Part shown: positions 1 to 64,000 of the stretch, piece after piece
How the letters are laid out: each line of letters starts with the position of its first letter
How positions within the stretch are numbered: position 1 is the stretch's first letter
IMG/VR virus record: IMGVR_UViG_3300012919_000005
Location: 1 to 64,000 of that record
Reading direction: 5' to 3' (one strand)
From: a virus
DNA length: 64,000 bases
Made by a program: the position numbers and the translations under genes
The notes under the pieces: generated by a model
Databases searched by the model: none
What the model was told of the DNA's origin: nothing
Seen by the model: the letters and a program-made list of their open reading frames with translations, nothing else

Positions 1-3000
1 GCTGCTTTTAAGTTAGTTCCTGCTCTAGCACCTACAGTAGCACTTGCCTCTATGCCTGTTAGCTTACTATTCTGTGCTGAGTCTAATGAATTTAAATCAC
101 TTAGGCCGACATTACCTTTGTTAAATGCCTGTGTATCAATAACTGTGCTACCTTTTTTAATCCTAAAAGTTGTGTTGCCTGTAAAATCTACAGATAAGTC
201 GCTGTTCCTTACATCTTCATCACCTAAACTAGCACCACCACTATCTTTTAAATTTGTTCCTGCTACAGCTCCTAGTGTAGCTCCATCTTCGGGTAAAGTT
301 GTTGCAAATAATTTTCCTGTTCCAACTACATTGCTAGATACTATTTTATCATTTGAAAGCACTACGCTATTAAATGCAGAGTTTGCTCCTGTTATTTTAC
401 CATTTCCATCTATACTAATTGTTGAGTTTTTAAGAGTACTTGGTACAGTATCAGTTGAATTAGTATCTCCTGCTTTTGTAAGTGTAATGGTAGTTCCATC
501 TAAAGTAATGCCTAAGTCACTATTTAAGAATTTATTTGTATTTGTTTCGCCAGTACCACCTTTACCTGTAGGCACTGCTCTGTTTACATCTCCATTTGCT
601 GCTAATCCTGCAAAGCCTCTGGCTGCTCCAGTTTTAGTATTTCCAGAGTCAACTATATTATTTATATTTGGTGCTACTGCTGTTGTGCCATCATAGTTTA
701 TTGTACCGTCTGCATTTGTTGTTATCCTATCATTGAATAGTTGTGTTGCACTTGTAACTTGGTCAAATCCTGTGTCATTTACATCAGGTCTTATTTTGAT
801 TCTTCTATTTGTATCATCTATTTCTATTCTAAAATCATCTGGAGGTAGTCTTAACCAACTTGAAACTCCTCTTACAGTATCAAAAGTTACACTACCATCG
901 CCTTCTCTAAAGCTAAATCCTGAAACAGCATAAGGTGGTAAAGGCTTGGATAGACTCCAGCCACTTGTTAAACCAGTTAAAGATTTAGTAGAAAATACAA
1001 AAGCACTTGCAGTTGGAGTACTTGGTAAAGAACTAGTACCATTCCAAGCACTAAAATATACATTACCTTTTACAAACTGAGGAGAGTCGGCAGGAGCAGA
1101 AGTTACAAACTGATCTGCTAATGTATAAGCTGTGCTTCCATTTGTGGTTATTCGTGCAAGTATAAAGTCTGAATTTGTATCTGGTATAAAGCTTTGTTTA
1201 AAATATTCAGCTTCATTATAAGGTCTATTTGTTGTTTCATCTAAAAATAATAAAGTGTCGCTTTCTACAAATCTTACCCTAGCATATGTAATTAAAGGTG
1301 TAAAAGTTAAAGTAACACCACTATTTATTGTTTGTTGATTTGATAAAGTTAAACTTGTTCCACTAATTTCTGAGACATGGCATGGATTAATTATTCCAGT
1401 TCCTGTTACTGTTTGACCAACTTTTATATTACTATTTGTACTAGAAAGAGTAACTGATTTAGAATTTGTAATAGAGCCGCTTGTTGTTCTAGTAGTACTA
1501 CTTCCACCAGCTATTCTAAATAAATCTCCTGCTATAAAATCAGACTCAAAAGAAGTTCCTGTACCATTTACTTGATTTGAAAATTGATTTATTTGTATAC
1601 TACCACTTCCTGCTGTTAGACCATTATTAGAGGCTCCTACTTCTTTTATGTAGTTTATTGATGGAGTACTTCCACTATCTGTATGTACTTGTATTGCTTT
1701 TAATCTATCTGTAGATTCGCTTGTATCAAAAAGTAAAAATGCTTCTGCACTTGCTCCCATACCTGCAAATGCTTGAGTATGAGTAGCAGAATTGCTATTA
1801 GTATTAGAAAATATAGAACCATCTGGAGAAGTCATTGTATAAGTGCTGCTTCCAAGAGAAACTGTACCATTTGCTGCTAAGCCAATTGTTTGATTTACTT
1901 CACCACCTCTTTGTATTTGTTCTAATCTTGATTTTGTTGGTGGAAGTAATTCTCTTTCTGTAATAGTTACTTCTCTTTGTAAAAATGGAGAAACTGTTCC
2001 AATACTTGATTTAGTTCTAATTTTTACTCTATATGTTCCTGCTGAGACATTATTTACATTTAAGGCTTGTTCTGAAGAACCTACGAGTTCTACAGTTTTT
2101 GAATTTAAAAAATCATGTTGAATTTCAAATCCATTACAAAATTTATACTTTGCCCCGTTTTCTTGTGGGTAATCCCATGTAATAACAACTTTGTGTCCTG
2201 TAAGAGTTCCATCATCTGTAGATCCATCAGTATCTTCTGTAGTTATTGGTTGAACATTTATAACTATATTTCTAGGAGAAGGAACTATATCTTCTGGATC
2301 AGGCATTGTTTTTAGAGGCCTAGGAGCAATATTGTAACCTCTCTCTATTTCTAAAAATTTATTTTTGTGGTAAAGTGACCCTGTTATTTCATACAGAAAA
2401 TCATCTTCTTCATTTACTGTTATTACTCTATATTCTTTTGCAGTTCCTGTTTTTACAGTACCATCAGTATTATAAAGTTTTAATGCCCATATAACTTCAG
2501 CATTTGGCACAGAACTAAAAGCACTTGCAACTGTTAAAGAATTTACATTTCCTGCTGAAGTAGTAACTCTTTGTCTTTCTACCCTAGTATTTTCTGACCA
2601 TACAACATTTATTGGATTATTACTGTCATCTTTGGCATTGGCTGCTGCTGTTGAGCTGGTAATACTTAGTATTAAATCTCCCTCAAAGAAAGTTGTGCCA
2701 CCAATTATTGCACTTTCTTCTTGTAAGTATGCTCCACCGCTTGGATAAATTAAATGAAGCTCATGTTTAAAATTACTATTATATGCAGGAAGAGAAATTG
2801 TTCTATCTAAAGGAATTACTGTAGTTGATCTTGTTCCAGAATTAGATACACGACCAGAGTAAGAAGATCTATCTCTGTCTGCATCTTGTACAAGTATTAT
2901 ATCTCCAGGTTTTAAACTTGCAGCATTTAAAGAAGTTGAAAAAGATACTGTTTCATTTTCATTTTGTTCACTTAGTAACTTCCACTTTCCTAATCTATGC

Positions 3001-5198
3001 GCCTGTCCTCTTGAGGTACACCCAAAAGCTAGTTGTTCTGACCTTACAATTCTTCCTGTATCCGCTATAGAGTCATAGTCTTCTACGTATTCTGTTGACT
3101 GTCTAAAATTGTCATCTGGGTCGTTCCAAGTTACTTTTACCTGATTAGTTCTAACTCTATCTCCTGTTCCTTCATAGTTAAATTGACCACCTATAATATT
3201 ACCTTTTGTAAATTGAAAAACAGGTTGTTTTGGTCTGTCTACTGCAACAGTAAGGCTCCCTTCATTCCATAATGCAATCCCTCTAAAAATACTAGCAAAT
3301 TGTTTTAATACTGTTGTTGCTTCTGCACCTTTTCCTAGATATACATTACAAGTAAATCTAGGTTCTGTTCCACCATTTCCATCGGGAACTAATTCGTCAC
3401 AATATTTTGCAATTCTAAATAGCTCGTATATATCTATTTGAGACTTATCAATAAATTGCCCAATACCGTATCTTTCATTAGTTAGTAAATCATAAAATAC
3501 CCAAACTGGATTATCGCAAAAAACTTTATTATGATTAATAGAAGATTCATTAAAAGTATTTACATCTCCTCTAAAATTTCCGTCCCAGTTTTGATAAGAG
3601 CTTTCTGTTGCTCCTGTGCTTACATTTCTTGTATACGAAGCAGCTGTTCCTGTTTCTTCACGAGTACGGTAATTTGTTGGAACTTGAATTTTTAATCCTT
3701 TTAAAGTAAAGGATCTTTCAGGAAGTTGACTATTAAAATCTTTTGCATTAAATGAAGTTGCCGCGTAAGCACTATGAGGATAAGAAAACTTATCTTTAAC
3801 TATAGATTCTACAGTTTGTAGTGTACAAGGATTTGTATGTTGAAAAGAACTATCTTTAAAATTTAAATCATTTATTCTTCTAATACGAATTCTCCAATCA
3901 TCATAAGGTTGGAACTGTTCTGTATTTATTACAAATTCTTCTACAAAACTAGTATATTGAGGAGAGTCTGGTTTAATTTGACCATTATTTATAAAATTAA
4001 ATCCTGAAATAAATGCATTAATTCCTTCAGAACGATTAAGTATATCATTATCAGAATCACCAAAAGCTAACGCGCTAATAGGAAAACTAGAGCCTCCATC
4101 TGTACTAAATTCAAAGAATATCTGTAGTTCAACAAAAGAAGGACCTTTTGCTCCACTACTACTTTTTAATGCGTGACACTGTGGAAAATTAAAAGTTAAA
4201 TGAATTTCATCTACTTCACTAGGGTTAGATACACCTAAAAATGCTGAAGTTAGTAGAGTATCTGCTGCTGTTCCTTGATTTTGACTTTCTTCATCTATTT
4301 CTGCATCATTATAGTTTCCACCGTTTTTAGCAGCATTACCTGTTGTTCCAATGTTTGCTCGAATGTTATTTTGTAACATTTCTATATTTGGACTTGCAAT
4401 AATTGAAGATTGCCCAAAATTAGTATTTAAAATTATAGGGTCTTGACTAATAGTTCCTGTTGCTAAACTAAATCCAAAGTTTTCAATATTACATAAACTT
4501 TCAAGTTTAGTTTGACTTATATCTGCGCCGGAGATACTTACAGGAGTTCCAGTAAGTGTTACACCCGCATTTGCGAACAAAGTTGCAGTATTTCCTGAGA
4601 TGCTTGCTATTGTAGTAACTAAATCTACATGTAAGTCTTTATTTGATACTGTTGTTGAAATAGGCTGAGAAGTTCTAATCTGTGTAGAACTGATAAAAGT
4701 TGCTTTTGTTACTAAAGTTGAACCTGAAGGTCCTGCTCCTTCTAATCTTACAAAACCTTGAATCTTATTATTAAATAGTTGGTTTATCATTGCAGTAGTA
4801 AAAAAACTACTACCTGTTGTTATTATATTTGTATCGGCAGTTGCACTTGCATTTGTTGCTTTTGCTAATGCAGATTGTACTACTACATGTCTTGTACCTA
4901 ACCTTAAACCTGATAAGTTATCTAAAACTAAATCATCTATTTCTCCGAATTGAACATGAGAAACTTGATTAGATCCTGAGGTAGTATTCGAAGTTGCGCC
5001 TCTAAATTTTATTATTTCATTCGCAGTTTTGTCAAATACTGGAATATCATTAATAAATACAGAAGATAAACCATTTGCTAAGCCTTCTATCTCGCCTTCA
5101 CTTAATAAATCGTAAGTAACAGCTACCTGACTTTTATCTGGTTTCTTTCTATCTGTATTAGTTTTTACTCCAAAAGGTACTGAACTATATCTTGCCAT
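1..5198 (-). CDS. Central tail fibre / host-specificity protein J-like (TipJ), runs off the window edge
   Basis: ATG at 5198 overlaps the upstream stop. N-terminus ...VTYDLLSEGEIEGLANGLSSVFINDIP is typical of gpJ. Internal CDNPVWVFYDLLTNERYG, EPRFTCNVY and AFGCTSRGQAHRLGKW motifs. Absent from the ORF track, consistent with no stop inside the window. Confidence 0.9.
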   Translation of the reverse strand, partial: MARYSSVPFGVKTNTDRKKPDKSQVAVTYDLLSEGEIEGLANGLSSVFINDIPVFDKTANEIIKFRGATSNTTSGSNQVSHVQFGEIDDLVLDNLSGLRLGTRHVVVQSALAKATNASATADTNIITTGSSFFTTAMINQLFNNKIQGFVRLEGAGPSGSTLVTKATFISSTQIRTSQPISTTVSNKDLHVDLVTTIASISGNTATLFANAGVTLTGTPVSISGADISQTKLESLCNIENFGFSLATGTISQDPIILNTNFGQSSIIASPNIEMLQNNIRANIGTTGNAAKNGGNYNDAEIDEESQNQGTAADTLLTSAFLGVSNPSEVDEIHLTFNFPQCHALKSSSGAKGPSFVELQIFFEFSTDGGSSFPISALAFGDSDNDILNRSEGINAFISGFNFINNGQIKPDSPQYTSFVEEFVINTEQFQPYDDWRIRIRRINDLNFKDSSFQHTNPCTLQTVESIVKDKFSYPHSAYAATSFNAKDFNSQLPERSFTLKGLKIQVPTNYRTREETGTAASYTRNVSTGATESSYQNWDGNFRGDVNTFNESSINHNKVFCDNPVWVFYDLLTNERYGIGQFIDKSQIDIYELFRIAKYCDELVPDGNGGTEPRFTCNVYLGKGAEATTVLKQFASIFRGIALWNEGSLTVAVDRPKQPVFQFTKGNIIGGQFNYEGTGDRVRTNQVKVTWNDPDDNFRQSTEYVEDYDSIADTGRIVRSEQLAFGCTSRGQAHRLGKWKLLSEQNENETVSFSTSLNAASLKPGDIILVQDADRDRSSYSGRVSNSGTRSTTVIPLDRTISLPAYNSNFKHELHLIYPSGGAYLQEESAIIGGTTFFEGDLILSITSSTAAANAKDDSNNPINVVWSENTRVERQRVTTSAGNVNSLTVASAFSSVPNAEVIWALKLYNTDGTVKTGTAKEYRVITVNEEDDFLYEITGSLYHKNKFLEIERGYNIAPRPLKTMPDPEDIVPSPRNIVINVQPITTEDTDGSTDDGTLTGHKVVITWDYPQENGAKYKFCNGFEIQHDFLNSKTVELVGSSEQALNVNNVSAGTYRVKIRTKSSIGTVSPFLQREVTITERELLPPTKSRLEQIQRGGEVNQTIGLAANGTVSLGSSTYTMTSPDGSIFSNTNSNSATHTQAFAGMGASAEAFLLFDTSESTDRLKAIQVHTDSGSTPSINYIKEVGASNNGLTAGSGSIQINQFSNQVNGTGTSFESDFIAGDLFRIAGGSSTTRTTSGSITNSKSVTLSSTNSNIKVGQTVTGTGIINPCHVSEISGTSLTLSNQQTINSGVTLTFTPLITYARVRFVESDTLLFLDETTNRPYNEAEYFKQSFIPDTNSDFILARITTNGSTAYTLADQFVTSAPADSPQFVKGNVYFSAWNGTSSLPSTPTASAFVFSTKSLTGLTSGWSLSKPLPPYAVSGFSFREGDGSVTFDTVRGVSSWLRLPPDDFRIEIDDTNRRIKIRPDVNDTGFDQVTSATQLFNDRITTNADGTINYDGTTAVAPNINNIVDSGNTKTGAARGFAGLAANGDVNRAVPTGKGGTGETNTNKFLNSDLGITLDGTTITLTKAGDTNSTDTVPSTLKNSTISIDGNGKITGANSAFNSVVLSNDKIVSSNVVGTGKLFATTLPEDGATLGAVAGTNLKDSGGASLGDEDVRNSDLSVDFTGNTTFRIKKGSTVIDTQAFNKGNVGLSDLNSLDSAQNSKLTGIEASATVGARAGTNLKA

Positions 5199-6064
5199 TA
5201 TCTATGTGCCGTGCCTCCGCCACTACCGCCCGAACTACCACCACTTGAAGCAGTACCCCCGCTTGCACTCCCAATATAAGAAGGCAGTGCTGTGCCTGCC
5301 TGCATATCAAATGTTGTGTTATTTATTTCGCCTGATTGAAAACCCTGACTCAATACAGACCCGCCTATTTTCATAGTTCCATATAGTACTGGAACTGGTT
5401 GTCCTTGTTCAATGTTAGAATTTGCTCCATTAAATAGGAATGAAGGATCGCTTGTTTGATCTCCGGGGTCTGGCATCATATATTCTGTTAGCCCTGTAAT
5501 ACCTAACATAGCTCCTGTTCCCATAACTGCATACCCTGCAGTATTTAGAGAAGCCCCATACTTTAATGCTTCTGATGTAGTCAAAGCAGCTGCTCTTTCT
5601 TGTCCTACGCTTACTGCTATATCAGTTGTCATTGATATTGTTTCTCCTGTGCTAGCAAATTGTACACTTCCTAATTCTACAGTCTTACTACTTGTAGTTG
5701 CTCCCATTGTACCCCCTTCTGTCATTGCGCCACCTAATCCAGGTAGATGAAATAGCCCATACATTATAAAAACTGCAGCAATAAGTTTTTTAATACCTTT
5801 ACCAGAACCTGCAGGAACTGGAGTTATAACAACAGTGTCTTTTAGAATTGGAAGTATAAAGTCATTTAAATCATCATCTAAAAAATCATTTCCATTTTTT
5901 ACTGTAAATCCTATACCTTTATTTGCACATTCTACTAAATAATCTTGTAACCCATCATATTGACAATCAATTAACTTAAAAATTTCACGCAAAGAACTAG
6001 ACCCAGATTTCCAATCTGTGCCAAATTTTTCTCCTAATTCTCCTAATAATTTAACATGGGTCAT
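5198..6064 (-). CDS. Tail assembly protein I-like
   Basis: VKLLGELGEKFG N-terminus and SFLFNG...QGQPVPVLYG motif; lies between the K-like and J-like genes. Confidence 0.85.
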   Translation of the reverse strand: MTHVKLLGELGEKFGTDWKSGSSSLREIFKLIDCQYDGLQDYLVECANKGIGFTVKNGNDFLDDDLNDFILPILKDTVVITPVPAGSGKGIKKLIAAVFIMYGLFHLPGLGGAMTEGGTMGATTSSKTVELGSVQFASTGETISMTTDIAVSVGQERAAALTTSEALKYGASLNTAGYAVMGTGAMLGITGLTEYMMPDPGDQTSDPSFLFNGANSNIEQGQPVPVLYGTMKIGGSVLSQGFQSGEINNTTFDMQAGTALPSYIGSASGGTASSGGSSGGSGGGTAHR

Positions 6065-6398
6065 AAATATATTCTCCTTTTTCTGGTAGTGATACGATTA
6101 GATATGGTATACCTAAAATTTTTGCAGCATCTTTATCATGCTGACTTGGGCGACAATCTTGCATATAGTGACTATGGACTACATATAATATTTTTGAAAT
6201 AATCGAGTACTTAACGAATTCTTTTGGGTCAATCTCAAAGTGATTTTTTGTTTCACTCATATTTCTCAGAGGAATAAAAGAAGGGTCGTCTTCGTCAATA
6301 ATCAATCCACATCCTTCCATTGGAGCCGCTTTTGCCATATGGTCATAGATTTCTGGTAGTAGTTTACTTAAATTTTCTTGCACCTGGAAATCCTCCAA
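6051..6398 (-). CDS. Tail assembly protein K-like, JAB/MPN domain only
   Basis: PMEGCGLI...VVHSH...PSQHD JAMM motif; no NlpC/P60 domain; start uncertain. Confidence 0.8.
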   Translation of the reverse strand: MEDFQVQENLSKLLPEIYDHMAKAAPMEGCGLIIDEDDPSFIPLRNMSETKNHFEIDPKEFVKYSIISKILYVVHSHYMQDCRPSQHDKDAAKILGIPYLIVSLPEKGEYIYDPC

Positions 6399-7575
6399 AA
6401 GGTAATACTTTACTTGTATCTTTTAAAGCTTTACCTGTACTACTTGCTGTTCCTGAATTTATAGGATTAAATCCAAATCTACATTGACAAGAAGAAACTC
6501 TTTTTCCACAAAGATCTCCTCTTCTCCAATACTGTCCAAATCCAGGTACATTACCCTGTGTTGTTATTTTTGCTTTCCATATAAAAGCAGTTCCTGAAGT
6601 AGCTTTTACATAGTTATTATGCCTATCATCAGTATAAGCATAGTAAGTTGTACTTGCATTATAGTTTTCAAATACTCTAATTCTGCTCCAGTCATCACTA
6701 CTATCAGAGGGTGCCTCAGTAGTAGCTCTTATTGTTTGCCAGTAATTTATTACAGTACTGCCATCTGCCCCTGTGTCGATTGTACCATCTTTATTATATC
6801 TTCTTACGCCACTTGCTATTCCAAGAGTAGTTGTAGTTTTATGATAAGTATTTGCAACTTTAGTCCCTGAAGTATAAGTCGAAAAACTAGTTGAAGATGG
6901 TAAAAGATATTCATCATCTTCATTTACATATACATTATAAGTTGTTCCAGTTATATTATATTTTCCTTCTTCGTGCCAAGTACACCCTCCTCTTCTTTCA
7001 GAAATTGATTTAGTAGGACTTACTCCTTGAAATACCCATGGACATGCATTATGCCCTACCACACGGTAAGGAAGTACTAATCCTTCTACACTGAAAGGGC
7101 TTGTTACTTCAAAGGCAACTTCTAGTGCATTCTCTGTTTCTACTCTGTCAATAACCCATACTTGTCTACCAAACTCTATTGGAGTATTTCCACTGCCAGG
7201 GTCTGCACTCCCGTCTTTTAAATATTTAGCTAGTGTTTTTCTTCTGTAAAGTTTTTTACCGACTAAAGATTGAAAATCTGAAGTTCCTAATTCTGTTTCA
7301 AAGTCTGTAGTAATATTTGAAAATCGTATAACAGGCCTAGGTGCTGTACCTTGACCACTAATTTCGAATCCTTCTTGTTCTATTGGAACTGCTTGATATG
7401 TTCGTAAAGTACTATTATTATCATAATCATACATTTGAATAGCATTTAAATCACTATCTAAAGCATGAGTAAAGAAAGCTTTTCCTGTTGTAATTTTGTC
7501 TATTTCATATAAAGTTACAAGTCCAGAAGATTGTTCTAAACCTTGAACTTCCTTGATTGCAATTTTTTCCGTCAT
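6364..7575 (-). CDS. Minor tail protein L-like
   Basis: VTLYEID, PRPVIRFSN, RRKTLAKYL, Cys motifs (NACPW, GGCTW, DLCGKRVSSC) and C-terminal LPFGGFPG. Confidence 0.85.
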   Translation of the reverse strand: MTEKIAIKEVQGLEQSSGLVTLYEIDKITTGKAFFTHALDSDLNAIQMYDYDNNSTLRTYQAVPIEQEGFEISGQGTAPRPVIRFSNITTDFETELGTSDFQSLVGKKLYRRKTLAKYLKDGSADPGSGNTPIEFGRQVWVIDRVETENALEVAFEVTSPFSVEGLVLPYRVVGHNACPWVFQGVSPTKSISERRGGCTWHEEGKYNITGTTYNVYVNEDDEYLLPSSTSFSTYTSGTKVANTYHKTTTTLGIASGVRRYNKDGTIDTGADGSTVINYWQTIRATTEAPSDSSDDWSRIRVFENYNASTTYYAYTDDRHNNYVKATSGTAFIWKAKITTQGNVPGFGQYWRRGDLCGKRVSSCQCRFGFNPINSGTASSTGKALKDTSKVLPFGGFPGARKFK

Positions 7576-7958
7576 GCCTCATAACACCTTATTAAAGAAC
7601 ACGATAAACTGTAAAAGTTATCATACGCCCATGTTTGATTCCATGTTTGACAAAGCACTTTTATAGTTTCATTTCCATTTGTATCGTCTATAATTAATTC
7701 AAATTTATCTACACCTCCTAAACTTTCAAAGAAAGCTACCAAATCATCTATCTCTGCTTTTGGTCGTGTACTAAATGATACAGTCATTGTTTGTTGTAAA
7801 TTATTTATTCCATCAGCTATTCTCTGGCTATACCCATCGCCAAATCCTGATGTATGAACTTTTGGAGAAGAAGATCTAGTAAATCCTTTATCTACAGGAA
7901 CTACCGCAGAAAATCCACTTATATTTGCTCCACCATTTTGTCTTATTCCTGTTGCCAT
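7572..7958 (-). CDS. Minor tail protein M-like (distal tail)
   Basis: FGDGYSQRIADGIN motif; directly follows the tape measure gene. Confidence 0.85.
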   Translation of the reverse strand: MATGIRQNGGANISGFSAVVPVDKGFTRSSSPKVHTSGFGDGYSQRIADGINNLQQTMTVSFSTRPKAEIDDLVAFFESLGGVDKFELIIDDTNGNETIKVLCQTWNQTWAYDNFYSLSCSLIRCYEA

Positions 7959-10900
7959 TATCTACTTAATACTCCTCCAGGTCTTTTTTCTCTCTGTATT
8001 GTTTCCATTACTGTTGCTGCAATTGCTTTTCCTAGAGCAGCTCCTTGTGCTCCATTCATTCCTGTTGAACTTGCATTACCACTATTATCAATATTAATAC
8101 TTATATTATTATTTGCACCGCCACCAGTCATGCTTACTGGAATACTTCTTCCATCTGGTAAAGGTACAACAGCTTCATTATGTTTACCTTCCCCTACTAA
8201 ATAAGTAGGCTCAGTTGCAATTCCGCCACCTCTATATCCTCGTATAACTCCACCTCTTGCCATAGGAATTGTTAAGCCAAACATATTTGTCATTATACTC
8301 ATTGCTACTTGTTGAGCTGCTATTTCTGCCATTTTTTTCAACATAAACATTGCTAAATCTGCAAAAGCTTCTTTTGCTGTTTTTGCTCCTGTAAAGAAGG
8401 CAGTAAACATATCCTCCATACCTTTAGCAAAACTATTTTGTAATTGACCCCCTAATGTTAAGGCTTCCTCTTGGAATCTAGTTTGTTCTTTTAATAATTT
8501 TAGTTTTGCTTCATTATTATGTATAGAGCTTAATTCTGTTTGAAATTCTTGACTACTTCTTGCAATATTTTTGTCCATTAAATTTTGTCTTTGTGTATCA
8601 ATAGATAGTTGCATTCTTGCAGCTTTAGTTTGTGCGTCTCTAATTCCTTGTTGTTTTAATGCAAACGATCCAAATTGTGTTCCTGCAAATGCAGTATTAA
8701 ATCCTAATCTTCCTGCAGATCTTTTAGCACTATTAATGTCCATTAAATTTTGTCTTTGTTTTAAAGCTAGATTATTTAATTGAATTTTTAATTGTTTTCT
8801 TTGTTCTTCTGTTAATAGTTCTGTTGTTCTTAATTCTGTCTCTGCAGTACTGACTTTCTCTCTTGCTAAATCAACTGCAAATTCAGCATCTTTTACATTT
8901 TCTTCTAATATTCCTCCGTTTTCTACGTAGGCATCTAAAGCTGCTTGATCTAACACTCCTTCCTCTGTCATAAACTCTGATGTAGTTTTATACCCTTTTT
9001 GTTCTAAAGCATTTAATGAAGCTTGCGCATTCCTTAAATCTTGTTTAACTTTTAGACTTTTTTCTTCTGCTTTTAAATTTTTTGTATTTAAATGTAATAG
9101 TTTATCTTCTATTGTTACAGCTCGAGAAGCTATACTTCTAGCTCTATTATTTGCTTCTAAAGTTTCTAATCTTTCTACTTCTTTGTCAACTATTTCTCCT
9201 AGCTCTACCTTAAAATTTTGTAGTACTTGAAGTCTTGCTCTATCTGTTGCTAGTTGATCTTTACTTTTTTGAGTTCTTTCTGATTCGTTCTCTACTCCTT
9301 CTTTTTCCATTGTAATTTGAGCTTCAACAGTTCTCATCATATCATTTAAAGCTCTTCTTTGATTTTGGAAAGGTAATCCTTTTCCTGCCATTCCTGTTAA
9401 AGATTGTTGATATGTTTTATTTACTTCAGATGCTTTTGCAACTCTGTCTGCCATACCAATAAAACGACCTTCTAATTTTCTTATATTCTCCGCTTGGTCT
9501 TTTGTTATAGGCTCTCCTCTAAGAAATTGATCGTATAAAGCTGCATATTCTTTTTTAAGAGGGCCTACAGCTGCATCTCTTAGAGTAGCTAAAGTTTCTC
9601 TTTGTTCTTGAAATTGTTTATTTAAATTTTTATTTGCAATCGTTGTTTCTTCCCCTACTTTAACAGTTTCGAAACTGGTACCTCCATAAGGTCCATTGCT
9701 CATACTTGTACGTTGTTCCATTATATCTTTTATCTGAGGATTTGTTTGCGCTGAAATAAATGACTGAGTTGCACCTTTCTCCATTAGAAGTTTTGCTATT
9801 GCTCTTCTATTTGCTTCAAAGTCTGCTAAAGATTTAAGTGTTCCTGCAGATTTTAACATATTTGCAAATTGTAATGAAGTTTCTTGTCCTTGAGCAATAA
9901 GACCTTCTTTTCTAACTTCTAGCATTTTTGCAAGCTCTTTATTTAACCCTTTTTGAGTTTCTGTAGCGGCTTGAATATCATCATTAATTGCTTTAAAAGG
10001 GCTTTCACCTCTTATCGCTTTAAATGCAGAAACCACAAGACTACCAATTAGAACTAATGCTCCAATAACTCCTGCTGCCATAAATGCTCTGTTCATTTGC
10101 TTTGCAGCAAACTGAGAAAATGTTATCATTCTTACTTGTGCTTTTCTGTATTGAAGTTCCATTTTTTGAGTTTGTAAATTAAAAAATGTAGCTGTTTTTT
10201 GAAATTCTCCTCTTTTCTTCTTTTCAGAAATTTCTAAAGATAGTAGTTGTATTCTTAAGTGTCTTTTATATTGTGCACGCTCTTTAGCATTTAACATATC
10301 TCTAAGCTTTCCGCCTCTTTTTAATTCTTTCATTTGAGCATCAATTGACCTACGAGTCATTTGTCCATGCATAACACTCACAGGTTTTAATCCCTCTCTT
10401 GATCTTAAATCATTTATTGCCGTGGAAGATGACTCTCTAAATCCTTTATTATCTCCAGTCATCATTAACATTTTTCCTTGCGTCTTTTGTATTTGTTTCT
10501 GTACTATACCAAAATTCTCTTTAGCTCTTTTTCCCATCTCGTCAAAGTTGGGAAGTATTGTTTTTATAATTGGAAGTGCAAAAAGACTTAATGCTGCTGT
10601 AAGTGCTGGAACATTATTAGAAAGAAATTGTATCATAGGTAATAAGGCACTACCTAGCAATACTTTGAATCTATTTAATAAATCATCAAAAGCAACTGCA
10701 AACTGTTGTAGTGCAAAAGCTGAAGGATCCATAATTTCTGTAATTCTACCAAATTTCATTTCTGCTTGACCAAGAACTTCATTCGCAACAGCTTGCGATT
10801 TTTCGAATTGGTTTAATTGTTCTTTTGATTTACCTACTGAATCTGCATAGGCTTTAAGTGCGGGTTCTAATCTAAGTATGATACCTAGTTCGTCTAGTAA

Positions 10901-11464
10901 TTCTGGCTCTGCTTTTGTTATACCTCTTGTAAGACGATTAAATGAGTCTGTTAAATCTCTTCCTAATGCAAGAGAAGTATTCTTTGCGGCTGTACCAATC
11001 TCTTCTAATTGGGCTCTAGATAGTCCTGCAGCTATACCAATAGCTGTTGCTTGTGCAGCTTCTGCAAATCTTAACTGACCCCCTGTAGCTTCTTGAATAC
11101 CTTTTGTATATGTTTGAAATGCAATACCTGTAACAGCTCCAAAAGCTTCTTGTCCAGCTATTAAATTTTTATAATCTATTGCACTTGATAAAAACTGGAA
11201 CGCAGCTGTTACAGCAAATACTTGAGCAGCAAGAGTCGCGTAAGCAGGAACAAGTCCTCCACTAATCCCTTGTTGAATTTTTGAAAAGTTTTTAGTCTGA
11301 TTAGAAGACTGACCTGTTATGCCTTTACCGGCTCTATCAGCAGATCTTTGTGAAGTTGCAAGTGCATCAAAACCTCTACTGGTTTTTTTGACTTTCTTCT
11401 CTAATTTTTTAAGACTGTCACCATCACTAAATTCGGTTACTACTCTATTTTTACCTTTTGCCAT
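7958..11464 (-). CDS. Tape measure protein (T5 pb2-like N-terminus)
   Basis: 1168 aa, coiled-coil rich; GGLVPAYATLAA and GITKAEPELLDELGI motifs; C-terminal GE...EAVVPL and REKRPGG. Confidence 0.9.
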   Translation of the reverse strand: MAKGKNRVVTEFSDGDSLKKLEKKVKKTSRGFDALATSQRSADRAGKGITGQSSNQTKNFSKIQQGISGGLVPAYATLAAQVFAVTAAFQFLSSAIDYKNLIAGQEAFGAVTGIAFQTYTKGIQEATGGQLRFAEAAQATAIGIAAGLSRAQLEEIGTAAKNTSLALGRDLTDSFNRLTRGITKAEPELLDELGIILRLEPALKAYADSVGKSKEQLNQFEKSQAVANEVLGQAEMKFGRITEIMDPSAFALQQFAVAFDDLLNRFKVLLGSALLPMIQFLSNNVPALTAALSLFALPIIKTILPNFDEMGKRAKENFGIVQKQIQKTQGKMLMMTGDNKGFRESSSTAINDLRSREGLKPVSVMHGQMTRRSIDAQMKELKRGGKLRDMLNAKERAQYKRHLRIQLLSLEISEKKKRGEFQKTATFFNLQTQKMELQYRKAQVRMITFSQFAAKQMNRAFMAAGVIGALVLIGSLVVSAFKAIRGESPFKAINDDIQAATETQKGLNKELAKMLEVRKEGLIAQGQETSLQFANMLKSAGTLKSLADFEANRRAIAKLLMEKGATQSFISAQTNPQIKDIMEQRTSMSNGPYGGTSFETVKVGEETTIANKNLNKQFQEQRETLATLRDAAVGPLKKEYAALYDQFLRGEPITKDQAENIRKLEGRFIGMADRVAKASEVNKTYQQSLTGMAGKGLPFQNQRRALNDMMRTVEAQITMEKEGVENESERTQKSKDQLATDRARLQVLQNFKVELGEIVDKEVERLETLEANNRARSIASRAVTIEDKLLHLNTKNLKAEEKSLKVKQDLRNAQASLNALEQKGYKTTSEFMTEEGVLDQAALDAYVENGGILEENVKDAEFAVDLAREKVSTAETELRTTELLTEEQRKQLKIQLNNLALKQRQNLMDINSAKRSAGRLGFNTAFAGTQFGSFALKQQGIRDAQTKAARMQLSIDTQRQNLMDKNIARSSQEFQTELSSIHNNEAKLKLLKEQTRFQEEALTLGGQLQNSFAKGMEDMFTAFFTGAKTAKEAFADLAMFMLKKMAEIAAQQVAMSIMTNMFGLTIPMARGGVIRGYRGGGIATEPTYLVGEGKHNEAVVPLPDGRSIPVSMTGGGANNNISINIDNSGNASSTGMNGAQGAALGKAIAATVMETIQREKRPGGVLSR

Positions 11465-11466
11465 TT

Positions 11467-11832
11467 TTATTTAACTGCGTTTCCGCCTTTGTTCTTTGAA
11501 CTTTTTCTTTTTCTTTCTAAGTCTTTATTAATAGTTTGTGAGTTTCTTGCTTCTATATGTTTTAAAAATACTATACATAATTGTCTTTCTTTTATATTAA
11601 ATTCTTTTAACATAGTTCCAAGTGCGGAATAATCTTTTCCTAAGTATGAACCACTCATTCCTTCCCATCTATCGGGAAGTAAATCATGTATTGTAAAAGC
11701 TTCTTGTACTTCTATTGGAAACTCACTTCTATCTGGTGGCATTTTATCTGGGTCAGGCTCTTCTCCTAACTCCTCACATACTCTCAAATATGTGTCTATT
11801 GGTAGCATACCTTCTTTATAATGTCTATCCAA
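11467..11832 (-). CDS. Tail assembly chaperone, C-terminal (GT-like) part
   Basis: LPDRWEGMSGSYLGKDYS motif; frame is open back to the slippery site at 11865-11871. Confidence 0.75.
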   Translation of the reverse strand: MDRHYKEGMLPIDTYLRVCEELGEEPDPDKMPPDRSEFPIEVQEAFTIHDLLPDRWEGMSGSYLGKDYSALGTMLKEFNIKERQLCIVFLKHIEARNSQTINKDLERKRKSSKNKGGNAVK

Positions 11833-11849
11833 TTTTGCAAGTATTTCTA

Positions 11850-12278
11850 CTACTTGCTGTGAGAAAAATTTTCTAGGTCACCTACCACCTCCGTAACCCA
11901 CATGTCGAAGTCAGACGCATTTTTCATAAGTATTTCTGCATCTTCTTGACTATAATCTAACTCACCATTTAAATCTTTAACGTTAGCTAAATTAACTAAA
12001 AGCATTTTTTCTAAGTATTTGTACTTAAGTCCTTTCCAACCTTTTATTACTGCTTTACAGTATTCGGTTAAAAATTTATCGTCGTCCATTTGCTCTTCAA
12101 ATGCTCTAGTTTTTCTGTTGAACTTTTGAGTAAGACATTTACTTCTTAATTTAAGTAACTCTTCTCTTGCTAAGTAACAGAGGTCAACAGTAAATCCTTC
12201 AAATTCAGGATAGTCTACTGTTACTGTTTTACTTGGAGTTAATAAACTCGCTAGTGATACTTTTTTGTTTTCTTCCAT
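11850..12278 (-). CDS. Tail assembly chaperone (G-like)
   Basis: Lies between tail tube and tape measure genes; VIKGWKGLK motif. Confidence 0.8.
   Translation of the reverse strand: MEENKKVSLASLLTPSKTVTVDYPEFEGFTVDLCYLAREELLKLRSKCLTQKFNRKTRAFEEQMDDDKFLTEYCKAVIKGWKGLKYKYLEKMLLVNLANVKDLNGELDYSQEDAEILMKNASDFDMWVTEVVGDLENFSHSK
11865..11871 (-). other. -1 programmed ribosomal frameshift site A-AAT-TTT
   Basis: XXXYYYZ heptamer in frame near the end of the chaperone gene; the -1 frame reads FSQQVVEILAKLDRHY into the downstream ORF. Confidence 0.75.
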
Positions 12279-12289
12279 TTGTATTCCTT

Positions 12290-12315
12290 AAAAAAGGGGA
12301 GGAGTTACCCTCCCC
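12290..12315 (-). terminator. Intrinsic terminator after the tail tube gene
   Basis: GGGGAGG/CCTCCCC stem followed by a T-run on the minus strand. Confidence 0.7.
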
Positions 12316-12328
12316 GGGTTAATTGGTA

Positions 12329-13483
12329 TTAACTACCTGTATAAGTAACTTTTGCTTCAAACTGATCAGCAGTTGTCGGATCTACTGAGGCTGGTAAAGC
12401 ATGGAAACTTGTTTCTACTGAAATTATATCATCAATAGAATGAGCGGGTACTTCAAAGTGACATTTCGGTAAATCGATTTGTATCTTTGGAGCTGTTGTT
12501 CCACCTATTTTAAATACTGTATTAAAACTATTAGTTACAACTGTATTAGCTTCAATTAAGTCTTCAAATAAGTCTGCACTTCCACCTGTCTCGTTATTTA
12601 AATAACAAGTAAAGTTTCCTGAAACACTTCTTGTTCCTGTAACATGTCCTAATGGTTGGTTAACGACTCCTAAAGTTTCTGGAGTTAAGTAAGTAATATT
12701 ATTTTCCATTGTTATATTACCACCTGTTAACACTAAGTTATAAACACCATTAGATGATGCACCTGGGAATGTAGTTGTGTCTGCAGCTGTTACTGCTAGC
12801 TGAGTTAATCTATTTCTTATGAAATTACCTGTTCCTGTTGTTCCTTCAGAAATTAATGTGCCAGAAGCTAGTGCACTTTCGTCAGTAATCATTGAAGCAT
12901 TACCTGACCAAGTTGCAGTTGCTATACCATCGATATCAAAATCAATAGATACAGAACTTACTACACAATTAGCTAGTTTGTAGAAGGTTTCCCCACTACC
13001 TTGGGTTGCACCCATTTCAAAGAACAAATCAAAAGTTGCCAATGCTGGTACTTCTGAGTTTGTGAAATCAAAGACAACATTTGATGTTGAGTTGGTTACT
13101 GTATCACTCCATGAAGCTTCGGTTGCACCATTAGTTTTAGTAAACGTTGCTGCTCCCATAAAGCAAGCCCATAAAGCTTCCTCTACTGCGTGATGGTGAT
13201 TATCAGAACCTGAGCCTTCCCAACCATTAGTCGCTCCAGCTGTTGCTTGGAACGGTCTTAAATAAGTTTGGAAAGACCACTCAGCTGGTGCATATGAATC
13301 AGTAAACATTTGTCTACTTCTTCTGCTTTTACCGCTGCCGTCTGCCATTTCATTCAGAGTAATTTCACTTGTGTTTGTGCCTTGTGAAAAACTGAAGCCA
13401 TCTAAAACAGGGATAAGCCACTTGGACGAATCCTTTATTAAATAAACTTCGGTATCTCGGCTAAAATAAAATTTATCTGCCAT
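12329..13483 (-). CDS. Major tail tube protein (T5 pb6-like)
   Basis: IPVLDGFSFSQ, PAEWSFQTY, NNITYLTPETLG and TGTRSVSGNFTCYL motifs. Confidence 0.9.
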   Translation of the reverse strand: MADKFYFSRDTEVYLIKDSSKWLIPVLDGFSFSQGTNTSEITLNEMADGSGKSRRSRQMFTDSYAPAEWSFQTYLRPFQATAGATNGWEGSGSDNHHHAVEEALWACFMGAATFTKTNGATEASWSDTVTNSTSNVVFDFTNSEVPALATFDLFFEMGATQGSGETFYKLANCVVSSVSIDFDIDGIATATWSGNASMITDESALASGTLISEGTTGTGNFIRNRLTQLAVTAADTTTFPGASSNGVYNLVLTGGNITMENNITYLTPETLGVVNQPLGHVTGTRSVSGNFTCYLNNETGGSADLFEDLIEANTVVTNSFNTVFKIGGTTAPKIQIDLPKCHFEVPAHSIDDIISVETSFHALPASVDPTTADQFEAKVTYTGS

Positions 13484-13542
13484 TTTTATTCTCCTAATCT
13501 TGAAAAGAGCCTTGACAAATAATTACTTATCGTGGCTGTTTT

Positions 13543-14007
13543 CTAATATTGAACCTCTATTTGTATTTCTCCTACTCCTAGAGGGTCTAAGACACCTTCA
13601 TCGGTATCTACGCTTAGTATTGAAGTTTGCACAGTACTTTGTGCAACTCCATTTTTATCATAATATGTAAGAGGATCTTTTGCCTCTAAGACAGTTTCAA
13701 TGTCTTCAAGTAAAGCATCTAATGCTCCTACACTATCTTCATTATCTTCTACATAACATCTTAATGTAATTGCAAGATAACGAAATTTAAATCCTCCTCC
13801 ATCATATGAGCGGGTTTCTCTACCTGCATTTATGTGGACGGAAGGAAATTCTGTTACTTCGTCCCAAAATTTTAGTCTTGGTTCTACTGTATGTAATGAG
13901 GATTGATAAGCACCTGTACCGTCAATAAGTTCTAATGCATCAACGAGTGCATTGACAATATTTTGTCTTCGTGTTGTATATTGTCTTGTACTAGTTTCTG
14001 TTGGCAT
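13543..14007 (-). CDS. Tail terminator protein (T5-like)
   Basis: FWDEVTEFPS and TDEGVLDPLGVGE motifs; synteny. Confidence 0.8.
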   Translation of the reverse strand: MPTETSTRQYTTRRQNIVNALVDALELIDGTGAYQSSLHTVEPRLKFWDEVTEFPSVHINAGRETRSYDGGGFKFRYLAITLRCYVEDNEDSVGALDALLEDIETVLEAKDPLTYYDKNGVAQSTVQTSILSVDTDEGVLDPLGVGEIQIEVQY

Positions 14008-15590
14008 TAGCTAAATACTCTCCTTGTTGACGCAACTGGTTGACCTCCCATGTTTACTGCAACTATCTCTCTTATACTCATTCCTATTAAATGTCTTGGG
14101 TCTCTAAATTGATTTGCCCAGGGGGCTTTACCTGTACCCGGTTCAAATACTCCATAAGGTTTTTGTGGATATGAATAATCTATATACAATCCTCCTCTTG
14201 GCCCTACTATAACTTGTTCTACTTTTGATTCTCTTCTTAGTCTACCTGATTGATTCTGTAATCTTGGACGAACCATATTCTTATCCATTGCTCTAGGTAA
14301 TAATCTATTAATTAAATCTCTTATAAGCAAACCTTCCTTATCCATTCTAAATCCTGAATTTTGTAAATGCTCTCCTCTTTTATTTGGAGATACTTTACTT
14401 AAGGCAACTTTCTTAACTTTTGGTTTCTTAGTCGCTACTACTGTTTTAACAGCTTTATTACTTTTTGGTGTTACAAAACCTTCTTTCCCTTGTTTCTTTT
14501 CGTATCTTACTTTTTCTAACTGTTTTTTAAAACTTATTTTTGTTTTCTTTACTATACCTTGATTCATTCTACCTGAACTTCTTTGCATAGCTTTAACAGA
14601 TCTTTCTATTTGTTCTATCCACTGATCTTCAGATATACCAGCTCCTTCATCATCAAAGTTGGGAGAGTCTGCTATATAATTAACTTTTTTTAATCCTGTT
14701 AAAGTACTTGCATAAGCAGTCATCTGTGTATTAAATTCTTCAGTGAATAAATCTAAAAATTCTTTACTGTCACTTTTATCGGGAGCACCAGTATTTCCTA
14801 CTGATCTTCCTGGCATCATAACAATTCTTATTGTATGATTTCTTTGTATACTATTTTTTGTTTTTCTTCTATCTACTTTAGTACCATATTTATACTGAAA
14901 ATAGTTTAGTATAAATCCTTTTTCCCAGCCTAGCCAATCTTCAGTACTTGCATTTCCAACTATACCAGCAATAATTGCATTATTTATATTATTACCTTCA
15001 GAGCCTGGTCTAGTTTGTGCTTGAACACTAGTAGCTTGACTCATAGTAAATCCACTCAGTTGTTGCATTGCGCCTTGTTTCTGAAACTTTTGAACAAGTT
15101 TACCATGTTCAGCTGTAGAAATTCCTTTATGCCATTTTTTTATAACATTCTTTTTTAAAGATCTTATTGCGTTTGCTGCCCATTTTTTATTTAGATTACC
15201 AGACTTTAAAGTTTGTCTTCTATTTACACATGTAAAAGTATAACTTTTACCATTATCACTTACCCATCTACCTGCTCCATCTTTTTTAGTATACCAAGTA
15301 GGTCTTTTACCAAACTTCATCCAACCTTCTAAATGCTTTTTAAACGCTTTCCAAGATTTATCAGTTTCTGATTTACCATCTCCTTCCATATATGCTTTAA
15401 AAGCTAATGCTGTTTCATCGCCTGTGTCTTGGTCAAAATCTTTAATTTCTTGTATAATCTTCTGTTTTAAAGAGTCTAACCAATCTGATTTATTTATAGT
15501 AAAAGTTAAATACTGAATAGAAGAAGTATCTCTTTCATTTTTTATTCTATGATACTCTTGTATTGCTTGCTTTCTTCTTGCTATGGACAT
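14007..15590 (-). CDS. Tail completion/neck protein with long basic N-terminal extension
   Basis: C-terminal LQNQSGRL...PYGVFE...RDPRHLIGMSIREI resembles T5-like tail completion proteins; synteny. Confidence 0.6.
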   Translation of the reverse strand: MSIARRKQAIQEYHRIKNERDTSSIQYLTFTINKSDWLDSLKQKIIQEIKDFDQDTGDETALAFKAYMEGDGKSETDKSWKAFKKHLEGWMKFGKRPTWYTKKDGAGRWVSDNGKSYTFTCVNRRQTLKSGNLNKKWAANAIRSLKKNVIKKWHKGISTAEHGKLVQKFQKQGAMQQLSGFTMSQATSVQAQTRPGSEGNNINNAIIAGIVGNASTEDWLGWEKGFILNYFQYKYGTKVDRRKTKNSIQRNHTIRIVMMPGRSVGNTGAPDKSDSKEFLDLFTEEFNTQMTAYASTLTGLKKVNYIADSPNFDDEGAGISEDQWIEQIERSVKAMQRSSGRMNQGIVKKTKISFKKQLEKVRYEKKQGKEGFVTPKSNKAVKTVVATKKPKVKKVALSKVSPNKRGEHLQNSGFRMDKEGLLIRDLINRLLPRAMDKNMVRPRLQNQSGRLRRESKVEQVIVGPRGGLYIDYSYPQKPYGVFEPGTGKAPWANQFRDPRHLIGMSIREIVAVNMGGQPVASTRRVFS

Positions 15591-16177
15591 TACACTATTA
15601 CTCTATACAAATCAAGCACTCTTTTAATATGGTCAGGAAAATCAGTATTATTTCTAACACTTGAGGAGCCTTGTGATTCTATTGTTGCTCCTTGCATTGT
15701 TCTTCTTGACTTATGCTCATCTCGTAAGTAGTATGTAATTAAATCCATTACGGCTAATTTAAGATCAGAAGGTACAGCTGAGTAGCCAGATCGATATGCT
15801 ATTTGTACGGCTCCAAAACCTTTCTGATAGTTTTTTGTACCATTACCAACAATTCTTCTTACTGCGTCAAATGTATTATCAACATAGTAATCTTGATTCG
15901 CTGTTAAAGTAGTATAACTCTCAGTTGGGCTGCCGCGTTCTTTAACAGATGTCACGCTAATCAGTGGACTTTCACTTACTATTATAACTGAAGTGTCCTC
16001 TGTAACATTGAATGTCTCTGTTTTATCAGAACTGAAAAAATCAACAAAACTTGTTCCACAATATCTCTTTACTAATTCGGAGATTTGAGGAACTAAAATA
16101 TTAAGGCGATCGTCGTCCTTAGCACCAGTTAGCCCTTCTGCGTCTTTATAATCTTGTACTGTTACTAAGTCTGCCAT
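15590..16177 (-). CDS. Head completion / head-tail adaptor
   Basis: YRSGYSAVPSDLKLAV and FPDHIKRVLDLYR motifs; directly follows the MCP gene. Confidence 0.85.
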   Translation of the reverse strand: MADLVTVQDYKDAEGLTGAKDDDRLNILVPQISELVKRYCGTSFVDFFSSDKTETFNVTEDTSVIIVSESPLISVTSVKERGSPTESYTTLTANQDYYVDNTFDAVRRIVGNGTKNYQKGFGAVQIAYRSGYSAVPSDLKLAVMDLITYYLRDEHKSRRTMQGATIESQGSSSVRNNTDFPDHIKRVLDLYRVIV

Positions 16178-16185
16178 AATTCAAG

Positions 16186-16209
16186 TGTGGGTTTTAAGGT
16201 AAACCCACA
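16186..16209 (-). terminator. Hairpin after the major capsid gene
   Basis: TGTGGGTTT/AAACCCACA inverted repeat. Confidence 0.55.
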
Positions 16210-16226
16210 AAACCATAATTAAGCTA

Positions 16227-18263
16227 TTAACTAGCTTTGTAGTTTCTGATAACAACTGCGTCAGAACCGCCGATGATGTCATCAAATCCAAGTCTTTGTG
16301 AAGCCACAAGTACTCTTCTCTGATTAGCTACATCGTAGTCTGATTCAATTGTAACGCCTCTTAATCTAGGCATAACGAAGTTTCTAGCATATAAAGCTAC
16401 AGCGTGAGTCTTATTAGCTGCTCTTGCTGCGAATTCATCACAGATTAATACTCTAGATCCGAAGACCTGACCAATCTCACCAGATAGCTTAGTTGCCATA
16501 TCGCCAACGAGGTTAGCGTCTTGGAACTCAGCATCTTCTAGCAAGTTGTAGTATGCTTCTTGTGATACAATATATACGACTTCATTTGGATTTACACCAT
16601 ATTTGCCCATTGATTTTCTCATTTCTAATAACTCTGTTGCAGTAAGTTTATCAGCTGCGAAAGCTTCTGAACCTACGAGTACATTTGAAGCATCAGTAGC
16701 TTTGTGAACTAGTCCATCAAAAATACCTGATGTGTATGTACCTTGTGCATTGTTACCAAATAAGATAGCATTTTCCATACCTCTTGCATGAGCTCTAACC
16801 ATTGATTCTCTGATTAATGGTAGAATTGGCATAATCGCGTCTTCTTCTGTTTCATTACCAATAAATGATTTTGAAATCAATTTCTTAACAGTTAATGTTT
16901 TTTCTGTTAAGTCGATACCGCCTCTATCACCAGTAGTTACATAAGAGTCGCCTCTTTCTGATAAGTTACCGTGTGGGCTTGCACCGTCGCCTGTACCAGC
17001 AGCTGATACGAATTCAGCGTATCCTGCATCTGGTAAGATTGGCATAATCATTGAAGCACTAGTCATTGCAACTTCTCTAAATAGAGGAGCTAAGACTAAT
17101 TCATTTTGAATGTCTCTTTCAACATTAGTTGAAACAACTTGTTCGAAGTCTGCAGATGATACTGCAACACTTGAGTCAGCGTTTACTTTTTCTATGATAC
17201 CTTGACCATATTTTGTGCTTTCAATTGATTTCTGTCCAGTAATAACTGAAAGAACTTTTGCGTCCATGATTTCCTCTTTATGAGTTTCTTTCCAGTTAGA
17301 GTTTGTACCTCTATCTGAGAAGATTCGCTTGGACTCTCTCATCTTCATGATTTCATCTGATTTCTCAGTTAAATCTTTTTGTAGTTCTGAAACTACTGAT
17401 GAAAGCTCTTCATTCTTTTCTAACAGTCTTGACTCGACATCATTTACTAATTTCTCGGCACCGGATAATCCAGCTTCGATTATAGTTTTCTGTTCGTCCT
17501 GTTTTGCCTCTTGAACAGCCTTTGCTTCAGCCTCGACATCAGCAGCTTTTTGAAGTTCTGCGTCGTCTTTAGCTTTTTGCTCTGCTTGTTGCATAGCAAT
17601 AGTAGTTGCAGTTTTCTTAGCAACTTCTTCAGCAAATGCCTTCAGATCAAATTCTGGACTCTGAGTGTCATTTGACATATCTTTCTCCATATTATCCGCA
17701 TTTGCGGCACTTGGCTGCTCAGTTTTGTCAGTAATAACTGACTCCACAGAGTGAGCCTTGTTAAAATGCTGTTTAAACTCTTGATACTCATCATCGCTGT
17801 CAAATGACTTTGATATTGAGAAAGTAGCAGTTTGATTAGCTGGTATGCTAACCACTGATACTTCAAGAAGTTCAGCACTTTTTATAAAAAATCCGTCAGT
17901 TTCTTTATTGTATTCAGCGTCCTTGACCTTGAAACCAACGGAAAAGGCTCCAAGGACACCGTCTTTAATTAGGTCTACTACATCTCCAGCAGACTTTGAA
18001 ATTTTTGCTTCTATTTCAAGGCCGTTTTGAGTAACATCGCAATATTTTGCTCTACCAATCGGTCTATCATAGTTGTGATTAAAAAGAATAATTGGGTTAT
18101 CCCCATAATTATCTAAACCACCTTGTTTCCATGCATTGTGATCAATTACATCTCCGGTTCTATCTAGTGCACTAGTACTAGCTAGACCTTTAATATTAAT
18201 TGAACCATCTTCAGCAACATCAGATTTCTGAAAAGTGTTAGTCATGTGAAATATCTTTTTCAT
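16227..18263 (-). CDS. Fused HK97-type prohead protease + major capsid protein
   Basis: N-terminal protease motifs (DRTGD, NPIILFNHN, GAFSVGF, LLEVSVVSIPAN), then a coiled-coil delta domain and an HK97-fold capsid region; internal GGAG-preceded ATG at 17678. Confidence 0.9.
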   Translation of the reverse strand: MKKIFHMTNTFQKSDVAEDGSINIKGLASTSALDRTGDVIDHNAWKQGGLDNYGDNPIILFNHNYDRPIGRAKYCDVTQNGLEIEAKISKSAGDVVDLIKDGVLGAFSVGFKVKDAEYNKETDGFFIKSAELLEVSVVSIPANQTATFSISKSFDSDDEYQEFKQHFNKAHSVESVITDKTEQPSAANADNMEKDMSNDTQSPEFDLKAFAEEVAKKTATTIAMQQAEQKAKDDAELQKAADVEAEAKAVQEAKQDEQKTIIEAGLSGAEKLVNDVESRLLEKNEELSSVVSELQKDLTEKSDEIMKMRESKRIFSDRGTNSNWKETHKEEIMDAKVLSVITGQKSIESTKYGQGIIEKVNADSSVAVSSADFEQVVSTNVERDIQNELVLAPLFREVAMTSASMIMPILPDAGYAEFVSAAGTGDGASPHGNLSERGDSYVTTGDRGGIDLTEKTLTVKKLISKSFIGNETEEDAIMPILPLIRESMVRAHARGMENAILFGNNAQGTYTSGIFDGLVHKATDASNVLVGSEAFAADKLTATELLEMRKSMGKYGVNPNEVVYIVSQEAYYNLLEDAEFQDANLVGDMATKLSGEIGQVFGSRVLICDEFAARAANKTHAVALYARNFVMPRLRGVTIESDYDVANQRRVLVASQRLGFDDIIGGSDAVVIRNYKAS

Positions 18264-18264
18264 A

Positions 18265-18519
18265 TTACGTCTCCTTTACTTCTTTCTTTGCTACTGGTTT
18301 AGCTTTTACTTTAGGTGCAGGCTTGTGCATTTCTTCCCATTTCTCTGGAAAGTTAGACTTAATAAGTTGTGTAAGTCTTGACCAGCTGCCCCATGCTCTT
18401 TTTATAAGTATATAATTATAAGGTTTGTCGGAAGCTGCTTTGTATTCTACAATACTTAACATTTTGCCTTTTGATACCATATAATCAGCTACTTTTTCTA
18501 GTATTGCTTTTCTATTCAT
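18265..18519 (-). CDS. Small basic hypothetical protein (possible HTH)
   Basis: Likely start MNRKAILEK at 18519, overlapping the portal stop. Confidence 0.55.
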   Translation of the reverse strand: MNRKAILEKVADYMVSKGKMLSIVEYKAASDKPYNYILIKRAWGSWSRLTQLIKSNFPEKWEEMHKPAPKVKAKPVAKKEVKET

Positions 18520-19726
18520 CGTTTTCCTCTGTTTGCTCAGGCGGTCTTCCACCTTCTTCGGGATTTGCTGCTGAACCTGCTATATTTGCAGGTACACGAG
18601 GTTCATCGAATCCCTCCATTCTTTCTAATCTTAATGCGTCCCTAGCCTCGTTAGGTGACATTATTCCTGTGTTCACAAGAGTTGCATAGTAGCCTGCTTG
18701 ATCTCTTAGCTCTGGCTGTAAAGCAGGTATTCCTGATACATTTTCATTTGCTTCGAAACCGAAGTATCGTTCTAATGCATACTTAATTTTTCTAACTATA
18801 GGTAGTATTGTTTCTAAGTAATACAATCTATGATTAGGTCTTATGTTTGCATTGTTGCCACTATTTAAAAGGATAGGCGGTATGCCTAATGCTTCTAAAA
18901 TTACTCTCTCACATTGTGTGATAGAGTCTTGAAAGTCCAACTCTTTAAAGTTTACATTTGTTAGTTTATCAACTTCCAAACCTCCATCTAAAATAAGTGG
19001 TCTTCTTCCACCGGAAACAGGATTATATCTAGCTGTCCATGCTTGTAACATTCTCTCTTTAATTTTCTCAGAAAGAGTGTTAGGACTTTTTAGTACTAAT
19101 CCTGGCACTGCTCCATTTTTAAAGAAGTTATCCTGAAAGTGTCTTAAGTTAGAAAGTAGATTCATTGTTCTAAATGCAGGCTTAAGTCTAGGTACTCCCC
19201 TGTAAATGGAGTGAAAACTGTTTTCTTTTATGTGTATGATTTCGTTTACCTGATAATCGATAGAGGAATCAAACTCATACTTTTCTACATATAGTTTATC
19301 ATCAGTATGAATTCTTACCTTTTCGGCTGGTAAGTGATATAGATGCATTCCATCAAAGTATATAAATATATTACCATCTAGTAATAAATCTATAATAAGA
19401 TTTCTTTTAAATGTACTAACATCTTGAAATGGATTAGGTTCGTAGTTTAGTATTAAATCTACTCGTGATTGTCTTATGTTCTTGATTATGGGCGTCATGC
19501 CAACTATTTTGCCATCAAACTCAAAAGGAATTTCAGCAACGTCATCAACTATCATGTTTACGCCACGATTTACTACTTCTAGTTTTTCATAAGCGTCTCG
19601 ATAATTTTGAACTCTTTCACGAGATGCGATTTCTAATCCCTCATCTCTGGCGATAATATACTGCGCAGGATTGTGCTTTTCCTCTACGCTTTTATTTCCG
19701 CCTGTTATAAAATCATACCATGCCAT
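18512..19726 (-). CDS. Portal protein (HK97/T5-like)
   Basis: EPNPFQ, LLDGN, FFKNGAVPG and GIMSPNEAR motifs. Confidence 0.92.
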   Translation of the reverse strand: MAWYDFITGGNKSVEEKHNPAQYIIARDEGLEIASRERVQNYRDAYEKLEVVNRGVNMIVDDVAEIPFEFDGKIVGMTPIIKNIRQSRVDLILNYEPNPFQDVSTFKRNLIIDLLLDGNIFIYFDGMHLYHLPAEKVRIHTDDKLYVEKYEFDSSIDYQVNEIIHIKENSFHSIYRGVPRLKPAFRTMNLLSNLRHFQDNFFKNGAVPGLVLKSPNTLSEKIKERMLQAWTARYNPVSGGRRPLILDGGLEVDKLTNVNFKELDFQDSITQCERVILEALGIPPILLNSGNNANIRPNHRLYYLETILPIVRKIKYALERYFGFEANENVSGIPALQPELRDQAGYYATLVNTGIMSPNEARDALRLERMEGFDEPRVPANIAGSAANPEEGGRPPEQTEENDE

Positions 19727-20084
19727 ATTTATTCCTTTGAATCTCTACCCATTTTTCTTGCTTTTGTGCTGTTATCAATTTTGGTTTCTTTCCATAAATC
19801 GAATGTAGTTTCAAATGATGTTTATGGCATATGGTAACAGCTTTGTTATAAATTTTATCGAAGTATTCTTCAATAAACTTCTCTCGAACTTCGAGAATTT
19901 GTTCTTCTGTTGTTATTTCCAGATTATGCTTTGTCATATACTCTTCAAACAACTCTGTCAATGAGTAAAAATGATGAAAGTCTAATCTAGTCTGAGAACC
20001 GCAGATGTAACATTTATCTGTTTTCTCGTACTTGGATTTTGCTTTATCCCTTATGTATTTTATTAGGTCTCTTTTTAATTCCAC
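19713..20084 (-). CDS. HNH nicking endonuclease (T5-like)
   Basis: CYICG...DFHH...TICHKHH; lies between portal and TerL as in T5. Confidence 0.8.
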   Translation of the reverse strand: MELKRDLIKYIRDKAKSKYEKTDKCYICGSQTRLDFHHFYSLTELFEEYMTKHNLEITTEEQILEVREKFIEEYFDKIYNKAVTICHKHHLKLHSIYGKKPKLITAQKQEKWVEIQRNKYGMV

Positions 20085-20096
20085 TTTATATTATCA

Positions 20097-20125
20097 ATTA
20101 TATCTATTTTTTAACCAAAAGTCAA
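20097..20125 (-). promoter_or_regulatory. Sigma70 promoter for the head operon
   Basis: TTGACT-17-TATAAT. Confidence 0.75.
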
Positions 20126-20142
20126 GAGTTATTTTTGACATG

Positions 20143-21444
20143 CTAAAAAGTAGTCGCAGTCGTTTCAAAAGAATATAGAGCATACCTTATTGCATCGGCC
20201 ATGTGAGACGCAGCATTGTGCTTAGGTTTCTCTTTCAGCAAATTAGGATTTGGATCCCACTGATACTGGTCAAGACACATTAACGCTTCGTTACATCTCT
20301 GGTCAACTAATAATAAGTCATTGTCTACTACTGTTGCCACTTTACCAATTCCATCTAGTACTGACTTTTTCGCATTAATAGTAGTAATGTCATAATTCTG
20401 TGCAAAATCAAATCTAGTCTGTTGAGCTGCAGAATCAATATAAATATAGTCAATATCCCACTTTTGTATTAACTGTCGTATTTGCACTGCATGTTGTTCG
20501 GTAGTTCTTTCTGCATCTAAGTATTCATCAACTAAGTAATACTTTTGTTCGTCCCAATCATATGCTATTACACAAAATGCTGTGGGGTCTTTATAACCGA
20601 CATCAAGCCCTGCAAATACGTCCATTTTACTAGTGTCAAAAGCAGATAGGTCTGCTACACAATCCTCATGGTTAAAGGCCCAGACTTGTCCTTCATAAAT
20701 ATTAAAGTCTGCTTCATACTCTTGGCTAAACTCAGCTTCTGACATGCTGATTTTTGCTTCTTTAATGTCTTGTTCTGATAGTCTTGGATTCTCGTGATAA
20801 GTTGCTCTAAGTGATGCCCATTCTGGGTATTCTTCACTAAAGCCTCTGTAATAAAAATCTGCAAACCAATTGTTTCTTCCACGAGGAGTTGATATAAATA
20901 ATGCTTTTGAATTTGCTTTGTCTAGTGTAGGACGAAGAGCTACATTAAAGGCATCTTTACCATTTACTAATGCTGCTTCGTCAAAAATAATTAAGTCGTA
21001 ACTTCTACCGACCACTGAGTCAACTTGATTTACAGATCCCATTCTAACTGTTGACCCATTAGAAAGTTCAATAACTTTGTCTTTTGCATTATCCTTAACA
21101 ACCTCTAAAGCGAAGTGTTTGATTAGATTTCTTTGTAAATCAAAAGAAATTTGGGATAATGAATAGTTAGGTGACATTAATAATATATGAGAGCCAGGTA
21201 CTAAAGAAACTAACTGGCCAATAATATTAGCAATATATGTTTTACCTTGTCTACGAGAAACTGCCGCACATACAAATCTATATTTAGGATTATTAAGTGC
21301 ATTTATGATAGCAGTTTGTGAAGAATTTGGTGTAATTCCTAGTAAGTCCATATAGCCTTCAATAGGTAGCTTGATAAATCTATCCTGTTCTTGAAAGTCC
21401 ATCAAGTACTCTTTTACTATATCTTCTCTACTTAGTGTTAACAT
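20143..21444 (-). CDS. terL: Terminase large subunit
   Basis: SRRQGKT Walker A, IIFDEAA Walker B, ISTPRG, GLDVG nuclease, HMADAIRY. Confidence 0.95.
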   Translation of the reverse strand: MLTLSREDIVKEYLMDFQEQDRFIKLPIEGYMDLLGITPNSSQTAIINALNNPKYRFVCAAVSRRQGKTYIANIIGQLVSLVPGSHILLMSPNYSLSQISFDLQRNLIKHFALEVVKDNAKDKVIELSNGSTVRMGSVNQVDSVVGRSYDLIIFDEAALVNGKDAFNVALRPTLDKANSKALFISTPRGRNNWFADFYYRGFSEEYPEWASLRATYHENPRLSEQDIKEAKISMSEAEFSQEYEADFNIYEGQVWAFNHEDCVADLSAFDTSKMDVFAGLDVGYKDPTAFCVIAYDWDEQKYYLVDEYLDAERTTEQHAVQIRQLIQKWDIDYIYIDSAAQQTRFDFAQNYDITTINAKKSVLDGIGKVATVVDNDLLLVDQRCNEALMCLDQYQWDPNPNLLKEKPKHNAASHMADAIRYALYSFETTATTF

Positions 21445-21683
21445 TAGTGAAGAATCTCGTCTTTAAAAAAGTTATCCTCATCTCCAGGTTTCAGTAATCC
21501 TTCTTCCTGGACTTTATGATATAGATAGCAGTACGCTGCAGCAATCTGTTTCATGCTTACTTCTCTAGGCGTAAGTTCTCTTCTTTCTTCTGTGCCTTCC
21601 ATTCTTACTAATGTTTTAGTACTACTTAGTAGACATTCTTGAAGCCAGAGTTTTCTGCCATCTATCATATATTTTCTTGCCAT
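21444..21683 (-). CDS. Hypothetical protein (79 aa)
   Basis: Likely start MARKYMIDG at 21683; stop coupled to the TerL start. Confidence 0.55.
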   Translation of the reverse strand: MARKYMIDGRKLWLQECLLSSTKTLVRMEGTEERRELTPREVSMKQIAAAYCYLYHKVQEEGLLKPGDEDNFFKDEILH

Positions 21684-21684
21684 A

Positions 21685-21912
21685 TTATCTTTTAAATCTT
21701 GGTTTTGGTGGGTTTTTAGTTTTACCGAATCTAGGTCCGATTGCTTTTGGTGCTGCTGCATACCTAAAAGCTGTAAATCCGTTATGAAGTTTAGTATTAA
21801 CTGGAACTCCAGCAGCTGCATTCATATCTCTCGTAACGCCTCTTTTGAGTACATGTTTACGAATTTTTTGAGTACCGTGCGTGCCTGTTGGTCCGCTTAG
21901 AAACTTTGCCAT
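21685..21912 (-). CDS. Small basic protein
   Basis: 75 aa, AGGAG RBS, K/R-rich. Confidence 0.7.
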   Translation of the reverse strand: MAKFLSGPTGTHGTQKIRKHVLKRGVTRDMNAAAGVPVNTKLHNGFTAFRYAAAPKAIGPRFGKTKNPPKPRFKR

Positions 21913-21946
21913 TGCATTCTCCTTTTAGCTTAGCGTTATAATACGC

Positions 21947-22069
21947 CTATTTAGTTTTTACTGCTTTTTGTTTAGCTGCTATCATTTTATCAGTGATATC
22001 AACTGTACCGTCAAAGTTTTTATCTTTGAGAGTAATTATATTCCAAAGCATTTTTAAATATTTTATCAT
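21947..22069 (-). CDS. 40 aa peptide with an EF-hand/dockerin-like loop
   Basis: Own translation MIKYLKMLWNIITLKDKNFDGTVDITDKMIAAKQKAVKTK; ATGA overlap with the upstream stop. Confidence 0.6.
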   Translation of the reverse strand: MIKYLKMLWNIITLKDKNFDGTVDITDKMIAAKQKAVKTK

Positions 22070-22365
22070 CTTTTTTTCCTTCTAGTTGTTGTTCTTTTCT
22101 TTCTGCGTCTACCTGCAAAGGTTTTAACATTAGTAGGTTTTCCACCTACTCCTTGCTTCTTTGCCCTCTTTCGTCTAACTGCTGATTTAATTTGTGCCTT
22201 ACTCATTCTAGCTGCCTTTGATGCAGGAACGCACTTAGGATACCCTCCTTTTCCTGCCTTTCTTCTTCCACATGGAGCGTATCCACCACCTTTCTTTGGT
22301 CTAGAAATGTCTACCCACTTCTCACCAAACCATTTGGTTAATCCTCCACTTCTTCTTACAGCCAT
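22066..22365 (-). CDS. Small basic protein
   Basis: GLTKWFGEKWVDI...CG...YPKCVP motif; very K/R-rich. Confidence 0.75.
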   Translation of the reverse strand: MAVRRSGGLTKWFGEKWVDISRPKKGGGYAPCGRRKAGKGGYPKCVPASKAARMSKAQIKSAVRRKRAKKQGVGGKPTNVKTFAGRRRKKRTTTRRKKR

Positions 22366-22538
22366 TACTTACCAACCTTTCGCATAGCTAATTTATGGGC
22401 TTGACCAAAAGTTTTTCCTTCTTTCATAGCTCTCACCATAACTGTCATATGCTTTTTGGTATGGTGAGACCTATGTCTGCGGAGTGTAGCAATTTGTCTC
22501 TTAGTTAGTTTTTTAAGTTTTTTCTTTTTTCTAGCCAC
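22365..22538 (-). CDS. Small basic His-rich protein (57 aa)
   Basis: Own translation (GTG)ARKKKKLKKLTKRQIATLRRHRSHHTKKHMTVMVRAMKEGKTFGQAHKLAMRKVGK; TAATG coupling. Confidence 0.7.
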   Translation of the reverse strand: MARKKKKLKKLTKRQIATLRRHRSHHTKKHMTVMVRAMKEGKTFGQAHKLAMRKVGK

Positions 22539-22713
22539 GACGATATCTTCCCCCTTTTTTCTTTTACTCTCTTACAAGCCACGCATTTGCATATGCACTT
22601 GGATATACCGCAAACTTTCTTTTTGCTGCTGCTTTAACTCTAGCATACAACTTTGAGTTTGTAGGTATGTTACGCTTTTTAGTACTCTTTCTTCTTTTTC
22701 TTTTAACGGCCAT
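22531..22713 (-). pseudogene. Small basic YPSAYA-type protein with an internal TAA
   Basis: ...KFAVYPSAYANAWLVRE*KKKGGRYRRG; stop at 22564-22566 where Tyr would be expected. Confidence 0.5.
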
Positions 22714-22859
22714 TACTTACCTCGTTGCTTTTTTAAGATTGCTCTTTGCAAAGCCATAGGTAGTTTCTTTTGTTTAGCGGTCAAACCTTTCTTTTTCTTC
22801 ATTCCGCCTTTTTTCTTCTTACCGTTCTTCTTTTTCTTTTTACCTGTGTGATATGGCAT
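22713..22859 (-). CDS. Lysine-rich 48 aa protein
   Basis: Own translation MPYHTGKKKKKNGKKKKGGMKKKKGLTAKQKKLPMALQRAILKKQRGK; TAATG coupling at both ends. Confidence 0.7.
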   Translation of the reverse strand: MPYHTGKKKKKNGKKKKGGMKKKKGLTAKQKKLPMALQRAILKKQRGK

Positions 22860-23068
22860 TATATACTCCATTGTCCTAAAGGACACTCTGCCCGTTTGAT
22901 TCTAGTTTTGATGGGCATAAAACATTTACAAACTTTACAAATATTTAATGTGAAGTTTGGACACTTCTTGCAAACAGCAAGTCTGTCCTTATAATTTTGT
23001 AACGAATTCTTTTGCGTCTTTGTTTGTGAGGAATACTCCAAGTCTGTTACCGTTAAGATCTTTAACAT
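22859..23068 (-). CDS. Small Cys-rich protein
   Basis: RLAVCKKCP...CKVCKCFM...CPLGQW; start uncertain. Confidence 0.6.
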   Translation of the reverse strand: MLKILTVTDLEYSSQTKTQKNSLQNYKDRLAVCKKCPNFTLNICKVCKCFMPIKTRIKRAECPLGQWSI

Positions 23069-23177
23069 AATATCTTCCTCTCTTCTCTTCTATAAGAGCT
23101 TTATCAGGTTTTATTGTTGCCTCTACTTTTATTTCAGGCTCACCTGCTTTCATTTCTTTTGTTGTATATTCTTTCAT
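22989..23177 (-). CDS. Hypothetical protein
   Basis: 62 aa ORF in operon orientation. Confidence 0.55.
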   Translation of the reverse strand: MKEYTTKEMKAGEPEIKVEATIKPDKALIEEKRGRYYVKDLNGNRLGVFLTNKDAKEFVTKL

Positions 23178-23179
23178 AA

Positions 23180-23383
23180 TTAGTGTATTGTTAATAGGGT
23201 TACTATCAAGCCTGCCATAAATATTATGACTCCGCCCGCTCCTGATAAGAAATAAGTATCTATTCGATTTAGTCTTTCTTCAATTTCATCAAAGCGATTA
23301 AATGCAGTCTTCCACCGTTCTGCAACGGCAGTCTCAAGTTTTGCTAAATCTATCCTTATCTTATTCATTTCGTCATCTGACAT
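23180..23383 (-). CDS. Small coiled-coil protein with C-terminal TM helix
   Basis: GGAG RBS; hydrophobic C-terminus. Confidence 0.6.
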   Translation of the reverse strand: MSDDEMNKIRIDLAKLETAVAERWKTAFNRFDEIEERLNRIDTYFLSGAGGVIIFMAGLIVTLLTIH

Positions 23384-23423
23384 TTTGACTCCGTTTCCGC
23401 TGTGAGAATTTCACATAGATTAT

Positions 23424-23452
23424 ATTATACTAAAAGTGGCAACAAATGTCAA
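23424..23452 (-). promoter_or_regulatory. Sigma70 promoter
   Basis: TTGACA-17-TATAAT. Confidence 0.8.
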
Positions 23453-23455
23453 GTA

Positions 23456-25237
23456 CTATTTTCGTATGGTATAGATTTCAACGGGCTCATTCTTTCCTTT
23501 AACCTTTACTTGGTCTAAAAACTCGTAATCGTAATCATCGAGTAAACTGTGTTCGGAAATTATTAAGTCAGTATCGTACTCTTTACAACTTGATTCTAAA
23601 CGCGCAGCAAGGTTGACAGAATCCCCAAGAACGCTATAGTCGAAGCGAGTGCTAGAACCAAAGTTTCCGACCACGCAGAGTCCTGTATTGATTCCCGCTC
23701 CTGTATTAATTTGATCCAAGCCTTCTTCTCTGAGTCTTTCATTTAACTCTCCTAATGATTCTCGCATTTCGAGAACCGCCTTGGTTGCATTCTCCACTTG
23801 ATTTTCATCGTCAAGTGGTGCACCCCAAAATGCCATTATACAATCTCCCATATACTTGTCAATTGTACCGCCATGTTTTAATATAATCTCTGTTTGATTG
23901 TCTAAAAATCTATTTATTAACTCAGTTAATCCTTGTGGATCTTTTTGATATTTTTCCGATATTGGTGTAAATCCTCGAATATCAGAAAATAAAAATGTTA
24001 GTCGTTTTGTCTCCCCACCCAATCTCAGCAATGTTGGGTCTTTTTGTAATTTTTTAACCAAGGCAGGACTAACGTATGTCCCAAATTGTCGTTTTATTTC
24101 CATTTTCTCGAAGTAGGTCTTTATAAAATTCCTGAAACTTTCAATACTCCAGAATAAAATCGATATTAAAATAATGCCTGAAACGTCAAATAAGTAAGAA
24201 GATTGAAAGGCATACCAGGCTCCATATGCTGAACCTCCTACAACTAGCACTAAAGCGGGCAAGCTTAAATAAATTCTACTAGCTGTTAGTAATAAAACGA
24301 GCAAAGCTAAGACTGCAGCTCCTAGCTCCGCTCCTGCACTCCAATTTGGAATTGAAGGCGCTGTGCCTGATACTAAATTATGCAATACATTTGCTTGTAC
24401 CTCATGCGGGTATTTAGCTCCAGATGCAGTAGGAACTGGATTTACCACTCCTTCTGCTGTTACTCCAAATATAACAAAAGGTGCAGGAATTGGATCAGCC
24501 ATATATTGTGCTGCAGTTTGTCTATAAAACTTTACATTCGTATTTATCCAAATAAACCCATTAGCATCGGTATTCATATTTGGATAGTTAGGAACTCGAA
24601 TCCACTCTACACCTGTATCTCCAGTTTTAATTTGATAGCTTGGGTCGCCTACAGCGAGTCTAAGCATTTCTAGTGCAAAACTTGGGTATATTTTTCCCTC
24701 ACTTCCTACGACTACGGGCAGTCGCCTGACGACGCCGTCTAGCTCTGGTGAGGAGTTTACGATACCTTTGCCGTCTGCGCTTACCGATAAGATTGGTAAT
24801 TGTCGTAAAATTCCTGGATATGTTAATAGCCATTCTAATGGATCACCTCCTAATTGAGCAGTACCTACATGAGGGCCTAGCTCAGATGCTTGTGTTGATG
24901 CTGCGTAAGCTAACACTGTGGGTTTATTGGCTAATGCACTTGCTAAGTACAAGTCATTTTCGTTGCCACGTAAATCTGGGTCAGGCATAAGAATAGTAAA
25001 GCCCCCTATTCCAGGAGTCCTTTCTATCATTTGTCCATATAGTTTTCTTGGAAGTGGATAACCTCCGTATGCTTCGACGATGTTTTCATCGATGTCGACA
25101 ATTAGAATATTGTCATTTTGAATTTCTGGTTGACTATTCATAATATAGTCGAATGTTTTTAGTTCTAGAATTTGTAGAGGGTACGGATTCCAGATAAAGA
25201 ATCCGAGTACCACTCCAAAAGTAATTAATCTTACCAT
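23456..25237 (-). CDS. CHASE2-domain class III adenylate cyclase
   Basis: N-terminal TM, CHASE2 (IVDIDE, DGVVRRLP, PSFALE), three TM helices, then FSDIRGFT, DKYMGDCIMAFWGAP and DYSVLGDSVNLAARLES (K/D residues indicate ATP specificity). Confidence 0.92.
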   Translation of the reverse strand: MVRLITFGVVLGFFIWNPYPLQILELKTFDYIMNSQPEIQNDNILIVDIDENIVEAYGGYPLPRKLYGQMIERTPGIGGFTILMPDPDLRGNENDLYLASALANKPTVLAYAASTQASELGPHVGTAQLGGDPLEWLLTYPGILRQLPILSVSADGKGIVNSSPELDGVVRRLPVVVGSEGKIYPSFALEMLRLAVGDPSYQIKTGDTGVEWIRVPNYPNMNTDANGFIWINTNVKFYRQTAAQYMADPIPAPFVIFGVTAEGVVNPVPTASGAKYPHEVQANVLHNLVSGTAPSIPNWSAGAELGAAVLALLVLLLTASRIYLSLPALVLVVGGSAYGAWYAFQSSYLFDVSGIILISILFWSIESFRNFIKTYFEKMEIKRQFGTYVSPALVKKLQKDPTLLRLGGETKRLTFLFSDIRGFTPISEKYQKDPQGLTELINRFLDNQTEIILKHGGTIDKYMGDCIMAFWGAPLDDENQVENATKAVLEMRESLGELNERLREEGLDQINTGAGINTGLCVVGNFGSSTRFDYSVLGDSVNLAARLESSCKEYDTDLIISEHSLLDDYDYEFLDQVKVKGKNEPVEIYTIRK

Positions 25238-25521
25238 TTAACTTTGTTTGCCCAATAAGCTGCAGACATTTTTCCTTTGGCTATGTTTCTTCTATGTCTT
25301 GCTTTGAATGAAGCTCTTTTCTTCTTCATTCTCATTGATTCACCTTTCTTTGGTTTACCAGCAGTTTTTGCTCCCTGCTGTCCAAATCGTATTGTCTTTA
25401 TTTTGTTGCCTACTTTAGCAACTACAATATGAGACTTCTTAGGGTGTCCAGGTGTTCTTTTTGGTTTATTAAAACCTCTAACGCCTGCTCTTTTTAGTCT
25501 TGGATCTTTTTTTCTTGGCAT
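25231..25521 (-). CDS. Small basic protein
   Basis: KTIRFGQQG...FKARH...AAYWANKVKW; very K/R-rich. Confidence 0.75.
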   Translation of the reverse strand: MPRKKDPRLKRAGVRGFNKPKRTPGHPKKSHIVVAKVGNKIKTIRFGQQGAKTAGKPKKGESMRMKKKRASFKARHRRNIAKGKMSAAYWANKVKW

Positions 25522-25801
25522 TGTTTGCTCTCCTTAAACTTGCCTTACCAGATTTAAATACTGATGCGACAGTTTTCTTGCCCATAACTTTTGCTCGTTG
25601 TTCTCCTACAGTTAGTATTTGAATTTTTCTAGCATAAGACTTACGGACTCTTTTTACTTTTCGTACTGTTGCTCTTGCATCTTTTACAGTTGCAAATTTA
25701 ATTCTAACGGTATCTTTTGGATTCTCGTCAGTATAGAGTCTTCTTCCAGACCCCTTAGGTTTTTTACCTGTTCCTTTTTTTGGATCTCTTTTCTTACTCA
25801 T
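25478..25801 (-). CDS. Small basic protein
   Basis: GRRLYTDENPKDTVRIKF motif; very K/R-rich. Confidence 0.75.
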   Translation of the reverse strand: MSKKRDPKKGTGKKPKGSGRRLYTDENPKDTVRIKFATVKDARATVRKVKRVRKSYARKIQILTVGEQRAKVMGKKTVASVFKSGKASLRRANNAKKKRSKTKKSRR

Positions 25802-26225
25802 TGTCTATTATTACCCAAGTATTATTTATAACTACTAACGCACCAAGTGTGTTAAAATTTTCTATTGTTTCAATGTCTTCAAAAACATTCATTGTATATA
25901 GTAAATAATTAACTGCTAATTTTTGAGCTATCAATCTTTCTAAAGAAGGATAGTCTGGTAGTAAAGGATTTAGCTCTTTTCCGTACCTTCCACGTATTGC
26001 TCTATTTGTAGTGTATACATCAAGTACATTCCAAGCAACCCATTCATGAATATGTGAGTTATCTGACATTTTAAAATGCATTGTTTGATTTTGATTGTAT
26101 TGTTCTATGAGTAAAGCATCTGCTTTAATTTGTTCATAGTCCCAAGGTATATCAACCTCCAGATTGGCGGATTGTAATGACTGAGCCAGACCCAGAGTTA
26201 AGAATAATGTTATAAGCTTTTCCAT
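25794..26225 (-). CDS. Exported hypothetical protein
   Basis: Signal-peptide-like N-terminus. Confidence 0.6.
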   Translation of the reverse strand: MEKLITLFLTLGLAQSLQSANLEVDIPWDYEQIKADALLIEQYNQNQTMHFKMSDNSHIHEWVAWNVLDVYTTNRAIRGRYGKELNPLLPDYPSLERLIAQKLAVNYLLYTMNVFEDIETIENFNTLGALVVINNTWVIIDNE

Positions 26226-27270
26226 CTTGTTCTATTATTATATTATAACTTGTAGTGCCATTTAAATCAAGTCTCACATTTTGATTAACTTGTCTTAAAA
26301 TGCTTACTACTTCCCCATCTGTAAATGTGGTAATTTGGGTTGTGGGGTCATTCCCAAATTGTGTACCTTGTAAATCTATAGGCGAAAAGCCATCTTGGGC
26401 TAACTCGTCCTCAGAGGATAGAGCATCTAGTTCTTCAATAACATCTAATAAATCCTCTAAAAAGTTTACGTCTAAGTATTCGATATCTAGTTCTGTGAAT
26501 TCTAATTCATCTGTAGCTAAATAATCTGTTTCTAACTCGTCGTAATCGAGGAAATCGATATCAAGAATATTGTTATCAGAGTCGTCAGTTCGAGCTTCTC
26601 CTGCAGTTTGTCCTTCTTCATCTTTCTTTGGTGGGCTCACTATGAGCATATTATCTATGAGGTCTAGTGTCAGATCCAGTATTACTGGTCTAGTAGGAAT
26701 TGCTTCCCATACACTCGTAACAGTAGACTCATATGGTTTGTTTAAAATTACAGAACCCAAAGCAGTTGTTACGACAATCTCCCCTGAGCTTATACCAAAT
26801 TCGTCTGGTAAAAGAATAACCAAACTTCTTCCTAATTCATCAACGGTAACAGTAAAATCTGTCCCACGAATTGCTATCTGAGAAGTTGGTGTTGATAGAT
26901 TAATGTTTTGTTTATTAATACTACCTATCTTTCCAGTTATAAAACGAGCAGTCCCACTGGCAAACTTAAGTGCCATTTCTGACTTGTTTGGGTCGGGATT
27001 AAAAACAACCTTATCAATAATAAGTTTGCTATGCTCTGTTAGTCTGACTTTGCTATCATCTAAAAACGATATTGCTAATCGGCCATTACCTGTGCGAACA
27101 TCGTCCATTTGCTGTATGTCAAAGCCAACCTCAGCGGTATAGGTGTCATCTCGTAAGACAGCACCTATTCCACGAAGTTCTGTGATATCACCTATATTGT
27201 CAGCATGAAGTGGAGGTGCCACCATCATTTTGAACAATACAAATATTTGAATTAGATGTATCAGCTTCAA
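26152..27270 (-). CDS. FecR-domain exported protein
   Basis: Signal peptide; DVRTGNG...FLDDSKVRLTEHS...TPTSQIAIRGTDF FecR signature; acidic C-terminus. Confidence 0.85.
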   Translation of the reverse strand: MKLIHLIQIFVLFKMMVAPPLHADNIGDITELRGIGAVLRDDTYTAEVGFDIQQMDDVRTGNGRLAISFLDDSKVRLTEHSKLIIDKVVFNPDPNKSEMALKFASGTARFITGKIGSINKQNINLSTPTSQIAIRGTDFTVTVDELGRSLVILLPDEFGISSGEIVVTTALGSVILNKPYESTVTSVWEAIPTRPVILDLTLDLIDNMLIVSPPKKDEEGQTAGEARTDDSDNNILDIDFLDYDELETDYLATDELEFTELDIEYLDVNFLEDLLDVIEELDALSSEDELAQDGFSPIDLQGTQFGNDPTTQITTFTDGEVVSILRQVNQNVRLDLNGTTSYNIIIEQDGKAYNIILNSGSGSVITIRQSGG

Positions 27271-27916
27271 TTTTCAACCAGTCTGCTGCAAGTGTAGAAG
27301 ATTGAGTAATAGTCATTGTATTACTATCTCCGTCTAAATCTAAATAGAAATAAGCGGCATCGCTACTGCTTGCTCCGTATCCACTGCCTGTGAATGTAAG
27401 TGTATTAGAGTCTCCTAAAATGTCCATGTAATTTGTGGCGTATGCAGAATCTAAGTCTAGAGTGATTTCATTACTGTCACCAGTAAATAACCAGTCTAAG
27501 TCTAAATACGATACGTCATCATCTTGGCCTAAGTCGATATCTGCTGTGTTTGAAGAACCAGTAATGTCAAAATTTAAATTAACATAGTCTGCTCCGTTTA
27601 AACCATCAGTATCCATACTTATAGTCCATTCGTTAGAGTCACCAATAAAATCAAATGTTCCAGTGAAGTTATCACCTATTATTCCGTCAGTAAGAAATAA
27701 GTTGGAGGCTCCTATTTGATTTAAATCTAATGTCCAAGAGGTGCCATTTAATATTGCTGCTGTCATTGAACCTGTTGTTGCATTTAATCCACCAATTAAA
27801 TTGCTGGAACCAAGTTGTTCAATATCTATTGCTGCATTGTCACCTGTTTGGTCGATATAGATTTCATTGTCTGCATAGAGACCGATTGATAAAAATAAGG
27901 CAAATAAAGCTCTCAT
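27200..27916 (-). CDS. Curlin-like (CsgA/CsgB-like) repeat protein
   Basis: Signal peptide; NEIYIDQTGDN, IDIEQLGSSN and repeated GDSN...I-x-Q beta-solenoid units; adjacent to csgG. Confidence 0.7.
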   Translation of the reverse strand: MRALFALFLSIGLYADNEIYIDQTGDNAAIDIEQLGSSNLIGGLNATTGSMTAAILNGTSWTLDLNQIGASNLFLTDGIIGDNFTGTFDFIGDSNEWTISMDTDGLNGADYVNLNFDITGSSNTADIDLGQDDDVSYLDLDWLFTGDSNEITLDLDSAYATNYMDILGDSNTLTFTGSGYGASSSDAAYFYLDLDGDSNTMTITQSSTLAADWLKIEADTSNSNICIVQNDGGTSTSC

Positions 27917-27917
27917 T

Positions 27918-28769
27918 TTACTCTCCCATGTAGTACTTCCAGTACCCTTTCTCTATTCCTTGTTTAATTAACGCTACTACTCCTGTTTCTACTGCTGCTT
28001 GCACAGCGATATACTTAGGTTCATTCATTGTGTTTCCACTTTCAAATTCAACGAGTTCAGTATCATTTGAATGAAATCTAAAATAGTCATTACTTAAACC
28101 TACGGATAGAATTGCTTTTGAAGTAAGGATCTCCAATAAGATTTCTCCTGTACTCACAGAAACTAATCTCATAGAAACGATTACCTTATCTTCACGATAT
28201 TGTTTAGAAGTGCCAATGCCTAAGTTTCTAGCACCTACACCTCCAGTTAATAAGTTAGTATTGTAATCAACAATACCACCTTCGATAATAAGACCAGCAA
28301 ACAGTAAAGGTTGCTGCTCTTTATCGTCTTCAAAACTTTGTCTTGTTTGTCTAATTAATTGTCTTTCTTTTGTTAAGTGGTCTAACCCTTTTCTTTCTAC
28401 CACTTTGAAGAAGCCGGATTGTTTTAATGCACGAATTAAATATGCTTCTGGTGCTTGTGTGACTGCACTTGAGAAGTCTGCTATACCGTCCCTTGATTTT
28501 CTTTGACCAGTTAAGTCTTCAAACTTATATACTGCAACAACAGGAACTCGTGCCGGTAATGGCACAGTAGTTATTGCTTTTGTTATCGGTTGCTCAATAA
28601 TAGAATCACCAGAGAAACATTTTGCTTCTCCAACAATTGTGACTAAGTCTTTGTAATCCCCTTGAGGATTAGTTAGACAGGGTGATGCGTATTTCCAGTG
28701 CGTTGCGCAACTAGAAACCAAAATCGCCGATAGGGATAGTAATAGTAGTTGTTTCACCTGTAGCTTCAT
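27918..28769 (-). CDS. csgG: Curli secretion pore CsgG
   Basis: Lipobox LVSSC; VAVYKFEDLTGQRK, SSAVTQ, FKVVERKGL, LTKERQLIR and EGGIVDY motifs. Confidence 0.92.
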   Translation of the reverse strand: MKLQVKQLLLLSLSAILVSSCATHWKYASPCLTNPQGDYKDLVTIVGEAKCFSGDSIIEQPITKAITTVPLPARVPVVAVYKFEDLTGQRKSRDGIADFSSAVTQAPEAYLIRALKQSGFFKVVERKGLDHLTKERQLIRQTRQSFEDDKEQQPLLFAGLIIEGGIVDYNTNLLTGGVGARNLGIGTSKQYREDKVIVSMRLVSVSTGEILLEILTSKAILSVGLSNDYFRFHSNDTELVEFESGNTMNEPKYIAVQAAVETGVVALIKQGIEKGYWKYYMGE

Positions 28770-29196
28770 TAAATATAGTTAGGGTGATTGATATACCATC
28801 TGATGTCCAAGTAATTAGATTATCAAATAATGTAAATGACCCTTCCGTTGCAGGATTCTCTCCAAATAGCTGGTCTACCAACTGTCTAGAAAGCTGTGCA
28901 TAAATTCTACTCTCAAAGTTCTTTAAAAATCTAGCAAGAGTAGTATTATCTTCTTCTCTTTGCAAAGCTTCTTGCATTGCTTTTATTTCTAGTCTTAGTG
29001 CCTCTTTTCTTGAGAACTCTTGATTCTCAATGGTTAAGTAGTGACTTGATGTACCTATGCCACTAAAAGAGGGTGACTTGAATTCATGTTTAATTTCATC
29101 TGCAGAAAGTTCTGCTACAAATAAAACGCTAAGTAGTACAAAAATTGTGCCTAGTACAGCATTAGATACTCTATTGTTTATTTTTCTTTCGTTCAT
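28711..29196 (-). CDS. csgF: Curli assembly protein CsgF
   Basis: Signal peptide, then HEFKSPSFSG and ESRIYAQLSRQL; directly upstream of csgG. Confidence 0.85.
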   Translation of the reverse strand: MNERKINNRVSNAVLGTIFVLLSVLFVAELSADEIKHEFKSPSFSGIGTSSHYLTIENQEFSRKEALRLEIKAMQEALQREEDNTTLARFLKNFESRIYAQLSRQLVDQLFGENPATEGSFTLFDNLITWTSDGISITLTIFNEATGETTTITIPIGDFGF

Positions 29197-29425
29197 TTTC
29201 TTTTAACTGTAAAACTGTGTCCAGTTTCTTTTGCAGTCGAATCATATCATTATCTAACATTCTTATCTGGTCAATTAACTGTAAGATTGTCATCTTCATG
29301 TCTTCGATTGCAGGGTCTATCTTTTCGGTTACTGTAGTCCAAACAAAGTATACGAAATATCCTAATCCAACCATTGCAACAACTGGAAAACCAAATTGTT
29401 GAATAGCATCAATCACGTCTTGCAT
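29171..29425 (-). CDS. Small membrane protein (one TM + coiled coil)
   Basis: QFGFPVVA...LDNDMIRL; paralogous to the next gene. Confidence 0.7.
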   Translation of the reverse strand: MQDVIDAIQQFGFPVVAMVGLGYFVYFVWTTVTEKIDPAIEDMKMTILQLIDQIRMLDNDMIRLQKKLDTVLQLKENERKKNKQ

Positions 29426-29702
29426 CTATACTTCCTGATTCTACAAAATTTTCTGCTCTTGCTATTTTATCTAAGTCTGGTGTGAGTCCAAGAGCTGAAC
29501 TTACACTCATGTCTATCTTAATCATATCATTGTTCATTGTTTTAATACGAGTAATTAGCATTTTTGAAATACCTTGTACTTCACAAGTATCGCCTACTAC
29601 ATCGTCCATAATTTTTCTTATGATTAAAAAGATGAAGCCTCCCATAAACAGTGCTGCTGCTATTGGTGCTCCTACTTGTCCTATTATATCAAATACTTCC
29701 AT
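29409..29702 (-). CDS. Small membrane protein (one TM + coiled coil)
   Basis: QVGAPIAA...MNNDMIKI. Confidence 0.7.
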   Translation of the reverse strand: MEVFDIIGQVGAPIAAALFMGGFIFLIIRKIMDDVVGDTCEVQGISKMLITRIKTMNNDMIKIDMSVSSALGLTPDLDKIARAENFVESGSIDARRD

Positions 29703-30067
29703 TATACCTCTATTGCGAATATTTTATCTTTATCTACCTTTTCTAAATCAAAATTTATTGAAACTCCACAACCACAAGAAGACTGCTCTTTTGGGTTGAT
29801 AAACTTAAATACTTCATTTAGTCCTTCTACTTGAAAGTCTAATGTCATTCCTACTAAGTATGGAACTGATATTTTATCTATTAGTATCCTAAAGAGTCCA
29901 TAATCCAATTCCACGTCTTCTTCAGTAGCTGCATTATTAGTCCGATCAAATACATACTCAAAACCAGCACACCCCCCACCAGTAATACCCAAGCGGATAC
30001 CAGTAAACTTCTCTCTTTCCTGTTTCTCCAAAATCTTGGTGATTGCTTCATCTGTAATCTCTATCAT
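29702..30067 (-). CDS. iscA: Fe-S cluster carrier IscA/HesB
   Basis: GGGCAGFEY and NPKEQSSCGCGVS motifs. Confidence 0.92.
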   Translation of the reverse strand: MIEITDEAITKILEKQEREKFTGIRLGITGGGCAGFEYVFDRTNNAATEEDVELDYGLFRILIDKISVPYLVGMTLDFQVEGLNEVFKFINPKEQSSCGCGVSINFDLEKVDKDKIFAIEV

Positions 30068-30258
30068 GGCATATTGTCGCCGTAGAACTCTCTACATTGC
30101 TCTTCAAAGTCTGAATCCCAGTATTCGTCTGTTTTCTTTTTATTTTTGTGAACTTGAGTTCTGCCGTGCTTTGGTGTCTTTTTTCGTGTGAATATCTTAT
30201 CGTAGTTATCTCTGAACTGCTTTTCGTTTGTTGGTCTTCGTTTGCTTCCCTTTCCCAT
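30064..30258 (-). CDS. Small hypothetical protein
   Basis: MGKGSKRRP...NYDKIF; GGAG RBS. Confidence 0.65.
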   Translation of the reverse strand: MGKGSKRRPTNEKQFRDNYDKIFTRKKTPKHGRTQVHKNKKKTDEYWDSDFEEQCREFYGDNMP

Positions 30259-30314
30259 CTTCTACTAATCTCCAAACATTTTGTATTCTATTTTGTTTCA
30301 TAAACTTATGAATA

Positions 30315-30728
30315 TCATTTATTATCTTTGTCATGTTGCTTCTGCTCCCAGTTTTCAATTGCTTTTTTAATCGAATCTTCAGCTAAAACAGAACAGTGTA
30401 ATTTTATTGGAGGCAATTGTAATGCCTCGGCTATGTCTTTATCTTTTATTAATTTGGCTTCTTCTATGCTAAGGCCTTTCAGCATTTCAACAAACATAGT
30501 AGAGGAAGCAATTGCGCTTCCACAACCATAGGTCTTAAACTTGATATCTGTAATAATATCGTTTTCATCTAGTTTAAGTTGTAACTTCATGACATCACCA
30601 CATGCGGGTGCTCCTGTCATTCCTGTTGCTACATTTGGGTCTTTTGGATCAAACCGACCGACGCTAAACTGCTGCGGACTGTTCAAGACTCCGTAAAATC
30701 TTTCTGTGACTTCTTTACTATAGGCCAT
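30315..30728 (-). CDS. iscU: Fe-S scaffold IscU
   Basis: GAPACGDVMKLQ, FKTYGCGSAIASS and LPPIKLHCSVLAE motifs. Confidence 0.95.
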   Translation of the reverse strand: MAYSKEVTERFYGVLNSPQQFSVGRFDPKDPNVATGMTGAPACGDVMKLQLKLDENDIITDIKFKTYGCGSAIASSTMFVEMLKGLSIEEAKLIKDKDIAEALQLPPIKLHCSVLAEDSIKKAIENWEQKQHDKDNK

Positions 30729-31195
30729 TATTTTTTCTCTTCTTTGAGAAGCTTGGACATAAGCTTCCCATAGTTCCCTGTGCCAAAGGCACCATCATTT
30801 ATTTGTACATTAGTTTGATTTTTAATATTTGTAGCTTTTGCTTTTTCTAGTTCTGCTTGAGCTTTTAGTTCGTCCATTCTCATTTTGTGGGCCATTTGTA
30901 GTAAGTCTGCGAGGTCTTTGCTAGTATATATTTCCGACTCTTCGGCTTCTTCCATTTTCTTATCAATCAAAGTATCTAATGTGTCCGCAAGTTTAAATCT
31001 ATTTCTATACCCTGTGTCTAGATATACAGTGTCAATATATTGTTTGACTTCTCTGCGATTTAATATTTCACTAACTTGCGCTTCTCCTAAACCCATTCTA
31101 AGGCTAACAGTCGGGATTGAGCCATGCTGCAAATATGCATTGGCTATCTCGAGACCCTCTGGGCTTATTTTTGTTGTTAAAGCTACACTTGACAT
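30728..31195 (-). CDS. terS: Terminase small subunit (T5-like)
   Basis: ISPEGLEIANAYL, VKQYIDTVYLDTGYRNR, SKDLADLL and NYGKLM motifs. Confidence 0.8.
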   Translation of the reverse strand: MSSVALTTKISPEGLEIANAYLQHGSIPTVSLRMGLGEAQVSEILNRREVKQYIDTVYLDTGYRNRFKLADTLDTLIDKKMEEAEESEIYTSKDLADLLQMAHKMRMDELKAQAELEKAKATNIKNQTNVQINDGAFGTGNYGKLMSKLLKEEKK

Positions 31196-31203
31196 ATAAA
31201 CAT

Positions 31204-31232
31204 ATTATACTAAAAATATAACCATTTGTCAA
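31204..31232 (-). promoter_or_regulatory. Sigma70 promoter, near-leaderless terS transcript
   Basis: TTGACA-17-TATAAT, 8 nt before the ATG. Confidence 0.8.
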
Positions 31233-31435
31233 GAACTATTTATCCATATGTATCATTATGATACTATACGGCACTTTTTTGTAAGTACCATTTTTTCCAA
31301 AGTTGTACGCGCGGGGGAGTCTGCGGGAGCGTGTCAAGGTAGGTCTGATAACCCCCCTAACTACTGTATAAACGCAGAAAACTACTGTATATACTGTGAC
31401 AATTGTGTGACATCGCTTTTTTGGGTGTATAATTA

Positions 31436-31650
31436 ACTCAATTGCTTATGCGACTGAATATCGGACGGCACAGGGGAAACCCCACGAAGAGACCGCCTTG
31501 CAGATTCAGAAAACAAGATAAACTTCTACTGTTTATCGGTGAAACTCTCTCAGAGAAACTTACGGCAATGAGGTTGGAGACAATCGGTTTATATACTCCC
31601 AATATGTAAACTGCTCACGAATCGAACGCTCGGAACAACGAGGTTAAATA
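31436..31650 (+). ncRNA. Putative structured RNA or leader
   Basis: Follows TATAAT at 31428; stems CTGAAT/ATTCAG, GGG-GAAA-CCC, GATAAAC/GTTTATC; no ORF of 60 aa or more. Confidence 0.45.
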
Positions 31651-31691
31651 AAAATTAAAATTTTCCTTAAATTAAATGCGAGGTATTTAAT

Positions 31692-31874
31692 ATGAAAACT
31701 ACTAGAAAACGATACAAGATTTATCAATTGGTTGAAAAGGAATCATGGCTCGGCAATTATGAATTTTTTGCTCTGTATATGGTTACTACTTCAATACGCC
31801 AACGAATGAGGACTGTATCGAGGTTGAATAAAAGGGGAATCAAAACCAATGTCGTGGTCGAGATTCTAAAATAA
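31692..31874 (+). CDS. Hypothetical pre-early protein
   Basis: GAGG RBS; followed by a hairpin at ~31878-31909. Confidence 0.6.
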   Translation: MKTTRKRYKIYQLVEKESWLGNYEFFALYMVTTSIRQRMRTVSRLNKRGIKTNVVVEILK

Positions 31875-31927
31875 CTATAAACGCTCTCAGACGCTCTCTG
31901 AGGGCGTTTCTTTTATAGGGGGTTTCT

Positions 31928-32116
31928 ATGACTATAGAAAACTTAAAACAAACGATTAGACAAGCTCATACGCTATCTGATACTCAACTAAACTTCGAGC
32001 TAGACGCTATATTGTGTGTGATGGATTTCAACACACAAGCGTTAAGCATGGAAGAATGGAATTATCTCAGAGCAACGAGGTTGCTAATCGAAGAAATACT
32101 AAACAACAGGGTATAA
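31928..32116 (+). CDS. Hypothetical pre-early protein
   Basis: GGGG RBS, 62 aa. Confidence 0.55.
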   Translation: MTIENLKQTIRQAHTLSDTQLNFELDAILCVMDFNTQALSMEEWNYLRATRLLIEEILNNRV

Positions 32117-32178
32117 AACTGTTGGGGTCTAGGCTCGTTACCTAATACAAAAACGAGCCAATTTAATGAGGTAATATT

Positions 32179-32370
32179 ATGGCTAATGCTAATAATAAAA
32201 CGACTTCTGAATTGAAGAAGATGACAAGGACTGATTATGAAAAATTAGTCCGAGACACTTTCGGAGATGAAGAAGGTATCGAGACACTTCTTCGCTCAGG
32301 CATGAAGGGTCTTAAAATGGTGCTTATCGGCATGGGTGTTAAACCTATCGCGGGTAAGAAGTGGGGTTAA
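32179..32370 (+). CDS. Hypothetical pre-early protein
   Basis: GAGGT RBS, 63 aa. Confidence 0.65.
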   Translation: MANANNKTTSELKKMTRTDYEKLVRDTFGDEEGIETLLRSGMKGLKMVLIGMGVKPIAGKKWG

Positions 32371-32374
32371 CGCT

Positions 32375-33247
32375 ATGGTTATGGTTCAAGACTATAGGCA
32401 TAAGCATATCGCTTTAATCCTAGATACTGAAACTTGCTTTAAGAACGAACATCAAGGCTTAATCGCTGAGATAGGTTGGACTTTTGGCAATGTTCTTAAT
32501 AATCAAGATACGCCTACTTGTAGGCGTTTTCTTGTAGCTGATACGCTGTTCAATCCTAACTATTGGTTACATTCTCAAAAATTGAAGAATGTTCACGAAT
32601 CGTTGCAAGGATTAGCAGAGGGTGAAAGGACGGCTTACAAGACTGATTCGAGATATGTTGAATATCTTGAACAGTTAAAGCGACTGAATCAAATCGGAAA
32701 GACCGATAAGGTTCTAAAATCGTGGCAGGAAATATTAGAAATACTTACTAAGGATTTGGCTTTAGTCGATTCCGTAGGTGCTTATAATATGCCTTTCGAC
32801 CTACGAGCAATGCAAACGACAACGAAGAGATTTCATCATTCACATTATGTAGAAATCGAAAGGTTGCCGAAATTTTGCTTAATGGATATGTTCGCTAACA
32901 AGGTTATAAACCGAAGATATTTCGAAAAGGTTGATAATCTAAGCGAAGAAGAGAGAGTAAAATTCATGTCAAAAAGTGGCAAGAATCTTGGGTATTCGGC
33001 TGAGATAATGGCTCGATATATTCAAGAAGACCTTGGGTATGTAGAATGTCATACTGCCTTAGAGGATTCACTAATTGAATATGAACTTGCTCAATACTTC
33101 TTGGATAAATACAAAGATTCATTCTTTGAAAATTATCTTAACAAGATAGGTTCTGTATCTTGGCAATCAATCCGTAAGAGGTTGACTGCTAAAGATAAGG
33201 AAGAGCAACGAGAACTCAATTTCGGAGGGTTTGAAAATGAAACTTAA
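32375..33247 (+). CDS. DEDD(h)-family 3'-5' exonuclease
   Basis: LILDTET, GAYNMPFD and CHTALEDS (Exo I/II/III) motifs. Confidence 0.8.
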   Translation: MVMVQDYRHKHIALILDTETCFKNEHQGLIAEIGWTFGNVLNNQDTPTCRRFLVADTLFNPNYWLHSQKLKNVHESLQGLAEGERTAYKTDSRYVEYLEQLKRLNQIGKTDKVLKSWQEILEILTKDLALVDSVGAYNMPFDLRAMQTTTKRFHHSHYVEIERLPKFCLMDMFANKVINRRYFEKVDNLSEEERVKFMSKSGKNLGYSAEIMARYIQEDLGYVECHTALEDSLIEYELAQYFLDKYKDSFFENYLNKIGSVSWQSIRKRLTAKDKEEQRELNFGGFENET

Positions 33248-33851
33248 ATACATTTTAAATCCGAGAGATAATTGGGAAAGGGCGACACGACATATGTCGC
33301 CCATTCTCGACTATAGAGCAAAGCACGGACTAATAAAGAAGGCTAAGAGGAATACTGACAATCTTTTGAAGGTATTCGCTGAATCAAAAGATGTGTTTAT
33401 TTTCGACCTTGATAAAACGACTTTTATCAGACCGAAGATATTCACTCATAAGATTAAATTTTCTTTCAAGAAGGGTTTCTATCTTGTTGAGGATTTAGCA
33501 ACTTATATCTTTTGGGATTCTTTTATCGTGTCCTTATTTGATAGACCCCTACCACTAGCCAAAAAGATGAAGAGATTCATTCGAGAAGGCAAAAAGGTAG
33601 GTATCTATACTGCTAGGCAATATCGTTGGTTTTCCAAACTTTGGATAAGGTTAAAAATTGGTAAGGTTTCTTTTATCAAATTTAGACCTAAAGGCGATAA
33701 CACTATCGACCACGAGTTGAAGGAAAGGTATCTAAAAGAGTGTATTCATACTTACGATTACTTCACCTTTGCTCATATCGTTGCTTATGATGATAATGCA
33801 GAGATTATCAAGATGTATCATCAAAACGATATAGAGGGTATAAAATGTTAA
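33237..33851 (+). CDS. HAD-family phosphatase
   Basis: FIFDLDKT, IYTAR, K and AYDDN motifs. Confidence 0.75.
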   Translation: MKLKYILNPRDNWERATRHMSPILDYRAKHGLIKKAKRNTDNLLKVFAESKDVFIFDLDKTTFIRPKIFTHKIKFSFKKGFYLVEDLATYIFWDSFIVSLFDRPLPLAKKMKRFIREGKKVGIYTARQYRWFSKLWIRLKIGKVSFIKFRPKGDNTIDHELKERYLKECIHTYDYFTFAHIVAYDDNAEIIKMYHQNDIEGIKC

Positions 33852-34111
33852 GCGTTTCAATGGTTGTCGCAACTGTTGTCTTTTGGAGCATGGGGGTAGG
33901 CTTAGTCGCCTACGCCCTTGCCTTTATAGACAAGAGAATACGAGCGTATTACATCTGTATTATCTTCGGTAATGCAATAATACTTTTAACTAGCCCTTTG
34001 ATTTATCAGAGTGAATTTAATATCGGTATCTTAACTATGGTTATGGTATCGGCTCAGATTAAATCAGGATTAGGAGAAAGGAAACGATTAAACAATGGGG
34101 GTTGGTTATGA
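33845..34111 (+). CDS. Membrane protein
   Basis: Several hydrophobic helices. Confidence 0.55.
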   Translation: MLSVSMVVATVVFWSMGVGLVAYALAFIDKRIRAYYICIIFGNAIILLTSPLIYQSEFNIGILTMVMVSAQIKSGLGERKRLNNGGWL

Positions 34112-34274
34112 AATGGTTATTTCAAGATAATCCTACGCCTACCCAAATTGCTAATCGTATAATTTTTAACGCATGGGTAAAACGCCAAAAGAAAACATGG
34201 TTGAATGTGCCTTTTCTAGGTATCTTTCTGATTACTGCTTTGGTTTGGGTTTTATTCTTTATGGGGGTATTTAT

Positions 34275-34469
34275 ATGAATGGTAAACGACCTTTTGTAAG
34301 GGAAAATGCCTATGATTTAGCCGATATGGTAGCAAAAGAATTTGCTAAACATAATCCTGACAAGAAAACGATTCGAGAGATTCAGTCGGAATTATATTTT
34401 AGAACAAATGCTGTTGCTAAAATAATCGGGCAAATCATAGAGACCTATTTTAAATCCTTGCCTAAATGA
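34275..34469 (+). CDS. Hypothetical protein
   Basis: Likely start MNGKRPF with GGGGG RBS. Confidence 0.5.
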   Translation: MNGKRPFVRENAYDLADMVAKEFAKHNPDKKTIREIQSELYFRTNAVAKIIGQIIETYFKSLPK

Positions 34470-34597
34470 GTAAAAATCGGGTGCAACGATTAGAGGAGCG
34501 GTGGTTTTGGATAAGACTAATAATGGAATTTCTTAGAACGATGATTCCTGTTCTTGTCCTGATACTACAAATCGTTGTATTGCAGAAATTACTCTAG
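34466..34597 (+). CDS. 43 aa tail-anchored peptide
   Basis: Own translation MSKNRVQRLEERWFWIRLIMEFLRTMIPVLVLILQIVVLQKLL; paralog at 39926. Confidence 0.6.
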   Translation: MSKNRVQRLEERWFWIRLIMEFLRTMIPVLVLILQIVVLQKLL

Positions 34598-34649
34598 GTT
34601 TGCGATTTAAGGGAACGGCTTGGCTAGAGCCGTGAAAATCTAGCCATTA

Positions 34650-34698
34650 GCGTGGTGGATTCTTTACTCGACTGGTTGGATCCGCCACGCTTTTTTTT
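34650..34698 (+). terminator. Strong intrinsic terminator closing the pre-early operon
   Basis: GCGTGGTGGATTC/GGATCCGCCACGC stem plus T8. Confidence 0.85.
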
Positions 34699-34931
34699 AT
34701 TTTTTATTTTTCTGCGCCTAAGTAGTAGTACGACGACGACTTTTGTAGCGCGTCAGCGCCAAAGTGCAAGTACGAAGTATAAAACTGGTCTGTCTGCGCG
34801 GCCGCGACATTTGTCCCATATTATGCGAAGTCTGTCCTTCCCTCCCCACCTACCCCATTATTATATCACAAAAATTTGAGCATGTCAAGAAAAATATGAA
34901 AAAACTTTTTTGAAAAAACTTTCGCAATTGC

Positions 34932-34960
34932 TTGACAAAACCCATTTCGCCTTATATAAT
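34932..34960 (+). promoter_or_regulatory. Sigma70 promoter (leaderless mRNA)
   Basis: TTGACA-17-TATAAT; ATG at 34968. Confidence 0.8.
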
Positions 34961-34967
34961 AATACAC

Positions 34968-35126
34968 ATGAAAAACGAAAAAACAATCGAAAAGGTCAAA
35001 AGACCAAACAAGAAAGTTTTATTACGCGAGATTGCTGACATGACTGGCAAAAGCATCAGAGACCTTGATAGCTTAGGAAGAAGCAACATCAGCACAATCG
35101 AATGGGTAAAAGAACTTGTGTCCTAA
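34968..35126 (+). CDS. 52 aa protein resembling the A2-like C-terminal domain
   Basis: KKVLLREIADMTG...DLDSLGRS resembles KNEIVNDIASLL...DIASLEKA of the 36122 ORF. Confidence 0.55.
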   Translation: MKNEKTIEKVKRPNKKVLLREIADMTGKSIRDLDSLGRSNISTIEWVKELVS

Positions 35127-35699
35127 TTTCTGAAGTGTAAGCGACTTTATTACTCAACGCTAGACATCGGTCCCTATTGGCACGGGACGGTTGTCCGCTT
35201 TTGCGCGCCGATTTTACCACATCTATTCTAGCTTGTCAATACCTGCGTGAAAAATAATTCAACTTTTTTATTTGCTAAGTCTCCCTAAAACAAGGGTCTT
35301 GCCGACCTTCTCGCAAATCCCCTACAACCCCCATTCTTACTCACTTCGCAAACCTTATAAAATAGGGTTCTCCAGTGATAGTAAGTACTAACTATGCGAA
35401 GACCATGGCACAAGTGTTTCAAAGGTAGCCGCCCCGCGCGCCCAAGTGCGAAAACGATAAGTGCCAAAGTGGTGAGCCTGCGCCAATAAGTGCAAAACTG
35501 GTAAGTGCTAGGTCTACTTTAGTGGGCAAGTGGCCGCCGCGAGTCTAGAATAAGTCTTATTTATATTGTATCATGCTTTTAAAGACTTGTCAAGACTTTT
35601 GCTGACTTGCGCCGACTTTTTTAAGGCTTTGCTACGGTTTCGCGTCCGGCCCCCGAGAATTCCTTTGCGTAAGTTTATTAATATTTCTTTTGCATTTGC

Positions 35700-35728
35700 T
35701 TGACACTACATCAATAGCTTGATATAAT
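35700..35728 (+). promoter_or_regulatory. Sigma70 promoter of a putative ncRNA
   Basis: TTGACA-17-TATAAT. Confidence 0.85.
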
Positions 35729-35738
35729 ATATACATAA

Positions 35739-35873
35739 TTTGAAGTGAGGAAACCACCGAACACCAAAAGCGACCTACGGGTCGAGAGAGTAGAAGTGAT
35801 TCGCTGTAGGAATTGAAGCTATACGGCAAAGATTCAAAAAAATGTTGGCAGTCTTCCCCGAACTCGCTTTAAA
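35739..35873 (+). ncRNA. Putative ~135 nt structured ncRNA
   Basis: Closing stem TTTGAAGTGAG/CTCGCTTTAAA (2 G-U pairs); CGACC-TACG-GGTCG hairpin. Confidence 0.6.
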
Positions 35874-35915
35874 TTATACTTGACAAGACAATGTCAGCGT
35901 GATATAATATTAAGT

Positions 35916-36032
35916 ATGAAACAGAAAAGATTACCGAAAAAAATGACTGCCGAGATGAAACTCGTAATAGTAAATCTAATAGCCATTGGAGTAGGAGTAG
36001 CAATACTGATATGGGACACATGGTTAAGGTAA
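35916..36032 (+). CDS. Leaderless 38 aa membrane peptide
   Basis: Promoter at 35880-35908; MKQKRLPKKMTAEMKLVIVNLIAIGVGVAILIWDTWLR. Confidence 0.55.
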   Translation: MKQKRLPKKMTAEMKLVIVNLIAIGVGVAILIWDTWLR

Positions 36033-36121
36033 GTTTGAAAAAGATTAAGCAATCACTTGACAAAACCTTAAACGCAGTATATAATATAAAGTATAAATTA
36101 AATATTAAAACAGGAGTAGAA

Positions 36122-36451
36122 ATGGCATCAGCTAAAAATTACACAGATGAAATGGTCAACACAATGACCGAACAATACCAAGCTAATCCGACAAGGGAAA
36201 CTGTTGACGCACTAGCAAGAGAATTTGGCAAAACTACAAGAAGTATTATTGCTAAGTTATCAAGAGAAGGCGTATATGTTGCTCAACCAAGAACAACAAA
36301 AACAGGCGAGCCTATCGTTAGCAAAAATGAGATTGTCAATGACATTGCTAGCCTTCTACAAGTTGAAGTTGATGACATCGCTTCTCTTGAGAAAGCAACA
36401 AAGATTGACCTCAGAAACTTAGTGGAAAGACTCGAAGCAGTCGTTCAGTAA
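36122..36451 (+). CDS. T5 A2-like DNA-binding protein
   Basis: Promoter at 36057-36085, AGGAG RBS; RSIIAKLSREGVY...DDIASLEKA. Confidence 0.65.
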   Translation: MASAKNYTDEMVNTMTEQYQANPTRETVDALAREFGKTTRSIIAKLSREGVYVAQPRTTKTGEPIVSKNEIVNDIASLLQVEVDDIASLEKATKIDLRNLVERLEAVVQ

Positions 36452-36516
36452 GAAAGTGATGAGGTAGTGTTAAAACTACCTCGCCACAGTCAAGATAACC
36501 TCGTTAAAAATAGTTC

Positions 36517-36545
36517 TTGACAAAAGGTTATTAGCGAGATATAAT
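36517..36545 (+). promoter_or_regulatory. Sigma70 promoter of a putative ncRNA
   Basis: AAAAATAGTTC-TTGACA-17-TATAAT. Confidence 0.85.
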
Positions 36546-36569
36546 ATATCTTATAAAATAAAAAAAGAA

Positions 36570-36700
36570 CAGTAGTGAAACTACGCAGACAATGACCAAC
36601 ATTGCGTAGTTTGAAAGTGGTAAACCTACTCTAGCTATGAAAAATACCCTATCACATAGCAGATAGTGCACTTTGGGAAAGTGGCGGGATTTAACTACTG
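36570..36700 (+). ncRNA. Putative ~130 nt multibranch ncRNA
   Basis: CAGTAGT/ACTACTG closing stem; AAACTACGCA/TGCGTAGTTT, GCTATG/CATAGC and CACTTT/AAAGTG arms. Confidence 0.6.
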
Positions 36701-36725
36701 AGCTCAAGAAAGTGAAAAATAGTTC

Positions 36726-36754
36726 TTGACAAAAGGTTAAAAGCTTGATATAAT
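36726..36754 (+). promoter_or_regulatory. Sigma70 promoter of the large ncRNA
   Basis: AAAAATAGTTC-TTGACA-17-TATAAT. Confidence 0.85.
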
Positions 36755-36760
36755 ATACAT

Positions 36761-37567
36761 ATCAAAAACAAAAAAAACAAGGGGATTTCTGACTCGCCAA
36801 GCAAGTAGTAATCTGAGCATTAGCCAGCATCACTACAGCGAGAGTCAGAAACCACGAGAGGCATCTCATTAAATATTGCCGTATGCTCTTTCAATGATTA
36901 GAGGGACACGATATCAGAGTAAATCATTCGACAGTTGCAGGTTGCTAGTAGTTAACAGATTCACGGAAGAATAAGGGAACTAGCCGTTTTAACTCAAACG
37001 ATAAGGAGTAAGTGCAATACTACAGCAGTAAGTGTGTAAGTGCGTAGTCTCAACCGATTCGGTAGCAGACATAAGAAGACCTTCTCACGAGGGCAAAGCC
37101 GACCAGTTAGCCTGTAGTTCCCACTTCTCGAGCAGTTTGTCGAAACTTAAAAACCTACGGGATTACGCAGTATTACAGTAGTAAAACAGTAAATCTTCGC
37201 GTGATTGACACCAGATACAGCGATAATATCAGGGAGTGTTTAGTAGCAAAACGCTTCGGTCATCAAGTCCTGCAGATGTAGGAAACGACAGATAAAGGTG
37301 AACTACCATAAGAACGGCATCTCTATCTCTAGTGTAAAAGTGATGATTGTAAAGAGACGCTATAGTAGACAAATGACTTCTCGAACATCATTTGAAGTTT
37401 GCTAGAGTTCTTTACCAAACTAGCACTTTCAACCTAGTGTAAAAGGTGTAGGTTTTTAGGACGCTATTGTAATAAAATGCCGACCTACTGCACGACAAAG
37501 GAGTAAACTTTCTAACTGTGTAAACAGATTAAGTTTGAAGGGCGACTCTTCGGAGTCGTCTTTTTTT
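36761..37567 (+). ncRNA. Putative large (~800 nt) structured ncRNA
   Basis: Own promoter and terminator; no ORF of 60 aa or more on either strand; many local and long-range helices. Confidence 0.7.
37538..37567 (+). terminator. Intrinsic terminator
   Basis: GGCGACTC-TTCG-GAGTCGTC plus T7. Confidence 0.9.
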
Positions 37568-37668
37568 GTCTCAAATGCAGATATCACAAAATTTCAAGGT
37601 TAATTTAAAAAAGTTCTTGACAAACAACTTAACGCTTGATATAATATATAGTATAAAAAGGAGAAAAA

Positions 37669-38016
37669 ATGGATATATGGACAATGCTTAAACAAATTGA
37701 GAAGTCTGGAGACTGCTTAATTTATGGAGTGCTAGAGATACAAGGTGTAGCAGAAGATTTATCTGGCTGGCCTGAGTTCGATAGTAGTGAACCTATGAGC
37801 CACTTATATCTCATGGATTCACAGGACATACCAAAGCAACTTATGTTAGATGCCTTTCAAGTAGCATACAACAATACAAGTTGCGAGTATGACTCTTACA
37901 ACAATATGCTAGAAGCAGTTGGAGAGTATATAATAGAAGAATTAAAAAAGAAGCAGTGCGTATGTGGAACAATAGATTGTGAAGATGCATATGGCTGCGT
38001 AACACACGGAGTATAA
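37669..38016 (+). CDS. Hypothetical early protein with C-terminal Cys/His cluster
   Basis: Promoter at 37617-37645, AGGAG RBS; CVCG...C...C...H. Confidence 0.7.
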   Translation: MDIWTMLKQIEKSGDCLIYGVLEIQGVAEDLSGWPEFDSSEPMSHLYLMDSQDIPKQLMLDAFQVAYNNTSCEYDSYNNMLEAVGEYIIEELKKKQCVCGTIDCEDAYGCVTHGV

Positions 38017-38018
38017 GA

Positions 38019-38309
38019 ATGGCAGATAGTAGAAAAACGAAGGGAGTCAAAGGCGACCAAAGTGGTAAAGTGATGCCATTCCCAACTCTCGATAGAGTAG
38101 CATTCTATAGAGAACACTTACAAAGAAGTATGCGTTCTACATTAGAGTTATACTCTGAATACATAAACATACAGGATAGGCTAGTATCAGAAGTAATAGA
38201 GTGCGAAAACTGTATGCTAGAATTAGTAGAAGAAATAGGCAGACTTGAAAAAGTCTTAAATCAAACGGCAATACATCAAAAGGAGGTGCACGATGCCAGC
38301 AAAATTTAA
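38019..38309 (+). CDS. Hypothetical coiled-coil protein
   Basis: GGAG RBS; in operon. Confidence 0.6.
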   Translation: MADSRKTKGVKGDQSGKVMPFPTLDRVAFYREHLQRSMRSTLELYSEYINIQDRLVSEVIECENCMLELVEEIGRLEKVLNQTAIHQKEVHDASKI

Positions 38310-38511
38310 ACCAAGTGAAAAAATATACAAGCGAGGAGTTCCTGCTAGTAAACAAAAAACTAGGCATTACTACCTGCACAACACACCAAAGCAAGAGTTA
38401 TTTGATTACATCAATAAACATAATGCTAAACCTAAAATTAGACAAAAGTGCTTAAACGAATTAGTTCGCAGAGGTATCAAAGTAGTCTGGGAGGTGCAAA
38501 GTGGCAGTTAA
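38293..38511 (+). CDS. Small basic hypothetical protein
   Basis: AGGAGG RBS; KCLNELVRRG. Confidence 0.65.
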   Translation: MPAKFKPSEKIYKRGVPASKQKTRHYYLHNTPKQELFDYINKHNAKPKIRQKCLNELVRRGIKVVWEVQSGS

Positions 38512-38644
38512 AAGTAGATGGCAACAAGCACATACCTCGCACAAGAAGAAAACGGCACAAGGCGATTCTCACCCAAGAATTAGCTTAAACATGAACAAAA
38601 ATAAAAAGCGTTCATTTAAAAAATACAGGGGGCAAGGCAGATGA
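38501..38644 (+). CDS. Small basic protein ending KKYRGQGR
   Basis: Own translation; GTG start with GGAGG RBS. Confidence 0.55.
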   Translation: MAVKSRWQQAHTSHKKKTAQGDSHPRISLNMNKNKKRSFKKYRGQGR

Positions 38645-38929
38645 GAATAGTATATCTTCCCCAGACCGAGTATAAAAACTACCAACGCAAAGTAGCAAAA
38701 CTTAAGCAAAAGGGCATTAATTTAGACATAGTAGTAGCACAACCAAAGAAAAGAAAGGTAAAGCTAACTGTAAACACTGAATACGATTGGCAGGAGTTAG
38801 ACAGACTATGCGAAAGTTAATCAAAAAAATTAACCACGAAGTATGGCGACCTTATGATAGTGGAGTAGTAGATAATCTACTGCTTACTATCGGGGTCGCT
38901 TTTTTCGTATATATAATAGGAGTAGGCAT

Positions 38930-39328
38930 ATGATAAATGAATATGGCAAATTTGTGGACTCCACCACAAGTAGCGAATCTAAGTATACAGGTGACCTAGT
39001 AGCAAGACTAACAGTTTTGCAGACCAAACACAAAGATATCGCATGGAGTAGATTAATGACTTCTGCTATAGGAATGTTAGCAGAAAGTGGTGAATTTGCT
39101 GAAATAATGAAAAAGATATTATTTCAAGGCAAAGTAATGAATGATGATAATAGGTATCATATGAAGCGTGAACTAGGAGATATCCTTTGGTATTGGATTC
39201 AAGGGTGCATTGCGCTAGGTTATGAACCTGAAGATGTAATGAAAGAGAATATTTCAAAGCTAGAAAGTAGATATCCGAATGGTTTTGAGATTGCAAGAAG
39301 CGAATACAGACAAGAGGGGGATATATAA
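38930..39328 (+). CDS. mazG: MazG-like nucleotide pyrophosphohydrolase
   Basis: ESGEFAEIMKK, RELGDILWY and NISKLESRYP motifs. Confidence 0.88.
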   Translation: MINEYGKFVDSTTSSESKYTGDLVARLTVLQTKHKDIAWSRLMTSAIGMLAESGEFAEIMKKILFQGKVMNDDNRYHMKRELGDILWYWIQGCIALGYEPEDVMKENISKLESRYPNGFEIARSEYRQEGDI

Positions 39329-39933
39329 TGGCAAATCATGTATATTTTAATATAGACCTAAGTTTAGATGCAGGTCAATCAGAATTAGTAGAGAAACTAG
39401 GTAATTCTTGTCGCCATGCTCAGGGAGAGATGCAGTGGATAACTTATGAAGTAGAAACTCTACCTATATATCCTGTGCCTTATGATGAAGAAGACTGGTA
39501 TAGCTGGGGTTGTGAACAAATGGGAGCTAAGTGGGTGAGCGTAGATGACTGGAATGAGAATATTATTAGTGGTCATTCAGCTTGGAGTCCTCCAATACCT
39601 TTTATTACAAACCTAATACAACACATATACGACCAAGTAGGTGGTATACCTAGTGCAAAAATGACATATGAAGACGAGTTTAGAAACTTTATAGGAGTGT
39701 GTGAAGTATGGATTACAGGTGATGATGTGGATTGGGATTACTACGAAGTAGAAGGTAGTGATTTGAATGAAGCTATGCAAGAGTGGAGTGGCTGGGATAT
39801 TGACAGTCCAGAGTTTGACTGGTGGGCTTTAACTGAAGCTAAAAATGGTGATAAGTATGAGCCTCAAGAAGTAATAGATGAAATGGTCTATGGCTTCTTT
39901 GAAGATAAGGAAGTAAAGGTGAGACATGACTAA
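39328..39933 (+). CDS. Acidic protein, DUF1281/YubB-like
   Basis: WYSW...GAKW...SAWSPP motif. Confidence 0.55.
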   Translation: MANHVYFNIDLSLDAGQSELVEKLGNSCRHAQGEMQWITYEVETLPIYPVPYDEEDWYSWGCEQMGAKWVSVDDWNENIISGHSAWSPPIPFITNLIQHIYDQVGGIPSAKMTYEDEFRNFIGVCEVWITGDDVDWDYYEVEGSDLNEAMQEWSGWDIDSPEFDWWALTEAKNGDKYEPQEVIDEMVYGFFEDKEVKVRHD

Positions 39934-40066
39934 GCAAATGAGAAAAAGACAGAAGAAGTTAGAATACGAACTAGCGAAAACAAAACACACGCTTGAACTT
40001 ATAAGAACGATAGTGCCAGTTGCAGTTCTAATTCTACAAGTAGTAATTCTAAGTAAGGTGATATAA
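39926..40066 (+). CDS. 46 aa tail-anchored peptide
   Basis: Own translation ...LELIRTIVPVAVLILQVVILSKVI. Confidence 0.6.
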   Translation: MTKQMRKRQKKLEYELAKTKHTLELIRTIVPVAVLILQVVILSKVI

Positions 40067-40323
40067 TGACTGAGTATAGTGAAAGAGTAGTAAAACGAGC
40101 TAAAGAAATAGCTGCTGAAGCTTGGGCAGGTAAAATAAGGGATATTCATATGCACAGGCTAAACAGTATGTGGTATGAGCCAGAACCTGATGTTGCTAAA
40201 GACCAAGGCGTGACTGATATAACCTACAATAGTGGTAAAATTACGAGAGATGGTAAGACGATTGTAGAGGGAGTAACTGGAGAAGACCTAATATCAAAAT
40301 GGGAGAAAACGAATGAATTATAG
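40066..40323 (+). CDS. Hypothetical protein
   Basis: TAATG-coupled ORF. Confidence 0.6.
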   Translation: MTEYSERVVKRAKEIAAEAWAGKIRDIHMHRLNSMWYEPEPDVAKDQGVTDITYNSGKITRDGKTIVEGVTGEDLISKWEKTNEL

Positions 40324-40639
40324 TAAAGAAATGACGCTAGATATGGTGAGTTGTTATAAGGAAGCTCCAAACCGTGCCACCGTTGCGATTCTCGCAGAAA
40401 GGTATGGCAAGTCGGAGAAGTCAATAATTGGAAAGCTATCTAAAGAAGGTGTGTATCAAAGGCAAGAGTATAAAACAAAAGCTGGAGAGAAGCCAATAAC
40501 AAAGGCTGAGATAGTAGAAAATCTAAGTGGAGAACTGAACGAAAATTTGAGTGGGCTAGAGAAAGCTCCGAAAGAAGTATTAAAACGATTGTGGTTTGCA
40601 CTAGAGGAATATAGATGGAGGGCAATATGCGAAGACTAG
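40313..40639 (+). CDS. A2-like DNA-binding paralog
   Basis: NYSKEM...KSIIGKLSKEGVY...LEKAPK aligns with the 36122 ORF. Confidence 0.7.
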   Translation: MNYSKEMTLDMVSCYKEAPNRATVAILAERYGKSEKSIIGKLSKEGVYQRQEYKTKAGEKPITKAEIVENLSGELNENLSGLEKAPKEVLKRLWFALEEYRWRAICED

Positions 40640-40848
40640 TAATGACAAGTAGAGGACTCGGAGTGTGCGAAGGAGTACAAAAACGACATGGAGATTTATT
40701 ATACCTAGAAGTGACGCTAAAGACTGGAGAAAAATTCTGGGAAATGAATACGGATTGTCGGTATATAGACCTTGAAGTTGAAATTGAGGAAATGAAAAGA
40801 CGCAAAAGATTAGACCAAATTACAGGAAAAATAGATAAAAAATTTTGA
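40615..40848 (+). CDS. Hypothetical protein
   Basis: Overlapping ORF at the operon end. Confidence 0.55.
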   Translation: MEGNMRRLVMTSRGLGVCEGVQKRHGDLLYLEVTLKTGEKFWEMNTDCRYIDLEVEIEEMKRRKRLDQITGKIDKKF

Positions 40849-40894
40849 AGTTGGGCGAAGTCGTCGCTTAGATTAGACGCATTTGTAGTAAATT

Positions 40895-41090
40895 AATGAA
40901 AGACCGATTGCATGTTAGTAGTCGGTCTTATATATTATTTATTTAGATTAAAACTGTTTCTCTCGGTTTTTGCTCTCGTTTCATCTCTAGTCTCTTCTTC
41001 GCTTACGCTCGAAGAGCCTTAGTCAAAGATAAATCGAGAAAACCTTCGAGAGGAAAGAGATTACAATTACTAAAGTAATTAATATAATTT
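40895..41090 (-). ncRNA. Putative rod-shaped ncRNA or origin-associated hairpin
   Basis: Promoter TTGCTT-17-TATAAT at 41097-41125; long bulged hairpin 40957-41056 with a GUAA loop; terminal hairpin 40900-40929. Confidence 0.45.
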
Positions 41091-41170
41091 ACATATATTA
41101 TACCACAACTTTTGCAAGAAAGCAAGTGATATTTTTGGGTAGGTTATCATTTGAGGGGTCTGGGAGCGTC

Positions 41171-41398
41171 TTATCTCCGAGAAAATTTATTCCTCTGACG
41201 ATAGTTAGTAGGATTTTGATTGGATTTTTTAAGATGTCTCTTCTTTCCTTCGTTCTTTTTGCGTTTGCGTTTTGCTGTTGGTTTCTCATAAAATTCAAGT
41301 TCACGGCATCTTTCTTTTATCTTAGCCGTCTCACATTTCTTACGAAAAATCCGAATTGCCTTTTCTGTAGGCATATTTTTACAATAAACGCTAGGCAT
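41171..41398 (-). CDS. rpsU: Ribosomal protein bS21
   Basis: EKAIRIFRKKCE...EFYEKPTAKRKRK matches the bS21 pattern. Confidence 0.88.
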   Translation of the reverse strand: MPSVYCKNMPTEKAIRIFRKKCETAKIKERCRELEFYEKPTAKRKRKKNEGKKRHLKKSNQNPTNYRQRNKFSRR

Positions 41399-41561
41399 TT
41401 ACCACCTTTCCAAAAGTCCAACCTCGTTTTCGAAGGTAATGTATTTGAGAATAAAGTTGCTGTTCACTTACCTTTAGCTCTTTACATATCTCGCTAGTAG
41501 GTAATACACGATAATTATCGCGTAAGTATTGTTTTTCAGCCTGAGTCCATCTTTTATTCAT
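41391..41561 (-). CDS. Small HTH protein (leaderless)
   Basis: MNKRWTQAEKQYLR...QIHYLRKRG; promoter at 41568-41596. Confidence 0.7.
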   Translation of the reverse strand: MNKRWTQAEKQYLRDNYRVLPTSEICKELKVSEQQLYSQIHYLRKRGWTFGKVVNA

Positions 41562-41864
41562 ACACATATTATACAAAAATTCTGAGCATAAGTCAAGAAT
41601 TATTTTTCACCATCTTAAAAATTGTTCTTGACTTGGCTTCAAAATAGTAGTATAATATATACATTAATTTAAGGAAAACAATATGAATAATGATATCGCA
41701 TTTTTAATTTGGTTAATTCTGACAAATATAGCAACTTACTTTTATTGTAAGTCATATTTTATAAAATTTACCATAGATGTTCTTGATGAAAAAGGCTTAC
41801 TGTTAGAAGAACCAAACGGAAAATAATTCTTGACAGCAGGTGCAAAATTTAGTATAATATATCT

Positions 41865-42025
41865 GTAGTTAGATTAATCTAGCTAAGGGATTTGGGAAGG
41901 ACATAATCCGTTCTATAAAACAAGTTCTTTCTGCATCTAAAGACATTCGTTTTAGGATTATGGGAACTACTACCGAAAGGAGTAGAAATATAACAGATGC
42001 AAAGCTTACTGAAAAGGAGTAAACA
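41865..42025 (+). promoter_or_regulatory. Structured 5' leader of hsp20
   Basis: Promoter at 41830-41858; several helices, a possible pseudoknot, and an SD-overlapping hairpin. Confidence 0.55.
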
Positions 42026-42421
42026 ATGACAATAGATAACCTATTATATAAGCACTTTCTCGGCTTTGACGAGAGATTTTTTAACCCTGTCGAAGATACA
42101 CAATATCCTCGACATAATATAGTAACACACGGTGATGACTACTTTCGAATTGAAATGGCGTTGCCAGGCTGGATAAAAGAGAACATTAAAGTCCAATTAG
42201 ACAAGCGAGTCTTGACTATTGAAGGCACACAAAAACTCGAGTGTGGAGAAGAAGAACAATATTTACACAAAGGAATAAGTGGAAAAATGTTTAAGAGAAC
42301 ATTCTCATTGGGTGAGTTCATAGAAATCCAAGGAGTAAAGTTTGAAAACGGCTTGCTAAGCATTGAATTAGAGAAAGTCATACCCGAAGATAAAAAACCA
42401 AAGGTATATGACATTCAATGA
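42026..42421 (+). CDS. Small heat-shock protein Hsp20 (IbpA-like)
   Basis: YPRHNI, IEMALPG, YLHKGIS, FKRTFSL and ENGLLSI motifs. Confidence 0.92.
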   Translation: MTIDNLLYKHFLGFDERFFNPVEDTQYPRHNIVTHGDDYFRIEMALPGWIKENIKVQLDKRVLTIEGTQKLECGEEEQYLHKGISGKMFKRTFSLGEFIEIQGVKFENGLLSIELEKVIPEDKKPKVYDIQ

Positions 42422-42570
42422 AAACAAAAATTTACGAATTAAAAACTTTAATTTGTGAAGACGGCAGGTTCTGTGATGCTACTATGAACTACATACTAAT
42501 AATCGCTTTCGGCGCAGTAGTATGGAATAGTATCGTTTCACTTACCTAAAGAAATTACAGGGAAAAGTTT

Positions 42571-42592
42571 GGGGAGCTTCGGCTCCCCTTTT
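42571..42592 (+). terminator. Intrinsic terminator
   Basis: GGGGAGC-TTCG-GCTCCCC-TTTT. Confidence 0.85.
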
Positions 42593-42604
42593 ATGGAACA
42601 ATAT

Positions 42605-43045
42605 ATGAAAATATCAGAAAACGGACTTGAAATTATCAAGCATTTTGAAGGCTTAGAATTAGAAGCCTATAAATGCGCAGCCAATGTATTGACTATCGGT
42701 TATGGACATACAGCAGGAGTGCAGGAAGGTGATGTCTGGTCTGAAGAACAAGCAAATGAACAATTAGAAATCGACATGGAAGAATATGCTGGGTATATAA
42801 ACGACCTAGTAACATGTCCCCTATCACAAAACCAGTTTGACGCCCTAGTATCTTGGGTTTACAATCTCGGCCCCGCTAATCTAAAAGCATCTACTTTATT
42901 AAAACGGCTCAATGCAGGAGACTATTCTGATGTGCCAAATCAAATAAAAAGGTGGAACAAAGCTGGAGGAAAAGTTTTAGAAGGCTTAGTAAGAAGACGA
43001 GAAGCAGAAGCGTTAATGTTTGAGGGAAAGGAGTGGAATCACTAA
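42605..43045 (+). CDS. Endolysin, GH24 lysozyme
   Basis: FEGLELEAY, TIGYGHT, QFDALVSW and GLVRRREAE motifs. Confidence 0.93.
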   Translation: MKISENGLEIIKHFEGLELEAYKCAANVLTIGYGHTAGVQEGDVWSEEQANEQLEIDMEEYAGYINDLVTCPLSQNQFDALVSWVYNLGPANLKASTLLKRLNAGDYSDVPNQIKRWNKAGGKVLEGLVRRREAEALMFEGKEWNH

Positions 43046-43399
43046 TCGAACAACTACAAATAGTAGTAAGCAATTTAAACAGAAGAGTCTCAGAGTTAGA
43101 GAAAGATTCACACCCAGCAATAGGGCTGTGTGAATTTGAGGGCTTCAAAGAGTTATTAGAGAGGATAGAAAAATTAGAAAGCAATTTGAAAGATTCAAAC
43201 AATGGATAATCAGTTTATTCACTGAGAGGTATAAACTTACAGTAAGTTATAACTCTACATATGGAGACGCTGATGACCAGAGCTTTGTTGTAAAGAAATT
43301 TTATTACAAACAAGATAAGTATATCTCTTTTAAAACAGTAGACAATGAAGTTGTAGAGATAAGAGGAGCGGAAGGTTTAAATTATAGGATAAGTAAATT

Positions 43400-43810
43400 A
43401 TGAATCAATTTTATATAGGGATTATATTAGTGTTAGGTTTAGGAAGCTATTGGTTATATAATGAGAATCAAACACTAAAAGAAAACAATGCCCAATTACA
43501 AGTAGGTATTGAAACACAAGAAAAAACAATAGAGTCTTTAAAAAATGACTTTGCATTACAGGGAGAAGCTTTAGGCACTCTACAGGCAAAGAATAACGAG
43601 ATAGAGTTAGAAATGAATCGCTATCTTGACATTTTTAAAAGACATAATTTAACCAAGTTAGCTGCTGCAAAGCCAGGCTTGATAGAATCAAGAGCTAACA
43701 AAGCAACGAAAGAGGTATTTGATGGAATTGAAAACGACAGTAGGGATATTGACAACCTTGATAATGGTGTCGAACTGCTCCCTACTCCCAACGAAGACAT
43801 TAGAGGTTAG
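43400..43810 (+). CDS. Putative i-spanin (Rz-like)
   Basis: N-terminal TM plus coiled coil; follows the endolysin. Confidence 0.65.
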   Translation: MNQFYIGIILVLGLGSYWLYNENQTLKENNAQLQVGIETQEKTIESLKNDFALQGEALGTLQAKNNEIELEMNRYLDIFKRHNLTKLAAAKPGLIESRANKATKEVFDGIENDSRDIDNLDNGVELLPTPNEDIRG

Positions 43811-44084
43811 TGCAGAGCCAATCGAAAGGCAGATAATACAACCTGTTATGCCTCGAGAAATAGATTTGAAGGAGCCATATTGGTATGTGGTTTCATCAAA
43901 AAATCTTGACGAATTTCTTGCTCGTATAGAGAAAGACCAAGGTCAAGTAGTATTTTTTGCTATGTCTGTTCCAGACTACGAACTCATGGCATACAATACT
44001 CAAGAGCTAAAAAGATATATTAGAGAGCTCAAAGAGGTAGTAGTTTACTATAAAACAGTAACGACTACCGAACAAGGAGACTAG
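43719..44084 (+). CDS. Putative o-spanin lipoprotein
   Basis: Lipobox-like MVSNC; overlaps the 3' end of the previous gene. Confidence 0.6.
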   Translation: MMELKTTVGILTTLIMVSNCSLLPTKTLEVSAEPIERQIIQPVMPREIDLKEPYWYVVSSKNLDEFLARIEKDQGQVVFFAMSVPDYELMAYNTQELKRYIRELKEVVVYYKTVTTTEQGD

Positions 44085-44085
44085 A

Positions 44086-44262
44086 ATGTTAGAATTCTTC
44101 GAATGGATTATCCGATGGATACAAATTGTTCCATGGTTAGTTATGGGAGCATCGTTAGTTGCTGCTTTAACTCCTACACCACTCGACGACGGCTGGGTCA
44201 AGAAAATATACAAAATTCTTGATTGGGTCGCATTAAATGTCGGAAAGGCAAAGGATAAATAA
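44086..44262 (+). CDS. 58 aa membrane protein, possible holin
   Basis: Own translation ...GASLVAALTPTPLDD...LNVGKAK; AGGAG RBS. Confidence 0.55.
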   Translation: MLEFFEWIIRWIQIVPWLVMGASLVAALTPTPLDDGWVKKIYKILDWVALNVGKAKDK

Positions 44263-44264
44263 TC

Positions 44265-44642
44265 ATGGCAGATGCAACAACTGACAATTCGAGAAACGAA
44301 GTTCAAATTGATTTAGAAAAGTATATGTCCCTAGTAGATAAACTAGATGCGGCAGAAGATACAATTACTGAACTCAAAGACGAAGCTAAGAAGGCTCGTG
44401 ACCAGCTCGCTCCACCTAAGAGAAAATTTATGGATTTATTCCTAGATGATAATGATATAAATGAGAAAGCTATCATAGGATTTCTTTCTTTCTTCTTAAT
44501 GTTCGTATTCGGAATGTGTGATTTACTCACAGCATTTTGGGGTATGGATTTAAAGATTTCAGATACAATTTACACTTCTTTTGTAGTTGTAACACTAGGA
44601 GCATTTGGTATTTCTGAAGCAGGCAAGGCGTTCGGAAAATAA
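44265..44642 (+). CDS. Coiled-coil protein with two TM helices
   Basis: Hydrophobic C-terminal helices; in the lysis cluster. Confidence 0.6.
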   Translation: MADATTDNSRNEVQIDLEKYMSLVDKLDAAEDTITELKDEAKKARDQLAPPKRKFMDLFLDDNDINEKAIIGFLSFFLMFVFGMCDLLTAFWGMDLKISDTIYTSFVVVTLGAFGISEAGKAFGK

Positions 44643-44769
44643 TTATCTCAATACACGAAAGTCGGACTCACTCGTAGTTCGACTTTCACTTACTCTAACC
44701 CCACATTATCACAAACCTCACTAAAAATAAGTCTTGACAACAGGTTCAAATTTCTGTATAATATGTATT

Positions 44770-45369
44770 ATGAATTTATTTTATTTAGACGAAAATCTTG
44801 ACAAATGCGCAGAATATCATGTAGATAAGCACATAGTTAAGATGCCGTTAGAGGCAGCCCAGCTGCTATGTACGGCCGTCTGGGTGGATTCCGTTTTAGG
44901 TTTCGTTCCGAGAGCATTGAATAAAGAGGAAACTCGAGAACTTAATTCTCGTAAGTCAGAAATTAAACATTTGCCAATGGAGGAGAGACCTTTAACACCT
45001 TACCTTCCTATGATGTACAACCACCCGTGCACGATTTGGACTCGGTCATCTCTTGATAACTTCGAATGGGTTCACTGTTATGCAAACGCCCTCAACGATG
45101 AATACTTTTACAGATACGGGAAGCAGCATAAATCAGTGGTGGAAGTTATTAACAGACTACCAGAACCCAAGAACATGACTAGGCTAGGAATGACGGAGTT
45201 CCTATTAGCCATGCCGGACGAGCTCAAAATGGAAGGTAATCCGATTCAGTCTTATAGAGACTATTATCATTTAGACAAAGCAACATTTGCTAGTTGGAAG
45301 TATCGTGAGAAACCTCATTGGTGGAATGAAGACTATGCAGATTATGACAAAAGGATTACAGCAAAATGA
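44770..45369 (+). CDS. Pyrimidine-dimer DNA glycosylase-like protein
   Basis: MNLFYLD...DKHIVKM.LE..QLL, NHPCTIW, YRYGKQH and AMPD motifs; leaderless behind promoter 44734-44762. Confidence 0.8.
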   Translation: MNLFYLDENLDKCAEYHVDKHIVKMPLEAAQLLCTAVWVDSVLGFVPRALNKEETRELNSRKSEIKHLPMEERPLTPYLPMMYNHPCTIWTRSSLDNFEWVHCYANALNDEYFYRYGKQHKSVVEVINRLPEPKNMTRLGMTEFLLAMPDELKMEGNPIQSYRDYYHLDKATFASWKYREKPHWWNEDYADYDKRITAK

Positions 45370-45496
45370 TTGATATAATTATAGGAATAACAGGATTAGT
45401 AGTGGTTCTTTTTGGAGGATACTTTGCTTATATGTCAAGTCATATAATAGAAGAAGAAAAACAAGGCAAAAGAATTCCTTTGCCATGGGAGAAGAA

Positions 45497-45730
45497 ATGA
45501 ACAAAGTTATAATTTATAGCAAACCTAGTTGTCCTGCATGTAAACAGGCAAAGATGTTAGCAGAAAATAAAAAGTGCGAAGTAGAGTATTTAATGATGGG
45601 AGAAGATTTTGATGCCAGTGTTTTAATGGCAACTTTTCCTGGAGCTAGAACCTTTCCGCAAATTATTTTTAATGAAGAAAAAATAGGTGGACTAGCTGCC
45701 TTGATAGAGATGCTAACAAATGAAGTTTAA
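45497..45730 (+). CDS. Glutaredoxin
   Basis: CPAC, RTFPQI and IGG motifs. Confidence 0.9.
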   Translation: MNKVIIYSKPSCPACKQAKMLAENKKCEVEYLMMGEDFDASVLMATFPGARTFPQIIFNEEKIGGLAALIEMLTNEV

Positions 45731-45980
45731 AGAAGATAAAGTATTAAATTGGGTTCAAAATCACATTCGTGATACATATGGACAACATTATGGAGAGAGT
45801 AAAATTCAGACAACTGAGTTTGTATTTGACTCTGGACATGGTGAGGGATTCTGTATCGGTAATATAATTAAATATGCACAACGATACGGAAAGAAGGCAG
45901 GGCATAACCCTGAAGATTTATTAAAAATAATACACTACGCAGTTATTTTATTAGGGAGTGAACATTATGATAAAAAGTAA
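45720..45980 (+). CDS. DUF3310-like protein
   Basis: HY...GFCIGNIIKYAQRYGKK...DLLK. Confidence 0.75.
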   Translation: MKFKEDKVLNWVQNHIRDTYGQHYGESKIQTTEFVFDSGHGEGFCIGNIIKYAQRYGKKAGHNPEDLLKIIHYAVILLGSEHYDKK

Positions 45981-46623
45981 ATCGTATGAAAAACTATCAG
46001 ACACAAACATTGAAAAAGTTGTGTCTTTGCTAGAACAAGATAATCCTATAACTAAAAAGGAAGCTTGTAATATTCTTAATATAAGGTATAACACGACCAG
46101 ACTAGCAAAAATAATAGAAGAATGGAAAGACACACAAGACTTTCGACAAAGAAGAAAAGCACAGAATAAAGGTAAAATGGCTACCAAAGATGAGATTCGT
46201 ATGGTAGTCCAAAGCTATTTGGAAGGAGATAACATTTCTAATATTTCACAAAGCATTTATCGCTCATCTTCTTTTGTTAGAAACATAATAGAAAGGCTCG
46301 GTGTTCCTCAGAAGTTAGCAGAATCTGACCATGAGGGAAAAAGAAGAGCAATGTTACCAGAGCAGTGTGTAAGTGAAAAGTTTCAAGTAGGTGAAAAAGT
46401 ATGGTCACCAAGAAACAATAAGTTCGCAGAAGTAATAGAAGAGTTTGATACTCCATACAATGAAGAAAAGTATGGGTGTCCTTGTTATAGACTATGGGTT
46501 CTAGAACCTTGCGACACTTCACAAACATTCTTCCCATGGCTAGATGGAAGTAGAACAGGCTATACAAGTTTTGCATTAGCCTATGAACTAGGAAGTTTAA
46601 GACACTTAAAAGAATATTTATAA
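45967..46623 (+). CDS. T5 D2-like protein
   Basis: TKKEACNILNIRYNTTRL and YELGSLRHL motifs. Confidence 0.7.
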   Translation: MIKSKSYEKLSDTNIEKVVSLLEQDNPITKKEACNILNIRYNTTRLAKIIEEWKDTQDFRQRRKAQNKGKMATKDEIRMVVQSYLEGDNISNISQSIYRSSSFVRNIIERLGVPQKLAESDHEGKRRAMLPEQCVSEKFQVGEKVWSPRNNKFAEVIEEFDTPYNEEKYGCPCYRLWVLEPCDTSQTFFPWLDGSRTGYTSFALAYELGSLRHLKEYL

Positions 46624-46632
46624 GGATTATCA

Positions 46633-46887
46633 ATGTGGGAATTATTATTGGCATTTTATATGTCAAGCGTAGGAATGTTAATGTATCGTCTATGGTGGCC
46701 GATACACAAGTTTATGCGCAAAACTCACCCACACCATACAACAACACAGTATTGGCCAGTTATATTTATAATATTTTTGGTCGGATTAACAGTAGGAGCA
46801 GTCTTTTTACTCGGTTGCATCATAAGTGATGACTTGAGAGAAAGATTCTGCTCTAAGTATTTATTAACATTATTCGAGGAAACATGA
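46633..46887 (+). CDS. Membrane protein
   Basis: Hydrophobic helices. Confidence 0.55.
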   Translation: MWELLLAFYMSSVGMLMYRLWWPIHKFMRKTHPHHTTTQYWPVIFIIFLVGLTVGAVFLLGCIISDDLRERFCSKYLLTLFEET

Positions 46888-47096
46888 GCAATAATTACAG
46901 AGAAAGATTAGTAAAAGCACTCATAAAATTTTATGAAGGTGGTATAGAAGCCCACAAAGTAAACATTGAAGTTTTGTTAGGCTCTCATGTGGGACTAGCA
47001 GAACACGGAGACATTATCGAAACTCTTGACGCAGAAATAGAAAAGCTAGCAGCTCTCGAAGATAAATTAGCATCATTGAAAAAGTATTTTTCATAG
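46884..47096 (+). CDS. Hypothetical protein
   Basis: VGLAEHGDIIE motif. Confidence 0.65.
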   Translation: MSNNYRERLVKALIKFYEGGIEAHKVNIEVLLGSHVGLAEHGDIIETLDAEIEKLAALEDKLASLKKYFS

Positions 47097-47257
47097 CATG
47101 TCTAAAATAGTTCTTGACAAATCTTTCAAAATTTAATATAATATATTATAAATTTAGGAAAGATATCAATATGAGTGATAGATTTTATTTTCAGATGAAG
47201 CAGTCAACGGGTTGGTGCCCTGGCATGCCAGAATCTTACAAAAACAGGAGAAGAAGA

Positions 47258-47614
47258 ATGTCAACTTGGACAGATGAAACAAAACAAGAAGCAGTAGAAT
47301 TATATACTGCTGAAGAACCAACTCCAGAAAACAGTATGGAGATTGTTGCTGACATAGCTGAGCAACTTGGACAAACACCTAATGGTGTTAGAATGATATT
47401 AACAAAAGCAGGAGTATATGTTAAGAAAACTCCAGCCGCTAAATCCTCAGGTGGAAGCACAGGTGGAACTAGAGTATCAAAACAAGACGCTCAAGAGAGC
47501 TTAAGTGCAGCAATCAGTGATGCAGGACACGATGTGGACATGGCAATCATTGATAAATTAACAGGTAAAGCAGCGAATTACTTTGCTGACATTATCAATA
47601 AACTAAACGCGTAA
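47258..47614 (+). CDS. T5 D3-like DNA-binding protein
   Basis: WTDE...PNGVRMILTKAGVYVKK...IIDKLTGKAA; promoter at 47114-47142; terminator at ~47620-47647. Confidence 0.8.
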   Translation: MSTWTDETKQEAVELYTAEEPTPENSMEIVADIAEQLGQTPNGVRMILTKAGVYVKKTPAAKSSGGSTGGTRVSKQDAQESLSAAISDAGHDVDMAIIDKLTGKAANYFADIINKLNA

Positions 47615-47711
47615 GTTTTATACCCCGACTAGTTTCGGGGTATTTTTGTATCTAAAATATTGACCTTCAGTTAAAAAGAAGAAAATTTTCAACTATTAAC
47701 TAAGGAGCAAT

Positions 47712-47981
47712 ATGAAGAAAAAAGAGTTCATCGAAAAGATGGACAGAGCAGGCGATGCAATAATTACTTACAGAAGTCAAAATAGTCGTAAACTAAAATA
47801 TAATGTTTGCACAATGGATTTTGATAACAAGTATATTCAGTCTAAAAAGACTAGAGCCAAGGCAGGTCAACATACTGTTTTATGCTTTTGCTGGGATACA
47901 GATTCATACAGAATACTTATACCCGACAATGTAACTTCTATAGTTCCATTAAATAAGGTGATAAAAAATGAACCTTTATGA
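47712..47981 (+). CDS. Conserved T5-like hypothetical protein
   Basis: YNVCTMDFDNKYI and FCWDTDSYR motifs. Confidence 0.7.
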   Translation: MKKKEFIEKMDRAGDAIITYRSQNSRKLKYNVCTMDFDNKYIQSKKTRAKAGQHTVLCFCWDTDSYRILIPDNVTSIVPLNKVIKNEPL

Positions 47982-48270
47982 AGTACCAGCAACATACGAA
48001 AAAGTTATTTCAATCAACGAAGATAACTCAGAACAAATAAGACTAGTAATAAATAGTTTTAGAGGGAAAGAGTATTTACATCTTCGCAAGTACTACCAAG
48101 ACTTTGATGAACAATGGAAGCCTAGTAAGGACGGTATTGCTATGTCTATAGATTTTAATAATACTAGAGAACTCTTCCAAGGATTAGTAGAGATTATTTC
48201 TCTCGCTGAAAGCAAAGAGATACTAGAAAGAGAGTTTAAAGAGTTGATAACAAATACCTATCAATCATAA
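47968..48270 (+). CDS. PC4-like ssDNA-binding protein
   Basis: FRGKEYLHLRKYY...WKPSKDGI. Confidence 0.8.
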   Translation: MNLYEVPATYEKVISINEDNSEQIRLVINSFRGKEYLHLRKYYQDFDEQWKPSKDGIAMSIDFNNTRELFQGLVEIISLAESKEILEREFKELITNTYQS

Positions 48271-48316
48271 AAAAATAATTCTTGACAAATCCTCATAATT
48301 TTAGTATAATATACAT

Positions 48317-48610
48317 ATGATTATAAAAGGAAACATGGGCTACGACCAACACGGGCGTAAAAGAAAGAGAAGACCACTTAGCAGGAAACGACCTAAAGCC
48401 AAACTTGGCTGGTCGGTAGTAAAGCGAAAAGAGTATACAGAAAACAAAAAAAGAAATGAAATAAAAAGTGCACCTATAGGAGAGTATAAAGTTCCTAAAG
48501 ACACTTCTTATAAAAAAGAAATAAGTAAACAATACACAGTCTCTATTGCATATAACAAAGGTGCCTACCAAGTTATACCTAATAGTGACATTGAGCATAT
48601 AGGCAAATGA
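48317..48610 (+). CDS. Basic hypothetical protein (leaderless)
   Basis: Promoter at 48282-48310; AYNKGAYQVI motif. Confidence 0.7.
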   Translation: MIIKGNMGYDQHGRKRKRRPLSRKRPKAKLGWSVVKRKEYTENKKRNEIKSAPIGEYKVPKDTSYKKEISKQYTVSIAYNKGAYQVIPNSDIEHIGK

Positions 48611-49539
48611 TAGACAAATTAGTTAGAACAGCAGCGCAAGCATATTATGAAGGCAATCCCATCATGTCAGATGAGATATATGACCACTTATTAGAACTTG
48701 CAAGTATCGAAGATGTAGGCTACTCAGCCAATTCAGAAAAAAGATTTCCACATTTATATCCAATGTTTTCCCTACAAAAAATTTGGGACGCAGAGGATAG
48801 ACCTATGTGGAAAGAAGCATTTGTTAGTCCAAAACTAGATGGAGCCGCAGTAAGCATTCTTATTGGTGAAGGTATTTTACAAAAAGTACTAACACGAGGT
48901 GACGGTAAAGAAGGACTTGACATCACACATCTTATGAGATATAAACTTCCAACACATTTTCCAAATCAAGGAGTGTATCAGATAACAGGAGAAGTAGTAG
49001 CACCTAAAAGTATACCAAATGCAAGAAACTATGCTGCAGGAGCGTTGGGGCTAAAAGATGCAGAAGAGTTTAAAACACGAGATGTTAGATTTGTAGCATA
49101 CGGTATAGAGCCTTCTCCAACAGAAGATTATCATAACGATTTAAGATTCATAGAAACATTAGGATTTACAACAGTAAAAAACTTATCTAACCCTGAGAAA
49201 TATCCACAAGATGGTATGGTTGTTAGAATGATGAATAATGCAGACTTTTACGATGCAGGATTTACTAGTCACCACCCAAGAGGAGCATATGCTCTGAAAG
49301 AAAGAGAGAAGGGAGTAGTTACAAAACTACTTGATGTAGAGTGGCAAGTTGGAAAATCAGGAGCAGTATCTCCAGTTGCAATATTAGAACCTGTTATGAT
49401 AGAAGACGCAGTAGTTAGTAGAGCAAGTTTACATAATAAAGGAATCATAGAGGCGCTTGAACTAGAAATAGGTTGTCAAGTAGAAGTAATTAGAGCGGGA
49501 AAAATAATCCCACAAATAGTAGGAAGGATAGATGTTTAG
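48607..49539 (+). CDS. ligA: NAD-dependent DNA ligase, subunit A (adenylation + OB)
   Basis: SPKLDG, LTRGDG, DGMV and RAGKIIPQI motifs. Confidence 0.92.
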   Translation: MIDKLVRTAAQAYYEGNPIMSDEIYDHLLELASIEDVGYSANSEKRFPHLYPMFSLQKIWDAEDRPMWKEAFVSPKLDGAAVSILIGEGILQKVLTRGDGKEGLDITHLMRYKLPTHFPNQGVYQITGEVVAPKSIPNARNYAAGALGLKDAEEFKTRDVRFVAYGIEPSPTEDYHNDLRFIETLGFTTVKNLSNPEKYPQDGMVVRMMNNADFYDAGFTSHHPRGAYALKEREKGVVTKLLDVEWQVGKSGAVSPVAILEPVMIEDAVVSRASLHNKGIIEALELEIGCQVEVIRAGKIIPQIVGRIDV

Positions 49540-49729
49540 TGTAGAAAAAGATATATTACATGAGTATAGAAAAGGTTCAAGATGGGCACAAGTGTACCAA
49601 CTGAATAGTGGACACTATCTTGTTAGAATGTTTGAAGAACAAGTCTGGCAAGAAGATAGAGTAATAAAAAACAAAACAGAAAGATACGCAGAAGATTGTG
49701 CTGAAAATTATGTTGAAGGAATCTTTTAG
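49532..49729 (+). CDS. Hypothetical protein
   Basis: YAEDCAENYV motif. Confidence 0.6.
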   Translation: MFSVEKDILHEYRKGSRWAQVYQLNSGHYLVRMFEEQVWQEDRVIKNKTERYAEDCAENYVEGIF

Positions 49730-49841
49730 TGGAATTTATTATAGGAGCAGTATGGATTTTATATATGGTAGCAATTCATGTACTAGCAATTGTTGGTAGT
49801 GTAGTTGGCTTTATCATATGGGAGCAAGGTAGGAAATACTA

Positions 49842-50177
49842 ATGAAATCTTTATGGCATGATTATATGACAAAACAAAAATTCACACTTGCAGAAATAGA
49901 AAACAGCAAAAGAATATACAAAAGTGCAACGCCTAAACAAACCTTAGATTGGTATGTTAAGTGGATAGCTTCTACTATATTGTTATGTGGTATGATGTTT
50001 CGGGCAGAAGGATTGTACCCATTAGCTGATTTAGTTCTATCTTTTGTAGGAGTTACTCTATGGTTATGGGTAGCACTTATTTGGAGAGACCGAGCATTAA
50101 TTATACTAAATGCAGTAGCAATGTTAGTATTAGGCTCGGGATTACTTAGGTATTTTTCACCGATGCTTCTATCGTGA
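49842..50177 (+). CDS. Membrane protein
   Basis: WYVKW...WRDRALIILN; three TM helices. Confidence 0.65.
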   Translation: MKSLWHDYMTKQKFTLAEIENSKRIYKSATPKQTLDWYVKWIASTILLCGMMFRAEGLYPLADLVLSFVGVTLWLWVALIWRDRALIILNAVAMLVLGSGLLRYFSPMLLS

Positions 50178-50542
50178 GTAAGGGAGTATATAACCAAACA
50201 TACTTTAACAACCACCCACTAGAAAAAGAAAGGGAAGGAGTTTTATATGGCGTGATTTTGGTAAACACAAGAACATGGGAACGCGAATGTATCAAAGTCG
50301 GAATTGCTAGTGGGAAAGACTGGCGCCATGTAATTAAGCGCAGTCGTGGCTTCAAAGGATATGATTTAAGAATCCAAAGAACTTTCCATGACACGATTTA
50401 CAATTGCTGGAAGTATGAACAAGAACTTCATACTAAATATCAGCAAGACAAGTATAGTCCAAAAATTAAGTTTGGAGGACATACGGAGTGTTTCAAAATT
50501 TCGTCCTCAATTCTACAGGACTTCCCGAAAAATAAATCTTGA
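50174..50542 (+). CDS. GIY-YIG/T5orf172-like protein
   Basis: VLY...IKVGIA...E...LH...FGGHTECF. Confidence 0.65.
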   Translation: MSKGVYNQTYFNNHPLEKEREGVLYGVILVNTRTWERECIKVGIASGKDWRHVIKRSRGFKGYDLRIQRTFHDTIYNCWKYEQELHTKYQQDKYSPKIKFGGHTECFKISSSILQDFPKNKS

Positions 50543-50590
50543 CAAATGGTCAGAATCTTAGTATAATATATAATATATTTTGAGAAAAGA

Positions 50591-51334
50591 ATGATAGCAA
50601 TACCAACAGAATGTCCAAGTTGTAAATCAAGTCTAAAACTTGTTAAGGATATTTTGTATTGCTTAAACGACCATTGTCCTGCTAAGTGGGACAAACGGGT
50701 GGAAGGCTTTGCCAAACACCTCAAAATAAAAGGTCTCGGACCTTCGACCATTCAGAAACTAGAGTTACAGGACTTTCACGACATATACTCTCTTGAAGAG
50801 CCAGTGATTTCTGACCTCTTAAATTCTGAGAGATTGGGTAGTAAACTCTGGAAAGAGATTGCTTTATCCACAGACAAAGGTCTCGAAGAACTCCTCCCAG
50901 CATTTGGTATTCCACTTGTTGGCAGGTCAGTTGCTTCGAAGATATGTTCTAAAATTGAACATATATCTCAAATTAATTGGGATTCCTGTCGTCTTGCAGG
51001 TCTAGGTCCGAAGGCTTCTCAAAACTTAATAAACTGGATAGAAGATGAGTTTTATCCCTATGAATACGACAAACTTCCTTTCTCTTTCAAGACGAAACAA
51101 AAAAGTGTAAAAGAAGAGAGTAAAGGAGTCGTCTGTATCACAGGAAAGCTTAAAAGTTATCCGAATAAATCAGCTGCTCATGCAGTGCTTGAGAAAGCTG
51201 GTTATACAGTAAAAAGTAGTGTGACAAACGCCGTTACAATACTTATAAACGAAAGTGGCATTGATAGTTCTAAAACTAATAATGCCAGAGCAAAAGGCGT
51301 AAAGATAATAACAAATATAAAGGAAATATTATAA
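50591..51334 (+). CDS. ligB: NAD-dependent DNA ligase, subunit B (Zn finger, HhH, BRCT)
   Basis: CPSC...C...C, IKGLG and CITGKL motifs; promoter at 50539-50567. Confidence 0.88.
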   Translation: MIAIPTECPSCKSSLKLVKDILYCLNDHCPAKWDKRVEGFAKHLKIKGLGPSTIQKLELQDFHDIYSLEEPVISDLLNSERLGSKLWKEIALSTDKGLEELLPAFGIPLVGRSVASKICSKIEHISQINWDSCRLAGLGPKASQNLINWIEDEFYPYEYDKLPFSFKTKQKSVKEESKGVVCITGKLKSYPNKSAAHAVLEKAGYTVKSSVTNAVTILINESGIDSSKTNNARAKGVKIITNIKEIL

Positions 51335-51345
51335 AAGGAATAATT

Positions 51346-52065
51346 ATGGCATTACCAAAGTGGACAGACGAGAGAACCGATCAACTGGTTAACTTTGTCG
51401 GTGACGGACCTGTTTCCCAACATCAAGTAGCTGAAGCTGCTGATATGTTAGAAACTTCAACAAGAAGTGTTTCTAGCAAGTTGAGAAAAATGGGTTATGA
51501 AGTTGAATTAGCTTCTTCATCAGCAACTAAAGCTTTTTCTGATGAACAAGAAGCAACCCTACAAAATTTTGTAGAATCAAACAGCGGAACATATACATAC
51601 GCTGAAATAGCAGAGTCTTTTGAAAACGGACATTTTTCTGCTAAATCAATACAAGGAAAAATCCTTTCTATGGAATTAACAGAACATGTTAAACCAGCAG
51701 AGAAAGTTGTAACACCTAGAACTTACAACGAAGACGAAGAAGCACAGTTTATTCAAATGGTAAACGATGGTGCTTTCGTAGAAGCTATAGCTGAAACTCT
51801 TGACAGAAGTGTAAACTCTATCAGAGGTAAAGCTCTTTCTTTACTTAGAAGTGGCGATATTAACGCTATTCCTAAGCAAGAGTTCACAAAAGGCTCAAAC
51901 AAAGCTGACCCTTTTGCAGACTTAGATATTGCTTCAATGACTGTAGAAGAAATCTCAGAAAACATCGGCAAAACTGTTAGAGGCGTGAAAACAATGCTAA
52001 CAAGAAGAGGTCTTGCATCAGCAGACTACGATGGTTCAGCTAGAAAAGAAAAATCAGTCAGCTAA
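51346..52065 (+). CDS. T5 D5-like DNA-binding protein
   Basis: RSVSSKLRKMG, SIRGKALSL and GVKTMLTRRG repeats; terminator at ~52085-52117. Confidence 0.85.
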   Translation: MALPKWTDERTDQLVNFVGDGPVSQHQVAEAADMLETSTRSVSSKLRKMGYEVELASSSATKAFSDEQEATLQNFVESNSGTYTYAEIAESFENGHFSAKSIQGKILSMELTEHVKPAEKVVTPRTYNEDEEAQFIQMVNDGAFVEAIAETLDRSVNSIRGKALSLLRSGDINAIPKQEFTKGSNKADPFADLDIASMTVEEISENIGKTVRGVKTMLTRRGLASADYDGSARKEKSVS

Positions 52066-52129
52066 TTTTATTAGTTTAATTTAAGTGAGTGGGGAGTAAT
52101 CCTCACTCATGTTTTTTGGGAGAAAAGCA

Positions 52130-53479
52130 TTGACACTTGCATCAGCACTGTTGCATCAAATTATATCACAAGAACATATTTCAGTTTGGACAGAACTGAA
52201 GGAATCTTATTTACCTCAAGAATATAAATCGCTATGGAAAATAGTTAACTCGCATGTCGACAGATATGGGAGACTTCCTTCGTTTGAAGATTTAAAGTTT
52301 GAAATTAGGGATTCCAAACTACAGGAAATGGTTTTTGCGATAGAATCGATAGAAACAGAAATCGATGCAGACACTCTGCTTGATTACCAAAAGAACGAAT
52401 ACACACAAAATGAGATATTATCTCAGATAGATAAGTATGTAGATGAAACGATTGCGTTCTCTACAGCTGAAGAAAATCTCGAAGGACTACAAGAAATAGT
52501 TATCGAGGTTTCAGAAAAGGTAGATACTACTCCGCCTGAAGAAAACATGTCAAAAATAGAACTGTTTGATGCAGAAGACGAACTTGGCAAGTATGTAACT
52601 TTAGGGTTAAATCAGGAGTATGATTTAGACTTTTCATTTTCTCCCAAGGACTTAGTGCTAGTGGGAGGACGACGAGGTGCAGGTAAATCTATTACCTGTG
52701 CAAACCTGGCTAATAGTATATACGAAAAAGGAAGGTCTGCTGTTTATTTCACGATTGAGATGGATAGTAGACAAATCCTACAAAGAATCTGTGCTTTAGG
52801 AGCAAATGTTCCAGTTAACAGATTAAAACAGAAAAACTTATCCCAAGATGAATGGAATAGAGTAGCAAAATGGTGGTGTGATAGATACGAAGATAGTGAA
52901 GGTCATTTAGTTGACTTTTATGAACATCGTAACTTTGATGCCATGCACACTAAACTAGTTAAGGGAAGTTTACGAGAAGATAGGCAAATAGAGATAATCT
53001 ATGACCCTATACTTACTATTGGAAAAATTGACGCAGTTTTAAAAACTAAAATGAATCAATTACCAGATGTTGGAGTAATCATTGTAGATTACCTCAACCA
53101 AGTCAAACGCTCGCTAGCACAAGGTCGTCAGTATGAGTGGACAGAACAGATAGAAGTTAGTAAAGCTTTGAAGTCTATGGCTCAAGAGTATGAAACTATG
53201 GTGTTCTCTCCATATCAAACTGATGCAACAGGAGAAGCAAGATTTGCAAAAGGTATACTTGATGCTGCTGATGCAGCCTACAGTCTTAACGCATGGAATC
53301 AAGAAGATAGTTGTATTACTTTCAGCTGTCAGAAAATGAGAAGTGCACAAATGAGAGACTTTACTTCTGAAATGGATTGGGAAACATTACGAATTGGACC
53401 GCAATCTGTGATGAATCCAGAAGAAAGAGAAGAAATGAAAGAAAGTATGGCAACAGGAGAATCAGTAAATGAACTTTAA
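52130..53479 (+). CDS. DnaB-like replicative helicase (D6)
   Basis: GRRGAGKS, FTIEM and IVDYLNQ motifs; likely TTG start. Confidence 0.9.
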   Translation: MTLASALLHQIISQEHISVWTELKESYLPQEYKSLWKIVNSHVDRYGRLPSFEDLKFEIRDSKLQEMVFAIESIETEIDADTLLDYQKNEYTQNEILSQIDKYVDETIAFSTAEENLEGLQEIVIEVSEKVDTTPPEENMSKIELFDAEDELGKYVTLGLNQEYDLDFSFSPKDLVLVGGRRGAGKSITCANLANSIYEKGRSAVYFTIEMDSRQILQRICALGANVPVNRLKQKNLSQDEWNRVAKWWCDRYEDSEGHLVDFYEHRNFDAMHTKLVKGSLREDRQIEIIYDPILTIGKIDAVLKTKMNQLPDVGVIIVDYLNQVKRSLAQGRQYEWTEQIEVSKALKSMAQEYETMVFSPYQTDATGEARFAKGILDAADAAYSLNAWNQEDSCITFSCQKMRSAQMRDFTSEMDWETLRIGPQSVMNPEEREEMKESMATGESVNEL

Positions 53480-54013
53480 AGAATGGGCAAAAGATTGTAT
53501 CCTTAGAAAATTACTAGGATTACCACTAAAGTGCCCGCATTGTGATGAAGATTTACCAAAGGAGTTAGAATGGACACAACAACAATAATAATAGTAGCAA
53601 TGTTTTTGGTTTATATGTATTTCAATGATAACGACAGGAATGGATACTCATGAGATTATTAGTAGAAACAGTTGGAGAAGTAAGAGTATTCAAAGATAGG
53701 TCACTATTTGGGCTACCTAGATATGTGGTAGAACATTTTGACCCAGAGTTTGGATTTAGATATACAAAAGTATTATCAGGAATATGGTACAAAAAAGATG
53801 ATGTAATAGAAATAGCCACAAATATTAATGAGGGGTTAGAATGATATTATATACAGAAAAACAGTTACAAACAGCTTATATTAAGTATGTAAGAGAACTA
53901 CATAAATATAATATAAGTAATAAACTTTATATAAAGATTCCTACATTGGAAGAGTTTAGACCAATGTATGAAGCAGAGATGGAATTACAAATGGAAGGAG
54001 GAGATATACACTA

Positions 54014-54856
54014 ATGGAAGCAGTACAATTACTAGATGATAAAGGTGTTGACTATACATTATCGGGGAAAGATGCAGTTATAAAATGCTTGAACCCTGAG
54101 CATGATGATAACAACCCTTCTATGAGAGTAGACAAAGTTACAGGAATGTTTCATTGTTTCTCTTGTGGTTTCAAAGGTAATTTATTTACTTTCTTTGGTG
54201 CACCTCAGTCACCTCTTGAAGTAAAAAGAGCATTGTTAAAAGAGAAAATAGCAGAAAAGAAAGCTTCAAGTGTTGGATTAAAAATGCCAACAGGAGCAAT
54301 GATGTATAATGGAACACTAAGAAATATTAGTGCAGAAACATTAAAAATATGGAGTGCTTTTACTTGGGACGATGGAGACAAATTTACAGGTAGAGTTGTC
54401 TTTCCTATACGAGATATAACAGGGAAGACAGTAGGATTGATTGGAAGATTATTAAAAGATGACCCAACAAGACCTAAGTATCATATCTACCCACCAGGAT
54501 TAAAATTACCATTATGTCCTGCAAAACCAAAAATGATACAAAATAGGGTAATATTAGTTGAGGGTATATTTGATGCTCTCAATCTATGGGATAAAGGATT
54601 AAAAAATACAGTCTGTTGTTTTGGAACACAGTCTGTAGATTGGGTAAAACTATCTATTCTAAAAATGCAAGGCGCAACAGGAATGGATATTATGTTTGAC
54701 GGAGATGAAGCAGGGCAAACAGCTGCCACTAGAGTGCAGTCTATATGTGATGAACTTGGTCTTGCTCATCAAACAATAAAATTAAAACAGGGAAATGACC
54801 CTGGCAACTTCACAAAAGAGGGAGTTACTAGATTAAAAAGGAGATTATATGGCTAG
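54014..54856 (+). CDS. DNA primase
   Basis: Zn finger CLNPEH...CFSC; TOPRIM VEGIFD...FDGD. Confidence 0.92.
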   Translation: MEAVQLLDDKGVDYTLSGKDAVIKCLNPEHDDNNPSMRVDKVTGMFHCFSCGFKGNLFTFFGAPQSPLEVKRALLKEKIAEKKASSVGLKMPTGAMMYNGTLRNISAETLKIWSAFTWDDGDKFTGRVVFPIRDITGKTVGLIGRLLKDDPTRPKYHIYPPGLKLPLCPAKPKMIQNRVILVEGIFDALNLWDKGLKNTVCCFGTQSVDWVKLSILKMQGATGMDIMFDGDEAGQTAATRVQSICDELGLAHQTIKLKQGNDPGNFTKEGVTRLKRRLYG

Positions 54857-57122
54857 AGTAGCACTAATAGAAAGTAAACCATCAAAGACCGATTTTATTG
54901 GACACTTTGATAATTCATTTGAGTTTGATAGATATTCTTTAGCCTCTGACCCAAGTTTGAAGAAAGTATTAAAGAGAGATGTTGATATAGAAATAGACAT
55001 AGATAGTTATGATTGGATAATACTAATCGGGTCTGAATGTCTAAAGTTTTTTACTAATGTTACATCTATTATGGAGTATAGTGGTAAAGTGGTAGACAAA
55101 AAGTTTATCCCTGTCATAAATCCATCAATGCTTGCTTTTAAACCAGAAGTTAGAGACTTATGGGAAGACTCTAAAAGTAATATTCAAAAGTATGTATCTG
55201 GACAATTAAAAGTTGTGGAGATAGATGAAAGCATGGCATTTGGTATTACAGATAGTAGAGATTTATATGTATTCTTAGATGATGCATTAAATGATAGTGG
55301 AGAGTATATTGCACTCGACTCAGAAACAACAGGATTATACCCGCGTGACGGACACATGATTGGAATTAGTTTAAGCTTTGATGGAAAGAAAGGGGCATAC
55401 ATAGATTCCAACTGTATTGATGAAAGAGCAGAACACTTACTGCAACTACTCTTTGATAAGAAGATAGTAGTATTTCATAATGCAAAGTTTGATGTATCTT
55501 GGTTTGAGTATCATTTTAACTTTAAGTTTCCACGATTTGAAGATACTATGTTACAACACTACTTAATAGATGAAAACCCAGGCACACATGGACTAAAACA
55601 ATTATCACTAAAACATACTAAGTATGGAGACTATGAAAAACCAATGTATGATTGGATAGAACAATTTAGAAAATCACATGGTATTCTTAAAGCAGATTTT
55701 ACTTGGGATATGATTCCGTTTGATGTAATGAAAACATATGCTGCAATGGACGCAGTTTGTACCTACATCTTACACGGAAAATTTAAGAAAGCATTAGACA
55801 CTAATAAGAGACTAACTTGGGTATATGAAAATATTCTGAAACCTGGCTGTAGATTTCTTATAGATGCAGAAAATAATGGTGTCCCTTTTGATAAAAACAG
55901 ATTGTATAAATCACAACAACTTATGGGTGATGTGATAGAAGATGCTGCACATAAACTTGACGAGTATGACGCAGTACAAAAATATAAACAAGTTACAGGA
56001 GACTTTAATCCTAACTCAACAAAGCAGTTGAGAGAGTTATTATTTGACTATATTGGATTACAGCCTACTGGAAAGTTGACAGGAACAGGTGCACATTCTA
56101 CTGATGCAGAAAGTTTACAAAACTTAGCAGAAGAGCATGAGGTTCCACAACTCATTCTGAATGTAAGACAGAATGTAAAAATAAAAACAACTTACATTGA
56201 TAAAATTATACCTGCACTAGATAGAGATGGCAGATTAAGAACAAACTTTAATCTTCATGGTACAACATCAGGTCGTCTATCTTCTAGTGGTAAATTGAAT
56301 ATGCAACAACTACCTCGTGATAATCCGATAGTAAAAGGTTGTATGAAAGCAAAAGACGGAAATAAGATAGTTGCAATGGACTTAACAACTGCCGAAGTAT
56401 ATTGTGCAGCAGTTCTTGCAAAAGATGAAAATCTAAAAGATGTCTTTAGAAGTGGAGGAAACTTCCATAGTAATATTGCTAAGTTAGTATTTGGACTACC
56501 TTGTGAGGCAGACCAAGTTGCAGAACTCTATTCAATGGAAAGACAGGCAGCAAAAGCTGTTACTTTTGGTATAATGTATGGGGCTGGCCCACAGAAAATA
56601 AGCTGGCAAGTAACAAAAGATAGCGGTAAAGAGTTTACCGTAAGAGAAGCAAAAGAGGTAATTGATGACTACTTTAAACAGTTTTCGGGGTTACGAAGAT
56701 GGATTGATACCTCTCAGAACTTTATTCGTGATAACGGTTTTATCTACAGCCATTTTGGCAGAAAGAGAAGGTTACCGAATGTTGCCAGTAAAGACAAGGG
56801 TATTGCCTCACATGAGGTTCGCTCAGGGTTAAACTTTCTAGTTCAATCCGTAGCCTCCGATGTAAACTTATTAGGAGCGATTGATGCTCATAATGAAGTA
56901 AAACAAAAAGAAATCCCTGCAAAAATATTTGCACTAGTGCATGACTCAATTTTAGCAGAGGTTCAAGAAGACGCAGTAGATGAATACTGTGAAATATTAC
57001 AAAGAAATGTTCAAAAGGATAGAGGACTATCAATTATAGGTTGCCCTATTGGGTGTGACTTTGATATAGGTAATGACTATTCTTTTGGAAAGTTTAGTAA
57101 GAAATATGAGGATTTAGTATGA
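54849..57122 (+). CDS. polA: Family A DNA polymerase with 3'-5' exonuclease
   Basis: LDSETTG, HNAKFD, TSGRLSS, RQAAKAVTFGIMYG and VHDS motifs. Confidence 0.95.
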   Translation: MARVALIESKPSKTDFIGHFDNSFEFDRYSLASDPSLKKVLKRDVDIEIDIDSYDWIILIGSECLKFFTNVTSIMEYSGKVVDKKFIPVINPSMLAFKPEVRDLWEDSKSNIQKYVSGQLKVVEIDESMAFGITDSRDLYVFLDDALNDSGEYIALDSETTGLYPRDGHMIGISLSFDGKKGAYIDSNCIDERAEHLLQLLFDKKIVVFHNAKFDVSWFEYHFNFKFPRFEDTMLQHYLIDENPGTHGLKQLSLKHTKYGDYEKPMYDWIEQFRKSHGILKADFTWDMIPFDVMKTYAAMDAVCTYILHGKFKKALDTNKRLTWVYENILKPGCRFLIDAENNGVPFDKNRLYKSQQLMGDVIEDAAHKLDEYDAVQKYKQVTGDFNPNSTKQLRELLFDYIGLQPTGKLTGTGAHSTDAESLQNLAEEHEVPQLILNVRQNVKIKTTYIDKIIPALDRDGRLRTNFNLHGTTSGRLSSSGKLNMQQLPRDNPIVKGCMKAKDGNKIVAMDLTTAEVYCAAVLAKDENLKDVFRSGGNFHSNIAKLVFGLPCEADQVAELYSMERQAAKAVTFGIMYGAGPQKISWQVTKDSGKEFTVREAKEVIDDYFKQFSGLRRWIDTSQNFIRDNGFIYSHFGRKRRLPNVASKDKGIASHEVRSGLNFLVQSVASDVNLLGAIDAHNEVKQKEIPAKIFALVHDSILAEVQEDAVDEYCEILQRNVQKDRGLSIIGCPIGCDFDIGNDYSFGKFSKKYEDLV

Positions 57123-57502
57123 AAAAATTAATTTTTTGGATAGTAGATTGCTGGAGACTTGTTATGGATATGAGATATAATCCTCTAAGACATATAAAAG
57201 ACCCATCAATACAAATGTATTTCTATCTAGCACTCTTTATTATGTGGAGTGGTTACTTTTCTGTAGTAGCATGGACATGGTTAGCATGGGAAAACTATAG
57301 TGTAGTTGTATCAATTATTATACATATGGCTGTATTAGTTCCCCTATTTATTACTACTCAGATATTTGCAGAAGCAGAAAAGAATGGTTCCAAATGGTAT
57401 AGACAATACCGAACTGAACAAAGCATTGAAGCGATGAATCAAAGACTTAAACAAAGAAACTATGAAAAGCGTGTAAAATGGGATATAGATAGAGAAGCAT
57501 GA
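57119..57502 (+). CDS. Membrane protein
   Basis: RYNPLRHI...; two TM helices. Confidence 0.65.
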   Translation: MKKLIFWIVDCWRLVMDMRYNPLRHIKDPSIQMYFYLALFIMWSGYFSVVAWTWLAWENYSVVVSIIIHMAVLVPLFITTQIFAEAEKNGSKWYRQYRTEQSIEAMNQRLKQRNYEKRVKWDIDREA

Positions 57503-57948
57503 GAAACGAATCATTTTATTTAGTTATAGGTATATGTGGTTTTATGTATGGCATAATATCACATACTTACTCAAATCTAGAGTATAAAGGTTATGAAAGA
57601 AATACTGCATGTTATGGCGAATGTTATGAAAAATATGTAGAAGAAAATGGCACAGTAGTTGAACAACTACAAGCAAAACAAGCTGCAGCAGCAGAAGACC
57701 CTTTCTCTTCAATAAGAGGACTATGGGCAGGCTGTGCTGCTTGTCACGGACAAAATGGACAGGGTATGGGAATATTTCCTAAACTCGCAGGACAAAGTTC
57801 GGAGTATATAGTTGATAGACTTACAACTTATAAAAATAGAGGAGAAGTAGGAAACATGAGTTCTACAATGTGGGCTCAAGCAGGAATGTTATCTGAGCAA
57901 GATATGCAAACAATAGGTAACTTTATTGAGGAAACTATGAATGAATAG
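57499..57948 (+). CDS. Membrane-anchored class I cytochrome c (c553/c4-like)
   Basis: CAACH heme motif, PKLAGQ, distal Met (TMWAQA). Confidence 0.85.
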   Translation: MRNESFYLVIGICGFMYGIISHTYSNLEYKGYERNTACYGECYEKYVEENGTVVEQLQAKQAAAAEDPFSSIRGLWAGCAACHGQNGQGMGIFPKLAGQSSEYIVDRLTTYKNRGEVGNMSSTMWAQAGMLSEQDMQTIGNFIEETMNE

Positions 57949-58399
57949 ATTTAAAGCTCCACCAAATATAGCAACCTTCTTCTTAAGAATACCATTGTCG
58001 GCTATGTTTCTTCAGCAGGGACTAAGTAAGTTACCTGTTGATGGTACAGTTGCCGAAGCATGGGGATTGCCGTATATAGTATGGTGGTTTGTAACTTGGG
58101 GAGAGATTGGTGCTGCTGTAGGACTAATGGTAGGTGGACTAATAGGACTAATACCTTGGACAGCTAAGCATTTCTTCTTAGCAAGAATAGGTAGACACCA
58201 CCCTAATTTTAAGTTGATAACTGAAGAGTTAGGAGACTTAATTACAAGATTTAGTGGTATTACAATGACTTGTATAGCTACTGGGGTCATTTGGATTCTC
58301 AGTCCTGCAAGTCTATGGGACGTAATTTATAATGACTATTTACATATAAGTTTATATGTTGGTGGTCTTTATTTCGCATTAAGAGGAAATGTAAGATGA
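57941..58399 (+). CDS. DoxX-family membrane protein
   Basis: LRIPL...FLQQGLSK...WGEIG; several TM helices. Confidence 0.7.
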   Translation: MNRFKAPPNIATFFLRIPLSAMFLQQGLSKLPVDGTVAEAWGLPYIVWWFVTWGEIGAAVGLMVGGLIGLIPWTAKHFFLARIGRHHPNFKLITEELGDLITRFSGITMTCIATGVIWILSPASLWDVIYNDYLHISLYVGGLYFALRGNVR

Positions 58400-58605
58400 A
58401 GAAAAGAGGATATGAAGAACAACTACAGTTTAATTTACATAAACCAAGAGACGCAACTCCTAAAGAGTTTGAAGATTGGTATAAAGATGAATTAGAGCCT
58501 TGGGGAGAAAAGCAACTATCCATAGTATTTGTTATGGCACTAGTACAGTTTTCCGCATTGGCTTTTATGATGCTTTCTTTCTTTGTCATAGGGAGAGGAC
58601 TATGA
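58396..58605 (+). CDS. Small membrane protein
   Basis: C-terminal TM helix. Confidence 0.55.
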   Translation: MKKRGYEEQLQFNLHKPRDATPKEFEDWYKDELEPWGEKQLSIVFVMALVQFSALAFMMLSFFVIGRGL

Positions 58606-59096
58606 TATATGATGAAATACAGTTTCCAATCTATGTTGTCGGCACAGAAGATGTTGACTTAATTGATGGCTTGCTTGTGGCAGATGGACAAGTTATTGAT
58701 GATAAAAATATGCCTGGCAATAATCTTGCTATGCGTAGACTCCAGACGCCAATGAAGAGTATTTATCCTCTAAGATTTATGATAGATACAATTCCAGATT
58801 TGATACGGCATAGAGGCAAGAGTTATATTGATAGTAATGGACAATACTTCTTACTAGAGAAAACAAAGACTGCCTCTATCAAGTATCATAAAATAGGTAA
58901 ATTAGAGGGCAAGGGTAACGCAGCGTTAGTTTGGTGTTTAAAAAGTGACGGAATAGATATACCCTTTCCATTCGTTTGTAAAAGACCGCCAAAGTTAGAA
59001 GAAACTTGGGCAGGAATACTGTATAGAAATGGACTTCCATGGGAATTGTGGGAGTTTGCTACAGAGAAAAAGAGAGACACATGGCGAAAAATTTAA
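58602..59096 (+). CDS. Conserved T5-like hypothetical protein
   Basis: IQFPIY...DDKN...RRLQ; lies between pol and D10 as in T5. Confidence 0.7.
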   Translation: MIYDEIQFPIYVVGTEDVDLIDGLLVADGQVIDDKNMPGNNLAMRRLQTPMKSIYPLRFMIDTIPDLIRHRGKSYIDSNGQYFLLEKTKTASIKYHKIGKLEGKGNAALVWCLKSDGIDIPFPFVCKRPPKLEETWAGILYRNGLPWELWEFATEKKRDTWRKI

Positions 59097-59317
59097 TAGA
59101 AGATTTAACAGGTGGACTTTGTCTAGTAAAGTTTCAAAGTCTAAAGAGAGGTGGAGAAAGGGAAATGGAAATGACTCTTGACCCAGAACAAATACCAAAT
59201 CATTTTGTAATGAATCAACGAGATGATAGTGATAAAATTTTAATGTATAACACTACTTTTGAAAAATGGGAAGATATACAACAGGACACAATAATAGAAT
59301 GGACAAAGCTGTACTAG
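59081..59317 (+). CDS. Hypothetical protein
   Basis: VKFQSLK...TL...WEDI. Confidence 0.55.
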   Translation: MAKNLIEDLTGGLCLVKFQSLKRGGEREMEMTLDPEQIPNHFVMNQRDDSDKILMYNTTFEKWEDIQQDTIIEWTKLY

Positions 59318-60582
59318 CAAATAGAGTATTTATGGAAGTTCCTGCCGATGTTCGTGAGAAAATCGACAGAGAATTAACATATGCTATACCGCCAAGAAAT
59401 CCACAAGATCCGCCTTTCATGATAAAAAACATGGGGTATATTCGTGGGGGATTAATTTCCATACCAATTGGAAGATTGGATTTAATCCCAAGTAATTACA
59501 CGATAGTTGATATGCGAGTAAACAAACCAATCGACTTTCCTGATTTTGCGTTCACTTTACGAGAATCGCAACAAAAGGTTTATGACGAAGTGCAAGACTG
59601 TGCAATAATAAACGCATGGGTTAGCTGGGGAAAGACTTTTACAGGTTTAGCAATCGCATCAAAACTAAAACAAAAAACATTAGTAGTTGTCCACACAATT
59701 GCACTAAGAAATCAGTGGGCAAAAGAAGTAGAAAAAGTCTTTGGATTTACGCCAGGAATTATTGGAAGTGGAAAGTTTGAAACTGATACTCCGATAGTGA
59801 TTGGAAATATACAAAGTCTTTATCGTAAAGTTGATGAAATAAAAAAGGAGTTCGGGACAGTCATACTTGACGAGATGCATCACATCTCAAGCCCGACATT
59901 TAGTAGAATTATCGACAAATTACATTGTCGATATAAAATAGGACTTACAGGAACATTGGAGAGAAAAGATGGAAAGCATGTAGTATTTCGAGATTATTTC
60001 GGACAGCATGTACTAAAACCACCAAAAGAGAACTTCATGACTCCTGTAATTGACATAATTGAGTCAGATGTGCGCTTCCTCGATGGGAATCGCGTACCTT
60101 GGGCAAATAGAATAAACCATTTAGTTTCGCAAGAAGAGTATTTACATAGTGTGGCAATGATTGCTTCGGGCTATGCTGCAAAGGGACACAAAGTTCTGGT
60201 AGTAAGTGACCGAGTATCCCTGCTAAAGACTTGCGCGAGACTAAGTGGAGAGGCTGCCGTCTGCATTACAGGTGAGCTAGACCAAGAACAGAGAGAAAGT
60301 CTTTTAGAAAGTGTACAAACTTCTAAAGATATTCTCTATGGCACACAAGCGATATTTTCGGAGGGCATCTCACTTAATGCTCTGAGTTGTCTAGTTTTGG
60401 CTACACCTATTAATAACGACCCTTTACTTACGCAGTTAATCGGCAGAATCGTTCGAAAGCAAGAAGGAAAGAAACAGCCTGTTGTTGTAGACATACACCT
60501 AAAAGGTAAAACGGCTACAAGACAGGCGAAGGCTCGATATGGCTTTTACATGAAACAGGGCTATGAGATACGAATTTTATAG
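59299..60582 (+). CDS. SF2 helicase (T5 D10/UvsW-like)
   Basis: SWGKT, LDEMHH, GLTGT and QLIGRIVR motifs. Confidence 0.92.
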   Translation: MDKAVLANRVFMEVPADVREKIDRELTYAIPPRNPQDPPFMIKNMGYIRGGLISIPIGRLDLIPSNYTIVDMRVNKPIDFPDFAFTLRESQQKVYDEVQDCAIINAWVSWGKTFTGLAIASKLKQKTLVVVHTIALRNQWAKEVEKVFGFTPGIIGSGKFETDTPIVIGNIQSLYRKVDEIKKEFGTVILDEMHHISSPTFSRIIDKLHCRYKIGLTGTLERKDGKHVVFRDYFGQHVLKPPKENFMTPVIDIIESDVRFLDGNRVPWANRINHLVSQEEYLHSVAMIASGYAAKGHKVLVVSDRVSLLKTCARLSGEAAVCITGELDQEQRESLLESVQTSKDILYGTQAIFSEGISLNALSCLVLATPINNDPLLTQLIGRIVRKQEGKKQPVVVDIHLKGKTATRQAKARYGFYMKQGYEIRIL

Positions 60583-60646
60583 TCTAGGTAACAAAGTAGG
60601 TCAGAAAAATAATGCTTGACACAAGTTCAAATTTTTGTTATAATAT

Positions 60647-61057
60647 ATGATATTGTATAATTGGAAAAAGATTCTAAAAGAGACAAACGGTAGTGTAAAA
60701 GATGTCATGGTCATTCTTGACATTTTAACTCACAGAATACCGCCATCAAATTACTACGACCCCAAGTTCAAATTCTGGACGAAAAAATGGGGTGGGCGTA
60801 GTTATCTCTTGAATCCACAAGCATTATTTATACAACGGAATTTATATTCCGATAGAGAGATTGTGGAATATGCTGGTGTCGCTTCATTCCGCAACTATAA
60901 CAATTATGTTAGAACAAAAGACACCACACTGGACCTCATTATGTACCCACTTAGTGAGGATATAATAACAAATAATAGATTACTTTGGATTGAAAATGAT
61001 AAGATACATTTTAAGTTCGAAGAAATCACAGACCTAAAGGAATTAAAATGGCAATAA
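60647..61057 (+). CDS. Conserved T5-like hypothetical protein
   Basis: Lies between D10 and D11; promoter-like sequence at 60616-60644. Confidence 0.65.
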   Translation: MILYNWKKILKETNGSVKDVMVILDILTHRIPPSNYYDPKFKFWTKKWGGRSYLLNPQALFIQRNLYSDREIVEYAGVASFRNYNNYVRTKDTTLDLIMYPLSEDIITNNRLLWIENDKIHFKFEEITDLKELKWQ

Positions 61058-61680
61058 AATTTAATCAAACTAAAGGCGAAGCAAGAAAAGAGAAACTTGA
61101 CTCTTATGTATACACAGGAAAAGAAGACCACCATGTAAGACTAGTGGGCGACTTACTTCCAAGATATGTATACTGGGTAAAAGGTGAGAACGGTAAAAAT
61201 ATACCTATGGAATGTCTTGCTTTCGATAGAAACACAGAAACATTTAACAATGCTGAGAAAGACCATGTTCAATCATACTTTCCTGATTTAAAATGTGGCT
61301 GGTCATACGCTATACAATGTATAGATTACGGCGACAACAAAGTAAAAATCTTCAACCTAAAGAAGAAGTTATTCGAACAACTTACTGTCGCTATGGAAGA
61401 CTTAGGTGACCCAACAGATTTTGAGACTGGTTGGGACGTTTTCTTCAAAAGAAAGAAAACAGGGCCAAATGCTTACAATGTTGAGTATCAACTACAAGCA
61501 TTAAAATGTAAAGTAAGACCGTTAAACGAAGATGAGTTATCATTAGTTGAAAACTTAAAATCTATGGACGAAGTATTACCAAGACCTACACCTGAAATTC
61601 AATTGGATTTACTCAAAAAGATAACACAAGCTGATGATGATATGGACGATTCTGTATCTGACGAGTTTGATGTTGCGTAG
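61048..61680 (+). CDS. ssDNA-binding protein (T5 D11-like)
   Basis: LPRYVYW, GDPTD...GWD, KTGP..NVEY motifs; acidic tail. Confidence 0.85.
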   Translation: MAIKFNQTKGEARKEKLDSYVYTGKEDHHVRLVGDLLPRYVYWVKGENGKNIPMECLAFDRNTETFNNAEKDHVQSYFPDLKCGWSYAIQCIDYGDNKVKIFNLKKKLFEQLTVAMEDLGDPTDFETGWDVFFKRKKTGPNAYNVEYQLQALKCKVRPLNEDELSLVENLKSMDEVLPRPTPEIQLDLLKKITQADDDMDDSVSDEFDVA

Positions 61681-61689
61681 GAGACTGAT

Positions 61690-62229
61690 ATGATTGGAGT
61701 TGGAGAAAAATTTCCCGAGTTCGAAATGAATGGAGTAATCGGTAGTGGCGGTAATGCAGATTTACCTGACCATGACTTCTGTACTGTAAACAGTTGGGGG
61801 TTGACAGATTGGTCTATCATTTATTTTTATCCAAAAGATTTTACATTTATCTGTCCAACAGAAATTGTAGCTATGGATAAGTTAATGAACGAAACAACTG
61901 ACATCATTGGTGTTAGTGGAGATAATGAATACTGCAAATTTGCATGGAGAACAGCAGATGAACACCATGACTTATATGCGGTAGAACACGTCTTAGCTGC
62001 AGACTGTGGTCTTAAGTTAGCTTCAGAACTAGGAATAGTAAATGAAGACGAAGGAGTTTGCTACAGAGCAACTTACATACTTGACCCAGAAGGAATCATA
62101 AGACATGTATCAGTCAACGAACTTGACACAGGAAGAAATGCGGAAGAGATTAGAAGAACTCTTAAAGCACTTAAAGCTGGTGGACTCACTGGTTGTGCAT
62201 GGGAAGAAGGAGATGATTTCGTAGCATGA
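61690..62229 (+). CDS. Peroxiredoxin AhpC
   Basis: FYPKDFTFICPTE and GRNAEE motifs. Confidence 0.92.
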   Translation: MIGVGEKFPEFEMNGVIGSGGNADLPDHDFCTVNSWGLTDWSIIYFYPKDFTFICPTEIVAMDKLMNETTDIIGVSGDNEYCKFAWRTADEHHDLYAVEHVLAADCGLKLASELGIVNEDEGVCYRATYILDPEGIIRHVSVNELDTGRNAEEIRRTLKALKAGGLTGCAWEEGDDFVA

Positions 62230-63188
62230 TTCTATTTACTGCAGATTGGCATATAAAACTAGGGCAAAAGAATGTACCGATGGAATGGGCTTGTAGTAGA
62301 TACAAGCTATTCTTCGACCAAATCTATGACTTAGAGAAGAATGTTAATCTGCATATCATTGGTGGGGACTTATTCGACCGAGTCCCCTCAATGGACGAGT
62401 TAACGCTCTACTTTGATTTTGTAAAAGGTGTTACTGTGGAAACTATTATATTTGATGGTAACCATGAAGCAACTCGTAAAAACAGAACATTTTTTACAAA
62501 CTTAAAAAGAGTTACAGAAGAACTCAATCCTTTAGTACAAGTTGTAGATACTACATGGTACTTAGGAACGGAAGGCAAAGCTGCAATATTACCGTATGCT
62601 GAACTTCACAAGAAAAACAGTATAGAATCTATAGATGATACTGTAGAGTATTTATTTACTCACGTTCGTGGAGAGATACCTCCCCATGTAACACCCGAAG
62701 TAGATTTAGAAAGATTTGACAAGTTTAAACTTGTTTTTGCAGGAGACTTACATGCACATGAGAACACTCAGAGAAACATTGTCTATCCTGGAAGTCCAAT
62801 GTCTACTTCGTTTCATAGAAATGAAATCAAGACTGGTTATCTCTTAATTGATGATGACTGGTCTTGGACATGGCATAAGTTTGACATGCCACAGCTTTAT
62901 CGAAAGACTGTGACAGACCCAGCAGACATGATACCTACAGATTTTCATCATACAATATATGAAATAGAAGGAGATGTTACTGACTTAGCAAACATTAAAA
63001 ATTCAGAGTTGCTGGATAAAAAATTATTAAAAAAGACAAGTGAATCTACTCTTGCTCTACTAAAAGAAATGAGTATAGAAGAAGAACTTGCACTATACTT
63101 TACAGAAGTATTGAATTTAGAAAAAGATAAAATAAGCAAAATTATAGGAGTATTTAGTGATTATTCTAAAGAAGTTGACATGGAGTAA
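62226..63188 (+). CDS. SbcD/Mre11-like nuclease (D12)
   Basis: ADWH, GGDLFD, GNHE and GDLH motifs. Confidence 0.92.
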   Translation: MILFTADWHIKLGQKNVPMEWACSRYKLFFDQIYDLEKNVNLHIIGGDLFDRVPSMDELTLYFDFVKGVTVETIIFDGNHEATRKNRTFFTNLKRVTEELNPLVQVVDTTWYLGTEGKAAILPYAELHKKNSIESIDDTVEYLFTHVRGEIPPHVTPEVDLERFDKFKLVFAGDLHAHENTQRNIVYPGSPMSTSFHRNEIKTGYLLIDDDWSWTWHKFDMPQLYRKTVTDPADMIPTDFHHTIYEIEGDVTDLANIKNSELLDKKLLKKTSESTLALLKEMSIEEELALYFTEVLNLEKDKISKIIGVFSDYSKEVDME

Positions 63189-64000
63189 CTGCTTCTCGTA
63201 CGGAGAAAATGTAGAGCTTGATTTAACAAACTCTACTCTTACGCAGTTAGTAGGAACAAATGGTGTCGGTAAGTCATCTATTCCACTAATATTAGAAGAG
63301 GTATTATTCAACAAAAACAGTAAAGGTGTTAAAAAAGCTGATATTCCTAATAGATATGCAAACAAAGGATATAGTATAAATCTTACTTTCTCTGTAGATG
63401 AAGATGATTACGAGATAGATGTAAATAGAAAAACTAGTATAAAGTGTAAATTACTAAAAAATGGAAAAGACATATCTTCGCATACAGCAACAAATACATA
63501 TAAAACAGTAGAAGAGCTATTAAAATTAGATTTTAAGACATTTACACAGTTAGTATATCAAAATACTAATGCAAGTTTGCAGTTTTTAACTGCCACAGAT
63601 ACTAACCGTAAAAAGTTCTTGATTGACTTATTGAACTTAGACCAATATGTAGATTTTTTTGAAGTGTTTAAAGAAGAAACAAGGCTTTCATCTCAGCAAT
63701 TGTCACACCTAAATGGAAGATCAGAACAAATTGTTTCATGGTTACAAGACAACAAATCGATGGATATGACACTACTATCAAAAGTGGATTTACCAAAAAT
63801 CTCGGAAGAAGATGAAGAAACTTTACGTTCACTATTAATAGAAATTGAAAATATCTCTGAAAATAACAGAAAAATTTTAGCAAATGAAAATTATAAACAA
63901 GCGTTAAAAGAAATCAGTATTTCCCAGTACCAGAATCTTGTAGCAAACGGAAAGATTGAAGATACAAAATTAAAAAGAGAAAGTCTAGGAACATGGAAGT
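63157..64000 (+). CDS. SbcC/Rad50-like ATPase (D13), truncated by the window edge
   Basis: GTG start with AGGAG RBS; WSNCFSYG, GTNGVGKS Walker A, VYQ Q-loop. Confidence 0.9.
   Translation, partial: MIILKKLTWSNCFSYGENVELDLTNSTLTQLVGTNGVGKSSIPLILEEVLFNKNSKGVKKADIPNRYANKGYSINLTFSVDEDDYEIDVNRKTSIKCKLLKNGKDISSHTATNTYKTVEELLKLDFKTFTQLVYQNTNASLQFLTATDTNRKKFLIDLLNLDQYVDFFEVFKEETRLSSQQLSHLNGRSEQIVSWLQDNKSMDMTLLSKVDLPKISEEDEETLRSLLIEIENISENNRKILANENYKQALKEISISQYQNLVANGKIEDTKLKRESLGTWK

Follow-up and report, generated by a model that had tools for sequence, protein, structure and literature searches.

A 2-kb stretch of viral DNA (positions 35700-37645) is best explained as a promoter array driving structured non-coding RNA genes, a reading to which we give a probability of about 0.75. 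It lies in the window, by which we mean the whole 64,000-nucleotide stretch of the virus record that was analysed. Six promoters with the hexamers TTGACA and TATAAT at 17-nt spacing are found here, and three of them precede ORF-less stretches referred to below as units A, B and C. Unit C, about 810 nt long and bounded by a promoter and a terminator of its own, carries the argument: strong covariation support indicates that it is a real, large structured RNA gene and not a spacer, and its RNA is very abundant in ocean RNA samples. Covariation in few sequences gives reasonable support for unit B as a non-coding RNA gene rather than spacer, and unit A may be a structured RNA or a leader.

Promoter array and its smaller units

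The preliminary description of this DNA had reported six consensus promoters within 2 kb, and all six are there, at 35700, 35880, 36057, 36517, 36726 and 37617 on the + strand. Each scores 12/12 for sigma-70 by sequence (both hexamers, with the spacer allowed at 17 +/- 1 nt), and an extended -10 TG is present in four of the six. Across the window, 17 perfect TTGACA-N16-18-TATAAT sites were observed, against 0.15 +/- 0.39 in shuffles. The array promoters belong to repeated cassettes of 64 nt (five copies) and 53 nt (three copies), and apart from the promoters themselves the region has no long inverted repeats. What follows them comprises three ORF-less stretches, one leaderless 38-aa ORF, one A2-like gene and, as had been proposed for the last promoter, a protein-coding operon, which is Shine-Dalgarno-led from 37669 onward. 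A seventh consensus promoter and minus-strand promoters at 34888, 35239 and 35593 had been overlooked, as had the lack of a terminator behind units A and B. The features of the locus are as follows:

34932..35126, + strand: seventh consensus promoter (34932-34960) and leaderless 52-aa ORF (ATG 34968)
35131..35239, - strand: minus-strand promoter (35239-35211, 11/12), then a conserved two-hairpin element
35700..35728, + strand: promoter cassette 1, TTGACA-17-TATAAT with extended -10 TG; precedes unit A
35735..35879, + strand: unit A, candidate RNA of ~145 nt, ORF-less, proposed on thermodynamics alone
35880..35908, + strand: promoter cassette 2, extended -10 TG; precedes the 38-aa ORF
35916..36032, + strand: leaderless 38-aa ORF (MKQKRLPKKM...), hydrophobic and membrane-like
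36057..36085, + strand: promoter cassette 3; precedes the A2-like gene
36122..36451, + strand: gene for the A2-like 109-aa protein, with Shine-Dalgarno site; remote homologue of T5 pre-early protein A2
36517..36545, + strand: promoter cassette 4; precedes unit B
36566..36706, + strand: unit B, predicted structured RNA of ~140 nt
36726..36754, + strand: promoter cassette 5, extended -10 TG; predicted to drive unit C
36762..37572, + strand: unit C, predicted large structured non-coding RNA of ~810 nt
37617..37645, + strand: promoter cassette 6, extended -10 TG; predicted to drive the operon from 37669

The two-hairpin element on the - strand shows compensatory changes in both hairpins across seven other loci. 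Upstream of the array, at 35400-35530, there are AAGTGC(A/G)AAA repeats reminiscent of the GTGCAAATCCGACA repeats of T5.

Unit A holds no credible ORF between 35735 and 35879. Its 5' and 3' ends are closed by a 15-bp stem, and it contains a UACG-loop hairpin and the motif GUGAGGAAACCAC; its minimum free energy of -38 kcal/mol corresponds to a z-score of -3.25 on the + strand, against -0.69 on the - strand. Copies were found only in the window and in one 98%-identical contig (L006), and the three substitutions between them all fall at unpaired positions, two near-identical copies being all that was available for judging compensatory change. RNA contigs cover unit A from 35769 onward, and since it has no terminator it would read into cassette 2. 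The ORF that follows begins with an ATG at 35916, 8 nt past the -10 hexamer, which agrees with the leaderless 38-aa peptide proposed earlier. It differs from the copy in L006 by two substitutions, both at third codon positions, and has no PHROG match.

At remote-homology level, the A2-like protein would belong to the T5 A2 family phrog_1725 (E 9e-8, residues 5-104 against profile positions 17-123 of 129), which T5 A2 itself matches at E 4e-52; pairwise BLASTP between the two proteins is weak (E 0.003). The family label of the preliminary description is thereby borne out remotely, and this remote homologue is a predicted DNA-binding protein, the binding being predicted from homology. More than 595 relatives occur in IMG/VR, and tblastn against 50,697 isolated-phage records gave no match. 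No homologue of T5 A1 or dmp was detected: a HAD-type protein (33231-33851) and a 303-aa protein were considered as T5 Dmp or A1 and rejected for want of similarity, and PDB and NCBIfam searches with the neighbouring proteins were uninformative.

The stretch that holds unit B is ORF-less from 36552 to 36725. A closing stem (CAGUA/UACUG) pairs 36570-74 with 36696-700, and the unit also has two hairpins, one long and variable, the other formed by GCUAUG/CAUAGC. Compensatory double changes occur in 15 of the 35 predicted pairs, counted over four sequences of which about 2-3 are independent; the homologues come from three other IMG/VR contigs only. The folding z-score is -2.6 and is similar on both strands. 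Unit B has no terminator in the window, and a U-run stands at the end of two homologues (L007 and L008). There is also a 16-nt complementarity between positions 36607-22 of unit B and 37421-36 of unit C, which may be chance.

Unit C: structure, distribution and abundance

Unit C can be divided into a variable 5' hairpin, a conserved core and a variable 3' domain, closed by an intrinsic terminator that consists of a GC-rich hairpin and a U tract:

36785..36853, + strand: 5' hairpin (UUUCUGACUC.../...GAGAGUCAGAAA), lineage-variable
36854..37262, + strand: conserved core of ~410 nt with covarying helices
36856-59/36864-67, 36893-97/36924-28, 36944-50/36978-84 and 36985-89/36996-37000, + strand: covarying helices, 5' part
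37134-38/37143-47, 37211-17/37227-33 and 37235-40/37250-55, + strand: covarying helices, 3' part
37155..37199, + strand: H-type pseudoknot in the core, predicted from covariation and duplex energies
37263..37536, + strand: variable 3' domain, sequence and length varying by lineage
37537..37572, + strand: intrinsic terminator with 12-bp stem, UUCG loop and U7 tract (hairpin and tract 37537-37564)

The folding z-score of unit C is -3.07. In an alignment of the core (A1), RNAalifold gives 41 pairs with compensatory double changes in 27-28 of them; 97.0% of paired cells can pair, compared with 77.6% in shuffles (0/500) and 31-45% when the partners are slid. When 50 distinct sequences are aligned with a covariance model, 95.7% of cells are paired against 71.4%, and 12 of 14 pairs covary. 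The paired cells include 50 G·U and 7 A·C combinations, and this imbalance indicates that the structure is read on the + strand. In the pseudoknot, stem Pb joins 37155-58 to 37178-81, and its loop contributes 37166-70 and 37173-76, which pair with 37195-99 and 37189-92 in the linker downstream. This helix has nine pairs, seven of them with double changes in a MAFFT alignment, and the loop forms a duplex of -8.7 kcal/mol with its own linker against -4.6 with that of another sequence (means over 14 sequence types). The family alignment yields no consensus structure for the 5' leader (the first ~100 nt), so this part of unit C is lineage-specific.

Structural conservation of the intergenic sequences was a test that the preliminary description had set for itself, and conserved pairing is indeed found in units B and C. 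Compensatory changes above controls, together with the absence of a conserved ORF, mark unit C as a structured non-coding RNA, and they do so for unit B on few sequences. The earlier claim of ORF-less non-coding RNAs can therefore be kept, strongly for unit C and with reasonable support for unit B; unit A, for which the evidence is thermodynamic, is a candidate.

Synteny in related phages had been named as a further check, and both the promoter-terminator layout of unit C and its A2-like neighbour are kept. Every related locus has a consensus promoter ~90-130 nt upstream of the conserved core, and an equivalent terminator lies ~55 nt ahead of the next promoter. An nhmmer profile found core homologues in 59 of 79 A2-anchored IMG/VR loci, always on the + strand and 236-1214 nt downstream of the A2-like gene, and a separate search of IMG/VR by pattern yielded 45 true matches. 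Blastn of 35400-38000 against the 50,697 isolated-phage records found no match. A motif scan of GTDB representative genomes found no true match and no clue to the host; its 70 matches were dismissed as chance, for example in a conserved coding stretch in Pelagibacteraceae, and none fits the unit C profile.

Environmental metatranscriptomes, another proposed check, show the RNA to be abundant. Contigs over 36416-37618 reach depths of 1450, 246, 53 and 92 in two studies, against 12 or less in flanking structural genes and 0 at 35213-35613; these depths come from assembled contigs, a crude and unstranded measure, in runs chosen because this stretch occurs in them, and the small-share runs X19 and X20 do not enter the figures. 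Same-strain contigs with zero mismatches show depths of 1213 and 186, against 2-18 in flanking genes. The uncovered parts of the 12 kb (32.0-32.8, 35.2-35.6 and 38.8-39.6 kb) are no proof of silence. RNA contigs span the A2-like gene, unit B and unit C, and one leads from the 3' part of unit C into the operon. Given these bridging contigs and the lack of terminators in units A and B, the units are probably overlapping transcripts rather than three discrete small RNAs.

Known phage RNAs and competing explanations

The suggestion of an undescribed system agrees with the Rfam scans, in which no described RNA family matches. At the gathering threshold the whole 64 kb gave no match, GOLLD and ROOL included; at E<=10, 34400-37800 gave chance-level matches only, none of them to GOLLD or ROOL, and at E<=1 six sister loci gave no match to GOLLD or ROOL. 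Matches to U6, TUG1, snoRNA and L20 leader models were set aside as chance-level. The statement that the window has no tRNAs was likewise upheld by ARAGORN, which found no tRNA or tmRNA gene in the 64-kb window, in 16 sister loci or in the 11.5 kb that complete the record. Over 34400-37800 the tRNA model RF00005 had no match at E<=10, and the T-arm motif (GTTCRANYC) is absent from 34.4-37.8 kb. Units A and B were considered as a tRNA or tRNA mimic and rejected, being not tRNA-shaped by ARAGORN and the Rfam tRNA model. In sister loci, tRNA-Glu-like genes and anticodon-less tRNA-like elements stand directly upstream of unit C, and one of these loci (L036) has a sub-threshold tRNA match of 26.7 bits. 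As the window phage has neither a tRNA nor a tRNA-like element, the tRNA link is weaker for this genome. In T5-like phages, clusters of tRNA genes likewise place stable RNAs in the early region; the sister phages have tRNA-Glu-like genes and anticodon-less tRNA-like elements at this exact slot, whereas the window has neither.

GOLLD and ROOL are phage-borne RNAs, often found near tRNA islands, with one conserved and one variable half, and they form homo-oligomeric nanocages by cryo-EM (PMC12286853). Unit C resembles them in size class (about 600-1100 nt), in being phage-encoded and highly expressed, in its many covarying helices and pseudoknots, and in its division into a conserved and a variable half. 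They adjoin tRNA genes, as unit C does in sister loci but not in the window. Their covariance models leave unit C unmatched, and any functional likeness is one of context and size only. The conserved half is 5' in unit C but 3' in GOLLD. Unlike GOLLD and ROOL, unit C occurs in marine T5-like virulent siphophages, adjoins an A2-like pre-early gene, and has in each case a dedicated consensus sigma-70 promoter and terminator. The phi29 pRNA, which acts in trans and multimerises on the prohead, is likewise a structured phage RNA whose strong early promoter lies near one end of the early region, as is predicted here. It is about 174 nt long and belongs to phi29-like podophages with protein-primed genomes, whereas unit C is ~810 nt long and T5-like; the Rfam scans show no similarity between the two, and T5-like packaging is not known to need RNA.

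In T5, the pre-early region brings together A2, a small membrane protein, strong promoters and large conserved regions that are not translated; in T5-like phages the first-step-transfer region keeps 1-1.8 kb of conserved but untranslated DNA near A2 (bioRxiv 10.1101/866236). The present locus likewise has an A2 homologue, small membrane proteins, host-type promoters that are exceptionally strong and clustered, and over 1 kb of untranslated sequence that is conserved close to A2. The conserved untranslated DNA of T5-like phages favours a DNA-level element, either an injection stop or untranslated repeats like those of T5, or a replication origin at which the promoters activate or prime and the RNA has no function. 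The AAGTGC(A/G)AAA repeats upstream recall T5 as well, and tandem promoters ahead of structured DNA are known at some phage origins (T7, T4). Such an element is nevertheless very improbable. Descriptions of the untranslated regions of T5 list DNA repeats, palindromes and DnaA boxes, whereas the conservation seen here is of RNA base pairs, and its frequent G·U and rare A·C combinations point to one-strand RNA rather than duplex or cruciform DNA. A dedicated terminator closes unit C, and its RNA is hugely over-represented in RNA libraries. DnaA boxes (TTWTNCACA) are absent from 28.9-50.8 kb of the window, and so from 34.5-37.7 kb; no T5-type injection stop signal (paired DnaA boxes in inverted repeats) was found at the locus; and neither the nhmmer profile of unit C nor its covariance model (R1) shows similarity to T5 bases 1-12500.

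Anti-defence decoys are an unlikely but more serious alternative. On this account, host nucleases that act against phage, or host RNA-binding proteins, would have their targets titrated or mimicked by abundant early RNAs; anticodon nucleases, toxins of toxin-antitoxin systems and CRISPR effectors are examples. The RNAs are very abundant and adjoin a homologue of a T5 pre-early gene, an AAGUG motif is ~5-fold enriched on the + strand across the island, and the anticodon-less tRNA-like elements in the same slot of sister phages could serve in this way. However, the window phage has no such element, no ToxI-type repeat array exists in the region, and a ~410-nt multi-helix pseudoknotted core far exceeds known RNA decoys and antitoxins in elaboration. 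We find it hard to credit that unit C works in cis, as a long leader or attenuator controlling read-through into downstream genes, and does not act in trans; the same applies to units A and B. Units A and B do read into the next units, the RNA contigs bridge the A2-like gene, B and C, and one leads from C into the operon, but unit C ends in a strong terminator with a perfect operon promoter 50 nt on, a layout kept across the family, and the downstream gene is not conserved, having one relative, as against 59 loci for unit C. We know of no precedent for a pseudoknotted leader of 800-1100 nt. The chance that the ORF-less units hide unannotated micro-proteins, with coding as the cause of conservation, appears close to negligible. 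Leaderless small ORFs do occur nearby (34968 and 35916) and unit C contains ORFs of 32-49 aa, but the longest, of 49 aa, is truncated to 39 aa in a 97%-identical relative; ORF similarities across related loci lie on both strands with split or broken frames, so that no ORF is conserved and the coding reading was rejected; and conservation follows paired columns rather than codon periodicity.

Proposed role of the array and its significance

Under the preferred reading, a promoter array driving structured RNA genes, the 2-kb stretch would be a stable-RNA island at the start of an early region of T5 type, probably a pre-early one. Its cassettes of ~60 nt would act as near-ideal sigma-70 promoters, with perfect hexamers, 17-nt spacing and A/T-rich flanks, so that host RNA polymerase, still unmodified, should start transcription from every one of them once the DNA enters the cell. 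Early expression is probable, as judged solely from the host-type consensus promoters and the synteny with T5 pre-early A2. Three cassettes would lead to proteins, namely the 38-aa membrane-type peptide, the A2-like protein and the next operon, and three to ORF-less RNAs with unit C as the main product. The fold of unit C would comprise a multi-helix core of ~410 nt that includes an H-type pseudoknot and, after it, a 3' domain that varies by lineage; in this phage unit B probably doubles as a 5' extension within a longer transcript of B and C. As a mode of action we tentatively prefer, by analogy with the large ornate phage RNAs GOLLD and ROOL, that unit C might accumulate as a compact and stable particle, of RNA or RNP, acting during take-over on the RNA or translation apparatus of the host; ribosomes, the A2-like protein and two basic proteins of 72 and 47 aa (38293-38644) would be candidate partners.

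Few non-coding RNAs are large and intricately folded, and each class known to date is mechanistically remarkable (rRNA, RNase P, group I/II introns, OLE, GOLLD, ROOL). We lean towards regarding unit C and its sister units as an undescribed superfamily of ~0.8-1.3-kb modular pseudoknotted RNAs, one of them placed after the A2-like gene in each of the 79 loci examined, and as a third large ornate class beside GOLLD and ROOL. Its members may be self-assembling particles or ribozymes of the first minutes of host take-over. With complete genomic punctuation (perfect promoter and terminator) and dozens of natural variants, unit C lends itself to structure determination. If the superfamily is real, it would suggest that functional RNAs can be encoded by the conserved 'untranslated regions' found in pre-early DNA of the T5 type. 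For the biology of T5-like phages, this offers the testable idea that part of the early take-over is executed by RNA, and a widespread group of uncultured marine phages would have given its strongest promoters to RNAs over proteins.

Genomic setting and promoter cassettes

The window covers bases 1–64000 of a 75.5-kb IMG/VR virus record (estimated completeness 77%), and its G+C content is 35%. Structural genes (large terminase, protease/capsid fusion, major tail protein, tape measure) run leftward from ~31 kb, replication genes (DnaB-like helicase, family-A DNA polymerase, another helicase) run rightward from ~32 kb, and the promoter array lies immediately right of this divergence point. Because its polymerase and terminase are 45–49% identical to those of T5-like phages (Proteus PM135, Pectobacterium My1, Vibrio Demerecviridae), the phage is classed by sequence as an uncultured marine phage distantly related to T5. 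Upstream of the island, at 33231–33851, lies a gene whose 206-aa product has the DxDxT motif of HAD phosphatases and matches phrog_415 ('polynucleotide kinase', E 5e-12); no similarity to T5 Dmp was found, and the protein could act in RNA-end or nucleotide metabolism.

A preliminary description had placed six consensus TTGACA-17-TATAAT promoters between 35700 and 37645. All six are there as perfect sites on the + strand, four of them with an extended −10 TG, and the content it assigned to each was recovered, as was the absence of tRNAs, which extends to the rest of the record. Seventeen perfect sites occur in the whole window against 0.15 expected. The promoters of the array are embedded in repeat cassettes, a 64-nt family (five copies, 64–81% identity) and a 53-nt family (three copies), which are alike also in the spacer, in the A/T-rich flank upstream and in the sequence transcribed first. 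The island exceeds what had been described, with a seventh + strand promoter (34932) that precedes another leaderless ORF, and three minus-strand promoters (34888, 35239, 35593).

Features of the promoter island
35131–35239, − strand: two-hairpin element of ~70 nt, 3' of the minus-strand promoter 35239–35211
35735–35879, + strand: unit A, without ORF
35916–36032, + strand: 38-aa hydrophobic ORF, ATG at 35916, 8 nt past the −10
36122–36451, + strand: A2-like gene, 109-aa product, Shine-Dalgarno site
36552–36725, + strand: unit B stretch, without ORF
36762–37572, + strand: unit C, without ORF, ending in a 12-bp UUCG hairpin and a U7 tract
From 37669, + strand: operon led by a Shine-Dalgarno site

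The island is thereby shown to hold a whole set of ideal promoters of the host type, and three of them are predicted to transcribe non-coding sequence. The 38-aa ORF and a 52-aa ORF at 34968–35126 each begin 8 nt past the −10 of a perfect promoter, so that their mRNAs would be leaderless; genes neighbouring them have GGAG-type ribosome-binding sites. Both substitutions that separate the 38-aa ORF from a 98%-identical contig fall at third codon positions, which lends weak support to coding. The two-hairpin element could be one more small RNA encoded here. It is kept in at least seven sister loci with compensatory changes, in reversed orientation to the A2-like gene, and comprises a GUCCC-GUGCCAAUA-GGGAC hairpin and a second, variable one (AGCG/CGCU, AGGC/GCCU, AGUU/AACU).

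The label 'A2-like' stands through a common family, phrog_1725, which the 109-aa protein matches over nearly its full length (E 9e-8) and of which T5 A2 is a strong member (E 4e-52), the direct pairwise similarity of the two being weak (E 0.003). The T5 gene for A2 belongs to the first-step-transfer region, which also encodes a small membrane protein and contains the classic strong early promoters as well as conserved untranslated DNA of more than 1 kb (bioRxiv 10.1101/866236). The parallel is real but partial, since no A1 or Dmp homologue was detected, the island holds no DnaA boxes, and a search of T5 bases 1–12500 found nothing resembling unit C. We infer that expression is immediate-early, because no factor of the phage is needed at these promoters and because the gene beside them has a pre-early homologue in T5. 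AAGTG is ~5-fold enriched over 34600–37620, on the + strand only (19 versus 3.9 expected); seven copies cluster at 35412–35528 in repeats of the type AAGTGC(A/G)AAA, where the DNA is GC-rich, and this stretch (35400–35530) is reminiscent of the injection-stop region of T5 with its GTGCAAATCCGACA repeats. The pentamer turns up again where A, B, C and the tRNA-like elements of sister phages are single-stranded.

Conservation and structure of unit C

More than 595 relatives of the A2-like protein were found in IMG/VR, and 80 loci were taken for comparison. The synteny sought in related phages is present, and unit C is a conserved transcription unit: an iterated nhmmer profile matched unit C in 59 of the 79 loci with room downstream of the A2-like gene, always on the same strand and 236–1214 nt downstream, and a separate IMG/VR motif scan added 45 true matches. 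The conserved part is the 5' half (36854–37262), while the first ~90 nt and the 3' part (37263–37530) vary between lineages.

Comparative evidence shows unit C to be under selection for a predicted RNA secondary and pseudoknotted structure. In 22 diverse cores aligned with MAFFT and folded with RNAalifold, 27–28 of 41 predicted pairs carry compensatory double changes (18.3 in shuffles), and pairing is 97.0% against 77.6% in shuffles, none of 500 reaching the observed value; it falls to 31–45% when the 3' partners are slid. Fifty distinct sequences fitted to a covariance model of the 3' core, and hence biased toward that model's own structure, pair at 95.7% (71.4% shuffled), with double changes in 12 of 14 pairs. 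A MAFFT alignment of ten sequences that includes the pseudoknot gives 91.2% (70.6% shuffled), with double changes in 14 of 23 pairs. One hairpin of the core, Pb, varies as CUAC/GUAG, CGAG/CUCG, CCUG/CAGG, CUUG/CAAG and CAUC/GAUG. Two sub-helices between the Pb loop and the downstream linker make up an H-type pseudoknot, the first varying as CGCAG/CUGCG, GUAUGA/UCAUAC, GUGUAA/UUACAC and GUUGCA/UGCAAC, the second as UUAC/GUAA, ACC/GGU, AUC/GAU and UUC/GAA. Seven of the nine pseudoknot pairs in the ten-sequence alignment are doubly changed, and the mean loop–linker duplex energy is −8.7 kcal/mol with a sequence's own linker versus −4.6 with another's.

Neighbouring units and the slot in sister phages

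The structured core of unit B (36566–36706) occurs in the window and three other contigs only. It is a structured RNA, because 15 of its 35 predicted pairs changed on both sides across two diverged types, although few independent sequences stand behind it; the doubly changed pairs include those of the long hairpin, of a 6-bp helix and of GCUAUG/CAUAGC versus GCUACU/AGUAGC. In two sister loci (L007, L008) a U-run comes after the closing stem. The window has none there, and in this phage B probably doubles as the 5' portion of a longer B–C transcript. A 16-nt segment of B (36607–36622, UAGUUUGAAAGUGGUA) is 88% complementary to 37421–37436 in the 3' domain of C, which could be a B–C contact or chance. 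On the + strand unit A folds far more stably than its shuffled versions (z −3.25), and on the − strand it does not (z −0.69). It is found in the window and one 98%-identical contig only, the three differences all being in unpaired positions. It may be an RNA or equally, because it lacks a terminator, the structured leader of the peptide mRNA. The proposal that the ORF-less units are non-coding RNAs of conserved structure is thus borne out for C by covariation and, less securely, for B, with A a candidate only. A hairpin motif of A (35744–35757, GUGAGGAAACCAC) is the terminal hairpin (Pe) of the C core in most sister phages, the window's own C having a different loop there; the units seem to have exchanged RNA modules.

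The 20 loci without a C match keep the layout, with a promoter ~100 nt past the A2-like gene, 690–1320 nt of ORF-poor sequence belonging to other groups (0.7–1.3 kb), and the next promoter. In the largest group (seven loci), 46 of 128 predicted pairs show double changes, and the short modules AACCGAUUCGGUAG and GUGAGRAAACC are common to it and the window RNA. A large structured RNA in this slot therefore seems a general feature of the clade, and the sequences point to a modular superfamily of large RNAs. In sister phages the interval from the A2-like gene to the C promoter also contains genes for small membrane proteins, a module of ~70 nt in which a hairpin with a CAA loop covaries, and an anticodon-less tRNA-like element. 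The latter is composed of a 5–7-bp stem of acceptor type, a hairpin with a UNCG loop (AAGUGUCUACGGAAGCAC), a mini stem and a T arm of canonical sequence (GGUUCGACUCC). Its acceptor and T stems covary between loci, and the L036 copy reaches 26.7 bits with the Rfam tRNA model (gathering score 29). Some sister phages also carry what look like genuine tRNA genes; all these tRNA-related elements are absent from the window phage.

Elements in sister loci, outside the window
Non-C units: L028:1145–2132, L024:4063–5075, L041:1510–2458 and others; also L012/L026/L030 and L069/L085
tRNA-like element: L007:5545–5625, L009:1795–1880, L029:1665–1750, L036:525–603, L054:370–450
tRNA-Glu(UUC)-like sequences, ending in or near CCA: L014:~5495–5570, L054:~460–535, L055:~2205–2280, L081:~565–640

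Abundance in nature and possible modes of action

The stretch is represented in marine metagenomes of ten studies and in six RNA-library runs. Contigs of four metatranscriptome runs (two studies), chosen because the stretch is present in them, were mapped over 30000–42000; depth here is one value per assembled contig, without strand or transcript ends, rather than read cover. Summed depth over 36416–37618 peaks at 1450, 246, 53 and 92 in the four runs, is at most 12 in structural and other flanking genes, and is 0 over 35213–35613.

Same-strain contigs (zero mismatches)
36878–37179: depth 1213
36418–37110: depth 186
Flanking genes: depth 2–18

DNA carry-over would give even cover, and the depth therefore indicates that C RNA is very abundant in nature. 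Two contigs (36311–36907 and 36224–37427) show RNA continuous over the 3' end of the A2-like gene, B and C. The units are thus probably overlapping transcripts and not neatly separate small RNAs. The second contig, from run X17, ends at 37427, in the variable 3' domain, with at least 24 A absent from the genome, which may mark a polyadenylated decay or processing intermediate or a library artefact.

We infer that the RNAs act in trans. In the mechanism we prefer, with a probability of about 0.35, C would accumulate as a compact RNA or RNP particle and act on host RNA or translation during take-over. The analogy is with GOLLD and ROOL, likewise large pseudoknotted RNAs carried by phages, in which one half is conserved and the other varies and which are linked to tRNA loci (PMC12286853). 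That such abundant, structured RNAs serve as decoys against host defences is unlikely, yet the first alternative to consider. An injection-stop or origin element acting as DNA, which the repeats at 35400–35530 bring to mind, is improbable: G·U outnumbers A·C by 50 to 7 among paired cells of C, so its structure makes sense only as + strand RNA. Leader-like continuity is seen in the bridging contigs, and every C locus has the order consensus promoter, 800–1100 nt, terminator, ~55 nt and next consensus promoter; a cis-acting leader is rated very improbable. Micro-proteins are the least probable reading, leaderless ORFs nearby notwithstanding, as no conserved ORF was found within C across loci, where translated-fragment similarities lie on both strands and jump frame.

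The suggestion of an undescribed system has held up, in that no Rfam family matches C or its neighbouring units, no isolated phage was found with this sequence or the A2-like protein, and the literature searched gave no account of an RNA of this kind from marine or T5-like phages. Unit C is accordingly classified as a new family among the large ornate RNAs already known from phages, distinctive in its setting: a promoter-cassette array beside an A2-like gene in marine, T5-like virulent phages.

Follow-up and report, generated by a model that had tools for sequence, protein, structure and literature searches.

A large structured non-coding RNA, probably of a new family, encoded by uncultured marine relatives of phage T5

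Positions 36761-37571 of the window, by which we mean the whole 64,000-nt stretch of DNA analyzed here, probably hold the gene for a free-standing non-coding RNA of about 0.8 kb that is transcribed from the + strand and represents a new RNA family. We put the probability of this reading, together with the explanation offered below, at roughly 70%. On comparative sequence analysis, we regard the existence and conservation of the gene, the fold of the RNA, and the strand assignment as established. As judged by the searches described below, the family is previously undescribed and restricted to a single clade of uncultured marine T5-like siphoviruses. An earlier, sequence-only reading of this DNA had proposed a large structured phage RNA, possibly of a new class, and this is borne out by more than 100 syntenic homologues, covariation, G-U pairs, pseudoknots, contigs from RNA libraries, and the absence of a match in Rfam 15. 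The RNA is longer than 500 nt, non-coding, phage-encoded, and built of many covarying helices that include pseudoknots, and some of its loci have tRNA neighbours; we conclude that the feature is real and is a new RNA family of the general kind of large ornate phage RNAs.

The window corresponds to the initial 64 kb of an IMG/VR virus record of 75.5 kb (G000), which encodes a T5-like tape-measure protein, tail fibre, fused protease and major capsid protein, DNA polymerase, and DnaB-type helicase. Since the capsid protein is only about 33% identical to those of Yersinia phiR2-01, Proteus PM135, and Vibrio VCPH, and the DNA polymerase reaches at most 45% identity, the predicted proteins place the source phage as an uncultured, distant relative of the Demerecviridae. 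The - strand carries late genes as far as about 31 kb, early genes lie on the + strand starting at 32 kb, and the genome around the RNA unit is gene-dense. Seven perfect TTGACA-17-TATAAT promoters are found on the + strand between 34.5 and 37.7 kb. While tRNA islands are typical of cultured T5-like phages, there are no tRNA genes in the window or anywhere in the 75.5-kb record, and a few relatives carry 1-4 tRNAs (Glu, Ala, Asp, Gly, Thr, His). The gene upstream of the RNA unit (36122-36451, 109 aa) has a weak PHROG match to "DNA-binding / D5-like". Searches of the small flanking proteins with Pfam and PHROG found no RNA-binding domain, the upstream gene giving that weak signal and one to IF2_N.

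The unit has the hallmarks of an independent bacterial-type transcription unit, a sigma-70 -35/-10 pair with 17-nt spacing at one end and a GC-rich hairpin with a U-tract at the other, and both signals are conserved across relatives. The promoter that had been read by eye at 36726-36754 (+ strand, TTGACA-17-TATAAT) matches the consensus at 12 of 12 positions and has an extended TG. The same cassette stands ahead of the homologous unit in 117 of 117 related loci, these loci being defined by that cassette. Downstream of it is the A-rich leader that had also been noted, an unpaired initial transcribed region at 36761-36785 (+ strand) that we take to resemble the initial transcribed sequences of strong T5 promoters; unit starts are rich in purines and in A in all relatives. 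The cUUCGg terminator of the earlier reading was recovered by a terminator scan at 37537-37571 (+ strand) as a 12-bp stem with a UUCG loop and a U7 tract, and its stem is compensated in the relative L088. The next gene (37669) has a perfect promoter of its own downstream of this terminator.

Between these signals (36761-37567), neither strand has an ORF that reaches 60 aa, in agreement with what had been remarked about this gap in a gene-dense genome. The + strand ORFs of the unit are 22-49 aa long, use GTG or TTG starts, and lack a ribosome-binding site, with the longest, of 49 aa, beginning at a GTG. In relatives that are 93-96% identical, indels of 1, 4, and 6 nt fall inside every one of these short ORFs. 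The + strand folds with a minimum free energy of -212 kcal/mol (z = -3.8 relative to 20 shuffles), compared with z = -2.7 for the - strand.

The upstream gene has about 600 relatives each in IMG/VR and in the JGI metagenomes, and the best 80 from each were used. Iterated nhmmer searches from the unit of the window found homologous DNA 0.3-1 kb downstream of this gene, always on the same strand. Nearly every locus shows the same layout, with the gene followed by a promoter, a short unit of 80-300 nt, a promoter, a 0.6-1.3-kb unit that lacks a conserved ORF, a terminator, a promoter, and the next gene. Altogether, 117 marine phage loci contain a promoter-to-promoter unit of 624-1271 nt (median 991 nt) after the same small gene, one per locus and on the strand of that gene. 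The longest + strand ORF in these units has a median of 50 aa, and a hairpin followed by a T-run closes 85 of the 117. Clustered so that different groups have less than 30% of their 15-mers in common, the units form 69 groups.

A scan with the core pattern, which does not rely on the upstream gene, recovered the same phage contigs and three new ones, and the upstream gene was present in all those checked. The same pattern matched once in 185,579 prokaryote genomes, in a Syntrophomonadaceae MAG; we take this match as chance because it lies inside a 335-aa ORF and is not accompanied by a model match. A covariance model of the core matched 44 of 81 IMG/VR sources at E < 0.01, and a second-round model added about 10 IMG/VR loci. 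In the metagenomes, the second-round model matched 33 of 80 loci, a set in which many sequences do not extend far enough to include the RNA. These model matches are all on the + strand and occur once per locus, including once in the record of the window itself. For the most distant members, recognition is limited to model positions 69-112, which comprise GUGAUUGAC, helix Pd, and the Pd pseudoknot, and by k-mer analysis the other subfamilies have recognizable variants of both the 5' and the core motif. All matches are in viral or marine metagenome contigs with T5-like genes. Near-identical DNA is present in runs from 10 marine or aquatic studies, and the family has a broad distribution in the ocean, with occurrences in Tara and many coastal data sets.

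The promoter-dense zone around the unit has several other features. The stretch at 35130-35700 is GC-rich and without an ORF, contains AAGTGC and GCGC repeats and leftward consensus promoters, and is conserved more widely among relatives than the large RNA (144 nhmmer hits); this stretch may be another RNA or else a DNA element, for example an origin or an injection-stop signal. Promoter cassettes at 34969-35126 and 35915-36031 drive very small genes, whose products are a 52-aa protein that looks helix-turn-helix-like by eye and a 38-aa hydrophobic peptide, and the promoter array therefore serves RNA genes as well as small genes. A second promoter-driven unit, about 160 nt long (36553-36715), lies directly upstream of the large RNA; nhmmer found it in nearer relatives only (9 hits), and the equivalent short unit of other loci is 80-300 nt long and different in sequence. 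A paralogue of the gene preceding the large RNA (43% identity) lies at 40313-40639, as it does about 4.8 kb downstream in relatives, and 3' of it an ORF-poor stretch extends to a terminator at 40900-40929.

Covariation among the homologues, a check that the earlier reading had called for, is abundant in the 5' domain, where both sides change in 24 of 30 pairs in an alignment of 24 sequences (36855-37008). Standard pairs occupy 97.2% of the cells of this alignment, compared with 73.8% in column shuffles and 27-48% with partners slid, and the covariation score is 0.63 versus 0.21. The domain opens with the closing helix P1 (36786-95/36842-51, + strand), which encloses a hairpin at 36801-36838. 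This helix had been proposed by eye, and it holds up: L091 carries a compensatory U>C / A>G change, and other subfamilies close the site with unrelated complementary sequences, compensatory variants among them. P2 (36856-36867, + strand) is a GAGA-GGCA-UCUC hairpin, 100% paired with 3 of 4 pairs covarying, whose loop GGC is invariant, as is a downstream GCC (36878-80). The 24-sequence alignment then shows a pseudoknot of two crossing helices at 36880-36928 (+ strand). The first pairs 36880-82 and 36886-88 with 36901-03 and 36908-10 and has both-side changes in 3 of 6 pairs. The second pairs 36893-97 with 36924-28 and has them in 5 of 5, which upholds the covarying part of the AATGATT/AATCATT helix seen by eye.

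Further 3', P4 (36944-50/36978-84) and its inner helix P4a (36959-62/36969-72) together span 36944-36984 on the + strand, with 7/7 and 3/3 pairs covarying and 99% and 92% of cells paired. The P5 hairpin CGUUU/AAACG (36985-89/36996-37000, + strand) also covaries. These strongly covarying helices displace the pairing of AGTTAA (36950-55) with TTAACT (36989-94) that had been suggested. The domain is followed by a variable linker with TAAGTG repeats (37001-37128, + strand), which is poorly aligned and rich in indels (alignments A2 and A3). Many pairs of both the 5' domain and the core alternate G-U with A-U or G-C. Since G-U pairs would be A-C mismatches on the other strand, the RNA fold is assigned to the + strand.

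The central core (alignment of 37125-37255) is paired in 92% of cells, compared with 77% in shuffles and 23-47% when slid, and it holds two pseudoknots. Hairpin Pa (37134-38/37143-47, + strand) forms a mini pseudoknot in which G37139 and U37140 of its loop pair with A37153 and C37154; across relatives, pair 37139-37154 is AU in 9, GC in 9, and CG in 6. Helix Pb (37166-70/37195-99, + strand; by eye, alignment A5) has one C-U mismatch in the window, and its variants in relatives, GUAU/AUAC, GUGU/ACAC, GUUGC/GCAAC, and CGCAG/CUGUG, were read by eye and not formally counted. The universal part of the core (37200-37233, + strand) consists of the conserved GUGAUUGAC (37201-09) and helix Pd (37211-17/37227-33), which contains a conserved A-A (or G-A) mismatch. 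Here 37200-02 form a pseudoknot with loop bases 37220-22, with a pair that is GC in 11, CG in 9, and AU in 4 sequences, or GC/CG/AU in 12/17/4 in a model-based alignment. That alignment, of 33 distinct sequences, gives the same core pairs, including the Pa mini pseudoknot. The core ends with hairpin Pe (37235-41/37249-55, + strand), in whose place most relatives have GUG-AGGAAAC-CAC. A hairpin of the same GUG-AGGAAAC-CAC sequence occurs at about 35745 in the window, within a 135-nt promoter-to-promoter unit (35735-35879), which suggests that modules move between RNA units.

The 5' domain and core are joined across the variable linker by a long-range contact, in which P5 loop bases 36993-95 pair with 37130-32. 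This contact is paired in 94% of cells, compared with 79% in shuffles and 9-59% when slid, and 3 of its 4 pairs covary. Long-range structure is thus present, as the earlier reading had supposed, though at another place than it had proposed. The contact it drew between GGGAACTA and TAGTTCCC retains the GGAA/UUCC core alone in near relatives and shows no compensatory change. Seven helices had been read by eye, of which four stand (P1, 36893-97/36924-28, the GNRA hairpin, and the terminator stem) and three do not, these being the short one displaced by P4 and P5 and both of those with a range of 300-400 nt. In the helix 37148-58/37448-58, changes in L007 break the pairing and compensate the local helix 37448-53/37483-88 instead. 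In the helix 37143-50/37529-36, positions 37143-47 pair locally with 37134-38 by covariation, and L007 alters three bases while the proposed partner is unchanged. When whole units were aligned globally with MAFFT (1853-3061 columns), no other reliable long-range helix emerged, the other candidates lying in gap-rich columns.

The 3' region is mosaic and fast-evolving, and covariation support for the 3' half comes from near relatives only. The hairpin CCUGC-AGAU-GUAGG (37269-37282, + strand) has a G-U to A-U change in L007 and a larger loop in L088, and its support is weak because only near relatives align there. A helix of 37437-41 and 37448-53 with 37483-93 (37437-37493, + strand) has three compensated pairs between the window and L007/L088. 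In the MFE fold, a helix of 37505-10/37531-36 (37505-37536, + strand) surrounds the GNRA hairpin at 37516-27. This CUGU-GUAA-ACAG hairpin, another of those seen by eye, is compensated in L088 (CUGC/GCAG), and its GNRA loop is retained in L007.

A mobile hairpin at 37296-37322 (+ strand) presents an invariant 19-nt loop, GAACUACCAUAAGAACGGC (37300-18). The loop is identical in 15 distinct, otherwise diverged RNAs (the window and L011, L013-L017, L056, L083, L091, L096, L117, L118, L157, and L163), at varying positions on either side of the core, and the stems that carry it are unrelated in sequence and covary (0.94 versus 0.25 in shuffles). The closest relatives, L007 and L088, have a different sequence where the window has this hairpin. 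No consistent intramolecular partner of the loop was found. A duplex between the loop and bases 4-20 of an adjoining tRNA-Glu(UUC) is predicted at -15.1 kcal/mol, compared with -9.6 +/- 2.4 in shuffles (z about -2.3). In a minority of loci, tRNA-Glu adjoins the unit or, in L016, sits inside it, and tRNA-Glu(UUC) genes adjoin it only where the invariant loop is present. Among the representatives, 3 have loop and tRNA, 8 the loop only, none the tRNA only, and 58 neither (Fisher about 0.003 without phylogenetic correction). These numbers suggest a weak tie between the invariant loop and tRNA-Glu.

Contigs from three metatranscriptome libraries (two studies) cover the unit, with ends, strand, and level not given and DNA carry-over possible. 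Single contigs span 36224-37427 and 36855-37489, and one extends past the terminator into the next genes. One contig of run X17 stops at 37427 and continues with 24 A, and in two other runs the contigs change to a variant sequence at 37425-37428; position 37427 may mark a 3' end with a poly(A) tail or a breakpoint of recombination between strains. The k-mer depth of contigs over the unit, which is not an expression level, is 439-1213 versus 6-111 in X4 and about 50 versus 3-11 in X17 and X18. Parts of a 12-kb stretch have no RNA-library contigs, and this likewise cannot be read as an expression level. The runs had been chosen by their match to the examined stretch itself. Since the contigs lack strand, ends, and level and the runs were preselected, we do not count the higher depth over the unit as evidence.

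Comparison with known RNAs gave no assignment to a described family. As the earlier reading had advised, we searched Rfam 15, and at the gathering score no family matched in the whole window, GOLLD, ROOL, OLE, raiA, HEARO, IMES, RNase P, tmRNA, and introns included. With E values up to 10 (queries of 3.5 kb and 831 nt), there were chance-level matches only, of at most 20 bits and to unrelated families. No RNase P RNA, tmRNA, tRNA, or group I or II intron was recognized in the unit by Rfam models or ARAGORN, and an Rfam scan of eight relatives returned one tRNA and nothing else. In a set of 50,697 phage records, neither blastn in a distant mode with 36500-37700 nor tblastn with the upstream gene gave a match, and the core covariance model found nothing in T5, VCPH, and PM135 (best E = 0.8). 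A search for antisense targets in the window gave five shared 13-mers on either strand, about the chance number, and does not point to a base-pairing regulator. A literature search found no description of the large RNA.

We propose that host sigma-70 RNA polymerase transcribes the RNA from the unit's own promoter, which is of the T5-type consensus, and stops at the unit's own terminator. The RNA would comprise a 5' domain (P1-P5 and a pseudoknot), a variable linker, a core tied to that domain by the loop contact, and a fast-evolving 3' region with exchangeable hairpins. Action in trans is suggested by the unit's own terminator, the separate promoter of the next gene, and the lack of an antisense target in the genome, and expression early in infection by the T5-type promoter. 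A conserved core with swappable, invariant-loop hairpins points to a scaffold on which binding sites for a conserved partner are displayed. During the early phase of infection, the RNA might act in trans as a rigid scaffold, with invariant loops that hold on to a conserved macromolecule of host or phage. The most likely source of this partner would be the tRNA or translation machinery, with the RNA serving as a decoy or sequestering RNA, and defence systems are an alternative target of such a decoy. Its niche would then be that of the tRNA islands and large RNAs found in other phages. The decoy role is favoured by analogy with the T5 tRNAs, counter-defence RNAs that neutralise PARIS (PMC11464382), and with the tRNA-associated GOLLD and ROOL (PMC12286853). 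The restriction of adjoining tRNA-Glu genes to units with the invariant loop, weak as that tie is, also fits it. We offer this early, trans-acting scaffold or decoy role, with a partner from the tRNA or translation machinery, tentatively, and rate it somewhat short of an even chance. A more specific version, in which the pseudoknotted core is a modular adaptor whose interchangeable hairpins capture a specific host RNA, is unlikely on present evidence; the loop at 37300-18 would then pair with the 5' part of tRNA-Glu and be used early against tRNA-directed defence or to reprogramme translation.

Other explanations differ in what the RNA would do or whether it would remain whole. It might work alone, as an RNA-only homo-oligomer in the form of a cage or ring held together by kissing loops and A-minor contacts, like GOLLD and ROOL. 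The size class, phage origin, pseudoknots, linker between conserved domains, and tRNA neighbours are as in those RNAs (PMC12286853). However, the unit has no sequence or structure match to the GOLLD and ROOL families, no conserved self-complementary loop was found, and the covarying loop contacts are explained intramolecularly, and we think an oligomer doubtful. The unit might also be a precursor from which cleavage releases several smaller stable RNAs, in the manner of the T4 and T5 clusters of tRNAs and small RNAs, rather than the gene of one large functional RNA. Mobile modules, a 3' region that evolves independently of the core, the tRNA-Glu inside the unit in L016, and the contig end at 37427 with its 24 A, possibly an internal 3' end that was polyadenylated, would all fit such processing. 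The covarying contact that joins the 5' domain to the core across the linker, the closure of the 5' domain by P1, and RNA-library contigs that run unbroken over 36224-37427 and 36855-37489 speak instead for one molecule, and a precursor seems quite unlikely.

A replication or DNA-level element, either an origin-priming transcript (as ColE1 RNA II or the T4 and T7 origin transcripts) or protein-binding DNA repeats near an injection-stop or terminal-repeat zone, would suit the promoter-dense, partly non-coding zone adjoining the widely conserved GC-rich repeat region, and the TAAGTG repeats of the linker. Strand-specific pairing with G-U pairs, several pseudoknots, and a dedicated terminator are not what such an element would call for, the conserved parts have no AT-rich unwinding element or repeat array, and the GC skew does not switch here; we consider this reading very improbable. 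We give hardly any credence to the idea that the unit is a small-peptide messenger, the remains of a gene, or a long leader through which the next gene (37669) is regulated. Although the + strand does have short ORFs of 22-49 aa, none combines an ATG start with a ribosome-binding site, frameshifting indels separate relatives that are 93-96% identical, substitutions are compensatory rather than codon-like, and the next gene has its own perfect promoter past the terminator.

The family is large, with at least 117 loci, 69 diverse representatives, and clean gene boundaries, and the covariation is already sufficient to guide the design of SHAPE and cryo-EM constructs. The invariant-loop hairpins provide a concrete handle toward identifying the partner. 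A T5-like clade without a tRNA island spends about 1 kb of its early region on an RNA. To our knowledge, only a few bacterial or phage RNAs longer than 500 nt with elaborate conserved folds have been described. Each of these has opened new biology or a new RNA architecture, and the cages of GOLLD and ROOL were solved in 2025.

Among smaller phage RNAs, the stable RNAs of the T4 and T5 tRNA clusters are non-coding, early transcripts of strong promoters in virulent coliphages, lie beside tRNA genes, and have no known function; they are about 100-140 nt long, compared with 800-1200 nt for the large RNA family. The phi29 pRNA is also a phage-encoded structured RNA with an early promoter and acts in trans as a machine part, but it is about 170 nt long and from another phage family, and nothing ties the large RNA to packaging. 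The likeness to 6S RNA, CsrB/RsmZ, and defence-neutralising phage tRNAs (PMC11464382) is in the proposed mode only, that of an abundant RNA displaying binding sites that are repeated or invariant, and is a functional conjecture; unlike 6S and CsrB/RsmZ, the large RNA has no 6S-like bubble or conserved GGA repeats.

The closest parallels are GOLLD and ROOL, phage RNAs located near tRNA islands (PMC12286853). ROOL is an ornate phage or prophage RNA with several pseudoknots, a poorly conserved linker, and no known protein partner (PMC12286853). The large RNA is likewise ornate and phage-borne, with several pseudoknots and a poorly conserved linker, but it is longer than ROOL and lacks an Rfam match. 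GOLLD is a phage RNA of about 800 nt or more with a conserved and a less conserved part, many helices and pseudoknots, marine members, and a function that is not known (PMC12286853). The large RNA resembles it in size, phage origin, conserved and variable parts, pseudoknots, an occasional adjoining or internal tRNA, and marine members. It differs from GOLLD in having no Rfam match even at E = 10 and in its conserved motifs and helix order. It also belongs to virulent T5-like phages, while GOLLD is found in prophages of Lactobacillales or mycobacteria, and in every case the large RNA has a consensus promoter and a terminator of its own and comes after the same particular gene.
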